Source: Octopus sinensis (taxonomy: Eukaryota). From it: 64,000 nt of DNA. The position numbers and the translations under genes are program-made. Of this stretch, positions 1 to 64,000 are shown piece by piece (positions within the stretch are counted from its first letter, which is position 1; every line of letters starts with the position of its first letter). Location of the stretch: contig NC_043014.1 of the NCBI RefSeq assembly GCF_006345805.1, positions 16,244,001 through 16,308,000 on the forward strand. Direction: 5' to 3'. Under the pieces are notes generated by a model. That model was not told the origin of the DNA. It saw only the letters and a program-made list of their open reading frames with translations, and did no database searches.

Positions 1-642
1 AGAGTGGGATCAGTGCCATGCAAAAAAGTAATGGAGAGAGGGAGTCACCTTGAAAGATGCCTCGTTTGATGTTGATGCTGTTGGACTGGCTCATCCCATT
101 ACTATGGCTTAAAAAGAGACGTGTGTTCCACATGGTCATGCTATTCTCTAAGAATTTTGAGACGACAGGAGAGATCTTGTATATCTCAAGGGCCTTGAGT
201 ATCCATTTATGTGGGACACTGTCATACGCTTTCCTGTAGTCTATCCATGCCATACTCAGGTTTTTGTTTTTGCTCCGGCAATTCTCTACAATCATTCTGT
301 TTATGAGCAATTGGTCTTTGCACCCATAAGAGTTTCTTTTACAACCTTTTTGAGCTTGTGGAAGGATAGAATTTTGTTCAAGGAAAGCGTACATTCTCTC
401 CATTATTATGGATGTGAGGATTTTGTAGGTGGTGTTGAGACATGTTATTGGCCGGTAATTCTTTGGGTTTTTTGTGTCTTCGGTTTTAGGTAATAGGTAG
501 GTGGTTCCTTCAGTCAGCCAAGCAGGTATTTGCTCTGGGTTCTGAATGACATCAGACAGAGATGCAGCGAGATGTTCGTGTACCTCTGTCAAACAATTCA
601 GCCAGAAGTTAGGGATCCGATCCAGTCCTGGGGTTTTCCATA
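1..642 (-). mobile_element. R4/Dong-clade non-LTR retrotransposon, reverse transcriptase fragment (5'-truncated, runs off window start)
   Basis: Manual minus-strand translation gives KTPGLDRIPNFW..PKNYRPITCLNTTYKILTS..QKGCKRNSYGCKDQLLIN..WIDYRKAYDSVPHKWI..IFQGDSLSPLLF (RT motifs); begins directly after a (TAA)n tract. Confidence 0.85.

Positions 643-644
<2 letters not shown>

Positions 645-694
<50 letters not shown>
645..694. repeat. (TTA)n microsatellite separating two R4/Dong fragments
   Basis: Perfect TTA run. Confidence 0.95.
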
Positions 695-697
<3 letters not shown>

Positions 698-1297
698 TAG
701 TTTTATGTTTTTGTTATGTATTTGTCTGAATATTTCTTTATCATGCCTAATGCACCTACTATGATAGGAATTGTATCTTTTTTCAGATTCCACATTCTAG
801 TTACCTCTATTTCCAGGTCTTTGTATTTTGAGAGTTTCTCCATTTCTTTTAGAGACACGTTGTCATAAGCGGTAATGATACATCAATTAGAAAGCATTTT
901 TTTTCTTCATGGTCTCTGACAACTATATCTGGTCTGTTGGCCTTAATTTCTCTATCTGTGTGTATCGGCATATCCCAGAGTATGGTTGCTTTCTCGTTTT
1001 CTGTGACCTTTTCTGGTGTGTACCTATACCATCTTTTTTCTGTTGTTATTCCATAATGTTGACATAGCTTCCAATGTATGTAGGTTCCAACCTTGTCATG
1101 TCTCTGAATATATTCCTTCTTAGCCAGGACTGGGCAGCTAGAGATAATATGATTTATTGTTTCTTGTCCATCTCCACATATTCTGCAGTTACTTGTAATA
1201 TTTCTTTTCATTACATGTTTTTGGTAATTTCTGGTTGGGAGGCTTTGGTCTTGTGCTGCAATTAAAAATCCCTCTGTCGCTGCTTTGAGTCCTGAGC
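695..1297 (-). mobile_element. R4/Dong-clade LINE 3' fragment (CCHC zinc knuckle + restriction-like endonuclease)
   Basis: ORF 849-1211: CRICGDGQETINHIISSCPVL..RHDKV..LWDMPIHTDREIKANRPDIVVRD..CFLIDVSLP (CX2C..H..C knuckle, RHD, PD..D REL core); upstream TEGFLIAAQDQSLPTRNY; downstream VGALGMIKK. Confidence 0.9.
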
Positions 1298-1311
1298 TTC
1301 TTCTTCTTCTT

Positions 1312-1342
<31 letters not shown>

Positions 1343-1357
1343 TTATTATTATTATTT
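1298..1357. repeat. (TTC)n(TTA)n compound microsatellite
   Basis: Direct reading. Confidence 0.95.
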
Positions 1358-1384
1358 ACCGCACACATACACACGCACATACGC

Positions 1385-1415
<31 letters not shown>

Positions 1416-1417
1416 TA

Positions 1418-1680
1418 CTCTTTTACTCGTTTCAGTCATTTGACCGCCCCTTTAATCGAGCAACTCGACCCCGGGACCTATTCTTTTGTAAGCCCAGTAC
1501 TTTTTCTATCGGTCTCTTTTGCCGAACCGCTAAGTAACGCTAGGGGGACTAACACAGACACACAAGCATACACGCACACACACATATATATATACATATA
1601 TACGACGGGCTTTTCAGTTTCGTCTACCAAATCCACTCACAAGGCATAGGTCGGCCCGGGGCTATAGCAGAAGACACAGA
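1418..1680 (-). mobile_element. SINE family A (tRNA-headed, CORE-like), partial
   Basis: Reverse complement of the recurrent element ending cagtcaaatgactgaaacaagtaaaagagta. Confidence 0.8.
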
Positions 1681-2205
1681 GAAAAAAATCGCATGGATTT
1701 AAATCAGAGACTTTTCTCAGACCAAAATTGAATATGCTCCACGATATGGACAATGTTTGGTTTCAACAGGATGGGGCAACAGCCCACACTTCTCGACGTG
1801 CGGAATATGTTCCCTGGTCATTTGATGTCATTGTTTGTTGACATCGGTTGGCCCGCCCGTTCAACTGATTTAAATCCGTGCGATTTTTTTCTCTGGGGAT
1901 ACCTCAAGTCAAAGGTATACATTAATCACCCTCGATCTATTGAACAACTTAAAGATGCAATTCGTCAAGAAATTACTGCCATTCCACATGAAATTACTCG
2001 CCGAGTTATTGACAACTTTCGTGAATGCCTTCGACAGTGTGTGGACAATAATGGATCCCATTTGACTGATTTAATTTTTTAAACATAATGAAACAAAATG
2101 GCATTATATGTACTTTTCAAAATTAAAAACACTTTTTTGTTTCTTTACTTCATTTGCCTTTTATTTAACCTACAGATGTGTCAGATCATTTTGCCTGACC
2201 CTGTA
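1680..2205 (+). mobile_element. Tc1/mariner-superfamily transposase 3' remnant with right terminal inverted repeat
   Basis: ORF 1753-2082 contains WPARSTDLNPCDFFLWGYLKSKVY (WPxxSPDLNP.D motif); element ends ..tgaccctg followed by TA at 2204-2205. Confidence 0.85.
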
Positions 2206-2759
2206 TATGCGTATATCAATCCTAGTATATGACTGGTATTCATTTTACTAATACAGGAATAATACAGTCAATGTCAGCGCCGTCAGTATTTAAACTCGGA
2301 ATGTAAAGTGAAAGTAAATAGCTATCAGTACGATTCCATTAGTGCTCGACTAATTCTAAAGTTGGAACAGATCCAGAAGTTTGTCATTTGAACTGAATAT
2401 AGCATATAACCGATATTTATAAATTTCTAAATCCTTGACGGGGTTAATGGCAAAATGCATGTGAATGTTCCGTATGCTAGAAATGGCAGTTAGTGTCTTT
2501 CAAATTACAGCTTACTAATTTTTAATTTTGTGTTTCTAATTTTGGCTCAAAGCCTGCAATTTTTAGGTGGGGTGAAGTCGATGACATCGACTCCAGTGCT
2601 CAGCTAGAACTAATTTATCGGCCCCAAAACTATGAAAGCGCGGCATTGAAATCGAAACGCAAATAACAAAAAAAATATTATCAATCATTTTGTCAGATGT
2701 GCTAAAATGTAATAATATCTTCAAATTTTGGCACAAGGTCAGTACTTTTGCTGGAAAGA

Positions 2760-2930
2760 GGTTGGTTGACTACATCAACCCGAGTGCTCAACTGATAATT
2801 ATTTTATCGAGCACGAAAAGATGAAAGGTAAAATTAACTTGGCGGAATTTGAACACAGAAGGTAAAGAACCGGAAGAAATATTGCTAATCTTTTTGTTCA
2901 TCTTCATTAACGATTCTGCTACCCCACCAC
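2760..2930 (-). mobile_element. Degraded SINE family B copy
   Basis: Diverged match to gatgaaaggcaaagtcgacc..ggaatttgaactcagaac core seen in intact copies. Confidence 0.5.
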
Positions 2931-2984
2931 CTGATTGCAGCCTATCATCCTGAAAACGAAAGAAAACGGCAGATAAGTGTTTGT

Positions 2985-2986
2985 TT

Positions 2987-3034
<48 letters not shown>

Positions 3035-3385
3035 GATCTAACGGTTTTTGTGTGTGTATAACATACATACATAGCGACAACATTTTTGACAAATTACAAT
3101 ATAAATGTTGAATGAATCTAAACGGTATATATATATGTTATATATACATACATACATATATACATACATATACATAAATATATTACATATATATATACAC
3201 ATATACATAAATACATATATATCTATATATATACATAATATACATACATACACATATATATACAAACATATAACACATACATACATACACATACATACAT
3301 ATATACACCATACATACATACATACATACATATATATATATAATATATATATATATATATACATACTATATATATACATACATAC

Positions 3386-3416
<31 letters not shown>

Positions 3417-3437
3417 CATACATATATACATATATAT

Positions 3438-3492
<55 letters not shown>

Positions 3493-3500
3493 ATATAGAT
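2985..3500. repeat. (TA)n/(CA)n/(TACA)n compound microsatellite
   Basis: Direct reading; source of YI-rich spurious ORFs. Confidence 0.95.
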
Positions 3501-3521
3501 ACTGATTAGAAGATTGAAAAT

Positions 3522-3565
3522 CCACCTGAAGATTGTCGGTAGCAGACATGAAACATTTGTAGTGG
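3522..3565 (+). ncRNA. Minimal type I hammerhead ribozyme motif (Penelope-like-element type)
   Basis: CCAC|CUGAAGA|U-UGUC ggtagca GACA-U|GAAA|CA uu UG|U A|GUGG: stem I CCAC/GUGG, intact catalytic core, 4-bp stem II (U.U at base), short stem III, GUA cleavage triplet. Confidence 0.65.
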
Positions 3566-3649
3566 CGGTTTATTTAATTTATATTAAAATTTTATGTATT
3601 GATTAAGTCTTTCCTTGTTTGGTTTTAAAATAGTGGTTTTGTCTCGAAT

Positions 3650-3698
<49 letters not shown>

Positions 3699-3721
3699 TA
3701 CATACATACATACCTATACAT

Positions 3722-6700
3722 ATGGCGCAAAGAATTGTCTGGCAGCTAACCTGGCTACAGCAAGCACAGAGAAGGAACCCTGCCCACCACTATGCAAGAC
3801 CACCGCAGTCAATAGACACGGGATTGCCTCCCCTAACGCCTGCACAGCCGTCACCCCAATACTTTTACTAAATATTGGGGGCCTGTTACATCAAAATAGA
3901 AACAAAATTTCTTTCCTGAGAGATCTTACTGCATGCAATCAAGCCCTATGCATAGCACTTGTGGAAACTCACCTCAACCCTGATATAGAGGACGCAGAAG
4001 TACACATACCAAACTATGCTATACTGCGAACAGACAGAAGGGAAAGGAGCCATGGTGGAGTTGCTGTATACACCCGAGATGACCTCACACCCCAGGTCTT
4101 AATGACATACTCAAATTCGGTATGTGACACTTTAACTGTATACGTAAGACAACATAATATAGTCATATGCAATACATATTGCCCACCGGATGCCCCAAAT
4201 CACACAGGCAAGTTTGAAGATTGCCTCACAAGAATTAAAGAAATCCTCATGAATCTGGAACACCACGTGACCATATTTCTTATGGGTGATTTCAACTTCT
4301 CCAACGTCAAATGGCCCGAAGGTCACATACTCTCAGGAATGAATCATTGCAAGCAAGTAAAGCTGGAGTCCCTGCTCAACCTCACCAATGCCTTATTCAT
4401 GGAGCAAGTTGTACTCAAGCCAACTAGGGCGAATAACATTCTGGATCTCTGCTTCACGAACAATATGGACATCATTCATGTGAAAGTGAAACCAGCATCA
4501 GTTTTGGATCACAACATAATAGAGCTGTCTATGTTTGGGCCAAAAGTAACCAGAGACACACAGCCTAAAGGAAGCACCCGAAATCTCTCCAATCTGAACT
4601 TCCATAAAGCAGATTGGAAATCGATCCAAAAAGAGATCCTCAGAGAGGACTGGCCGGAATGTCTCTCCACACCAGATATTGACTTGAAACTAGAATGTTT
4701 CATGTCTTCTGTGCAAGCCGTATGCCAGAAATATGTCCCAGAGCACAAGGCCAAAACAAATAGGAGCAAAATTCCAAGAGACAGGAAGATCCTCATGAGA
4801 CGACGGACGAAGGCTGCAAATCGTCTCAACCTACATCCCAAAAGTAGCGAAACGTCCCGCCTAAAAACAACACTGATGGAGATCGAAAAAAGGCTGCAAC
4901 AATCCTATGTGAAGGAGAAAGCAGACAAAGAAGCCTGGGTTATAAAAAATATTAAATCAAACCCAAAGGCCTTCTTTCATTACGCGAAAGAAACAGTCTC
5001 AGTGCACTACAAGATAGGACCCCTCCTCCAAAAGGATGGCTCCCTCACAGGCAGTCCAACTAAGATCAGTGAGATGCTGAATGACCAGTTCAAAAGTGTC
5101 TTTACCACCCTGTTGGAACACAGACAAGTGAACGAACCAGTGGACTTCTTTGCCGCCTCATCTATAACCAGCGAGGTGGTTACAATAGAATGTATTGACA
5201 TAAGCGAAAAAGATGTCCTACTAGCCATAGATGAAGTGGATGCAAACTCAGCTGCCTGTCCAGATGGTTTCCCAGCCATCCTCCTCAAAGCGTGTAAGCA
5301 TGCCCTGGCAAAACCCCTCAAGATTCTCTTCCAGAGCTTTCTTGCGAATGGCAAACTGCCAAGCAAGCTGAAGGAGGGAATAATATGCCCAATACATAAA
5401 GGGGGAAGTAGAGCAGATGCCAAAAACTATAAGCCTATCTCTCTGACTTCATACATCAGCAAAGTCATGGAACGGATAGTCAGAAAGAAACTAATCGCAT
5501 TCCTTGAGGAAAATAACTTGCTCAGTGATACCCAGCATTGTTTTCGACTGGGTAGGAGCTGCCTGACCCAGCTCTTACAACATTATAACTGGGTGTTGAG
5601 GCAGTTACTCAACAAATCAAATGTGGACGTAATCTACCTTGATTTTGCAAAAGTTTTGACAAGGTGGATCATGGTATGATATGCCACAAACTGCATGACC
5701 TCGGCATAGCTGGAAAACTTGGAGTGTGGTTACATGACTTCCTGAAAGATAGGAGTCAGGCAGTAGTGGTTAATGGAGCCACCTCTATGAACACACAAAT
5801 AGTGAGCGACGTTCCACAGGGCACTGTCTTGGGACCACTGCTTTTTATAGTGGCCCTCTCAGATATGCTCTCAAATTCCCGGATAGCCACTCAGGCCAGC
5901 TATGCAGACGATACGAAAGTCTCGCAGAAAATACAGAACCCCAGCGATGTTGCACACCTGCAGCAGGAGTTGGACTCAATCTACAGATGGGCTGAGGATA
6001 ATAATATGCAGTTTAATGCTGAAAAATTCCAGGCCCTGCACTACCAGCATCCAAAACTGAATATTAAACTTACAGGATACACCAGTCCACAGGGAATTTC
6101 AATCCCAGAGCCTAAGTCTGTGAGGGACCTGAGTATCGACATGAGTGATGATACCTCTTTCCAAGTGCACATTACCAGGATGGCAACAAAGCGCAGACGA
6201 CTGACTGGGTGGATCCTGAGAACATTCAGAACCAGAGATAAGGAAACTATGATGGTCCTCTGGTGGACATTCGTCCTCAGCCGCCTGGATTACTGCTCAT
6301 AGCTGTGGTCACCCACCTGTGTAAAATTAACAGCGGACCTTGAAGCAATCCAGAGAAAATTCACAAAGAAGATCGTCTCTTTGCAACAGCTCAGCTACTG
6401 GGAAAGGTTGAAACAGCTAAGACTCTACTCCCTGGAGAGAAGACAGGAGAGGTATGCAGTAATATATGTCTGGATGATCCTGGAAAGAATTGTGCCAAAT
6501 TTTGGCATTGTAAGCTACACCAATGCTAGAACGGGACGACACTGCATAGTGCCAAATATCCCAACAATGCCATCACACTTCAGGACTAGCTTCTGCAACA
6601 GCCTGGGTTTCAAGGGCCCACAGCTTTTTAATATTCTCCCAAAGAGTATGAGGAACTTGCACAAAGTAGATGTAGCAGTTTTTAAATAAAAGCTGGACAT

Positions 6701-6870
6701 CTTCCTGTCGAGAGTCCCAGATGAACCTACCTCACGGCAAGAGGTGCAAATGAGAGTAGCTATATCAAACTCCATTCTTCACCAAGCGCCACATATTAGA
6801 CGAGGTTCTTCGCAATAACAGTGTAGCACAAAACGGCGGTGCATTATCATGGCCGCAGCTCTGAGCTGAA
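3722..6870 (+). mobile_element. CR1/L2-type LINE, ORF2 (APE endonuclease + RT), 5'-truncated and inactivated
   Basis: ETHL..RTDR..GGVAVY, MGDFN, LDLCFTN, DHN (APE); NYKPISLTS..KVMER, YLDFAK, VPQGTVLGPLLF, YADDTK, SRLDYCS (RT); frameshift near 5660 and in-frame stop at 6300-6302. Confidence 0.92.
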
Positions 6871-6877
6871 ACTAGAG

Positions 6878-6882
<5 letters not shown>

Positions 6883-6955
<73 letters not shown>

Positions 6956-7044
6956 TATAAAACATACAACATACATATATATATATACATACATATATAC
7001 ATACATAATTAATACATAGATACATACATATATATATTCATACA

Positions 7045-7076
<32 letters not shown>

Positions 7077-7483
7077 ACATATTATATACATATATATATA
7101 TACATATATATACATATATATATACATACAAATATATATATACATACATATATATAGATACATACATACATATATATATATACATACATACATATATACA
7201 TACATTCATACATATACATACATACACACATATACATGCATATATACATACATATATATATATACATATACATACATATATACACATATATACATACATA
7301 TATATATATATACATACAAATAGATATATATACATACATATATATATATACATACATATATATATATACATACATATATATATATATATATATACATACA
7401 TATATATACATATATATATTATACATACATATATATACATATATACATACATATATATATACATACATTTATTTATACATATA
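6883..7483. repeat. (TA)n/(TACA)n compound microsatellite
   Basis: Direct reading. Confidence 0.95.
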
Positions 7484-7725
7484 CATCATCATCATCATCA
7501 TCGTTTAACGTCCGTTTTCCGCGCTAGCACGGGTTGGACGGTTTCGACCGGGGTCTGGGGAGCTCGGGACTGCCCCAGGCTCCAGTCTAGTCTGGCAGTG
7601 TTTCTACAGCTGGATGCCCTTCCTAACGCCAACCACTCCGCGAGTTTAGTGGGTGTTTTTTACGTGCCACCTGCACAGGTGCCAGAGGGGTCTGGCATCG
7701 GCCACGTTCGGATGGTGCTTTTTTT
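7484..7725 (-). mobile_element. RTE LINE 3' tail fragment (family C) with (GAT)n tail
   Basis: catcatcatcgtttaacgtccgttttcc..ggatgcccttcctaacgccaaccactcc; the same sequence follows RTE ORF ends at 31269, 45230 and 61230. Confidence 0.8.
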
Positions 7726-10700
7726 ATGGGGGGGTGCAGAAATATAGGGGAGAACCAGTGGGAGGGGTGGTTCAGAGGACAGGTACTAGGCAAGTAGAAC
7801 GTAGGATATCGAGAGAGGGGTAATGCATGGTGAAATAGCGTATTGAAGAGGGGGGTTCAAAGAGTAGACACCTATAATGGTGGTGGGGGGGAGCAGAAAT
7901 ATAGGGGAGCACCAGTGGGAGGGGTGGTTCAGAGGACAGGTTCTAGGCAAGTAGAACGTAGGATATCGAGAGAGGGGTAATGCATGGTGAAATAGCGTAT
8001 TGAAGAGGTGGGTTCAAAGAGTAGACACCTATAATGGTGGTGGGGGGGTGCAGAAATATAGGGGAGCACCAGTGGGGGGGTGGGTCAGAGGACAGGTTCT
8101 AGGCAATTAGAACGTAGGATATCGAGAGAGGGGTAATGCATGGTGAAATAGCGTATTGAAGAGGGGGGTTCAAAGAGTAGACACCTATAATGGTGGTGGG
8201 GCGGTGCAGAAGTATAGGGGAGCACCAGTGGGAGGGGTGGTTCAGAGGACATGTTCTAGGCAAGTAGAACGTAGGATAGGATATCGAGAGAGGGGTAATG
8301 CATGGTGAAATAGCGTATTGAAGAGGGTGGGTTCAAAGAGTAGACACCTATAATGGTGGTGGGGGGGTGCAGAAATATAGGGGAGCACCAGTGGGGGGGT
8401 GGGTCAGAGGACAGGTTCTAGGCAATTAGAACGTAGGATATCGAGAGAGGGGTAATGCATGGTGAAATAGCGTATTGAAGAGGGGGTTCAAAGAGTAGAC
8501 ACCTATAATGGTGGTGGGGGGGGGTGCAGAAATATAGGGGAGCACCAGTGGGAGGGGTGGTTCAGAGGACAGGTTCTAGGCAAGTAGAACGTAGGATATC
8601 GAGAGGGGTAATGCATGGTGAAATAGCGTATTGAAGAGGGTGGTTCAAAGAGTAGACACCTATAATGGTGGTGGTGGGGTTCAGAAATATAGGGGAGCAC
8701 CAGTGGGAGGGGTGGTTCAGAGGACAGGTTCTAGGCAAGTAGAACGTAGATATCGAGAGAGGGGTAATGCATGGTGAAATAGCGTATTGAAGAGGGAGGT
8801 TCAAAGAGTAGACACCTATAATGGTGGTGGGGAGGTGCAGAAATATAGGGGAGCACCAGTGGGAGGGGTGGTTCAGAGGACAGGTTCTAGGCAAGTAGAA
8901 CGTAGGATATCGAGAGAGGGGTAATGCATGGTGAAATAGCGTATTGAAGAGGGGGGTTCAAAGAGTAGACACCTATAATGGTGGTGGGGAGGGTGCAGAA
9001 ATATAGGGGAGCACCAGTGGGAGGGGTGGTTCAGAGGACAGGTTCTAGGCAAGTAGAACGTAGGATATCGAGAGAGGGGTAATGCATGGTGAAATAGCGT
9101 ATTGAAGAGGGGGGTTCAAAGAGTAGACACCTATAATGGTGGTGGGGGGGTGCAGAAATATAGGGGAGCACCAGTGGGAGGGGTGGTTCAGAGGACATGT
9201 TCTAGGCAAGTAGAACGTAGGATATCGAGAGAGGGGTAATGCATGGTGAAATAGCGTATTGAAGAGGGGGGGTTCAAAGAGTAGACACCTATAATGGTGG
9301 TGGGGGGGTGCAGAAATATAGGGGAGCACCAGTGGGGGGGTGGTTCAGAGGACAGGTTCTAGGCAATTAGAACGTAGGATATCGAGAGAGGGGTAATGCA
9401 TGGTGAAATAGCGTATTGAAGAGGGGGGTTCAAAGAGTAGACACCTATAATGGTTGTGGGGAGGGGTGCAGAAATATAGGGGAGCACCAGTGGGAGGGGT
9501 GGTTCAGAGGACAGGTTCTAGGCAAGTAGAACGTAGGATATCGAGAGAGGGGTAATGCATGGTGAAATAGCGTATTGAAGAGGGGGGTTCAAAGTGTAGA
9601 CACCTATAATGGTGGTGGGGGGGGGTGCAGAAATATAGGGGAGCACCAGTGGGAGGGGTGGTTCAGAGGACAGGTTCTAGGCAAGTAGAACGTAGGATAT
9701 CGAGAGAGGGGTAATGCATGGTGAAATAGCGTATTGAAGAGGGAGGTTCAAAGAGTAGACACCTATAATGGTGGTGGGGAGGTGCAGAAATATAGGGGAG
9801 CACCAGTGGGAGGGGTGGTTCAGAGGACAGGTTCTAGGCAAGTAGAACGTAGGATATCGAGAGAGGGGTAATGCATGGTGAAATAGCGTATTGAAGAGGG
9901 GGGTTCAAAGAGTAGACACCTATAATGGTGGTGGGGAGGGGTGCAGAAATAGGGGAGCACCAGTGGGGGGGTGGTTCAGAGGACAGGTTCTAGGCAAGTA
10001 GAACGTAGGATAGGATCGAGAGGGGTAATGCATGGTGTGAAATAGCGTATTGAAGAGGGCGGTTCAAAGAGTAGACACATATAATGGTGGTGGGGGGGTG
10101 CAGAAATATAGGGGAGCACCAGTGGGAGGGGTGGTTCAGAGGACAGGTTCTAGGCAAGTAGAACGTAGGATATCGAGAGAGGGGTAATGCATGGTGAAAT
10201 AGCGTATTGAAGAGGGGGGTTCAAAGAGTAGACACCTATAATGGTGGTGGGGAGGGGCAGAAATATAGGGGAGCACCAGTGGGAGGGGTGGTTCAGAGGA
10301 CAGGTTCTAGGCAAGTAGAACGTAGGATATCGAGAGAGGGGTAATGCATGGTGAAATAGCGAATTGAAGAGGGGTGTTCAAATAGTAGACACCTATAATG
10401 GTGGTGGGGGGGTGCAGAAATATAGGGGAGCACCAGTGGGAGGGGTGTTTAGGAGGACAGGTTCTAGGCATGTAGAACGTAGGATATCGAGAGAGGGGTA
10501 ATGTATGGTGAAATAGCGTATTGAAGAGGGGGGTTCAAAGTGTAGACACCTATAATGGTGGTGGGGGGGGGTGCAGAAATATAGGGGAGCACAGGGGAGG
10601 GTGGGGGGTGGTTCAGAGGACAGGTTCTAGGCAAGTAGAACGTTAGGATATCGAGAGAGGGGTATAATGCATGGTGAAATAGCGTATTGAAGAGGGAGGT

Positions 10701-13700
10701 TCAAAGAGTAGACACCTATAATGGTGGTGGGGAGGTGCAGAAATATAGGGGAGCACCAGTGGGAGGGGTGGTTCAGAGGACAGGTTCGAGGCAAGTAGAA
10801 TGTAGGATATCGAGAGAGGGGTAATGCATGGTGAAATAGCGTATTGAAGAGGGGGGTTCAAAGAGGAGACACCTATAATGGTGGTGGGGGGTGCAGAAAT
10901 ATAGGGGAGCACCAGTGGGAGGGGTGGTTCAGAGGACAGTTTCTAGGCAAGTAGAATGTAGGATATCGAGAGAGGGGTAATGCATGGAGAAATAGCATAT
11001 TGAAGAGGGGGTTCAAAGAGTAGACACCTATAATGGTGGTGGGGGGTGCAGAAATATAGGGGAGCACCAGTGGGAGGGGTGGTTCAGAGGACAGGTTCTA
11101 GGCAAGTAGAACGTAGGATATCGAGAGAGGGGTAAAGCATGGTGAAATAGCGTATTGAAGAGGGGGTTCAAAGAGTAGACACCTATAATGGTGGTGGGGG
11201 CGTGCAGAAATATAGGGGAGCACCAGTGGGAGGGGTGGTTCAGAGGACAGGTTCTAGGCAAGTAGAACGTAGGATATCGAGAGAGGGGTAATGCATGGTG
11301 AAATAGCGTATTGAAGGGGGGGTTCAAAGAGTAGACACCTATAATGGTGGTGGGGGGGTGCAGAAATATAGGGGAGCACCAGTGGGAGGGGTGGTTCAGA
11401 GGACAGGTTCTAGGCAAGTAGAACGTAGGATATCGAGAGAAGGGTAATGCATGGTGAAATAGCGTATTGAAGAGGGGGTTCAAAGAGTAGACACCTATAA
11501 TGGTGATGGGGGGGTGCAGAAACATAGGGGAGCACCAGTGTGAGGGGTGGTTCAGAGGACAGGTTCTAGGCAAGTAGAACGTAGGATATCGAGAGAGGGG
11601 TAATGCATGGTGAAATAGCGTTTTCAAGAGGGGTGTTCAAAGAGTAGACACCTATAATGGTGGTGGGGGGGTGCAGAAATATAGGGGAGCACCAGTGGGA
11701 GGGGTGGTTCAGAGGACAGGTTCTAGGCAGTAGAACGTAGGATATCGAGAGAGGGGTAATGCATGGTGAAATAGCGTATTGAAGAGGGGGGTTCAAAGAG
11801 TAGACACCTATAATGGTGGTGGGGAGGGTGCAGAAATATAGGGGAGACCCAGTGGGAGGGGTGGTTCAAAGGACAGGTTCTAGGCAAGTAGAACGTAGGA
11901 TATCGAGAGAGGGGTAATGCATGGTGAAATAGCGTATTGAAGAGGGGGGTTCAAAGAGTAGACACCTATAATGGTGGTGGGGGGTGCAGAAATATAGGGG
12001 AGCACCAGTGGAGGGGTGGTTCAGAGGACAGGTTCTAGGCAAGTAGAACGTAGGATATCGAGAGAGGGGTAATGCATGGTGAAATAGCGTATTGAAGAGG
12101 GGGTTCAAAGAGTAGACACCTATAATGGTGGTGGGGAGGTGCAGAAATATAGGGGAGCACCAGTGGGAGGGGTGGTTCAGAGGACAGGTTCTAGGCAGTA
12201 GAACGTAGGATATCGAGAGAGGGGTAATGCATGGTGAAATAGCGTATTGAAGAGGGGGGTTCAAAGAGTAGACACCTATAATGGTGGTGGGGGGGGGGTG
12301 CAGAAATATAGGGGAGCACCAGTGGGAGGGGTGGTTCAGAGGACAGGTTCTAGGCAAGTAGAACGTAGGATATCGAGAGAGGGGTAATGCATGGTGAAAT
12401 AGCGTATTGAAAAGGGGGGTTCAAAGAGTAGACACCTATAATGGTGGTGGGGGGGTGCAGAAATATAGGGGAGCACCAGTGGGAGGGGTGGTTCAGAGGA
12501 CAGGTTCTAGGCAAGTAGAACGTAGGATATCGAGAGAGGGGTAATGCATGGTGAAATAGCATATTGAAGAGGGGGGTTCAAAGAGTAGACACCTATAATG
12601 GTGGTGGGGGGTGCAGAAATATAGGGGAGACCAGTGGGAGGGGTGGTTCAGAGGACAGGTTCTAGGCAAGTAGAACGTAGGATATCGAGAGAGGGATAAT
12701 GTATGGTGAATAGCATATTGAAGAGGGGGGTTCAAACAGTAGACACCTATAATGGTGGTGGGGGCGTGCAGAAATATAGGGGAGCACCAGTGGGAGGGGT
12801 GGTTCAGAGGACAGGTTCTAGGCCAGTAGAACGTAGGATATCGAGAGAGGGGTAATGTATGGTGAAATAGCGTATTGAAGAGGGGTGTTCAAAGAGTAGA
12901 CACCTATAATGGTGGTGGGGGGTGCAGAAATATAGGGGAGCACCAGTGGGAGGGGTGGTTCAGAGGACAGGTTCTAGGCAAGTAGAACGTAGGATATCGA
13001 GAGAAGGGTAATGCATGGTGAAATAGCGTATTGAAGAGGGGGGTTCAAAGAGTAGACACCTATAATGGTGATGGGGGGGTGCAGAAACATAGGGGAGCAC
13101 CAGTGTGAGGGGTGGTTCAGAGGACAGGTTCTAGGCAAGTAGAACGTAGGATATCGAGAGAGGGGTAATGCATGGTGAAATAGCGTATTCAAGAGGGGTG
13201 TTCAAAGAGTAGACACCTATAATGGTGGTGGGGGGGTGCAGAAATATAGGGGAGCACCAGTGGGAGGGGTGGTTCAGAGGACAGGTTCTAGGCAAGTAGA
13301 ACGTAGGATATCGAGAGAGGGGTAATGCATGGTGAAATAGCGTATTGAAGAGGGGGGTTCAAAGAGTAGACACCTATAATGGTGGTGGGGGGGGTGCAGA
13401 AATATAGGGGAGACCAGTGGGAGGGGTGGTTCAGAGGACAGGTTCTAGGCAAGTAGAACGTAGGATATCGAGAGAGGGGTAATGCATGGTGAAATAGCGT
13501 ATTGAAGAGGGGGGTTCAAAGAGTAGACACCTATAATGGTGGTGGGGGGTGCAGAAATATAGGGGAGCACCAGTGGGAGGGGTGGTTCAGAGGACAGGTT
13601 CTAGGCAAGTAGAACGTAGGATATCGAGAGAGGGGTAATGCACGGTGAAATAGCGTATTGAAGAGGGGGGTTCAAAGAGTAGACACCTATAATGGTGGTG

Positions 13701-16700
13701 GGGAGGTGCAGAAATATAGGGGAGCACCAGTGGGAGGGGTGGTTCAGAGGACAGGTTCTAGGCAAGTAGAACGTAGGATATCGAGAGAGGGGTAATGCAC
13801 GGTGAAATAGCGTATTGAAGAGGGGGGTTCAAAGAGTAGACACCTATAATGGTGGTGGGGAGGGGTGCAGAAATATAGGGGAGCACCAGTGGGAGGGGTG
13901 GTTCAGAGGACAGGTTCTAGGCAAGTAGAACGTAGGATATCGAGAGAGGGGTAATGCATGGTGAAATAGCGTATTGAAAAGGGGGGTTCAAAGAGTAGAC
14001 ACCTATAATGGTGGTGGGGGGGTGCAGAAATATAGGGGAGCACCAGTGGGAGGGGTGGTTCAGAGGACAGGTTCTAGGCAAGTAGAACGTAGGATATCGA
14101 GAGAGGGGTAATGCATGGTGAAATAGCATATTGAAGAGGGGGGTTCAAAGAGTAGACACCTATAATGGTGGGGGGGGGTGCAGAAATATAGGGGAGCACC
14201 AGTGGGAGGGGTGGTTCAGAGGACAGGTTCTAGGCAAGTAGAACGTAGGATATCGAGAGAGGGATAATGTATGGTGAAATAGCATATTGAAGAGGGGGGT
14301 TCAAACAGTAGACACCTATAATGGTGGTGGTGGGGGGTGCAGAAATATAGGGGAGCACCAGTGGGAGGGGTGGTTCAGAGGACAGGTTCTAGGCAAGTAG
14401 AACGTAGGATATCGAGAGAGGGGTAATGCATGGTGAAATAGCATATTGAAGAGGGGGGTTCAAAGAGTAGACACCTATAATGGTGGTGGGGGGTGCAGAA
14501 ATAAAGGGGAGCACCAGTGGGAGGGGTGGTTCAGAGGACAGGTTCTAGGCAAGTATAACGTAGGATATCGAGAGAGGGGTAATGCATGGTGAAATAGCGT
14601 ATTGAAGAGGGGGGTTCAAAGAGTAGACACCTATAATGGTGGTGGGGGGGTGCAGAAATATAGGGGAGCACCAGTGGGAGGGGTGGTTCAGAGGACAGGT
14701 TCTAGGCAAGTAGAACGTAGGATATCGAGAGAGGTGTAATGTACGCTGAAATAGCGTATTGAAGAGGGGGGTTCAAAGAGTAGACACCTATAATGGTGGT
14801 GGGGGGGTCCAGAAATATAGGGGAGCACCAGTGGGGTGGGTGGTTCAGAGGACAGGTTCTAGGCAAGTAGAACGTAGGATATCGAGAGAGGGGTAATGCA
14901 TGGTGAAATAGCGTATTGAAGAGGGGGGTTCAAAGAGTAGACACCTATAATGGTGGGGGGGGGTGCAGAAATATAGGGGTGCACCAGTGGGAGGGTTGGT
15001 TCAGAGGACAGGTTCTAGGCAAGTAGAACATAGGATATCGAGAGAGGGGTAATGCATGGTGAAATAGGGTATTGAAGAGGGGGGTTCAAAGAGTAGACAC
15101 CTATAATGGTGGTGGGGGGGTGCAGAATATAGGGGAGCACCAGTGGGGGGGTGGTTCAGAGGACAGGTTCTAGGCAAGTAGAACGTAGGATATCGAGAGA
15201 GGGGTAATGCATGGTGAAATAGCGTATTGAAGAGGGGGGTTCAAAGAGTAGACACCTATAATGGTGGTGGGGGGGTGCAGAAATATAGGGGAGCACCAGT
15301 GGGAGGGGTGGTTCAGAGGACAGGTTCTAGGCAAGTAGAACGTAGGATATCGAGAGAGGGGTAATGCATGGTGAAATAGCGTATTGAAGAGGGGGTTTCA
15401 AAGAGTAGACACCTATAATGGTGGTGGGGGGGGTGCAGAAATATAGGGGAGCACCATTGGGAGGGGTGGTTCAGAGGACAGGTTCTAGGCAAGTAGAACG
15501 TAGGATATCGAGAGAGGGGTAATGCATGGTGAAATAGCGTATTGAAGAGGGGGGTTCAAAGAGTAGACACCTATAATGGTGGTGGGGGGGTGCAGAAATA
15601 TAGGTGAGCACCAGTGGGGGGGTGGTTCAGAGGACAGGTTCTAGGCAAGTAGAACGTAGGATATCGAGAGAGGGGTAATGCATGGTGAAATAGCGTATTG
15701 AAGAGGGGCGTTCAAAGAGTAGACACCTATAATGGTGGTGGGGGGGTGCAGAAATATAGGGGAGCACCAGTGGGAGGGGTGGTTCAGAGGACAGGTTCTA
15801 GGCAAGTAGAACATAGGATATCGAGAGAGGGGTAATGCATGGTGAAATAGCGTATTGAAGAGGGGGTTTCAAAGAGTAGACACCTATAATGGTGGTGGGG
15901 GGAGCAGAAATATAGGGGAGCACCATTGGGAGGGGTGGTTCAGAGGACAGGTTCTAGGCAAGTAGAACGTAGGATATCGAGAGAGGGGTAATGCATGGTG
16001 AAATAGCGTATTGAAGAGGGGGGTTCAAAGAGTAGACACCTATAATGGTGGTGGGGGGGTGCAGAAATATAGGTGAGCACCAGTGGGGGGGTGGTTCAGA
16101 GGAGAGGTTCTAGGCAAGTAGAACGTAGGATATCGAGAGAGGGGTAATGCATGGTGAAATAGGGTATTGAAGAGGGGGGTTCAAAGAGTAGACACCTATA
16201 ATGGTGGTGGGGGGGTGCAGAAATATAGGGGAGCACCAGTGGGAGGGGTGGTTCAGAGGACAGGTTCTAGGCAAGTAGAACATAGGATATCGAGAGAGGG
16301 GTAATGCATGGTGAAATAGCATATTGAAGAGGGGGTTTCAAAGAGTAGACACCTATAATGGTGGTGGGGGGAGCAGAAATATAGGGGAGCACCAGTGGGA
16401 GGGGTGGTTTAGAGGACAGGTTCTAGGCAAGTAGAACGTAGGATATCGAGAGAGGGGTAATGCATGGTGAAATAGCGTATTGAAGAGGGGGGTTCAAAGA
16501 GTAGACACCTATAATGGTGGTGGGGTGTGCAGAAATATAGGGGAGCACCAGTGGGAGGGGTGGTTCACAGGACAGGTTCTAGGCAAGTAGAACGTAGGAT
16601 ATCGAGAGAGGGGTAATGCATGGTGAAATAGCGTATTGAAGAGGGGGGTTCAAAGAGTAGACACCTATAATGGTGGTGGGGGGGTGCAGAAATATAGGGG

Positions 16701-16990
16701 AGCACCAGTGGGAGGGGTGGTTCACAGGACAGGTTCTAGGCAAGTAGAACATAGGATATCGAGAGAGGGGTAATGCATGGTGAAATAGCGTATTGAAGAG
16801 GGGGGTTCAAAGAGTAGACACCTATAATAGTGGCGGGGGGTGCTGAAATATAGGGGAGCACCAGTGGGAGGGGTGGTTCAGAGGACAGGTTCTAGGCAAG
16901 TAGAACGTAGGATATCGAGAGAGGGGTAATGCATGGTGAAATAGCGTATTGAAGAGGGGGGTTCAAAGAGTAGACACCTATAATGGTGGG
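7726..16990. repeat. Tandem satellite, about 157-bp unit, about 59 copies, G-rich plus strand
   Basis: Unit aatggtggtgggggggtgcagaaatataggggagcaccagtgggaggggtggttcagaggacaggttctaggcaagtagaacgtaggatatcgagagaggggtaatgcatggtgaaatagcgtattgaagaggggggttcaaagagtagacacctat; agagtagacacc recurs at 7861 and 8018 (period 157). Confidence 0.97.
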
Positions 16991-17075
16991 AGAAACGACA
17001 TCCGGTATAGTTGGAGCAAAATAGAGATATCCGGTATTGGTGGTGGGGGTGGGTAGGGCGGTGTAGTGAAAGCTA

Positions 17076-17725
17076 GTAACCTGCCTCACTCTTGATTCCG
17101 AATTCCTTTTGCCAAGTCTGTCCGTAAACGAAGTGATCCCAAGATAAGAAATCTTTGAGCTTTAATTCATCCGTATCTCTATTTATTATTATTATTTATT
17201 AATTATTATTATTCTGATCCCCCTAGTCGCCACTCTGTTTACTATTTCAGCCTCGCCTCATTTTTGCATATTCTGTATAATTCACTAGTTATCGTTATAG
17301 ATATTTAAGATCTATCTCCCTTACAGGGCTGATTAGAAATTGGCTGCCGGTTCTTCGCGGGGTTTCTCTCCCCCTCTTTTTACATTGTCTGTCTGGACTC
17401 CTTCTCTTCCTACTCCTCGCCATGGCTATGCATACTTAAGCTTGTAACCTGCCTCACTCTTGATTCCGAATTCCTTTTGCCAAGTCTGTCCGTAAACGAA
17501 GTGATCCCAAGATAAGAAATCTTTGAACTTTAATTCATCCGTATCTCTATTTATTATTATTATTTATTAATTATTATTATTCTGATCCCCCTAGTCGCCA
17601 CTCTGTTTGCTATTTCAGCCTCGCCTCGTTTTTGCATATTCTATATAATTCACTAGTTATCGTTATAGATATTTAAGATCTATCTCCCTTACAGGGCTGA
17701 TTAGAAATTGGCTGCCGATTCTTCG
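17076..17725. repeat. Direct duplication of about 282 bp (17076-17357 and 17444-17725)
   Basis: gtaacctgcctcactcttgattccgaattcc...ttggctgccg repeated at offset 368 with few substitutions. Confidence 0.93.
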
Positions 17726-17895
17726 ACACATACATATATACATACATTTATTTATACGTATATATATACATACATTTATTTATACATATATATATACATA
17801 CATTTATTTATACATATATATATACATACATTTATTTATACATATATATATATATATACATACACATATATATACATACATATATACGTATACAC

Positions 17896-17946
<51 letters not shown>

Positions 17947-18019
17947 TATATATATATACATATATATGTATACATACATATATACATAATACACACACAC
18001 ATATATATATATATATATA

Positions 18020-18532
18020 CTAGCAGTATCGCCCGGCGTTGCTCGGGTTTGTAAGGGAAATAACTATATAAGCATTTTTAGAGAGTTACTTCCCTTATAG
18101 ATGCCAATTCGCGCTTTCTTAGCCATTTCTGTTTTGGTGTCTTCAAGCCATGAAGTCGTTGTTCTAAAAGAACGCTGGTCTCCTTGACAACGCTTTACGA
18201 TGTTGATTTCCTTACACTCCTTTCCCCACAGCTTCACGAGGGAGGGAAGAAGGGGGAGAAGCAAACAGGTGCAGGTGTGACCATGGACGCCAGCTCCGCC
18301 GCTATCGACACACAAAAAGTTATGCATTAAAATGGAATAAAAAATGATGTTAAATTATTTTTAAAATCGTAGACTCATCATAGACGCACGCTAATACTCA
18401 GACAGGCTCGATATGAATCACGACTATAAGATACCCGAATTTGGTTAAACTGCACCGCAAAATGTGGGAGTAGTTAGGAATCTAAATCGAAGGGGACAGA
18501 CACTCACACAACTACAGTTTTATATATATAGA
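18020..18532 (-). mobile_element. Non-autonomous Helitron
   Basis: 5' TCTATATATATAAAA, 3' hairpin cccgagcaacgccggg + gatactgCTAG, inserted between A and T in a TA tract. Confidence 0.85.
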
Positions 18533-18543
18533 TATATATATAT

Positions 18544-18800
18544 ACATCATCATCATCATTTAGCGTCTGCTTTCCATGCTAGCATGGGTTGGATGGTTCA
18601 ACTGGGGTCTGTGAAGCCAGAAGGCTGCACCAGGCCCAGTCTGATCTGGCAAGTTTCTTTGGCTGGATGCCCTTCCTAACGCCAACTACTCTATGAGTGT
18701 AGTGGGTGCTTTTTACGTGCCAGACGGGGCTGGCAAACGACCACGGTCGGATGGTGCTTTTTATGTGCCGCCGGCACAGGGGCCAGGCGAGGCTGGCAGT
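18544..18800 (-). mobile_element. RTE 3' tail fragment (family C)
   Basis: (CAT)n + ttagcgtctgctttccatgctagcatggg.. + two ggtgctttttacgtgcc units. Confidence 0.8.
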
Positions 18801-19348
18801 ACCCTACTATTTACAAAAGTACACAAATAAGTGAGCTCCTTTTATCTGTCTTTTCTGTTTCTGATATTGCATAACTAAGCTCACATTCAATATTTCTGTC
18901 AATAAATAGGTATCACTAAAGGGCTTCATAAAAGGGAGACAAGCATAATTTAACCAAGCAAAAGCCCACTTTTTGCTCGAATATTTTCACGTCAAAATGC
19001 ATTCTTTCCACAGACAATTATATATTGCTTGAAAGTTATAGATGTGAACTTTCTTCTCTTATACTTTTGATTAAAATCCAACACTTACTTATCATGTCAG
19101 ATTCTCTCAATCACACTCATATTTCCACCCATTCACAGTTTGTCCCATTTTTTGTTTTCGACTGCACTAGAGCCCTATAACTCGATTTGTGTTGAGAATG
19201 AAAGTCATTAAGAAGACCCTTTTTTTTTTTTGCTTTATTTGGATATAAAAGTCAATGGGGATAAGTCCATACATTTATACAAGATACACATGTATATATA
19301 TATACACACAAACACACATCTACATGTATATATATATCTTATGTGATG

Positions 19349-19379
<31 letters not shown>

Positions 19380-19506
19380 CTGTGTACTTGACTATAAATG
19401 TGTGTTGTGTGTGTGTATAGAAGGATATTTGTATATACATGAGAAATTTTATGCGTAATATATACATGTGAATATATAGACATATGCAAATATATGTGTG
19501 AGTGTT

Positions 19507-19612
<106 letters not shown>

Positions 19613-20432
19613 GCGAGAAAGAAGCAACAAGAATGGATAGGTTTTTAGTACAATCGTTTCATACAAGGACAGGCTTTATTAAAAGTTGTAAAAATTACAC
19701 CATATAAACGTGTCCCGTACTCATCAGCTAAAATACATGTGAGTTCTCTAGACATCCTAGTGGTTGAGGCTATACTCATGAAGTAATGTAGATAATTAAG
19801 TAACATAAACAGATTTCCAAAGTTCATTAAAGTTCTTTAAAGATGATGTACAGTCTTATCACAGAATTTTAAAAAGGTTCTAATAGCATCACAGAGAAGG
19901 TGACCTAATCCATAGAGCACATATGAATTTCCAGAGATATGATGAGGGATTACATACTCACAGAAGACAAATTTATCCATTGTTAATCACAACGAGGTGG
20001 GTCTCAATTCCTGCTTATTCCTTAAATAAGCAGGAATTGAGACCCACCTCGTTGTGATTAACAATGGATAAATTTGTCTTCTGTGAGTATGTAATCCCTC
20101 ATCATATCTCTGGAAATTCATATGTGCTCTATGGATTAGGTCACCTTCTCTGTGATGCTATTAGAACCTTTTTAAAAATTCTGTGATAAGACTGTACATC
20201 ATCTTTAAAGAACTTTAATGAACTTTGGAAATCTGTTTATGTTACTTAATTATCTACATTACTTCATGAGTATAGCCTCAACCACTAGGATGTCTAGAGA
20301 ACTCACATGTATTTTAGCTGATGAGTACGGGACACGTTTATATGCTGTAATTTTTACAACTTTTAATAAAGCCTGTCCTTGTATGAAACGATTGTACTAA
20401 AAACCTATCCATTCTTGTTGCTTCTTTCTCGC
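19613..20432. repeat. Near-perfect 820-bp palindrome (arms 19613-20019 and 20025-20432, 5-nt loop cctta)
   Basis: gcgagaaagaagcaacaag... vs ...cttgttgcttctttctcgc; only about two differences noted by eye. Confidence 0.95.
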
Positions 20433-20679
20433 TTATAATCACCCCACATAACTGTATTGTTAAAACAGTATAGTTTGTTTTTGGTGCATCTAAGTTAGGT
20501 ACCATATTCAAGTAAATTCATTTAAATTAACTTGAATCTTTATTGCTTTTTGTATATATATATATATATATTTATATATATGATGTGCCTAATCATTTGA
20601 TTAGAAAACTTACAGTTCAAAAACGGTAAAGAACTCGATACAATTTTATAGTGTCTACTGTCTGTATATATATGTGTGT

Positions 20680-20718
<39 letters not shown>

Positions 20719-20940
20719 ACATACACATACACACAAATAATAACATATATGTACATATATATATACACACACACATATACATATGTACATATACACATGC
20801 ATACGTGTTGATATATATATATATATATATATATACGTACATACAGACATCTCCATATATGTGTGTGTGTATGCATGCATATATATATATATACACACAC
20901 ACATACATAGATGCATGCATGTGTGTATTAACATAATTGG

Positions 20941-21332
20941 GGTCTGGCTGTGTGGTAAGTAGCTTGCTAACCAACCACATGGTTCCGGATTCAGTCCCAC
21001 TGCGTGGCATCTTGGGCAAGTGTCTTCTGCTATAGCCCCAGGCTGACCAATGCCTTGTGAGTGGATTTGGTTGATGGAAACTGAAAGAAACCCGTCGTAT
21101 ATATATATATATGTGTGTGTGTGTTTGTGTCCATGTTTGTCCCCCTAGCATTGCTTGACAACTGATGCTGGTGTGTTTGCGTCCCCGTCACTTAGTGGTT
21201 CGGCAAAAGAGACCGATAGGATAAGTACTGGGCTTACAAAGAATAAGTCCCGGGGTTGATTTGCTCGACTAAAGGCGGTGCTCCAGCATGTCCGCAGTCA
21301 AATGACTGAAACAAGTAAAAGAGTAAAGAGTA
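20941..21332 (+). mobile_element. SINE family A, near full length
   Basis: A-box tggctgtgtgg, B-box ggattcagtccc, ttgggcaagtg core, internal TA/TG tract, (aaaagagt) tail. Confidence 0.88.
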
Positions 21333-22449
21333 AATTGAGCTCAAAATTAGCATGGAATCAGCATATTTGGAATTTTGTTTATTCCCTCTCTCTGTTTTAA
21401 TGTACAGAGAGGGAGGTCCAATTTTTACCTAGTGGATATTCTTGTACATGTAAATTTCATTTTCCTTTGAAGAATATTGGCCAAATTTCACCAATAAAAA
21501 TCATATTATGCAATGAATATTATTTTGTAGACTATTTTTTTGTATGTAACAACCAGCTGATTTCATGAGGTTTTCAGACCTTATTAAATCCCAAAGTTCA
21601 ATCCAGAAGGGGCACATTTGTGGTAGGTATAGAACTAAATGAATCCTGAGATTTTGTAACATGATACTACTTCAATTAAATTTTAATGGACAATTAAAAA
21701 TGGCTATAAACAGTAGAGTTTTGGATCAGGATGCCCACATAAGTTGGATTTTCTCCATTTTGATGAGGATTTTTCCATTTTTTTTTCATCACAACCTTGG
21801 AAATAATGGTGGGAAGCTTTTTATGAAAAAAACTTTTGAAAATTTATGATCTCCCCCTTCACCTTCCTGGACCAATTTTGGCTTTTTTTAAAACTAAGCC
21901 TTTAAAAACAATGGGAGAAGACTTGTGGGGTGGGGGGAGGATTGAAAATATTTTCAAACGAAAAGATGTGATTAAAGGGAGATTTAGCTGTTGTTCCTAG
22001 CACATCCCACAACCACCTACTACTTTTCTCAAAATTGCATGTAGACGTAGATTAAAAAAAAACAAAATGTGAAAACTAATTTCTTGTTTTTAGCATTAAA
22101 AACATCTGTAACTTGCAGCAAACTTGTTTGTAGGTGTGAGAGAAAAACCCCAAACAAATCAGACCTACTTGTGAAAATATAAACACTACTACAGATTATC
22201 TGACTATATTTAAAATTGGGGAGAAAAAAAACATCACATCGGACTTTAATAGTCTACAAAATAAAATCCATTGCATAATATGATTTTTATTGGTGAAATT
22301 TGGCCAATATTCTTCAGAGGAAAATGAAATATACATGTACAAGAATATCCACTAGGTAAAAATTGGACCTCCCTCTCTATACATTAAAACAGAGAGAGGG
22401 AATAAACAAAATTCAGAATATGCTGATTCCATGCTAATTTTGAGCTCAA

Positions 22450-22660
22450 TTTACTCTTTACTCTTTTACTTGTTTCAGTCATTTGACTGCGGCCATGCTG
22501 GAGCACCGCCTTTAGTCGAGGAAATTGACCCCGGGACTTATTCTTTGTAAGCCCAGTACTTATCCTATCGGTCTCTTTTGCCGAACCACTAAGTGACGGG
22601 GACGTAAACACACCAGCATCGGTTGTCAAGCAATGCTAGGGGGACAAACACAGACACACA
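22450..22660 (-). mobile_element. SINE family A 3' half (duplicated with the inverted arm)
   Basis: Reverse complement of 21130-21332. Confidence 0.85.
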
Positions 22661-22942
22661 AACACACACATATATATATACAGACACTAGACACTTTAAA
22701 ATAGTATTGAGTTCTTTACCGTTTTTGAACTGTAAGTTTTCTAATCAAATGATTAGGCACATCATATATACATATATATATATATATATATACATACATA
22801 TATATATATATGTACAAACACTCACACATATATTTGCATATGTCTATATATTCACATGTATATATTACACATAAAAGTTCTCATGTATATACAAATATCC
22901 TTCTATACACACACACAACACACATTTATAGTCATGTACACA

Positions 22943-22991
<49 letters not shown>

Positions 22992-23320
22992 CATAAGATA
23001 TATATATATAGATATATATATATACATGTAGATGTGTGTTTGTGTGTATATATATACATACATGTGTATCTTGTATAATTTTATAAACTGTTACATTTCT
23101 AAAATGTTGATGTTATTGTTCAGTTTTTTGCTTTGAAATTTTGCGAATGTTCTTTGTTTGTTTTTGTCAATGTTTTTTTTTTGTTTTTATAAAGAAGGGG
23201 GGAGAGCATTGAGTAGGGGCCTCTGGAGCAGGAGGACAGGGCAAAGGGCCTTTGTTTGGGTTATTAGTTTGTATTTTTGGTTGATTGAACAGTGGTAGAG
23301 CTTTACATAAAACACACACT

Positions 23321-23374
<54 letters not shown>

Positions 23375-23694
23375 GTATGCGTGTTTAGTGTGTAAATATG
23401 CGTGTATACACATGCATATTACAAATGTGTGATATATGTATGTATATACATATATACATATGTATATGTGTGTGTGTGTATATATATATATACATATAAT
23501 ATATATTTGTGATATATATATAAATATATATATACATATATATTCATGTATATAAATAAATATATAGTGAATAGAACACAAGTGTATATCATATATACGC
23601 ACACACACATACGTTATATATGTATAAGTATATATACATACATACACATATATATACATACAGTTATATATGTAATTACACTTCAGCAATGAAC

Positions 23695-23850
23695 TTATGG
23701 AGGCACATATGGAGGAGGTGATGTGTAGGGGGGTTGCATGTGGGGGCGCGGCTGTTTCTTGCCCTGCCACACGGTGACAGGAGGTGGTGGCTCACACGGT
23801 TGCGAGCCGAGTATGGGTTCGTTTACTCCACCGTTTCTGCGATGCCCACC
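23695..23850 (-). other. Out-of-frame dystroglycan C-terminal coding remnant (..[20 protein letters not shown])
   Basis: ORF 23695-23943 ends [11 protein letters not shown], matching the conserved beta-dystroglycan PPxY tail (human ..[11 protein letters not shown]); it is in the -1 frame relative to the main ORF. Confidence 0.9.
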
Positions 23851-25829
23851 TCTTCTTCGGTCTGGTTCGGGGTCAACTGGGTGCCCTCGCCGGCAGACGA
23901 GAGCGACATCTTTCCTCTCCGACTCTTTCGGTAACGGATGCAAGTAATGAGCAGGGCCAGAAGCAATATGGACACGATGGTGACACCAAGGACAATGGTT
24001 GAAATAAGAATAACGTTCTCATCATCAGACTGTGGTTTCTTGAGTTCTGGTGTTGTTGCTGCTGCCATTGTGGTGTCCAGCATTGGGTTGATATTGAGTT
24101 CTGGTGTTGTTGATGCTACCATTGTGGTGTCCAGCATTGGGTTGATATTGAGTTCTGGTGTTGTTGATGCTACCATTGTGGTGTCCAGCATTGGGTTGAT
24201 ATTGAGTTCTGGTGTTGTTGATGCTACCATTGTGGTGTCCAGCATTGGGTTGATATTGAGTTCTGGTGTTGTTGATGCTACCATTGTGGTGCTCGGCATT
24301 GGGTTGATATAGCCCCCAGCACAAGCTCCCATCGGGATTATTTGGGCCGATTGCAGCTTGAAAGGTTTCATTGCTTTCCTTGCTGAAAGTTTCACCCGCT
24401 TTTTGTCATCAACTAGGCGTTCAAAAAGGGCATTGGTAGCATCATCGGGGCATTTTGTGCCGACGAGAGTGTTGTTTGTCCATGACACCTCCACAGACCC
24501 CTCTGTTATTTCGAGCACTGTGACGCTGCTCGCATCTGCGTCTCCGTACAATTTGCCGATCTTGTCAATGAGATTGAGCCTCGAGTCGAGGTTTGACATG
24601 AATTTCTTGTACTCCATACTGAACTTCATCTTGATCTTGTGGGTTACCTTGTTGCTCTTGAGGTTCTTGTTCTTCAGAACCTTCACGAGGAAGTCCATGT
24701 TGTTGAACATTCCATCACTGTTTATCGCCACCACTGTCACGTTGAGGATGCCCACATTGCTTTCCATTGGCAGCCCAATTATGCTCTTGTTATTGGCCGG
24801 GTCTCTCTGCAGCCAAATGTTGGGAGGGAGTTGCTTAAGGAAAAATGCCAGCATCAAGCGGTCGCTGGGCACCTTGCAGTCAATGAACGTGTCAGATGGC
24901 ACAGAGAAGTAGGCTCGCTTCCCGACCTCGAATTCCTGTACAGGAATCCTGTGTGCTATTCGTGGTTTTAGCTTTCTTGCGCGACTGCAATATTCGGGCA
25001 TGCTGATGGCCATTCCATCTGTATGTCGGTGGTGGGTCTTGTGCGAATGCAGGTGGGTGCGCGTCGGTGCAATGTCAGTGACAGCCGGGGTGGCCATGAT
25101 GGCTGCACGCCTTACTCTCTTCTCAGGCAGGGTTACTTGTCTGTTTGTCACATGCCACCCTACAACTCCATGACCGAGGAGCTCGGACAAGGTGCCATTT
25201 GCTGAAATTGATTCCACCCTCTGTAGAACGTTCATGTGCTGCAGCTCCACTCGGCCACAACCAACCAGCCACGTGACAAGCACCCCGGGGTGTTTTGCGA
25301 TTTTTGTGTCACCGGGCCCTGATACAAGGGTGGATGAGGACGATGTGTCTGGGGTGACTGCATGGACAGGAGGGATGGGCCTGTTGCCAGTGGTGGCAGG
25401 ACCGACCTTAAACATCTCAGACACAAGCTCTAGATTGTGCTCCAGTTTCTTTAACAGTTCCACAATGCCGTGGGGAGGAAGTTGATCAAGGTCTGCATCA
25501 ACAATTAGCGTAAATGCTGTCTCTGGCTCCTGGGGCATGCATCGGATGACTGGTGGAGAATTTGAACCCTTGCTGTTCTTCTTTGATGATGAACCACTGA
25601 TTGCTGCTGCTTCTGCCGCCGCTGTGGCGGGTTTCGAGCTTTCTTTGGTCACATGAATCGAGAAGACGTCTTTGGCGAACTGACTAACAGCTCCTTGGTC
25701 CTCAGCCTGCGCCACAACCTCAATGTAATACTGGGCGATGTCTGCTGGTTTCGGGACTCCAGAGAAGGTACGAGTCTCAACGTCGAAATACAACCACTTG
25801 GGTAGGGTCGTCTTGCCAGCCTCCATTAC
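23823..25829 (-). CDS. DAG1: Dystroglycan-like protein, coding exon 2 (Ig/cadherin-like, S6-like, furin site, short mucin, second Ig, SEA, TM, truncated tail)
   Basis: Acceptor ttccag|GTA at 25830/25829; VMEAGKTTLPKWLYFD..FSGVP, furin site RVRR (25118-25107), EG/SVEVSWTNNTL autoproteolysis site (human RG/SIVVEWTNNTL), hydrophobic TM followed by RYRKSRRGK; TAA at 23825-23823. Confidence 0.92.
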   Translation of the reverse strand, partial: VMEAGKTTLPKWLYFDVETRTFSGVPKPADIAQYYIEVVAQAEDQGAVSQFAKDVFSIHVTKESSKPATAAAEAAAISGSSSKKNSKGSNSPPVIRCMPQEPETAFTLIVDADLDQLPPHGIVELLKKLEHNLELVSEMFKVGPATTGNRPIPPVHAVTPDTSSSSTLVSGPGDTKIAKHPGVLVTWLVGCGRVELQHMNVLQRVESISANGTLSELLGHGVVGWHVTNRQVTLPEKRVRRAAIMATPAVTDIAPTRTHLHSHKTHHRHTDGMAISMPEYCSRARKLKPRIAHRIPVQEFEVGKRAYFSVPSDTFIDCKVPSDRLMLAFFLKQLPPNIWLQRDPANNKSIIGLPMESNVGILNVTVVAINSDGMFNNMDFLVKVLKNKNLKSNKVTHKIKMKFSMEYKKFMSNLDSRLNLIDKIGKLYGDADASSVTVLEITEGSVEVSWTNNTLVGTKCPDDATNALFERLVDDKKRVKLSARKAMKPFKLQSAQIIPMGACAGGYINPMPSTTMVASTTPELNINPMLDTTMVASTTPELNINPMLDTTMVASTTPELNINPMLDTTMVASTTPELNINPMLDTTMAAATTPELKKPQSDDENVILISTIVLGVTIVSILLLALLITCIRYRKSRRGKMSLSSAGEGTQLTPNQTEEEVGIAETVE
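24041..24310 (-). repeat. Coding minisatellite, 54 bp x5 (INPMLDTTMVASTTPELN)
   Basis: ccattgtggtg recurs at 24065 and 24119 (period 54); five units in the translation. Confidence 0.95.
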
Positions 25830-25982
25830 CTGGAAAGAATAGAAAAAGGAGGAATGATTAGATATTTTAGTTGATGAAGGACAAAAAGAAATCATTTAAA
25901 AGCAAAAATTAAAACAAAAAACACCAATAACAAACTATAGATACAGATACAGCTTAAAAATAAAAATAATAATAATAATTAT

Positions 25983-26376
25983 AGGCACAGGAGTGGCTGT
26001 GTGGTAAGTAGCTTGCCTACCAACCACATGGTTCTGGGTTCAGTCCCACTGCGTGGCATCTTGGGCAAGTGTCTTCTGCTATAGCCTCGGGCCGACCAAT
26101 GCCTTGTGAGTGGATTTGGTAGACGGAAACTGAAAGAAGCCCGTCGTATATATGTATATATATATATGCGTGTATGTGTTTGTCCCCCTAGCATTGCTTG
26201 ACAACCAATACTGGTGTGTTTACGTCCCCGTCACTTAGCGGTTCAGCAAAAGAGACCGATAGAATAAGTACTAGGCTTACAAAGAATAAGTCCCGGGGTC
26301 GATTTGCTCGACTACAGGCGGTGCTCCAGCATGGCCGCAGTCAAATGACTGAAACAAGTAAAAGAGTAAAAGAGTA
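25983..26376 (+). mobile_element. SINE family A, full length
   Basis: A/B boxes, core and aaaagagta tail as in other copies. Confidence 0.9.
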
Positions 26377-26780
26377 ATCCTTTCTACTGTAGGCACAAGG
26401 CCTGAAATTTTGGGAGAGGGGACTAATTGATCACATCGGCCCCAATGTTTCACTGGTACTTAAATTTATCAAACCTGAAAGGATGAAAGGCTTATTGTTC
26501 TCAAATATCTAGATATCAGCAACAACAACAACAACAACTATAACCAGTAATATTAATCACAGCTATACCATACATTAGATCTAGTTAGTTAGTTAGTTAA
26601 TTTTTTGGCTCGAAAAGCAAAAAGCAAGGCTATGTAGGGGGACATGGAGTTATGTACAGGGTGGTGTTCATGTAAATAGTTCAGGCCACTTGAGGTCTAA
26701 AGTATAGTAGAATGCCTGCCCATGGTAGTTTGCAGAAGTTTAGGGACTTTTATAACTGACCTTAGTCATTTTACTACACA

Positions 26781-27941
26781 GCTAATAAGCTGACCTGCCA
26801 ACTTTTGTTGTTCCAGATGGCTGAAACAACATTCTGGACAGACCCAACTCAAACACTTTGTTACAGTTGACCAATCTGTAGAATGTAATTGTGATGTGAA
26901 GACAAGTAGGAAGCTTGCTTGTAACTGTCCTAAATTATTGTAATTTCAGTATTTCATTATCATACATCTAATAAGCTGACCTGCCAACTTTTGTTGTTCC
27001 ATATTAGCCCTTTCATTACTGTATTTATTTTGAGATGCTCTGTGTTTCTTTCAATTATTCTAAATATAACAAAGAATTTAGCAAAATAACTTAGTTATCA
27101 TTCAGCTACTGTTAGGAACATAAATTGTGACTGAGGTTTGATAGAAGATTTTAATTCAAAACTTATGGAAACAAGAAATTTGTACTCAGAGCCAGAGCCG
27201 GTTTCAGCTGGGTTGGTAACGAAAGGGTTAAAGGAGACAGCTATTAGAGCACTTTGAACCCATCCTACAAAACACTGTTTGTTACAGTTGACTGGTTTGT
27301 AGAATGAAATCAGGATGTGAAGAGAATTTGGAAGCTCACCACACAATGGAGTTTTGCATTCTAACCGTCCTAAATTTTTGGAATTTCATTATCGTACATT
27401 TAATAAAGCTGACCTGCCAACTTTTGTTGTTCCAGATTGAAGAAGGCGGCTGTAACAGCAATTTGGAAACATCCTGCTATAAACACTGCTTGTCTTGGTT
27501 GCTGAGTTTGCAGAATGTAGCTGTGAGGTTTGGAAGCTTTTTATGGAATACAATTTTGTGCTAATCACAGCAAAACCATTAAACATCTCTTTTTTTTTTT
27601 TTTTTTGCATGTCACAGCTGAATAAATTTTGTGTTCTGTCTTATTATCGTACACCTAACAAGCCAACTTTTGTTATTCCAGATTGAAGGAGATGGCCACA
27701 GCAGAACTTTAGAAACATCAAAGAGCATGGTTCTGGACCCTTTCACTTCGGAGGACTTCCGTGGGGCCTTCACGAATTAGCTGAAGTACTTACAACAAAT
27801 GTATTAAAGTCAGGGGATCCTACTTTGAAGGAGTTTTGGACATGTCGTGGTTGCCCAGTTTGCAGAATGAAGACAATTTAGAGGCTTGCTATGCAATGAA
27901 ATTTTCTGTTCTGTCTTATGTTATTGTAATTTCAGTATATC

Positions 27942-27976
<35 letters not shown>

Positions 27977-28170
27977 TATTATTATTATTATTATACATTA
28001 AATAAGCTGACCTGCCAACTTTTGTTATTCCAGATTGAAAAAAATGGTTGTAACAGCAATTTGGACACACCCTGTTAAACACGGCTGGTCACAGTTGACA
28101 AGTTTGCAGAATGAAGTTCAGGACATGAAGACAATTTGGAAGCTTGCTATGGAAACCTTATGAAATGCTC
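26781..28170 (+). repeat. Five diverged tandem units (about 190-350 bp), each starting with a splice-acceptor-like motif
   Basis: aataagctgacctgccaacttttgttgttccag at about 26784, 26970, 27402, 27655 and 28001. Confidence 0.85.
27008..27227. mobile_element. piggyBac-like MITE
   Basis: TTAG|CCCTTTCATTAC ... GTAACGAAAGGG|TTAA: 12-bp imperfect TIRs and TTAA-type target; interrupts one unit of the local repeat. Confidence 0.7.
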
Positions 28171-29114
28171 CAGACTGGCAGAGAGGAGGGGAGAGACAAT
28201 GAGAGGTATGAGTGGGAGAAAGAGACATGAGAACACCAGAGATGGCTGGGGTAAATTGGCAATCATGCGTCTGTGTGTCTATAAAGACAATAAGCAAACA
28301 GATTGGGATTGGCCCCTGTGCACAGAATTATTCATGAAGGTGCAAAAATTTGCGCCAAGTTTGCTCCCAGGGTGCTCAATGGTGAGCATTCTGGTAATGG
28401 ACTACTTGGCAGGGATGGGCTTGAATAAAAGTTGGGATGGTCACAGCTGGATCATCAGGACTGACCTGGGACTAATGGTGAGCATTCTGGTAATGGGCTT
28501 GAATAAAAGTTGGGATGGTCACAGCTGGAACATCAGGACTGACCTGGGGATAAACAACATCTCCACTCACACAATACCAAATGGAGCTTTTATGTGGTCA
28601 CATCACATGCTCGAAAAAGCAACCAAATTCCCCTCAAATCACACACCACTGTATCTCTCATTAGACAAATATAGTTTTGGCTCTTTCCAGCTGTGGGAAA
28701 ACTATGGGATGGTCATAGCTGGATTGCTTTTGATCATAAAAAGCCTCCTTGTTTAGAGCTGACCCAGGCCTATATATGACAACACTTAACCACAGGCATC
28801 ATTTTAATTATATGTTGAAAGCTTACACACACACACACACACACAGTCATATAACGATCACACACATATCAAAAATCACATATAAACACACACCCCACCA
28901 TCACAAATTTTACACACACACACACACACACTATACCAACATCACAAACCATAAGACATACATACACACACAGAGGAGATAAACAACATACATACACACA
29001 CACATATACATACTAATACATATACACAAACACAGCATACATACATATATATATATATATATATTCACACACAGATAAGCAACGTACACGCGCATACATA
29101 CAAACACATACATA

Positions 29115-29390
29115 TATATTTCTTTACTGCCCACAAGGGGCTAAACACAGAGGGGACAAACAAGGACAGACAAAGGGATTAAGTCGATTACATCGACCCC
29201 AGTGCGTAATTGGTATGTAATTTATTGATTACATCGACCCCAGTGCGTAATTGGTATGTAATTTATCGACCCCGAAAGGGTGAAAGGCAAAGTCGACCTC
29301 AGCGGAATTTGAACTCAGAACATAACAACAGACGAAATACCGCTAAGCATTTCGCCCTGCATGCTAACGTTTCTGCCAGCTCGCCGCCTT
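29115..29390 (-). mobile_element. SINE family B (tRNA-headed, Nin-domain-like core)
   Basis: On minus strand: A-box tggcagaaacgttag, B-box gagttcaaattcc, core gcctttcatcctttcggggtcgataaattaagtaccag, tail gtaaagaaata; small internal duplication. Confidence 0.88.
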
Positions 29391-29444
29391 AAAACGCATA
29401 CATATAGATACACAAGGTAGACAACACACACACACACACAAGGC

Positions 29445-29815
29445 AGGAAGCTGGCAGAAACGTTAGCACGCCGGGTGAAATGCTGCTTAGTGGTGTTATT
29501 GTCTGTCTTTACGTTCTGAGTTCAAATTCCGCCAAAGTCGACTTCGCCTTTCATTCTTTTGGAGTCAATAAATTAAGTACTTATTTCTTTACTGCTCACA
29601 AGGGGCTAAACACAGAGAGGACAAACAAGGACAGACAAATGGATTAAGTCGATTACATCGACCCCAGTGCGTAACTGGTACTTATTTAATTGACCCTGAA
29701 AGGATGAAAGGCAAAGTTGACCTCGGTGGAATTTGAACTCAGAACGTAACGGTGGACGAAATACGGCTACGCATTTCGCACGGCGTGCTAACGTTTCTGC
29801 CAGGTCACCGCCTTT
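29445..29815. mobile_element. Two SINE B copies in opposite orientation (+ 29445-29580, - 29578-29815)
   Basis: Plus-strand head/core abuts the tail of a minus-strand full copy. Confidence 0.85.
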
Positions 29816-29821
29816 ATATAT

Positions 29822-29857
<36 letters not shown>

Positions 29858-30035
29858 AGGTACATTAGAGATATATATCTGTATATGTGTGTGTGTGTGT
29901 ATATATAGCTTGGCAGATTGATGGACAGACGGATATATAGAGAGGCCATAGCCTGCAAATTAAATTCACATCAGTGTTCATATTGGGAGTGCTTAAAGTT
30001 CAAAAGGCTAAACATGTATGTGTGTGTGTATTCTT

Positions 30036-30406
30036 TCTTTTCTTTTACTTGTTTCAGTCATTTGACTGCGGCCATGCTGGAGCACCACCTTTAATCGAGC
30101 AAATCGACCCTGGGACTTATTCTTTGTAAGCCCAGTACTTATTCTATCAGTCTCTTTTTGCCGAACCGCTACGTGACGGGAACGTAAACACACCAGCATT
30201 GGTTGTCAAGCAATGCTAGGGGGACAAACACATATATATATATATGCGACAGGCTTCTTTCAGTTTCCGTCTACCAAATCCACTCACAAGGCTTTGGTCG
30301 GCCAAAGGCATAGCAGAAGACACTTGCCCAAGATGCCACGCAGTGGGACTGAATCCGGAACCATGTGGTTGGGAAGCAAGCTTCTTACCACACAGCCACG
30401 CCTGTG

Positions 30407-30410
<4 letters not shown>
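30036..30410 (-). mobile_element. SINE family A, full length
   Basis: Reverse complement of the 25983-26376 type. Confidence 0.9.
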
Positions 30411-30445
<35 letters not shown>

Positions 30446-30447
<2 letters not shown>

Positions 30448-31230
30448 TCATCATCATCATCATCGTTTAGCGTCCGCTTTCCATGCTAGCATGGGTTGGA
30501 CGGGTCAACTGGGGGTCTGTGAAGCTGGAAGGCTTCGTCAGGCCCAGTCAGATCTGGCAGTGTTTCTACGGCTGGATGCCCTTCCTAACGCCAACCACTC
30601 CGCGAGTGTAGTGGCTGTTTTTTACGTGCCACCTGCACAGGTGCCAGACAGAGCTGGCGAACGGCCACAAACGGATGGTGCTTTTACGTGTCACCGGCAC
30701 GGGGCCAGGCGATGCTGGCAACGGACACGAACGGATGGTGCTTTTACGTGCCACCGACACGGGGCCAGACAGAGCTGTAAAACGGCCACGAACGGACGGT
30801 GCTTTTATGTGTCACCGGCACGGGGGCCAGCCGAGGCTGGCAACGGACGCGACGGATGGTGCTTTTACGTGCCACCGAACGGGGCCAGACGAGCTGGCAA
30901 CGGCCACGAGCGGACGGTGCTTTTACGTGTCACTGGCACGGGGTCCAGCCGAGGCTGGCAATGGACACGAACGGATGGTGCTTTTACGTGCCACCGACAC
31001 GGGGCCAGACAGAGCTGGCAAACGGCCACGAACGGACGGTGCTTTTACGTGTCACCGGCACGGGGCCAGGCGAGGCTGGCAACGAACACGAACGGATGGT
31101 GCTTTTATGTGCCACCGACACGGGGCCAGGCAGAGCTGGCAAACGGCCATGAGCGAATGGTGCTTTTACGTATCACCGGCACGGTTGCCAGACGAGGCTG
31201 ACAGCGGATACGAACGGATGGGTCACTTAA
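30446..31230 (-). mobile_element. RTE 3' UTR/tail with a 10-unit, about 60-bp tandem array
   Basis: ggtgctttta anchors at about 30613, 30677, 30737, 30798, 30858, 30916, 30977, 31038, 31098 and 31159; (GAT)n tail. Confidence 0.88.
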
Positions 31231-31260
31231 CCCCTGCTTTCTGATATATGATTTGATTTT

Positions 31261-32010
31261 GATTGTTCTCACTGGTCTTGCCGGGTCTTCTCACGCACAG
31301 CATACTTCCATAGGTCTCGGTCTCTGGTCATTTCCTTGGTGAGACCTAGAGTTCGAAGGTCGTGCTTCACCACCTCGACCCAGGTTTTCCTGGATCTACC
31401 TCTTCCACAGGTCCCCTCAACTGCCAGGGTGTGGCACTTTTTCACACACCTATCTTCATCCATTCTCACCACATGACCATACCAGCGCAATCGTCTCTCT
31501 TGCACACAACATCTGATTCCTCTTAGGTCCAACTTTTCTCTCAAGGTACTTACACTCTGTCGACTATGAACACTGACATTACACATCCAACGGAGCATAC
31601 TAGCTTCATTTCTCGCGAGCTTACGCATGTCCTCAGCAGTCACGGCCCATGTTTCACTGCCATGCAGCATGGCTGTTCGTACACATGCATCATACAGTCT
31701 GCCTTTTACTCTGAGCGAGAGGCCTTTAGTCACCAACAGAGGTAAGAGCTCCCTAAACTTTGCCCAGGCTATTCTTACTCTAGCCGTTACACTTTCAGCA
31801 CACCCACCCCCACTACTGACTTGGTCACCAAGATAACGGAAGCTATCAACTACTTCTAGTTTTTCCCCCTGGAAAGTGACGGAAGTTGTTTTCTGCAGAT
31901 TTTCAGAGGTTAATGCTGCCGAGCATCTGCCACATACAGAAACCATCTTCCTAGTTAGCCTTCCTATGACATTGCTGCACCTCTTATGTGTCCATAGCTT
32001 ACATTTGGTG
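31261..32010 (-). mobile_element. RTE-clade LINE ORF 3' fragment
   Basis: VVDSFRYLGDQ..ARVRIAWAKFRELLPLL..MLHGSETWAV..RRLRWYGHVVRMDEDRCVKK..GRGRSRKTW. Confidence 0.92.
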
Positions 32011-32157
32011 CATATATATATATATATGTTTGTATGTGCACATATATATGCATATGTAGTATGTATTGATGCAACATGCAGTGTATGTATGTGTGTATAT
32101 GTAAGGGATGTGGACACACGTATGTGGAAATCTGTATGTGTGAATAGAGGTAGATAG

Positions 32158-32200
<43 letters not shown>

Positions 32201-32214
32201 ATATATATATATAT

Positions 32215-32400
32215 AGGCGCAGGAGTGGCTGTATGGTAAGTAGCTTGCTTACCAACCACATGGTTCCGGGTTCAGTCCCACTGCGTGGGATCTTGGGCAA
32301 GTGTCTTCTGCTATAGCCTCGGGCTGACCAATGCCTTGTGAGTGGATTTGGTAGACGGAAACTGAAAGAAGCCTGTTGTATATATGTATATATATATATA
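32215..32400 (+). mobile_element. SINE family A 5' half (split by the Helitron)
   Basis: Head and core end in the internal TA tract where the Helitron begins. Confidence 0.88.
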
Positions 32401-35400
32401 CTAGCAGCATAGCCCGGCGTTGCCCGGGTATGTAAAACCCCCTAGTAGGCAACGACTAATCCCAATGTAGTCCTTTCCCTCCAGGGAACGAAGGTGCATG
32501 TGGACGTTGCAATGTCTTGTCTTCACTGGAATACTTCTGTATATACGATGTTCCTAGCTGTCCGTTGGGCGAAAACATGAAAACATCATTGCGCCTCCCA
32601 ACGCGGTGAACAGCCCACGTAGAGGTGACCGTGGGCGAAGCACTGTTCGCCCAAATGTAACCCAGCGACTTGGCCTTGGGATTTATTGATGGACATTGCG
32701 AAGCAGAGTTTAACAGGAAACTGAGAACGCCTGAACCTGAAGTGGATTGGTAGGTCAGTGCCCGACGGTTGAAGGTGCATCCGTGGAATGAAGACGTCCT
32801 CTCCCTTCCACAACCGGTAAGTATTGTGGCCGTTATTAAATGTGGTGCCAAATGTTTCACAACCAACGTGTGCCGTTGCCACTGTTTAGGTGGGGAACCA
32901 AATTCCTGATGAGCATAATGGGCGCACCGACTTTTAACTTCAGGATGTGTGGTGGCAGGCCTGGCGGTTCAAGTGAATTCAGGAATTCAACAGGATAATC
33001 GGCAAGCTGGGCGGGGTCTGCTGTCTATCTATAGATTGTAGACGTGGACATCACCAGGAATAGCTTCAAGTAGCTGGATATTGATGGAGTTGACGGTTGT
33101 ATTTTGGGTGCGAGAATAGCTCTGCCTGCCAGCCATTTTAGGTCGCGTAAATTGTTTTGTAGGTCGTGGAAGACAGCGTCCCGGAGGCTAGCAGGGGTGT
33201 CGACAATGGTGCAAAGTGAGTCCAATTGAACGTAGCCATCCGCATCAGACAGCATCCTATTTTCACCGAGCGATAAGAGGTCCTGGAGAATGCAGCGGAT
33301 CCGCTGTCACCAATTAACTGCGCGCGCATGTTAGTTGGAGGTGCAAGGGCCGCACATGTGCCAAAGAGCTGACGACTTAAGGCACGCCCGCACGGCATCG
33401 GCACGGGTTCTTTTGGAATAACAGGTAGAGTCTGCTGAAGTCTCCTGAAAGAAGTAAAGTTAATCCTCCCATGGGGGCCGTTAGAGTCTCTGATGTCTTG
33501 CAGGGACTGTCCAGTGCCTCAAGGCGCCTTTGTGTGCCATAGTGCACTCGTCCATACGATGAGTTTGCATCTGCGAAGAATGTCGGCCTGTTCTGAGTTC
33601 TTGGCGATGGTTGCAGATAGGTGACTCGGACTTTGCCAGATCGAGCGGGAGTCTGAAGCACAGAGTGGGCGGTTCTGCCACCCGGAAGCAACGTGTAGCG
33701 ATACCAGAGGAAGCTACAGCCAGGGCAATGTCCGGTTGCGTCTGACCTCTGCCAGAATTAGTTAGTTAGTGACGAAGGTTTTGCCTGTGCCGCCGGGTGC
33801 ATCAAGGAAGAAAATACCCCCACGTTGCTGTCTGACAGAGTCTACGATGGTGTTGTAGGATTGCGCTGGTCTGGAAGCAGCCGTGGTTCATTATCTTGGA
33901 CGTACTGGTGCAGTTCCTCAATGCAGTAGGAAGTTTCGCGTAACAATTCAGCAGACATAACATTGGCGTGTTCACGTGTGGGTGGTGGAAGGCGTACTCT
34001 GTTAAAGCAGACCCACCCATATTGATGACAGCGTCTTCGAGTTGAATGAGCGCAAAATTGTAAATGAAGTTGGTGAACGTGATCTCGGCGGAAGGGCAGT
34101 GTTGCTGAGCGTACGTAAGAAGTCGTGCGACATGTCATCCCTGTATTTCATCCAGAGACTTAGTGGATGACTAAGATGACATTTTGAAGAAGGATTGCGA
34201 AAAGATGTCGTAGGGCCGAATGCGTTTGCAGTAAAGCACCCTCTGCCATCGTGGCGTCCCACTGGGAGTCATCCTCTAGAAGGCCAAGTCTCATACATGC
34301 TTCCCTGAAGGTGTCGCACAGAACCCCATTGACGGTACGTATATTGGCGAAACCTGTTGGACCAGTGACCTCATGCAGAAGGAGACGGAGAGGTAGAAGC
34401 ATTCTTGCTGGTTTGGCGGGATGTTGTAAACTCGACCCAGGCAGGAGTAAACTTGACGCCTGGGAAGCTTTCGACCGTTTTTGCCGGATTTCCGTCGAAC
34501 CCAGGTGTTTTAGACCACACGAAGTACGATGGGACCTGTGGGTACAAAAGCGTTCGAGCGAAGTCATCACGTTGGCATAATTGAAGAAACCAGTCAACGT
34601 TGTGTCTTTAGGGCTGGTGGCTATTGCACAGCACTTTGCTATGTGAAGTAAATCCGCTGTCCATTTTCCAAGTGTACAGCAAGCTGCACCACAGCCGGCG
34701 GTGTCTCTGATGGAGCGGGAAGCCGTAAATGCGCCAAAACGCTTCGTTGCTGCTGAGGTACCGGCCAGCCAAGTAGTTGGACACTCGTCGCGACTGGTGG
34801 TCCTCTGGATGCTGAGAAATGGCAGCATCGCTGCCTTGTTGATATATTTGCAGAACATATTGTATTGACCTGATGAGGAGCTGCAGAACTCAACGTTGAC
34901 GTGGGCTTTGAATATCTTCGACAGGAGAGGACAGTAGTAGGGGACAATGTAGCTGTTGTCCACTTGATGTGTCGCCCAACCGTAATCGTGCGGCCTCCAT
35001 TGGCTAGACTCCTTCGTTTGTACAGCGGATACCATCGCCGCCTGTTTGAGTCTCCAAAGTGAACGTTTAGGGAATCCCTTTGAGCAGGCTAATCCGTTTT
35101 TGTAGCATGGTGTGTGTGGCGTAATTGGTCCACAGGGCCCGTGTACCATGGTAGTTGCGGACAATTTCGTAGAGTCCGGGGTCCTCATCGGGGTCAGGAA
35201 TCTCGCGGAAATGAATTTGTCAATGTCATTAGTCTCGATTTTATGAGTGAGCCAAAATTAAGATGTGAGCATGTGGCAAGCCCCTCTTTTGCCACTCGAC
35301 CGAAAAATGTGGCATCTGACATGCCCGAAAATCTGACCCTTAACTATCAAATCCTTCATTTTGCCCAAATTCAGACGGAAAACCCTAGCAACGATGTCGT

Positions 35401-37816
35401 GTCGAGGGTGTGTGAGATTGACCCGGGAGGATTTCGCGAGTGATTTCGTCGCAGCTGGGATTGCACGTGTAGGTGATAAAGAGGTCCGGCCGGCCGTAAA
35501 TGCGCACGTAGGTCAAGGCGTCTTGGGTCCTTTCAGCATAATCGCGGTCCTCCCGTGAAGTGGAGGGTAGAATGCATGGCTTGCCGATGTTGCGAGGGTC
35601 ATTTTCTTGTTGCAAACCGTCACGGAGATGAATGTAGGAGTCGGAGCGAAGTTGGTCTGATTAAGTTTAATGTATAGCAGCCTTTCCGATTCCATTTTTG
35701 CGGCCATGTCGACGGCGAACTGGTTGAATAGCTGACGACAACGGGGCAATAAGTTGAACTCACCCTCCCTGACCATGAAACCGGTATGAGTAGAACGCCT
35801 GCAGGAAACCGTCTTTGATGCCGCAGTAGTTTGATTGGAGGGCTGCCGTAAAGGAATTCCGAAGTGGTAGCCGTCTTCCCATAAGGGAACAAGCAATGGA
35901 TACTGAAGCGCGTCATAAGATCTGTGAGTCTCGCTGATCTGTGTAGGTTGTTACCACGGGAGGAGATGATTATGTCACAAGCTGTTGTGTTGCTCTCCGT
36001 TGTATAACTGCGGCAATTCGTTGCACGCAGGTGCGTTGAAACGGCGTTCGTGCTCCCGTGGGTCGTTTATCAGCATCAATGACAACGGTGAAGTTTGGAG
36101 AAGGAGCACTGTCCAAGGCATATCTGAAGCTGCAGACGTAGCTGTTGATATCATGAAGCATGGTTTGGAGCCCTGGCTGTGTTTGCGGCGTTAGCAGCCT
36201 GGCGAGCTCTCCTCTGTTGAGGTGTTTCGGCAGCTTTGGCTATGGCTTTGTTTGCGGCGTCAGCATCTTGGCGAGTTCTCCTCTGCTGTGAGGTTTCGAC
36301 AGATCGTGTCCTGGCAGTGCTAGTGGCGTTAGCCGCATTCCAAATGGCCTTTGTTCGGGGGGGTTCTCGCGAGCTCTGCGGATGGAAGCACAGTAAGAAG
36401 CCCGCATGTTTTGGCTGGACTGTTGCTCTTTGTCTTCAACCTCGAGCGGAGGGAAGATCTGTACGCTGCGACCCTTGCAAGTCGGGTAGAACGGTCGCTA
36501 GTAGTTTCAGATGCCTGAGCAGCGGCATAACGGGAAGCTGTTTGCGAGAGGCGCAAGGCGGTTTCCTCGTGGGTCTCGCGTGCCCTTCTAGCCCTAGCAG
36601 CCGATGCCTTGGCCGTCCGAGGGCGGCTAGGAGGGGGGTCCTTCTCTTCTTGGGTGGCATTTTGGTGGATAGCAATGTGTTTGGCAAAGTGTAATAAAAC
36701 GGAACACGGGGGTAAGTATTTTGGTGGATAGCAATGTGTTTTGGTAAAGGTGTAATAAAAAGGAGCTCGTGGGGTAAGTATCCGAAAATGTATAAAAATG
36801 TACAAAAACGGCCAAAAAGCTGGCAGCAATGTGAGTGACAACAACGAAAAAGTCAAAAGTGATCAAACTGAACAAACGAAAGGAAAAGTTTTTTGATGCA
36901 CACGACAAAAGTGGTTTATAATAAAGTGGTTTCTAATAATAAGTTTGCAAGTAGCGTCCGAGGACCATTAGGGTACGTCAAAAATTGAAGGTAAAACGTT
37001 TGGGGTGGTAGTTATAAAGAAAGTTTAAACCCAAAAAGTATTCGAATAACTTGCGGCTGCAGCAGCTATTAGCAGAAGTGGCGGTGTTGGGGGTAAGTCT
37101 CGAATGTAATTTCTTCTGGTAGGAATTGGTTGGATCGAATTATCGATAGCTAAAAAGGTCAAGTTGCGTCCCCTAGACAGTCTGGTTTGTGTTAATACAC
37201 AAATTTGTTTGCTATGTGTGCCACATATGATTAAATTAACCGATTTTTTCAATAATGTATCCTATTGGAATAAAAGGGCTATATAGCTCCTTGGAGCAGA
37301 CATGATGCTCGTTTGAAAAAAAAAAAGATTCCTGCCAATTTGTGAAAGATATTGTCGAAAATATGTCATCTTGAATTTGAACGCGATTTCCCAAAATGGC
37401 ATGATTTTATCGATGTTTCTGATGGTAAGGTATTGCATGGAAAACTAACGTCAGAATTGAGTTTCTTAGGGGGTAACATTAAGCTTCACCATGAGTTTGG
37501 TGAAAATCGATTGCAAGTTGTGAAAATACCATAGATAATGCGTTGCATAAAAAAAGCTTAGATTCTCGAGTTGCGTCCCCTAGACAGTCTGTGGTTCATG
37601 TTTATGATTCTCGACCCCATGTCGAATTTATCAATTTTTTTCAGAACTGGGGGAACTTTTCAAACTTTTCGCTTCGTTAGTTTTGAATTATGACATTGGG
37701 CTATGTGTGTGTCAAGTTTCATCAGAATCGGTTGAAAGCCGTGGTCAGGGTGAGGGTACGAGAAAACAGACACACAGAAGCACGCACAGACAAACTGCCG
37801 TTTATATATAGAGAGA
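32401..37816 (-). mobile_element. Full-length, frameshift-riddled autonomous Helitron (Rep HUH + PIF1 helicase)
   Basis: 5' A|TCTCTCTATATATAAA at 37816; 3' hairpin 32413-32428 + CTAG|T at 32401; Rep motifs PDLFITYTCNP, VEWQKRGLPHAHILI, MVHGPCG; helicase motifs DAPGGTGKT, LPGGRTAHS, SINKSQGQ, spread over several frames. Confidence 0.93.
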
Positions 37817-38045
37817 TATATATGCGTGTGTGTGTGTGCGTGTATGTTTGTGTGTTTGTCCCCCTAGCATTGCTTGACAACCGACGCTGGTGTGTTTACA
37901 TCCCCGTCACTTAGCGGTTCGGCAAAAAGAGACCGATAGAATAAGTACTGGGCTTACAAAGAATAAGTCCCGGGGTCGAGTTGCTCGACTAAAGGCGGTG
38001 CTCCAGCATGGCCACAGTCAAATGACTGAAACAAGTAAAAGTGTT
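37817..38045 (+). mobile_element. SINE family A 3' half (continuation after the Helitron)
   Basis: Resumes with the TA/TG tract and tgtcccctagcattgcttgacaacc.. to the tail. Confidence 0.88.
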
Positions 38046-39034
38046 AAAAGAGTAATGTGGCTGTGTGGTAAGAAGCTTACTTCCCAACCACATGGTTCTG
38101 GGTTCAGTCCCACTGCATGGCAGCTTGGGCAAGTGTCTTGAGTGGATTTGGTAGATGGAAACTGAAAGAACCCCATCAGATGTGTGTGTGTGTGTTTGTC
38201 CCACACCACTGTTTGGCAACCAGCCTTGGTGTGTTTACATCCTCGTAACTTAGAGGTTCAGCAAAAAAACTAATAGAACAAGCACCGGGGTGAAAATGGT
38301 GCCCCAGCATGGCCAGAGTCCCATGCCCAAACCCACTTACAAGGCTTATGGTCAGCCCAGGGCTTGAATAGAAAACACTTGTCCAAGGTGGTGTGCAGTA
38401 AGATTGAACCCAAATCCACATAGTGGTTGAGAAGCCAGGATTTGAACTCCTGACCTTACAATCGTGAACCCTATACCCTAGCACTAAGCCACGTGCTTTC
38501 ACAGGAGGGAAGAAACAACACAAGGTACCACTGCAATCCGAAACAAATTAATAACAGGAAGTTGAGGCTTTCATCCAGGCCTGCTGTGATCCAGTCAGCC
38601 TGTGGCACCAGTGATGTGACATATAGCAGTGAAGGTAACAGCAAACTGTTATTTTTAGCAAGGTGGGTGACCACATATATGTACCCTCCTTGCTCCAAGC
38701 TGCGAGACGTTCACTGATGTTGTGGCAAGGAAGCCTCTCCCTCTATATAGCACACAAGTGACTAACACCCCCCTCGTCAATGTTTCATGCACTGGTCAGA
38801 CAGATAAATTTGGTACAACTTCATTAAATATTAGGATTAATTGATTAACTAATGGACTCATTAATTATGTATGACATTATATAATTAAATTTGGCTGGAA
38901 TAGAAATTGTAGTAATCAGTCAACCGAACAATGAAAGTAACTAGGGTTAGGGTTATCAGATTTGCTAGAAATAACAGTTAAACCTTTGTTGAATCTTACA
39001 ATGATGTCGTGTAAAACTTAAGGCTGTACAACAA

Positions 39035-39650
39035 CCACTAATACTAACTACTTTACTATACATTAGATAATGTAGTCCTAGATACACTATGTCTTTATAA
39101 AAGATGAGATGGCCACAGATGGAGCATCTTTGATCATGGGTCTGTCGGGATCAGGTCTGATCAGGAGTTAAACAAAAACAACTATAGCCACTAGTACTAA
39201 CTACTATACTATACATTAGATAATGTAGTCCTAGATATACTATGTCTGAATAAAAGATGGGATGGTCACAGCTGGAACATCTTTGATCATAGGTCTGTCT
39301 GGATCAGGACTGACTTGGGGTTAAACAACAAGAACTGTAGCCACTAATACTAACTACTATACTATACATTAGATAATGTAGTCCTAGATACACTATGTCT
39401 GAATAAAAGATGGGATGGTCACGCTGGGACATCTTTGATCATAGGTCTGTCTGGATCAGGACTGACTTGGGGTTAAACAAGAACTATAGCCACTAATACT
39501 AACTACAATACTATACATTGGATAACGTAGTCCTAGATACACTATGCCTGAATAAAAGATGTGACTGAATAGAAGACAGGATGGTCACAGCTGGAGCATC
39601 TTTGATCATGAGGCTGTCTGGATGAGGACTGACCTGGAGCTAAACAAGGT
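39035..39650. repeat. Tandem repeat, about 150-bp unit x4
   Basis: ccacta(a/g)tactaactac at about 39035, 39188, 39341 and 39490; related fragments at 28420-28560. Confidence 0.9.
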
Positions 39651-40862
39651 AAGAAGAGATCTTTTTTGTCAGTCAACTGTTAGGATAAAGAGGTGAGTGT
39701 GAGTGTGTGGAGTGGAGTATGACACTTGAGTGTGAGAGAGGAGTAACAATGTGGCAGTGAGGCTTTTTATCTTCATTGCACACGTACACACTTTATCATA
39801 AAACCTCACACGCACACACACAATCAAAGCCTCTCACTCACATTTACATACACACAGGCCCACTACCACACACTCCCTCACACCTTTATACACGTGCACA
39901 CACACACACACACACACACACACACCACTACAAATAAGAACCAAGTACGATATTGATCGTCAGTTGAATCGGACAATCATTATCAATCAGCTGTTCAATC
40001 GACCGAATTAAGTGCCAGGAGTGGCTGAGTATCCCATGGACACGTATAACCCTAATGTAATTCTCACACAGCACCGGCGTGACACTAACACAGATGGAGG
40101 CCTTCGAAACACCAACACTACTACTACTACTATCAGTGTTGTACTCACCACCATTCACAAGGCTTTGGTGGTCAGCCCAGGGCTATAGGGGAAGACAGTT
40201 GCCAAGGTGCCACACAGTGGAACTGAACCTGAGACCACTGTGGTAGGGAAGCAAACTTCTTCACCAATGAACAACGCCATGCTTTTGTGGCACATTGCTG
40301 TACCCAAGAAAACCTGCCAACCACAACAGAATGGAGATCCTAAAACCAAAGTGCCATGTAAGACAAGCATTAGTGTGAGTGCTGGTGTCACGTAAAAAGC
40401 ACCCAGTGTGAGGGGGGGTATCCAGCTGTGGAAACCAAAACCAAAGCAGACATGGAACCTCCTGTGGACCCTGGCCTTGCAAGTTCCTCCTATGAAACTA
40501 TCCAACCCATGCCAGCATGGAAAAGTAGAACTTAAATGTTGATGACAACGGTGCTTATTGAGTAAGGAGCAGATGATGCCCTTTTGATTCTCTGACAGGC
40601 TGCAAGAATCTTAAGCAAGGTGGAATGAAGGGCTTTGCTCAAGAACTCACATGCATTCACTAAGAGACCGTATATCTTCATGAATATTCCAAAAATCTTA
40701 AATTCCCTATTGTGTGCATGAGAAATATATATACACATACATGAATACACACACACACACATAAAGACATACATATATGCATACATAAATACATACAAAT
40801 ACATATACACATACATACTTATACACAACTACATACACACACACACACGCATATATATATAT

Positions 40863-41085
40863 ATTTCTTTACTACCCACAAGGGGCTATACACAGAGGGG
40901 ACAAACAAGGACAGACAATCGGATTAAGTCGATTACATCGACCCCCAGTGCGTAACTGGTACTTAATTTTATCCCGAAAGGATGAAAGGCAAAGTCGACC
41001 TCGGCGGAATTTGGAACTCGGAACGTAACAGCAGACGAAATACGGCTACGAAATACATGCTAACGTTTCTGCCAGCTCGCCGCCT
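40863..41085 (-). mobile_element. SINE family B
   Basis: Same diagnostic head/core/tail. Confidence 0.88.
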
Positions 41086-41269
41086 TTATATATATATATT
41101 ACATACAACTGAAGTACTAAATAATCCTCCAGTTTCATATTAAATTGTTTTTAGATACGATCTGACATAAAAAACAAGCATTTGGGTGAGAGAGTAATTG
41201 CATTGGTACCCAGACTGACGACGGTTAACAGAAAGTATCAGATACACTTGTATAACCATACACATATAT

Positions 41270-41304
<35 letters not shown>

Positions 41305-41644
41305 GTAATGTGTACATCATAGTCTATATGGATACAATGATTTTGCATGCGAGCTAGATTGCGTATACATATGTGTACATGCATTTGTGTGTTTATTTTA
41401 GCTTTGTATTTATACGTCTGTATATGTATGTGGTCTGCGCACATCTATCTGTGTATTTTGATGTATATATGTATAGTTTAATATGAATATGTACTGTTGT
41501 GTAATATTTTAATGCATTTTAACATTTTATTTTCAATTTTCATGTATTAATTATATTTCCTTTATTAATGACAATATGTATTTTAACCAAAGATTTGATG
41601 TAAGGTTTTTTCCTCGAATTTTATAATTTTTATATATATACATA

Positions 41645-41880
41645 TATATTTCTTTACTACCCACAAGGGGCTAAACATAGAGAGGACAAACAAGGACAGA
41701 CAAAGGGATTAAGTCGATTACATTGACCCCAGTGCGTAACTGGTACTTAATTTATCGTCCCCGAAAGGATGAAAGGTAAGGTCGACCTCGACGGAATTTG
41801 AACTCAGAACGTAACGGCAGACGAAATACGGCTACGTATTTCACCCGGCGTGCTAACGTTTCTGCCAGCTCGCCGTCTTC
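41645..41880 (-). mobile_element. SINE family B
   Basis: Same diagnostic head/core/tail. Confidence 0.88.
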
Positions 41881-42233
41881 AATTTTTATATATGTATATA
41901 TATATATATATTTTTTGAGCTCATTTTTGTTTATCGCTCGAAAATTTGACCGTTATTTGTAAAGGACCACTCAAAAAAGTCCATTTTTAAAGGTGTAGCA
42001 TTTATACTAGTCTGGATAGAATTGACATATCGGTTCTATTCTAGCAAAAACTGTCCGACGAACGACAACGTGAAACTCAGAGTAACAGGTTTTGTTGAAT
42101 TTTCTGCTGATTTAAATAAAGCATATTACTCTACCACTGGTATTTGAGTACTCTTTTTTCCACCTTGTTTCACATTTATGTGTTTACTCCGGTATTATAT
42201 ATACATATATATATATAATATAATATATATATA

Positions 42234-42273
<40 letters not shown>

Positions 42274-43292
42274 TATATGTAGTAATCAAGTACATATACA
42301 CACCAGGCCATAGGATGAAACTCCATGTGAATACACATACACACACAAATGTGGATGTAAACACAAACATTGCATCATCATCATCATCTTTTTAGTTTAT
42401 TTTCATACTGACATTGTTGTTTCTTTCCATTTCATATCATTATTAAGGAATGAGAGAGAGCAGCGCCAGCCATTGTTATTATTGTTATTACTTCTCTATA
42501 GCTATTATGTTACACTCACAAGAGACATGTGGAAGTTTTCTATTCCTACATGTTCCCCAAGGCTACGCTGACACACAAACTTATCTACCGTACAACATAG
42601 CAGGCCCCTGTCACTGAAGGTTGACCGTGCCTATCCAGACATGCACGCACTTTCCCATGGGGCAGGGGTAGGGATTTGGGGGGAGGCGGGAACTTCCACA
42701 GAGGGACTGGCTACATTACTAATGAACCACACTTTCCCCTACCCCTCTCCACACCACTGAAGGTTTACCTCAGACAAAGGTCACTGACCTGGGTCAGTGC
42801 ATTGACCCAGATCAGTCCCAACTACTTGGCTCCGGGTTCAGTCACACTGCATGGCACCTTGGGCAAGTGGATTTGGTAGACAGAAACTGAAAGCCCGTCA
42901 TATCTATCTAGGTGGTGCTCCAGCTTGGCCACAGTCAAATGACTGGAACACATAAAACAATAAAAAATAAGATATATAATGAGAACGCATGGTCTTATGG
43001 TTGAGAAACGCTGGGTTTAAAGTGTGACAGAGAGGTCTTGCTATAGAAGAGGTACATGGTTAGCTGGCCAGAGAGAAGGAGGGCAGAAATAGGTGTGCTG
43101 TTTGTAAAGGAGGTACATGGCTACCTAGGCAGAGGTAAGGGCAAGCGATGGTTGGAGAGAGAGTGATCAAGAATGAGGGCAGAAACCGGTTGTTGCTGTG
43201 TGGAGATATAAGCTTACACCACCAAAGGGAGTAGGAGGTAGCAAGAGCGGGAGAGGGTGAAGTGCCAGGGGATACTCGCAAGGAATGGGGAT

Positions 43293-43570
43293 CATCATCG
43301 TTTAACGTCCGCTTTCTATGCTGGCATGGGTTGGACGATTTGATTGAGGGCTCGTGAACCAAATGGCTGCACCAGGCTTCAATCTTGACTTGGCAGAGTT
43401 TCTACAGCTGGATGCCCTTCCTAACACCAACCACTCCGAGAGTGTAGTGGGTGTTTTTACGTGCCACTGGCACAGGGGCCAGTCAGGTGGTACTGGCAAC
43501 GACCTCGCTCGAATCTTTTTACACATGCCACCGGTACAAGTGCCAGTAAGGTGACGCTGGTAAAAATCAT
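43293..43570 (-). mobile_element. RTE 3' tail fragment (family C)
   Basis: atcatcatcgtttaacgtccgc..ggatgcccttcctaacaccaaccactcc. Confidence 0.8.
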
Positions 43571-43764
43571 GCATAAATGAGATTGTAGAGTAAAGAAGAG
43601 AGAGAAAAATGTGAATAAATAAGTATCACATTTGGTAGAATAATCCAAATACGAAAGGGTTAAAAAAAAGGGACAACAGTGGGGGTTGAAGGGATGGAGC
43701 AGAAATCAATATAAAAGCAATGCAAAACGAGAGAAATGAAAAGTGCAAGAGATGGGGTACATAC

Positions 43765-44223
43765 CTTGAATGACTTTATGTCTCCTTTGAACACATCATT
43801 TCGTAAGGGATAGGCAAACAAGCGTCCTACGTAGGCTGTCGTATCTCCAATACCCCACATTAATGACACGGGGTCACAATGAACGGCGGTGGTAGATGCA
43901 GTGGCGGCGGTAGTGGTGGCTGCGTGATTTGCCTCTCCCTTTTTGCTTTTGTCGAGGGACTTCAAGTAACTTTGGATGTCGTTGAGTTTCAGCTGCATGC
44001 TGGCTGCCACGGGTGCCGGTGGTGGGGCCCCGACGTCCCTCTCCATGTTGAATATGCCATCAGCGGGTTGCTGCTGTTGGTGCTGTGCCTCCAGTGCAAA
44101 GGTTGGCTGCATCAGCAGTGCAATGCACAGGATGAGTGTCATCCAGGGGCAGAGGGGCGAGAGGAAGTGGCGTCTGTGTGGGGCCATGTGGGTGGCTGAG
44201 GAAGTGGCTGGGAGCAGCAGCAT
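43765..44223 (-). CDS. DAG1: Dystroglycan-like protein, coding exon 1 (signal peptide + start of first Ig-like domain)
   Basis: Acceptor ttctcttccag| at 44237/44236, ATG at 44223, hydrophobic MTLILCIALLMQPTFA, WGIGDTTAYVGRLFAYPL..DIKSFK then GTATGT donor; 459 nt = 153 codons, in frame with exon 2. Confidence 0.88.
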
Positions 44224-44344
44224 GTAAGTGGGGCACCTGGAAGAGAAAGAAGAAAAAGTATTTAGAAATATATAAAGGCACAATACAAGCATTTAGTGTA
44301 TTCCAAGATATACAGAGGCATAGATACATACACATTTATGCACA

Positions 44345-44450
44345 TACGAGGTGCTATCAAAAAGTTCTCAGACTCGTTATAATTAATAAAAGATAACTTG
44401 TTTATCTAAGTTTTAACATTGTCTCTTCAAAACAGTCACCTTGCATAAAT
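44345..44450 (+). mobile_element. Probable mariner-type terminal remnant
   Basis: TA|CGAGGTGCTATCAAAAAGTT resembles mariner TIR starts; no partner TIR found. Confidence 0.4.
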
Positions 44451-44529
44451 ATGTATGCGTATATATATATATATGTATATATATAACCTATGCTAGCGTG
44501 GAAAACGGACGTTAAACGATGATGATGAT

Positions 44530-44575
<46 letters not shown>

Positions 44576-44674
44576 AACATACATATATAAACACACATAT
44601 ACATACATATATATACACACACACACACACATATATATATATACATACACACACACACACATATATATATACAC

Positions 44675-45395
44675 ATGGAGGTTACGGAGAGGGTCATAGC
44701 CCAACTGATTAGGGAGAGAGTCAACTTGGACGAGATGCAGTTTGATTTTGTGCCAAGGAAAAGCACCACTGATGCCATATTTCTGGTGAGACAGCTGCAG
44801 GAGAAATACCTAGCTTTCGTTGACATGGAGAAAGCCTTTGACAGGGTTCCCCGATCACTTATCTGGTGGTCAATGAGGAAACTAGGGATAGATGAATGGT
44901 TAGTGAGAGCTGTACGAGTCATGTACAGGGACGCTGTTAGTCAGGTGAGGGTTGGCAACAAGTACAGTGAAGAATTCTAGGTAGAGGTTGGGGTCCACCA
45001 AGGTTCAGTCCTCAGCCCCCTCCTATTTCTCATAGTCCTCCAGGCAATAACGGAGGAATTCAAGACAGGATTCCCCTGGGAGCTCCTCTATGCTGATGAC
45101 CTTGCTCTAATTGCTGAGTCACTATCAGAACTGGAGAAGTTTCAGGTGTGGAAGCAAGGTTTAGAATCGAAGGGCCTTAGAGTCAACCTAGCAAAAAACA
45201 AAATTTAAAAAAATAGGAAGGTAGACAAAAAGCACCCACTACACTCATGGAGTGGTTGGCGTTAGGAAGGGCATCCAGTTGCAGAAACACTGCCAGATCA
45301 GACTGGGCCTGGTGCAGCCTTCTGGCTTCCCAGACCCCAGTTGAACCGTCCAACCCATGCTAGCATGGAAAGCGGACGTTAAATAATGATTATGA
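44675..45395 (+). mobile_element. Internally deleted RTE LINE (RT fragment joined to the family C tail)
   Basis: QFDFVPRKSTTDAIF..FVDMEKAFDRVPR..GVHQGSVLSPLLF..LLYADDL, then a jump to aaaagcacccactacactc..ggacgttaaataatgat. Confidence 0.9.
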
Positions 45396-45420
45396 CACAC
45401 ACACACACACACACATATTA

Positions 45421-45600
45421 TCATCATCGTTGTTTAGCATATGCTTTTCATGCTGGCATGGGTCGGACAGTTTGACTGAGGGCTGGCAAGCCAGAAGGCT
45501 GCACCAGGCTCCAATCCAATCTGGCAAGTTTCTACAGCTGGAAGCCCTTCCTAATGCCAACCACTCCAAGCGAGAGTGTAGTGGCTGCTTTTTGCGTGAC
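45421..45600 (-). mobile_element. RTE 3' tail fragment, inverted relative to the 45232-45395 copy
   Basis: Reverse-complement tail sequence. Confidence 0.75.
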
Positions 45601-45639
45601 ACCAGCATACACACACACACATATGTCTTGCAAACAACT

Positions 45640-46040
45640 TGCACATGCAAGTGCTACCAGTTAAAAGCTCTGTATACCGGAAGCTAGCAAGTGTATGGGG
45701 TCATCAGGAGAGAATGCACGCCGTTTCGGGGCCGACCTCTTGACGGCATCAATGCGCACCAGCCCCCCCTCACTGATATGAGGCTCCGCTTGCTAGATCA
45801 GCTGGTTATGAGGAACTCAATATACTTCTAGCCATCGCTCATCGTCTCTTTTTAACCAAATCCAGTGGCTAGCCTTCTCTACTGTAGATTGGATATTAGT
45901 CATGGTGGTATTGACTTTACGATGAGTTAGGCCTAGCGATAACAACAGTCGTCTCACGCTGTGTCCAACAAACCCTCTACATCCGACTTCGATAGGAAAA
46001 TGTTCCGCTTTCCAGCCTGCGTCTTCACATTCCTCGAGCA
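45640..46040 (-). mobile_element. Hero-like (REL-endonuclease) non-LTR retrotransposon 3' end
   Basis: EECEDAGWKAEHFPIEVGCRGFVG..VEKASHWIWLKRD resembles the C-terminus of Hero-type elements (EVGCRGF motif), followed by a short 3' UTR. Confidence 0.7.
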
Positions 46041-46279
46041 ATATATGTATATATAAATGCATATACATACATAAGAGGTATTGGTATCCAGAAGATTGAA
46101 GGTGGCAGGTATGTCTATGTAAGGACAGTAATGAAACTCTCAGTTTGATAATAATATGCGTGAGGAATCGAAAGCGGGTCTTGTATGAGAATGTATATAT
46201 GAAATAAAAGGAGACGACAAGGCCAAGGCTGTGTGGAATATTCAGGACATTAATAAAGAGAAAGGTAGTTTAACAGACA

Positions 46280-46440
46280 ACTGGCTTCTTTCAGTTTACT
46301 TCTATCAAATCCACTCAGAAGGCTTTCGTCTGCCCGAGGTTATAGTAGAAGACACTTAACCCAAGTTGCCATGCAGTGGGACTGAACATGAGACCATGTG
46401 GTCGGGAGGCAAGCTTCTTAGCACACAGCCATGCCATATT
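46280..46440 (-). mobile_element. SINE family A 5' half
   Basis: Reverse-complement head and core. Confidence 0.8.
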
Positions 46441-46494
46441 TATACACCTATGTTTATGAATATAAACACAGGTGTGTACATAAACATATGAATA

Positions 46495-46546
<52 letters not shown>

Positions 46547-46603
46547 TATATATACATATACACATACATATATATATACATACACATATATATATATACA
46601 TAC

Positions 46604-46636
<33 letters not shown>

Positions 46637-46729
46637 CATACATATATATATATACATACATATATATATATACACACATATATACATACATATATATATA
46701 CACACATATATACATATATATATATATAT

Positions 46730-46776
<47 letters not shown>

Positions 46777-46950
46777 TATACACACATATATACATACATA
46801 TATATATATATATACATATAGATATATACATATATATATACATACATATATATATATATACACACACACATATATATATATATACTCACATATATACATA
46901 AATATATATCTACATATATATATATACATATATATATACATACATATATA
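46440..46950. repeat. (TA)n/(TACA)n compound microsatellite
   Basis: Direct reading. Confidence 0.95.
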
Positions 46951-47356
46951 TCTCTATATATAAAACTGAAATGCGTTTTTACCGCTTGGATCGCTTTCAA
47001 TGCCACTACATCCCGTCCGATTCGCTCCAAAATTTACAGGGACATGTAGAATGAGGTGACGATGCGCGTGGGCTACCTTACAAATCCCTATCTTAAAAGG
47101 TGTGGTTGCTTGGGGCCATCTTCCTCACTCACCCTATTTCCTCCTTTCCCTCTCTTACTCCTCTTCATAACTTTCAGAAGTCCACTACGGTTATTTAAAG
47201 TATCTGTCACTATCGCTATTTCCTTTCTTTTTCACTGACTCTGTTTCCTACCTTCCTATTACTTCGGCGGCGCTCTTTTAAGTGTATGTCTGTCACCAAC
47301 AATCAACACACGAGCATGAGAACAAATATTATGAATCAGATATTCTTGCGTTCATT

Positions 47357-47387
<31 letters not shown>

Positions 47388-47389
47388 TC

Positions 47390-47640
47390 TATATATATAT
47401 ATGTATATATAATGTATGTGTGTGTGTGTGTTCTATATATAAATATGTATATATAATGTATGTGTGTGTGTGTTCTATATATAAATATGTATATATAATG
47501 TATGTGTGTGTGTATGTTCTATATATAAATATGTATATATAATGTATGTGTGTGTGTGTGTGTGTTCTATATATAAATAGGTATATATAATGTATGTGTG
47601 TGTGTGTGTGTTCTATATATAAATATGTATATATAATGTA
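47390..47640. repeat. Minisatellite built from microsatellite blocks, about 44-50 bp x5-6
   Basis: gttctatatataaatatgtatatataatgtat(gt)n repeated. Confidence 0.9.
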
Positions 47641-47790
47641 TATATACAAAGCGTATATATCTGTATTTATGTATATTAAACATTTTCATATTTTTTCATA
47701 GTTTATATAATTTTAAAACAAATTATGAATATAATTTCATAATTTTCATTTTCAATTTAAATAATTTAAAGTTTTCAATTTTATATTTTA

Positions 47791-48803
47791 CTAGCAGTAT
47801 CGCCCGGCGTTGCTCGGGTTTGTAAGGGAAATAACTATATAAGCATTTTTAGTGAGTTATAGCAAAAAAAAAGCAAAAAATGCATTAAAGATGGAATAAA
47901 AAATGATAGTAATTTCTTTTTAAATCGTTGACTCATCGTAGACATTTTTAGAGAGTTACTTCCCTTATATAATAGCGAAAAATGCATTAAAATGGAATAA
48001 AAAATGATGGTAATTTTTTTTTTAATCGTTGACTCATCGTAGACATTTTTAGAGAGTTACTTCCCTTATATAATAGCGAAAAATGCATTAAAATGGAATA
48101 AAAAATTATGGTAATTTTTTTTTTAAATCGTAGACTCATCGTAGACGCGCGTTAATATCCAGAAGGCTCGATATGAATCACGACTATAAGATACCGGTTT
48201 TGGTTACACTGCACCGCAAAATGTCGGAGTAGTTAGGAATCTAAATCGTAGGAGACAGACACACAACCTTACTTTTATATATAAAGATTTGTGCAACAAC
48301 TAAAACATTCGGTTGTGCAAATTGTTTGCACAGGAAACCTGCCCTGTGTGGCGGTTTTTGCCGTTTTTGTGGATCTGTTTCAGCTTTTTTTGCGATTTCT
48401 GTTTTGGCGACTTCAAGCCATGAAGTCGTTGTTCTAAAAGAACGCTGGTCTCCTCCACAACACATTACGACGTTGATTTCCTTACACTCCCTTCCCCACA
48501 GCTTCACGAGGGAGGGAAGAAGGGGGAGAAGCAAAACAGGTGCAGGCGTGAGCGTGGACGCCAACTCCGCCGCCATCGACACACGAAAAAATATGCATTA
48601 AAATGGAATAAAAAATGATGTTAAATTATTTTTAAAATCGTACACTCATCGTAGACGCGTGCTAATACCCAGACGGGCTCGATATGAATCACGACTATAA
48701 GATACCCGAATTTGGTTAAACTGCAACGCAAAATTTGGGAGTAGTTAGGAATCTAAATCGAAGGGGACAGACACTCACACAACTACAGTTTTATATATAT
48801 AGA
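47791..48803 (-). mobile_element. Composite non-autonomous Helitron (two 5' ends, one 3' end)
   Basis: CTAG + hairpin at 47791; TC-type 5' ends at about 48287 and 48803; internal about 125-bp tandem duplication at 47870-48130. Confidence 0.82.
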
Positions 48804-48946
48804 TATATTTTCTATGTTATATTTTCTTTTTTTATATTTTTGTTTTTGGTTTTTCACTGTTTGATTTGCCTATTAGTGGTTTTATCTCTAATTTAATTTA
48901 TACAGATATATATCTCATTTGTATACATTTGTATATATAATGCGTG

Positions 48947-48980
<34 letters not shown>

Positions 48981-49809
48981 CACATATATATATGTGTGCA
49001 TTACGTAGTCGGTCGATTCACCTGAAAATATGCACACCTATGTTAAAGGTGCTGACAAGTTTGCATCACAACTATTTTGTTCCTCAAATGAAAGGCGTCA
49101 CCTCTTGGACAAAATTCCTCATCTTATAAAATGTGGCCCCAGTACACCCGAATGAAATCGGGTTATATTAACCAAAATGTGAAAAGGGGTCTAAATGGGG
49201 CTGGAAGGGGATTAAAATTTCAAAGAGCGGGTGTTTAGGAATTCTCTGTTGCATCAAGCTAAAAAATTTGCGCCAGCCTTTTAATCGTCAATGTGTTGCC
49301 ATCCATGATAAAGAAGTTTTGAATGCTTGCCATGCTGAGTCTACTGTCGTGAGAAAGAATCACTTCAAAACTTGGTGTTTACGAATTTTCTTTTACATCA
49401 AGTTCAAAATTTTACGCCAGCCGTTAAACTGTCACTATGTTGCTGTCCGTCGTTAACAAATGCCAGCCATGGTGACTCTACTATCCTCAGATTCTATCCC
49501 TTCAAATTTTGCTTTCCAATATTTTATTATTTTTATTCAGCTCGCAAGTTCGTCTGTCCCTTTTGAATGTTAGCGTTTTGCTGTCTGCCTTGAAGCAGAC
49601 CTTTCCATTGCCACTGCCTCATATTTCTGATTGATCTTTCTAAATATTTTATTTCTCAACTTACTCAAGATCTTCTGTTGTTTATAAATGGGAGAGAGAT
49701 AGATAAAGATAGAGAGTAAGAGAAAGCGAGGGAGAGTCAGAGAGAGAAAAGAAAAGTAAGAGAGTGGGAAAGTGAGAGAGAAAAGAGAGAGAGAAACAAA
49801 TACGGAGAA

Positions 49810-50110
49810 TCATCATCATCATCATCGTTTAACGTCCATTTTCCGTGCTAGCACGGGTTGGGCAGTGTGACCGGGGTCTCGGAAGCCAGGAGGCTGCACC
49901 AGGCTCCAGTCTGATCTGGCAGTGTTTCTACAGGTGGATGACCTTCATAACGCCAACCACACTGTGAGTGTAGTGAGTGATTTATTCGTGCTGCCGGGGG
50001 CGCTCGCAGTGGCAACGATCGGTTGGTGCTTTTTACGTGCCACCAGCACAGAAGCAAGTCAAGGCGGTGCTGCAATCGGCCACGTTCGGATGGTGCTTTT
50101 TACGTGCTGA
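49810..50110 (-). mobile_element. RTE 3' tail fragment (family C)
   Basis: (CAT)n + tail + ggtgctttttacgtgc units. Confidence 0.8.
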
Positions 50111-50699
50111 AAGGAAGCAACAGAAAGTAACACCCACACTCTTACCCGCGCGTAGAGCGGGTCACCTTCAGCTAGTATATATATATATACATATATACAT
50201 ACATACATATATATATATATACATATGCGCTGTATTTTGCAGCAAACAAGTGAACACAGAGTATTGTGTAAACATGGGGTGTGCGTGTGCATGATGTATA
50301 TAATAAACAACAGTTCATAAAGTATTCAATAGAGGGTGTAGATCAAACCAGAGAACAAATAAAAGAGCAGAGCCAAAATGGAGAGAAATTGCTTGTTGTT
50401 TCAGAAATAAACCATGAAATAATATTGTCAAGGCACTGATTAGTTATTGATTAGTTCTAGATTGATACTATATTGGCAATAGATTGATAATATTCTTGTA
50501 TCTTTTGCTTGTTTCAGTTGTTGGACTGTGCTGTGACCATTCTGGGGCACCACTTTGGAATGTTTGGTTGGACAAATTGCACCCCAGCCTCTGCCCACCC
50601 ATTGACCTTTGCGCTTATTTTTATTGGTCACTTTTGTTGAGCTGCTAAGTTTAGGGGTGTAAACAAACCAACACAACGCACACACACACATATACCAAC

Positions 50700-50865
50700 C
50701 ACTACACTCATGGAGTGGTTGGCGTTAGGAAGAGCATCCAGCTGTGGAAACCTTGCTGGATCAAATTGGAGCCTGGTGCAGCCTCCTGGCTTGCCAGTCC
50801 TCAGACCGGCTGTCCAACCCATGCCAGCATGGAAAGCAGACTTTAAACAATGACGATGCTGATGA
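50700..50865 (+). mobile_element. RTE 3' tail fragment (family C)
   Basis: ggagtggttggcgttaggaagagcatccagc..aaacaatgacgatg. Confidence 0.78.
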
Positions 50866-50929
50866 CACACAAACATACACATATATATACACATCAAGAT
50901 AGCCTCACTAATCCTGTAGCCATGAATAA

Positions 50930-51345
<416 letters not shown>

Positions 51346-51734
51346 GCATCCAGGCCACACTGCCAACAGTTTGGCACTAGGAAGGGCACCCCAACCATAA
51401 AGGGCATCCCAAAAGCAGACCCTTGAGGACAATGCTGTCTTGGGACCCATTTGATTCTGCGAAACCCTAGCCCCACCCATGCCAGCATGGAACATGGGAC
51501 GTTCAACAATGATGAAAACAAGAGTGGTTGGTCTTATTTTGCCAGTACATGGTGACCTCACTGGGGCAGGTGCACCATGTAGAAGAGTGTCCAGTGATAG
51601 GAATGGTAACAAGTTGCAGAGACCTTGCCAAGGTAGACATAGAACCTGGCAGAGCCCTCTGAGTCACATGATCTTGTCGAACCGTCCAACCCATGCCGGC
51701 AAGGGAAAAGGAATGTTGGATGATGACAATGATG

Positions 51735-52380
51735 TATTCTTTTACTTGTTTCAGTCATTTGACTGCAGCCATGCTGGAGCACCACCTCAAAGAATCTTTA
51801 TTTGAATTAAATCAACCCCAGGACTTGTACTCTGCAAACTTGGCACTTATTCCATCAATCTCTTTTGCCAAACTGATAAGTTATAGGGATGTAAACACAC
51901 CAACACTGGTTGTCAAAGTGATGGTGAGGGACAAACACAGACAAAAAGACACACATAAATAAATAAATACACATATATATGATGGGATTCTTTCAGTTTC
52001 TGTCTACCAAATCCATTCACAAGGCTTTGGTCAGCCTGAGGCTTATATATTTCTTTACTGCCCACAAGGGGCTAAACACAGAGGGGACAAACAAGGACAG
52101 ACTAAGGGATTAAGTCAACTATATCAACCCCAGTGCGAAACTGGTACTTATTTAATCGACCCCGAAAAGATGAAAGGCAAAGTCGACCTTGGCGGAATTT
52201 GAACTCAGAACGTAATGACAGACGAAATACCGCTAAGCATTTCGCCTGGTGCGCTAACGTTTCTTCCAGCTCACCACCTGTCATTCTGAGGCTTATAGTA
52301 GGAGGCATTTGCCCAAGATGCCATGCAGTGGGACTGATCCTGGAACCATGCGGTTGGGAATGCTTCTTAGCACAGAGTTA
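51735..52380 (-). mobile_element. Older SINE A interrupted by a SINE B insertion (about 52048-52285) with a 12-bp TSD
   Basis: ctgaggcttata at 52036-52047 and 52286-52297. Confidence 0.85.
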
Positions 52381-52969
52381 CCCCTGCGCTTATCATTAAT
52401 AATGATCAAGTGCCACAAAAGGCCCGTGGTGGTTAGCTGGTGTCTGAAAGTGAATTAAAAGGAAAGATGGTAACCACTAGCAGAACATATTCCTTGAAGC
52501 TAAAAATTCTAGAACAGCAGCTCCTCATCCCCATCTTTCATTGTGTCTTTTGCCAGTCCTTAACATTTCTTTGTTGAAGGGCCTTATCTTCTGGGTAAGG
52601 TACTGAATACACCAGTGCTGTGGCCAAGCAGAAAGTGCCCAGTACATTCTATTCAGGATGGAAGGATGTTTGGAAGGGCACCCAGCTGTAGACACCATGC
52701 CAAAACAGCCCTCAAGCTTCTCTGTTCTTGCCAAACAGTCCAACCAATGCCAACATGGGAAGGTCATTAAATTATGATATATACATACATATATACACAT
52801 GTAAGCATTAATATGAATGTAATATGTACATGTGTATGTATCGACAATTCTTTCATTATTTTCAAATTAGATGTTGCTTTCTCCAATAGCAAATATATAA
52901 CGCCCAATTTTCCGTAATCAACATTATAACATAATCTACACAGAATCTAAACAACTATATGCATACAAC

Positions 52970-53002
<33 letters not shown>

Positions 53003-53439
53003 AACACGAATTATTACATATTTATGTATACTCCTGTATATATATATATATACATATGTGCATAGGCATATATATATATATATATATATACACACAAACA
53101 AGTACATACACACACACATAAGTATATGTATATACATATATATACACACATGTATGTGATGCATTTTGCAGGAATTTTAATCCAACAGTCTTTGAGAACT
53201 TAATTCTTGTTCCAACACAAAAGCCTGTGTGTTCATATCAATCTACATATATATATGTATATACATATGTACGTGTGTTTATACACACATACATACATGC
53301 ACACATATATATATATGTATGTGTATACATACATATATATTCCAGACTGATGAAGAACAGTGACTTTGAAACTAGTCATAATAATGAAGAAATAGAAACA
53401 TTTTTTTCACGAAATTCTGATGACTTTTTCTCTCTCTCT

Positions 53440-53480
<41 letters not shown>

Positions 53481-53489
53481 ATATATAGA

Positions 53490-53708
53490 AACAGTGAGCT
53501 TCTCTCAGTTTTCATCTACCGCACCCACTCACAAGGACTTGGTTGACCTGAGGCTATACTAGAAGACACTTGCCAAAGGTGCCATAAAGGGGGCTGTGTG
53601 GTCAGAAGCTTGCTTCCCAACCACATGGTTCTGGGTTTAGTCCCTCTGAATGGTACCTTGGGCAAGCACCTTCTACTATAGCCTCAGGCTGACCAAAGCC
53701 TTGTGAGC

Positions 53709-53710
<2 letters not shown>
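53490..53710. mobile_element. Head-to-head SINE A halves (- then +)
   Basis: Core sequences in opposite orientation meeting near 53590. Confidence 0.7.
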
Positions 53711-53745
<35 letters not shown>

Positions 53746-53761
53746 CTGTATGTATGTATAT

Positions 53762-53990
53762 ACCTATTTCTTTACTACCCACAAGGGGCTAAACACAGAA
53801 GGGACAAACAAGGACAGACAAATTTATCAAGTCGATTATATCGACGCCAGTGCGTAACTGGTACTTAATTTATCGACCCCAAATGGATAAAAGGCAAGGT
53901 CAACCTCGGCGGAATTTGAACTCAGAACGTAATGGCAGACGAAATACAGCTACGCATTTCGCCCGGCTTGCTAACGTTTCTGCCAGCTCA
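53762..53990 (-). mobile_element. SINE family B
   Basis: Diagnostic head/core/tail. Confidence 0.87.
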
Positions 53991-54059
53991 CTGCCTTGGG
54001 GGCAGCCTCCCTAACACCCTTCAGGCTTCCAGCACAGGGTGCAAAGGCACCCCTCCACC

Positions 54060-54609
54060 CTTCTTTCAGTTTCTGTTTACCAAATCCACTTACAAGGCTT
54101 TGGTCGGTCCAAGGCTATAGTAGAGGACTCTTGCTCAAGGTGCCCAGCAGTGGAACTGAACCCAGAACCAAGTGGTTGGGAAGCAAGCTACTTACCACAC
54201 AGCCACTATATATGTGCGTGTATATATATATATATGAGTGGCTGTGTGGTAAGTAGCTTGCTTACCAACCATATGGTTCCGGGTTCAGTCTCACTGCGTG
54301 GCATCTTGGGCAAGTGTCTTCTGCTATAGCCTCGGGCCGACCAAAACCTTGTGAGTGGATTTGGTAGACAGAAACTGAAAGAAGCCTGTTGTATATATGT
54401 TTGTGTGTCTGTGTTTGTCCCCCTAGCATTGCTTGACAACCGATGCTGGTGTGTTTACGTCCCCGTCACTTAGCGGTTCAGCAAAAGAGGCCGATAGAAT
54501 AAGTACTGGGCTTACAAAAGAATAAGTCCCAGGGTCGATTTGCTCAACTAAAGGCGGTGCTCCAGCATGGCCGCAGTCAAATGACTGAAACAAGTAAAAG
54601 AGTAAAGAG

Positions 54610-54610
<1 letters not shown>
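54060..54610. mobile_element. Head-to-head SINE A pair (- 54060-54205, + 54236-54610)
   Basis: Inverted heads separated by about 30 bp of TA. Confidence 0.85.
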
Positions 54611-54646
<36 letters not shown>

Positions 54647-54825
54647 GGAAGCGTCTTGTGTATGCTTATACTTATACATACATATATACAACACACACAC
54701 ACACATACGTATACATACACTTTATATGCAACTAAGGTGTAGAAGATTTGGCCTCAACTTCCAGAACAATGTTGGTGAGTGTGTGCGTATATGTATATAT
54801 ACATATATATATATATACATATATA

Positions 54826-55170
54826 TCATCATCATCATTTAGCGTCCGTTTTCCATGCTAGCATGGGTTGGACGGTTCTACTGGGGTCTGTGAAGCCAGA
54901 AGGCTTCATCAGGCCCAGTCAAATCTGGCAGTGTTTCTACGGCTGGATGCCCTTCCTAACGCCAACCACTCCGTGAGTGTAGTGGGTGCTTTTTACGTGC
55001 CACCCGCACTGGTGCCAGACAGAGCTGGCAAACGGCCACGAACGGATGGTGCTTTTTATGTGCCACCGGCACGAGGGCCAGGCGAGGCTGGCAACGGACA
55101 CGAAACGGGGCGGTGCTGGCAACGGTCGCGAAACGGAAAGTTCTCTTACATGCCACCGGCACTGGTAACA
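54826..55170 (-). mobile_element. RTE 3' tail with 2-3 repeat units
   Basis: Same as 30446-31230 with fewer units. Confidence 0.82.
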
Positions 55171-55788
55171 CATCTGCAATTTCCATTGATCGATTTCCAT
55201 TGATCGATTTCGATTATATATATATATATATCTCTTATTATAAAAGGCAGATTTTATCTGCCTCCCTTTGGGAGTTATACAAATCTACAATATAGGATTT
55301 CTTCAATTACAATTTACCTTGCAGTTTTAAGAGTACAATGCATCGCGTCATGCCAGGTCCAGTTTTTAAAATTTAAACTCCAATTAAGCAAAATTTACAG
55401 AAAACTCACATTCTGGTGTGTGTGTCAAATGCTTTTCTTAGTCTGGTTTACAGCACACGCAAACGCACACACACAGTGGGCAACGAATAAAATGAAAGTA
55501 ACTGACTTACTGTAGTGAGTGATTCTTTCACTCTGCCTCCCACTTCCTGTTTCAACACATAGACACGCAAATATATAAATAAAATTGTAAGCTAACGTGC
55601 GTGTGTGTGAGTGGGTGTGTGTGGGTGTGCGCGTGTGTGTGTGTGGGTGTGCGCGTGTGTGTGTGTGGGTGTGCGCGTGTGTGTGTGTGTGAGGGTGCGT
55701 GTCTGTGTGTGTGTGTGTGCGTGTGCGTGAGTGTGTGACAGGAAAGTTTCTTACGACGAATATAACACCTATATCCAAGTAGCAGAAA

Positions 55789-56265
55789 GATAAGACAGTA
55801 AGGTGTGATTTGAGGGAGATTTGGCTGCTATTTCTACCATGTCTAGCTGCCATGTAGGGGTCTCCCTCATAGGCTCATACATACATATATACATAGATAA
55901 GACAGTAAGGTGTGATTTGGGGGAAATTTGGCTGCTATTTCTACCAGGTCTAGCTGCCATGTAGGGGTCTCCCTCATAGGCTCATACATACATATATACA
56001 TAGATAAGACAGTAAGGTGTGATTTGGGGGAAATTTGGCTGCTATTTCTACCAGGTCTAGCTGCCATGTAGGGGTCTCCCTCATAGGCTCATACATACAT
56101 ATATACATAGATAAGACAGTAAGGTGTGATTTGGGGGAAATTTGACTGCTATTTCTACCAGGTCTAGCTACCATGTAGAGGTCCCCCTCATGGCTCATAT
56201 ATATATACATACATAAGACAGTAAGGTGTGATTTGAGGGAGATTTGGCTGCTATTTCTACCAGGT
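55789..56265. repeat. Tandem repeat, 107-bp unit x4.5
   Basis: taagacagtaagg at 55791, 55898, 56005, 56112 and 56214. Confidence 0.93.
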
Positions 56266-56630
56266 CTGTTAGGCCTTCTCATGTAAACTCAAGCTTTCTC
56301 ATGCCTTGAACAAGACCAAAGCAGAGAATGTATTCTTTTATTCTTCTGCTTTTTCCAGCCATTGGTCTGTGGCCATGCTGGGGCAATGCCTTGAAGAATT
56401 GTAGTTTAATGAATCAACTCCAGTTTTATTTTGTAAGCATTGTACTTATTCTATCTGTTTCCTTTGTCAAACCACTAGGTGACAGGGATGTAAACAAACC
56501 AACATTCGTTGTCAAGCAGTGGTGGAGGACAATCACAAGCACAGACACGCACACACACACACATACATGCATACACATATACACACATACATACATACAT
56601 ACATATATATATATGTGTGTATATATATAT

Positions 56631-56883
56631 TGCAGCCTGGAAGGTGTTTGTAAGCCATTTAAGAAACACACAAAAACTGTTACATTCACTTCAACATTTA
56701 AATTTAATTTGCCAAAATATTTTCGTCGCTTTGAGACCGCGACCTGTTCACTGACAAAAATATCGTGCTAACAGGTCGCGGTCTCAAAGCGATGAAAAAT
56801 TTTGACAAATAAATTTAAATGTTGAAGTGAATCTAACGGTTTTTGTGTTTCTTAAATGGCTTATAAACACCTTCAACGCTGCA
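56631..56883. repeat. Fold-back (hairpin) element, arms about 115 bp, 21-nt loop
   Basis: 56631-56748 is the reverse complement of 56770-56883 with scattered mismatches. Confidence 0.9.
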
Positions 56884-57045
56884 ACTGTTTTCGTTCCAGC
56901 ACACGATCTCAGATCAAGTCACTTGCTATGCAAGTACATCTCTGTAACTATATATATATTATATATATATATATATGTATATTGGTAAAAACAGTAAGAT
57001 AACAAAAGAAAGAAAGAGACCTCAATATTATGTAAATAGAGGAAA

Positions 57046-57437
57046 TCTTTATATATAAAAGTGAGGTTGTGTGTCTGTCCTACGATTTAGATTCCTAACT
57101 ACTCCCACATTTTGCGGTGCAGTTTAACCAAAACCGGGTATCTTATAGTCGTGATTCATATCGAGACCGTCTGGGTATTAGCGCGCGTCTACGATGAGTC
57201 TACGATTTAAAAAAAAATTTACCATCAATTATCCCATTTTTAATCCATTTTTGACATATATAAGGGAAGTAACTCTCTAAAATTTATTATTAAATCTCAG
57301 AACGTAAAAAGCTACAGGAACACCCCTCCCCCTTTGTGGTTAGCCATATTGAGATGGCTATTATACTTTACATCTCTAAAACTGCTTATATAATTATTTC
57401 CCTTACAAACCCGAGCAACGCCGGGCGATACTGCTAG
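57046..57437 (+). mobile_element. Non-autonomous Helitron
   Basis: A|TCTTTATATATAAAAG ... cccgagcaacgccgggcgatactgCTAG|T. Confidence 0.88.
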
Positions 57438-57442
57438 TATAC

Positions 57443-57514
<72 letters not shown>

Positions 57515-57707
57515 TGGGGGCATAGTTACACACACATGCGCACAGAAGCAAATAGACACACAATCGGGAGGAGGACACACAGACAGACAAATAGGAAAGG
57601 GTGAAAGGGCATGGAGGCCAGTGTGGAACTGTGCCAAGGAAACTGGTTAATGGTGTGTAGAAACTGTAGAAAGATGAGTGTGTATACACGCACACACTAT
57701 ATATATA

Positions 57708-58155
57708 TCATCATCATCGTTTAACGTCCGTTTTCCGCACTGGCACGGGTTGGACAGTTCGACCGGGGTCTCGGAAGCCAGGAGCTGCATCAGGCTCTAG
57801 TCTCATCTGGCAGTGTTTCTACAGCTGGATGCCCTTCCTAACGCCAACCACTCCGCGAGTGTAGTGGGTGCTTTTTACGTGCCACCGGCACAGGTGCCGG
57901 GGAGTCTGGAATCGGCAACGATCAGTTGGTGCTTTTAATGTGTCACCGGCACCAAAGCCAGCCGAGGGGTCGCTGGCATCGGCCACATTCGGATGGTGCT
58001 TTTTATGTGCCACCGGCACAGAAGCCAGTCGAGGCGGCACTGGCAACGACAACAATCGGTTGGTGCTTTTTATGTGCCACCGGCACAGAAGCCAGCCAGG
58101 GCGGCGCTGGCATCGGCCACGTTCGGACGGTGCTTTTTATGTGCCTCCGGCACAA
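57708..58155 (-). mobile_element. RTE 3' tail with about 5 repeat units
   Basis: ggtgcttttt anchors repeated at about 60-70 bp spacing. Confidence 0.82.
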
Positions 58156-58222
58156 TATATATAAACACGTTAACAACATACGGATGCTAATAAAACAAAG
58201 AGGTTCAACGTGTAATAGGTAG

Positions 58223-58279
<57 letters not shown>

Positions 58280-58439
58280 AGAGTGGGTGGGGTAGGTGGG
58301 GGTTGGAGGTGGTGGGTGAGGGGGAGGTGCCTGTCCCCTGTGTATTAAGCAATAGTCAGGTTCTAATAGGGGGGAAGTGGCAGGTTGTGTCTATATAGGT
58401 CTATGTACACATACACATACCAGTGTGTGTGTGTATATG

Positions 58440-58488
<49 letters not shown>

Positions 58489-58687
58489 ATTCAAAGTGCA
58501 GGTAACCGAGGGGGGGGGCGAGTAGCACCTATATCGCTAGAAATAAGAATTAAAAACCCTCGGAGCTGCAAGAAAGCATGTTTTTAATTCTTATTTCCAT
58601 TGGTTAATATAACTTGCTTATATAAAGATTCTAAAAGAATCGAAATTCATGACAGATATTCTTTTTGAAACTTCTAGAATCTTTATA

Positions 58688-59075
58688 GATATTTCTTTAC
58701 TACCCACAAGGGGCTAAACACAGAGGGGACAAACAAGGACAGACAAAGGGATTAAGTCGATTACATCGACCCCAGTGCGTAACTGGTACTTAATTTATCG
58801 ACCCCGAAAGGATGAAAGGCAAAGTCGACCTCGGCGGAATTTGAACTCAGAACGTAATGGCAGACGAAATACTTATTTCTTTACTACTCACATGGGCTAA
58901 ACACAGAGAGGACAAACAAGGACAGACAAAGGGATTAAGTCGATTACATCGACCCCAGTGCGTAACTGGTACTTAATTTATCAACCCCGAAAGGATGAAA
59001 GGCAAAGTCGACCTCGACGGAATTTGAACTCAGAACGTAACGGCAGACGAAATACGGCGACGCATTTCACCCGAC
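58688..59075 (-). mobile_element. Tandem SINE B dimer
   Basis: Two consecutive tails atttctttact at about 58690 and 58875. Confidence 0.87.
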
Positions 59076-59321
59076 GAAATATATATGAGCAAGTTATATT
59101 AACCAATGGAATAAAACTAAAGTGATAATCCTTCAGCAAAGACATTACGTCATATTGCCAATTCGCGCCACATTTCAAAATGGCTAAGATGGCTATTGCT
59201 ACATCAGTCGCGGTTTTCTGTTTATTCTACCTTAAGCTTTCTCTTAGGTTATATTATTTATTTAGGCTTTCTCTGAGTAAGGGAAAATATAATGATTCAA
59301 CGTCACTTATACTTAAGTGTT

Positions 59322-59358
<37 letters not shown>

Positions 59359-59410
59359 GTTTAAATATTGTTGTGCAAGATTTTTTATGTGAAGTCGTGT
59401 GTTGAAACAG

Positions 59411-59829
59411 ATATTGTTATATTTCGGAATGGTCATTTTGCCAGTTTAGCCAAAAACAACAAAAACAAAATACAAAAAATACAAATTACATGAACATATA
59501 TAAACAGAAGATATTAATATTACAGGCATCCCCCCACATACACACACTAAATAAACATAAACGCACATAGAGATATAAGCATGCGCAAATGAAGACTTAA
59601 AATAGAAATACAAAATGGCTGACGGTTAGTAAGGAGAGACACGAATAAGAAAGAAGAAAACAAAGGACCACTGATGCGGTCACAGGAGTGTGACGAAAGA
59701 ACTTTGGCCGAAATAAGATTAAGATTAATGTAAAGAATAAATAACACTGAAGCAAAATAACACCAAATATAGTGCGTGTGTTTTTATTGGCTAAACTGGC
59801 AAAATGACCATTCCGAAATATAACAATAT
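59411..59829. repeat. Segment bounded by a perfect 43-bp inverted repeat
   Basis: 59411-59453 = reverse complement of 59787-59829. Confidence 0.9.
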
Positions 59830-59910
59830 ATATATATATATATATATATAGAGGGAGATATATATATATATATAGATAGAGACACACACACACACATACA
59901 TACATGGGTG

Positions 59911-60165
59911 ATCTTTCGTCTCTAGTAGACCTTTCCGTCGATTACACAACATACTGTCTGTCTCCCACACCCCATCAAACACACACACACACACATGTAC
60001 ATCAATGCTCCCATGCACGGTAACTTCAAAAGAACTTCCCTCGTCATACAATCGCTTTCTCTTAGTCTCTTTCGCTCTCATTACTTCAAAAGTTCCCGCA
60101 AGCCCATATGTAAAAAAAAATTTTTTTACGGAAATCGACGGAAAGGTCTACTAGAGACGAAAGAT
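59911..60165. repeat. Segment bounded by a perfect 33-bp inverted repeat
   Basis: 59911-59943 = reverse complement of 60133-60165. Confidence 0.9.
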
Positions 60166-60592
60166 TGCCACATACATGAACAATAAACATTATAGCTTTC
60201 TAAATACATTTTGAGATCAAAAGTATTGATCCGATATTGTTTATAAAATCGTAGTAGTGAGTAGATATAGATATATAAATACACACACACACACATACAT
60301 ATATATATACATACACACTCACATATATATACATGTATGCACACACTATATATGTTTGTATGGTACGTGAGCCCGCACCAACTTAATGGTCAAATATATA
60401 TGCGTGTGTGTGTGTGTATATAGATGTATACACATACACACGTGCATATCAGTAGAAAGCATCTTGCGTGTGTGTGTGTGTGTGTGTGGAAGACTAAGTG
60501 TCTACTAACTTGTTTGGATGAGATGACTTAGTCCACATACATGCTAGCATATATATGTGTGTGTGTGTATATATAAAATATATATATATAGG

Positions 60593-60750
60593 TGCAGGCG
60601 TGGCTGTGTGGTAAGAAGCTTGCTTCTCAACCACATGGTTCTGGGTTCAGTCCCACTGCGTGGCACCTTGGGCAAGTGTCTTCTACTATAGCCTCGAGCC
60701 GACCAAAGACTTGTAAATGGATTTGGTAGACAGAAACTGAAAGAAGCACA
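60593..60750 (+). mobile_element. SINE family A 5' half
   Basis: Head and core. Confidence 0.85.
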
Positions 60751-60757
60751 TCGTATA

Positions 60758-61230
60758 TCATCATCATCATCATCATCAATGTTTAACATGCTTTCCATGC
60801 TGGCATGGGTCGCACAGTTTGACCGAGGACAGCCAGGCTCCAATCTGATCCAGTCAGGTTTCTACAGCAGAATGCTCTTCCTAACACCAGCCACTATATG
60901 TTCCACCGGCACGGAGGCCAGTCAGGTGGTACTGCCAATAGCCACACTCAAATGGTGCTTTTTACGTGGCACTGGCACAGGAGCCAGTCAGGCGGCACTG
61001 GCTTGGGCCACAACTACGATTTCACTTCACTCAATAGGTCTTCTCAAGCACAGCATACTGCCCAATGACTGAAGGGCTCTTTTAAATGGGCTGGTAACGC
61101 AACACTGGCATCAGCTTTGGCTACGATCTCGCTTAGCTTGCCAAGTCTTTTCAAGCATATCTCCAAAGGGTCTCGGTTGCTTGTCATTTGCCTCTGTGAA
61201 GCCCAACATTCGAAGGCCATGCTTCACCAC
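60758..61230 (-). mobile_element. RTE LINE extreme 3' end (ORF end + UTR + (GAT)n)
   Basis: Minus strand WDEVVKHGLRMLGFTE.. followed by UTR and family C tail. Confidence 0.8.
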
Positions 61231-61622
61231 CTCATCCCATGTTTATGTATATAATTATGCATATATTTGCATCTTTGTGCTGGTGTTTGTTTCTCCATCA
61301 CTGCTTGACATTGTTGGTGTGTCTACATTGCTGTAACTTAGCAGTTCAGCAAAAGAGACCAACAGAATAAGTCCGGCGAGAAGGCGGGGTTCGATTTGTT
61401 CCACTAAAAAAACCATTCAAGGTGGTGCTCCAGTATGGCCGCCGTCAAATGACGAAAAACAAATTAAAGAATATATCAGACACACACACACACATATATC
61501 CATATCTATACATGCAAATTCTATATGTATGTGTATATATGTGAAGGTGTTTGGTATAGTGGTTAGAATGGTACATTCATATCTAGCAATCATAGGTTCA
61601 ATTTCTAGATTCGGCAATGCAT

Positions 61623-61655
<33 letters not shown>

Positions 61656-61743
61656 CTTTTACTTTTTTTTTACTCTTTTACTTGTTTCAGTCATTTGACT
61701 GTGGCCATGCTGGAGCAAACTCTACTTACCTTTATATATATAT

Positions 61744-61804
<61 letters not shown>

Positions 61805-62037
61805 CCGCTGGTCTATGTGTATACATGTATGTGTGTGTGTAGAGAGAGAGGGATTATTTGTGAGAGATTATCAATCCATGCTTTCTGTTTGTAAACCAGG
61901 CAAACACCGTGGTTTAGATTGATAAAGAAATTTGTGTATTCTTGTGGCAGGGTCCAATGTTATTGTTCATCATGGTTCTGATGGAAGTAGCATTTTAGGT
62001 CATTCAACATTTCCCAACTGGTCGATGAGCCGACTGA

Positions 62038-62281
62038 GTAAACCTGCCAATATGTTTCTTTATTACCCACAAGGGGCTAAACAAGAACAGACAAAGGGAT
62101 TAAGTCGATTACATCGACCCCAGTGCGTAATTAGTACTTAATTTATCGACCCCGAAAGGATAAAAGGCAAAGTCGACCTCAGCGGAATTTGAACCCAGAA
62201 CGTAACGGCAGACGAAATACGGCTACGCATTTCGCCCGGCGTGCTAACGTTTCTGCCAGCTCGCCTGTAAACCTGCCAATA
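62038..62281 (-). mobile_element. SINE B with a 15-bp target-site duplication
   Basis: gtaaacctgccaata at 62038-62052 and 62267-62281. Confidence 0.92.
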
Positions 62282-63176
62282 ACGAACCTATAATTGCTAC
62301 TGGAAACAGCTGCAAGTCAGGTTAACTACAGTATAGAGAAATAGGTAATGGCCGTTATTTATACCTTGTCTTGAATATATATATGTGTGTGTGCTTGGTG
62401 TGATTAAAATTTGGCACAGAAGTACGACAAAGGATCCCAGGAAAATTCTTACACACCATGTGGATATGCTCATCCCTCATCGGTTCTCATTGAAAAATCA
62501 TAATTTTGCACCTTTACTGATAAGATTATTTTGGGGGTGTCAACAGCAGCAAAAGGACTGCAGGGGTTTGAGTGAGCAAATGCAAAGGGCAGTGAAGGAG
62601 ACAAACAATAAAATGAGACCAGATCACAAACAACCTGGGTAAATGGTGCGAATATACGACAAGCTGGCTTGTGGAATTAACGTGCTGGTAAGTACCTGAG
62701 TGCTCCACTCCATGGCTTAGTGGTTAGGATGTTGCACTCACAATTATGAGGTTGTGGTTTCAATTCCTAGACTGGGTGGTGTGTTGTTTTCTGGGGCAAA
62801 ACTTTTTGCTCTGCAATCACTTCTTCCATTGCTCCATTTCGAGTTCAAATTCCGTTGAGGTCAACTTTGCCCTTCATCCTTTCAGGGATCAATAAATTAA
62901 GTACCAGTGAAACACTGAAGTCTATATGATCAACTTACATATCTGTAATTAATATACAAACACATATAGAAAATATATAACTTTTCTGCAGTTTTTTTAA
63001 AACACAGCAATGAAAAGGTGATAGATTCTTTATGTGTGTGTGTGTGTTATAAATTAATTAATATCCTCAATTAAGTGTGTAGTAAAAGTAATTGATATAC
63101 ATACGTGAGTGTAAAAGGCAAAATTATCCAAAAAGATAATTTTTTTCTTTCAGAGAAATGAGTTTTTTCCAATCCA

Positions 63177-63247
<71 letters not shown>

Positions 63248-64000
63248 AGTATATTATTATATATACAATATGCAATAATATATATACTACTAATATATAT
63301 ATATATACAAGAGAAGTAAGTTCTTTTTTTTTTCGTAAGGATTTAAATTCCAAAAGGGGTTAAGTTTCGATGTAGATTGTCTTAATCCTGCGCGGACCGT
63401 CCTAAGTGTGAAAGCAGGTCCCTTCTCTCTCACCCTTCTCGGTAAAAAGTAACTTCTCCCTCTCTCTCCCCTCCACCCCGTTTCATCCTCCTCCTCTCCT
63501 CCTCCTCCCAGAGTCACACACACAGGCAGACACGCGTGTGCACACACACACACACAGACACACACACACAGAGTTTAAGCAGTGTTGGAGGATGGAGAAC
63601 GGCCTTATGTCATGTGTTTATGTGCATATATGTATGTCACTTTGTGTACATATATGTGTGTGTGTGTGTGTGTATGTTGGGATATGAGAGAGAAAGAAAG
63701 AGAAAAGGTGTGTGAGAGAGAGAGAGAGGGGTGGAAGAGGAAAAAGAGAGAGAGGGAGAAAGAGATATATGGTGATGTTGGTGGAGGAAGAGGAAAGGAG
63801 AGAGTCAAAGAAACAGTCACACAGAGAGAGAGAGACACACACACACACACACACACACAGGTACAATCAGGGAGGGAGAGAGTGTGTGTGTGCTTGAAAA
63901 TGAGAAACAGATATGGCGGTGGCGGCGTCGGTGGTGAAATGGGAAGGGGAAGGTAAAGAAACAAGGAGACAGAGAGTGAGAGAGATAAGAGTGGATGGAA

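Follow-up and report, generated by a model that had tools for sequence, protein, structure and literature searches.

Tandem dystroglycan paralogs of Octopus sinensis with a truncated cytoplasmic tail and a stranded PPPYVPP end

In the published surveys, as far as their accounts extend, dystroglycan is single-copy in invertebrates, and the tail of the beta-subunit with its dystrophin-binding site belongs to the most conserved parts of the protein (PMC4582122, PMC5216574). The only duplications that these sources describe so far are Dag1a and Dag1b of teleosts and lamprey, paralogue pairs of which one member carries an extra mini-intron in S6; tandem arrays do not appear in their description (PMC4582122, PMC5216574). 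The intron in the IG1 domain is presented as universal among dystroglycan genes (PMC5216574). In Trichoplax adhaerens, for which a single dystroglycan is reported, the state is ancient and the IG2_MAT_NU module is duplicated. In the mouse, an engineered dystroglycan without the cytoplasmic domain of the beta-subunit is said to form a membrane-anchored ectodomain that has no dystrophin link and supports some basement-membrane functions; this allele reportedly keeps the full mucin region.

Here, we analysed a window of 64,000 nucleotides from Octopus sinensis chromosome CM016876.1 and found on its minus strand a dystroglycan paralog with two coding exons (Table 1). The coding sequence is split by an intron with GT-AG splice sites at the IG1 position conserved in dystroglycan genes, i.e. 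it has the gene structure outlined for the family (PMC5216574). In exon 1 a hydrophobic signal sequence is visible and the donor reads AAG/GTATGT; a splice acceptor also precedes this exon and, therefore, a non-coding 5' exon should lie further upstream. Exon 2 encodes, in this order, the rest of IG1, the S6 domain, an RVRR furin site, a mucin remnant, IG2_MAT_NU with the Gly-Ser maturation site, a repeat stalk, the membrane span and a short tail. The first-pass annotation had reported an open reading frame of 821 aa, which holds upon splicing of the two exons (154 aa plus 667 aa, the latter from 25826..23826), and all start codons and splice sites that we checked are intact. The public gene model XP_036366867 (P0003, O. 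sinensis) matches the locus with 100% tblastn identity over exon 1 (residues 1-154) and bears the NCBI flag 'LOW QUALITY PROTEIN'. This model misrepresents the gene, because its frame was silently corrected to end in PPPYVPP and the stalk repeats are translated in a wrong frame.

Table 1. Coordinates of the dystroglycan paralog and its tail lesions in the window
Feature	Position	Strand	Details and basis
Coding exon 1	43762..44223	-	154 aa; start codon, signal peptide, beginning of IG1 domain
IG1 intron	25827..43761	-	about 17.9 kb; repeats and retroelement fragments inside
Coding exon 2 as actually read	23823..25826	-	667 aa and TAA; acceptor TTTCCAG/GTA
Mucin-like region remnant (PTRTHLHSHKTHHRHTD)	25016..25068	-	protein alignment; junctions derived from residue indices
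54-nt tandem repeat, 5.0 copies	24040..24310	-	Tandem Repeats Finder and alignment
Transmembrane segment ILISTIVLGVTIVSILLLALLITCI	23937..24011	-	sequence and alignment to canonical membrane span
Encoded cytoplasmic tail, 37 aa: RYRKSRRGKMSLSSAGEGTQLTPNQTEEEVGIAETVE	23826..23936	-	sequence
Junction of 144-nt (48-codon) in-frame deletion	23886..23893	-	alignment A1 columns 151-294
1-nt deletion site	23861..23862	-	alignment A1 column 323; 8/8 paralog copies
New stop TAA	23823..23825	-	conserved in all paralogs; inside ancestral G-V-N codons
Stranded ancestral tail remnant, now 3' UTR	23695..23822	-	ancestral-frame reading
PPPYVPP; old TAA	23718-23698; 23697-23695	-	out of frame

The protein belongs to the dystroglycan family: it matches octopus dystroglycans with E = 0 at 79-93% identity, and two bivalve-type sequences, P0009 (Mytilus) and P0010, at E of 1e-77 or below. 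The N-terminal module of the alpha-subunit (signal peptide, IG1, S6) is present, with Pfam hits for He_PIG (residues 125-200) and a_DG1_N2 (250-384) that both exceed the gathering cut-offs. Pfam DAG1 is hit with E = 6.6e-24, its best stretch covering profile positions 3-127 of 290 as against 3-290 in the canonical protein. Canonical octopus DAG1 (O. sinensis XP_029652175, O. vulgaris CAI9744143, O. bimaculoides XP_014780592) shares with the paralog the two coding exons and the IG1 intron, as well as the signal peptide, IG1, S6, the RVRR site, IG2_MAT_NU and the Gly-Ser maturation motif (EGSVEVSWTNN identical), at about 78-80% protein identity over tblastn-aligned segments. The predicted maturation site LEITEGSVEVSWTNNTL is the same as the canonical sequence in all copies. 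Relative to canonical DAG1, the paralog is without 81 mucin-like residues, 3 IG2 residues and 48 tail residues, and its last 55 codons are out of frame. Of the mucin-like region, a remnant is left between two in-frame deletions, one of 30 and one of 51 codons, with about 30 residues after the RVRR site, ATPAVTDIAPT among them. The 54-nt repeat encodes a Thr/Ser/Pro-rich unit of 18 aa (TTPELNINPMLDTTMVAS) in the extracellular stalk ahead of the membrane span, and it occurs in 2 to 5 copies among the paralogs compared to 1 in the canonical gene.

The first-pass annotation had described an early stop that leaves a conserved dystrophin-binding tail in another frame. Indeed, the main frame on the minus strand reads ...ILISTIVLGVTIVSILLLALLITCI-RYRKSRRGKMSLSSAGEGTQLTPNQTEEEVGIAETVE and is ended by the TAA at 23825-23823 named there, after a tail of 37 counted residues instead of the roughly 38 first given. 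The encoded tail keeps the basic juxtamembrane cluster, its final 12 residues derive from a frameshift, and the C-terminal peptide ...GTQLTPNQTEEEVGIAETVE ends in ...EEEVGIAETVE. Directly downstream of the new stop follows the ancestral end ...EPPPPVT...PPPYVPP with its old stop; the frame that contains it (23695..23943) holds 54 codons that align colinearly and gap-free to the C-terminal end of the canonical octopus protein, with 7 differing residues, and because of this colinearity the out-of-frame tail is not a chance product. Thus, a membrane span is encoded, and the cytoplasmic domain does not end in a PPxY motif, PPPYVPP lying out of frame past the stop.

To map the lesions, we aligned the paralogs with the canonical O. 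sinensis DAG1 gene, which lies on a different chromosome. The 3n+1 deletion suggested by the first-pass annotation is confirmed as the loss of a single G, which changes canonical CCAGGACC to CCAGACC (CAGGACC to CAGACC) and shifts the frame, but the missing KGxPxIFA block goes back to a separate, in-frame deletion of 144 nt. This second lesion took out HDAYSGKGAPVIFAEELEDKPTDCQRPLILDDEKPPHPPPEYQHSSSE and with it the GAPVIFAEEL block as well as a PPPEY motif, and in the canonical gene GCGA stands at both ends of the stretch that the paralogs have lost. A repair of one nucleotide would, as had been stated, yield only 25 + 55 = 80 residues without the GAPVIFAEEL block. Both lesions are present in 8/8 copies, four in tandem in O. 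sinensis and four in the independent assembly of O. vulgaris.

Is the gene in the window the sole dystroglycan of the animal? The first-pass annotation had proposed a divergent paralog and suggested looking for a canonical dystroglycan in the same genome and for orthologs in other octopods. A canonical gene with full tail, XP_029652175, lies on CM016885.1, and the window gene is therefore a paralog; full-tailed canonical DAG1 genes are found in O. sinensis, O. vulgaris and O. bimaculoides, and the O. vulgaris paralogs share the same two tail lesions. The idea of a single divergent paralog needs to be extended, however, as at least four such copies stand in tandem in each species, which is a lower bound on family size, and most of the mucin region has been lost too. 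In O. sinensis, four copies follow each other at a spacing of about 75-78 kb, and in O. vulgaris four copies lie on OX597833.1 (assembly GCA_951406725.2), where stretches of 121 and 157 kb between them may conceal additional ones. Among the annotated proteins of O. bimaculoides no paralog was found. The IG1 intron of the window gene is homologous to its counterparts in the other paralogs (at 92-99% identity) and in canonical DAG1 (at 82-95%), and the flanks are homologous as well, so that the duplication was segmental and at the DNA level. A retrocopy or processed pseudogene is ruled out by the retained intron and by this homology of intron and flanks to the parent and the other copies. The dS between paralog and canonical gene (0.175-0.197) is lower than that between the canonical genes of O. 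sinensis and O. bimaculoides (0.325) and higher than that between paralogs (0.03-0.045) or between O. sinensis and O. vulgaris orthologs (0.005-0.013); from these values, the family is predicted to be missing from O. bimaculoides. On the best reading of these sequences, the paralog family would be recent and specific to the Octopus vulgaris / O. sinensis lineage. The paralog clusters consist of genome-derived NCBI/UniProt predictions, with no members from transcriptome assemblies, and a full-text literature search for the LOC and XP identifiers of the paralogs returned no mention.

Could the tail lesion be apparent only? The NCBI model P0003 'corrects' the frame and ends in PPPYVPP, as would be expected if the 1-nt deletion were an artefact of assembly or sequencing and the gene a normal dystroglycan. 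We consider such an error almost inconceivable, since the same 1-nt gap and 144-nt deletion recur at four O. sinensis loci and at four O. vulgaris loci (GCA_951406725.2), and the true canonical gene lies on another chromosome. It is also very improbable that a 59-nt mini-intron, ribosomal frameshifting or RNA editing restores the frame in mRNA or translation, so that PPPYVPP would still be made. By eye, a GT..AG pair (gag/gtgggc...gtgtgag/cca) of 59 nt, i.e. 3n+2, in phase 0 was found at about 23850-23792, and its removal would link ...TEEE to PPPPVT...PPPYVPP and the old stop. However, the GT is ancestral and also present in the canonical gene of O. bimaculoides, where the stretch is translated and unspliced, the candidate mini-intron has no polypyrimidine tract, the O. 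vulgaris copy P0020 has an extra frameshift upstream, and A-to-I editing is unable to alter the frame. Moreover, in 3/8 copies a TAC to TAA change places a stop in the ancestral frame ahead of PPPY. The ancestral frame also shows 2 synonymous changes, 11 replacements and 1 stop among the paralogs, where neutrality predicts 3.4, 7.7 and 0.6, while the same 54 codons of the canonical gene show 13 synonymous changes and 0 replacements (counted by eye; 2 vs 12 against 13 vs 0, Fisher P = 6e-6). To judge by these substitutions, the stranded tail is evolving as untranslated DNA and decaying neutrally.

A different objection concerns the entire array, which might consist of young non-functional duplicates, with the tail frameshift as the first disabling hit and open frames that merely reflect recency. 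Several observations fit this picture: at 6.2%, the substitution density in exon 2 among the copies is just what non-coding DNA predicts after adjustment for context, the ratio of replacement to synonymous changes on the family stem (37:19) is close to the neutral ratio of about 2.1:1 given by the mutation model, P0020 has acquired a second frameshift, 11 private changes cluster round the membrane span of LOC118767040, and the locus has the 'LOW QUALITY PROTEIN' flag. Against it stand the indels and stops, for which flanking non-coding DNA of the same copies served as neutral yardstick (32 kb with 524 indel events, of which 89% have a length not divisible by three). With context control, the expectation for the two exons is 18.7 + 5.2 (about 24) frameshifting indels, against 1 observed (P about 1e-9), which lies in the already truncated cytoplasmic tail of P0020; about 3.5 stop codons are expected among the copies, of which no real one is found; and 6/7 indels on the family stem are in frame (P = 8.5e-6). 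Together with 8 synonymous and 3 replacement changes in the N-terminal half on the stem and the intact splice sites and start codons, this makes non-functional duplicates unlikely in our estimate, and disabling mutations do not reach the neutral rate across the ORF that a non-processed pseudogene would display. The dN/dS comparison, another check proposed by the first-pass annotation, gave a more divided answer. Nei-Gojobori omega among the paralogs is 0.4-0.7. On the stem, site counting gives an omega of about 0.6, compared to about 0.05 in the canonical lineage, and rescaling by hand with the neutral replacement-to-synonymous ratio brings the stem value to about 0.9. Upon recalibration with a CpG- and transition-aware mutation model built from 17 kb of non-coding DNA, replacement changes amount to 0.62-0.8 of the neutral expectation, a weaker result than the Nei-Gojobori one; in the ectodomain they amount to 0.62-0.67. 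The shortage of replacements is of marginal significance only (P = 0.015-0.05). Because the recalibration weakened the omega signal, the case for maintenance rests mainly on the deficits of indels and stops. The claim that the paralog is maintained rather than dead is thus supported by the reading-frame evidence, which points to a frame still under protective selection; the relaxation of amino-acid constraint is clear, and full neutrality is unsupported. Some members, as indicated by P0020 and LOC118767040, may be decaying. In the membrane span and juxtamembrane segment replacements reach 2.2 times the neutral value, but half of the 16 come from the local cluster of a single copy, LOC118767040, and we do not take them as a sign of positive selection.

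Taken together, we think it likely that these genes form a young tandem family that has lost most of the mucin region and of the tail and is uncoupled from dystrophin, with a protected frame and relaxed constraint. A segmental duplication of canonical DAG1 at the DNA level would have produced a founder copy, which would have gained all shared changes before the array was amplified. In this founder, two in-frame deletions would have removed most of the mucin-like region, the 18-aa Thr/Ser/Pro stalk repeat would have expanded, 48 tail codons with the GAPVIFAEEL block and PPPEY would have been lost, and the loss of one base would have caused translation to end 37 residues past the membrane span, turning the old PPPYVPP end into an untranslated 3' UTR left to neutral decay. 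The paralog protein would presumably be produced, processed and displayed like dystroglycan and, by analogy with vertebrate and fly dystroglycan biology, would not engage the WW domain of dystrophin or utrophin via a C-terminal PPxY. Most likely, it would act as a membrane-anchored dystroglycan ectodomain without dystrophin link, e.g. as matrix organiser, competitor or decoy, but matrix binding is uncertain because the ligand-binding mucin region is largely gone. More tentatively, and with considerable doubt on our part, vulgaris-complex octopuses may possess receptors uncoupled from dystrophin that evolved as a tandem family and were retained by selection, with the N-terminal module and the maturation site preserved and an O-glycosylatable stalk of varying length. 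If so, the paralogs could be matrix organisers, dominant-negative competitors of canonical dystroglycan or fast-evolving decoys for ectodomain binders; they would be the first family of dystroglycan genes in an invertebrate, and nature would have carried out in them an experiment that parts extracellular from cytoskeletal functions. If expressed, they would provide, in an animal whose muscle and nervous tissue are unusual, a natural separation-of-function allele series for the dystroglycan ectodomain without dystrophin.

How does this family compare with the known systems? The mouse allele reportedly keeps the mucin region, most of which is missing from the octopus paralogs in addition to the tail, and for this reason the analogy offers a lead rather than a test. 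Unlike in Trichoplax adhaerens, the loss in octopus is recent, arises from a traceable frameshift and stands alongside an intact canonical gene. The teleost and lamprey genes, as far as they are described, are paralogue pairs, while those of the octopus are truncated and stand in a tandem array of recent origin. In contrast to what the surveys report, the most conserved part of dystroglycan has been removed here by traceable deletions of 1 nt and 144 nt in a recent array, yet what remains of the frame is protected against frameshifts and stops.

Two coding exons, spliced, give the window gene a predicted product of 821 aa, which reproduces the open reading frame of that length in the first-pass annotation. 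The account of the tail given there agreed with every detail that could be checked, save that the cytoplasmic residues before the stop codon number 37 and not about 38. A protein search matched the gene to Octopus sinensis XP_036366867 ('LOW QUALITY PROTEIN: dystroglycan-like'; exon 1 identical to the window at 100%) and placed it on chromosome CM016876.1 of GCA_006345805.1, at ~16.268-16.288 Mb on the reverse strand. This NCBI model (window 23695-25838) departs from the true frame at ...ERLVD, reads the stalk repeats out of frame for ~45 residues, bypassing four of the five, and is pushed back by a second shift at ...GTQLT so as to end in PPPYVPP. It is a forced annotation repair, which provides no evidence about the gene and is unfit as a protein sequence.

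Positions of the window gene, its O. sinensis paralogs and repeats in the window
Feature	Position	Strand	Remarks
Coding exon 1	44223-43762	minus	154 aa; donor AAG/GTATGT
Large exon (exon 2), start	25826	minus	good acceptor TTTCCAG/GTAATGGAG
Stalk tandem repeat	24040-24310		54-nt unit, 5.0 copies; window gene
Membrane span	24011-23937	minus	read from window sequence
TAA stop	23825-23823	minus	ends cytoplasmic tail RYRKSRRGKMSLSSAGEGTQLTPNQTEEEVGIAETVE, directly after membrane span
ORF in second frame	23695..23943	minus	holds 54-residue ancestral tail
LOC118766913	CM016876.1, 16.342 Mb		paralog
LOC118767037	CM016876.1, 16.419 Mb		paralog
LOC118767040	CM016876.1, 16.498 Mb		paralog
Satellite array	7727-16989		downstream of gene; 9.3 kb, 157-bp unit, 59 copies, ~95% identity
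Non-LTR (LINE-type) retrotransposon fragment	3961-6302	plus	Pfam Exo_endo_phos_2 and RVT_1; endonuclease/reverse-transcriptase ORF broken by frameshift into 572-aa and 212-aa pieces
Tandem repeat	30620-31221		61/121-nt
Tandem repeat	57867-58154		67/134-nt

The O. sinensis copies are spaced ~75-78 kb apart, and an independent O. vulgaris assembly (GCA_951406725.2, OX597833.1) holds at least four, at 22.86, 22.94, 23.06 and 23.22 Mb. A second, canonical dystroglycan, which the first-pass annotation had proposed to seek in the same genome, is indeed present on a different chromosome, CM016885.1 (XP_029652175), with a full tail (YRKKRKGKMSLSSAGEHDAYSGKGAPVIFAEELEDKPTDCQRPLILDDEKPPHPPPEYQ... and 13 further residues). 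Canonical full-tail genes were also found in O. vulgaris and O. bimaculoides, and a similarly long tail architecture in three cephalopod-like (P0005-P0007) and two bivalve-type proteins (P0009, from Mytilus, and P0010). No paralog was found among the annotated proteins of O. bimaculoides. The window copy is inverted and first in its array, while its O. vulgaris ortholog (P0019) is third and oriented as its neighbours. This contrast reflects a genuine inversion or translocation, or else the way in which the two assemblies were scaffolded. The paralog N-terminus (...IFNMERDVGAPPPAPVAASMQLKLNDIQ) is closer to the O. bimaculoides canonical protein than to the O. sinensis canonical isoform X1 (...GEMVPGGGPSKQLKLNDIQ); the first coding exon of the canonical O. 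sinensis/vulgaris gene, or its usage, may have changed after the duplication.

Aligning the nucleotides of the tail region of the four O. sinensis paralogs with the canonical gene revealed two lesions in every paralog: a 144-nt (48-codon) in-frame deletion that takes out HDAYSGKGAPVIFAEEL...PPPEYQHSSSE, and the loss of one G from CCAGGACC (window 23862/23861). Whether other octopod orthologs have the same short tail had been raised as a check in the first-pass annotation, and all four O. vulgaris copies carry both lesions. These are thus real and common to all copies; their presence in independently assembled genomes rules out assembly error, and their presence in all copies of both species shows a single origin before array amplification and the species split. 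All paralogs have also lost most of the mucin-like region, 30 residues in one in-frame deletion and 51 in another, together with three residues of IG2, and have a lengthened Ala tract; an 18-aa Thr/Ser/Pro-rich stalk unit is present in 2-5 copies, versus one in the canonical gene. Retained are the signal peptide, the IG1 and S6 domains, the RVRR furin site with the adjoining ATPAVTDIAPT, the IG2_MAT_NU module with a Gly-Ser maturation motif identical to the canonical one, the membrane span and the basic juxtamembrane cluster.

Is the stranded tail still used? Of the changes in its 54 codons among the paralogs, 2 are synonymous, 11 are replacements and 1 is nonsense, compared with 3.4, 7.7 and 0.6 expected under a neutral model fitted to non-coding DNA of the copies themselves, whereas the 13 differences between the canonical O. 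sinensis and O. bimaculoides codons (counted by eye) are all synonymous (Fisher P = 6e-6). In three of the eight copies a TAC to TAA change stands just before ...SPPPYVPP in the ancestral frame. The stranded tail is no longer used and decays neutrally. Splicing out a 59-nt GT..AG interval (~23850-23792) would restore the frame, but its GT is ancestral and translated in canonical genes, the interval contains no polypyrimidine tract, and the frame downstream is demonstrably unconstrained. The O. vulgaris copy P0020 carries an additional 1-nt deletion earlier in the tail, which suggests that nothing distal to the juxtamembrane region is needed.

Homologous introns and flanks (92-99% identity among copies, 82-95% with the canonical gene) indicate a segmental duplication and rule out a retrocopy. 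Synonymous divergence (dS) was 0.175-0.197 between paralogs and canonical O. sinensis, 0.325 between the canonical O. sinensis and O. bimaculoides genes, 0.03-0.045 between paralogs and 0.005-0.013 between O. sinensis and O. vulgaris orthologous pairs. These values suggest a family younger than the split from O. bimaculoides, with array amplification later still and both events older than the O. sinensis/O. vulgaris split. The 157-bp satellite also adjoins LOC118766913 (locus L004, 1-4799) and is therefore part of the duplicated block. The 61/121-nt and 67/134-nt repeats have a common motif, GGTGCTTTT(T)A(C/T)GTGCCACCGGCAC, with related sequence in other loci; both probably belong to a dispersed octopus repeat. 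Intron ORFs at 31269-32300 and 34160-35188 gave no Pfam match.

The main rival to a maintained family is that the array is young and its copies are on their way to becoming pseudogenes; substitutions are weak evidence against it. By simple counting, comparison with the canonical gene gave dN/dS of 0.22-0.28, and comparisons among paralogs and orthologs gave 0.43-0.86. With changes polarised by O. bimaculoides as outgroup, the paralog stem, i.e. the branch before array amplification, carries 19 synonymous and 37 replacement changes (omega ~0.6), compared with 38 and 6 in the canonical O. sinensis lineage (omega ~0.05; Fisher P = 9e-8). The stem changes are distributed as 8 synonymous and 3 replacement in the N-terminal half, 10 and 22 in the IG2_MAT_NU region, and 1 and 12 in the stalk, membrane span and juxtamembrane region. 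A CpG- and transition-aware neutral model was calibrated on ~17 kb of non-coding DNA aligned across these eight copies; under it, replacement changes stood at 0.67 of neutral in one half of the ectodomain (P = 0.03) and at 0.62 in the other (P = 0.015). Variant density was 5.35% in non-coding DNA and 6.2% in exon 2, where ~6.4% is expected from non-coding rates (hand calculation). Nonsense changes numbered ~3.5 expected and none real across the eight copies; one flagged case was taken as a two-base codon change because in all copies the frame stays open as far as the tail. Half of the apparent replacement excess in the membrane and juxtamembrane segment (2.2 times neutral) is due to LOC118767040. 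In that copy (locus L002, ~29100-29270), 11 private substitutions fall in 56 codons of this segment, 8 of them replacement and 3 synonymous. This is ~7 times the private rate in the copy's non-coding DNA, and could mean that the segment was converted by an unsampled copy or that it is decaying locally.

Indels provide strong evidence of maintenance. Non-coding DNA of the copies contains 524 indel events in 32 kb, 89% of them not multiples of three. With simple-sequence and complex positions kept apart, the expectation is 18.7 frameshifts for the exon 2 ORF and 5.2 for exon 1; the single one observed is the P0020 tail deletion (Poisson P ~1e-9). Of the seven indels on the stem, six keep the frame (P = 8.5e-6). 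The reading frame is thus protected, although constraint on the amino-acid sequence is relaxed, and we regard drift toward pseudogenes as unlikely. The evidence best fits a family of dystroglycan paralogs that is recent and lineage-specific, lacks the dystrophin-binding end as well as most of the mucin region, and is still kept as open genes. We infer that the putative protein would be made, cleaved and displayed in the manner of dystroglycan, would be unable to bind dystrophin, as the first-pass annotation had proposed, and might organise the matrix or serve as a competitor or decoy.

A literature search found no published mention of these octopus loci. According to published surveys (PMC4582122, PMC5216574), dystroglycan occurs as a single copy except in teleosts and lampreys, its beta-subunit tail ranks with its most conserved regions, and Trichoplax dystroglycan is a natural case without the dystrophin site. 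Homology, domain content and gene structure clearly make the window gene a member of the dystroglycan family, but of the features that define this family it lacks two: the mucin region and the PPxY tail.
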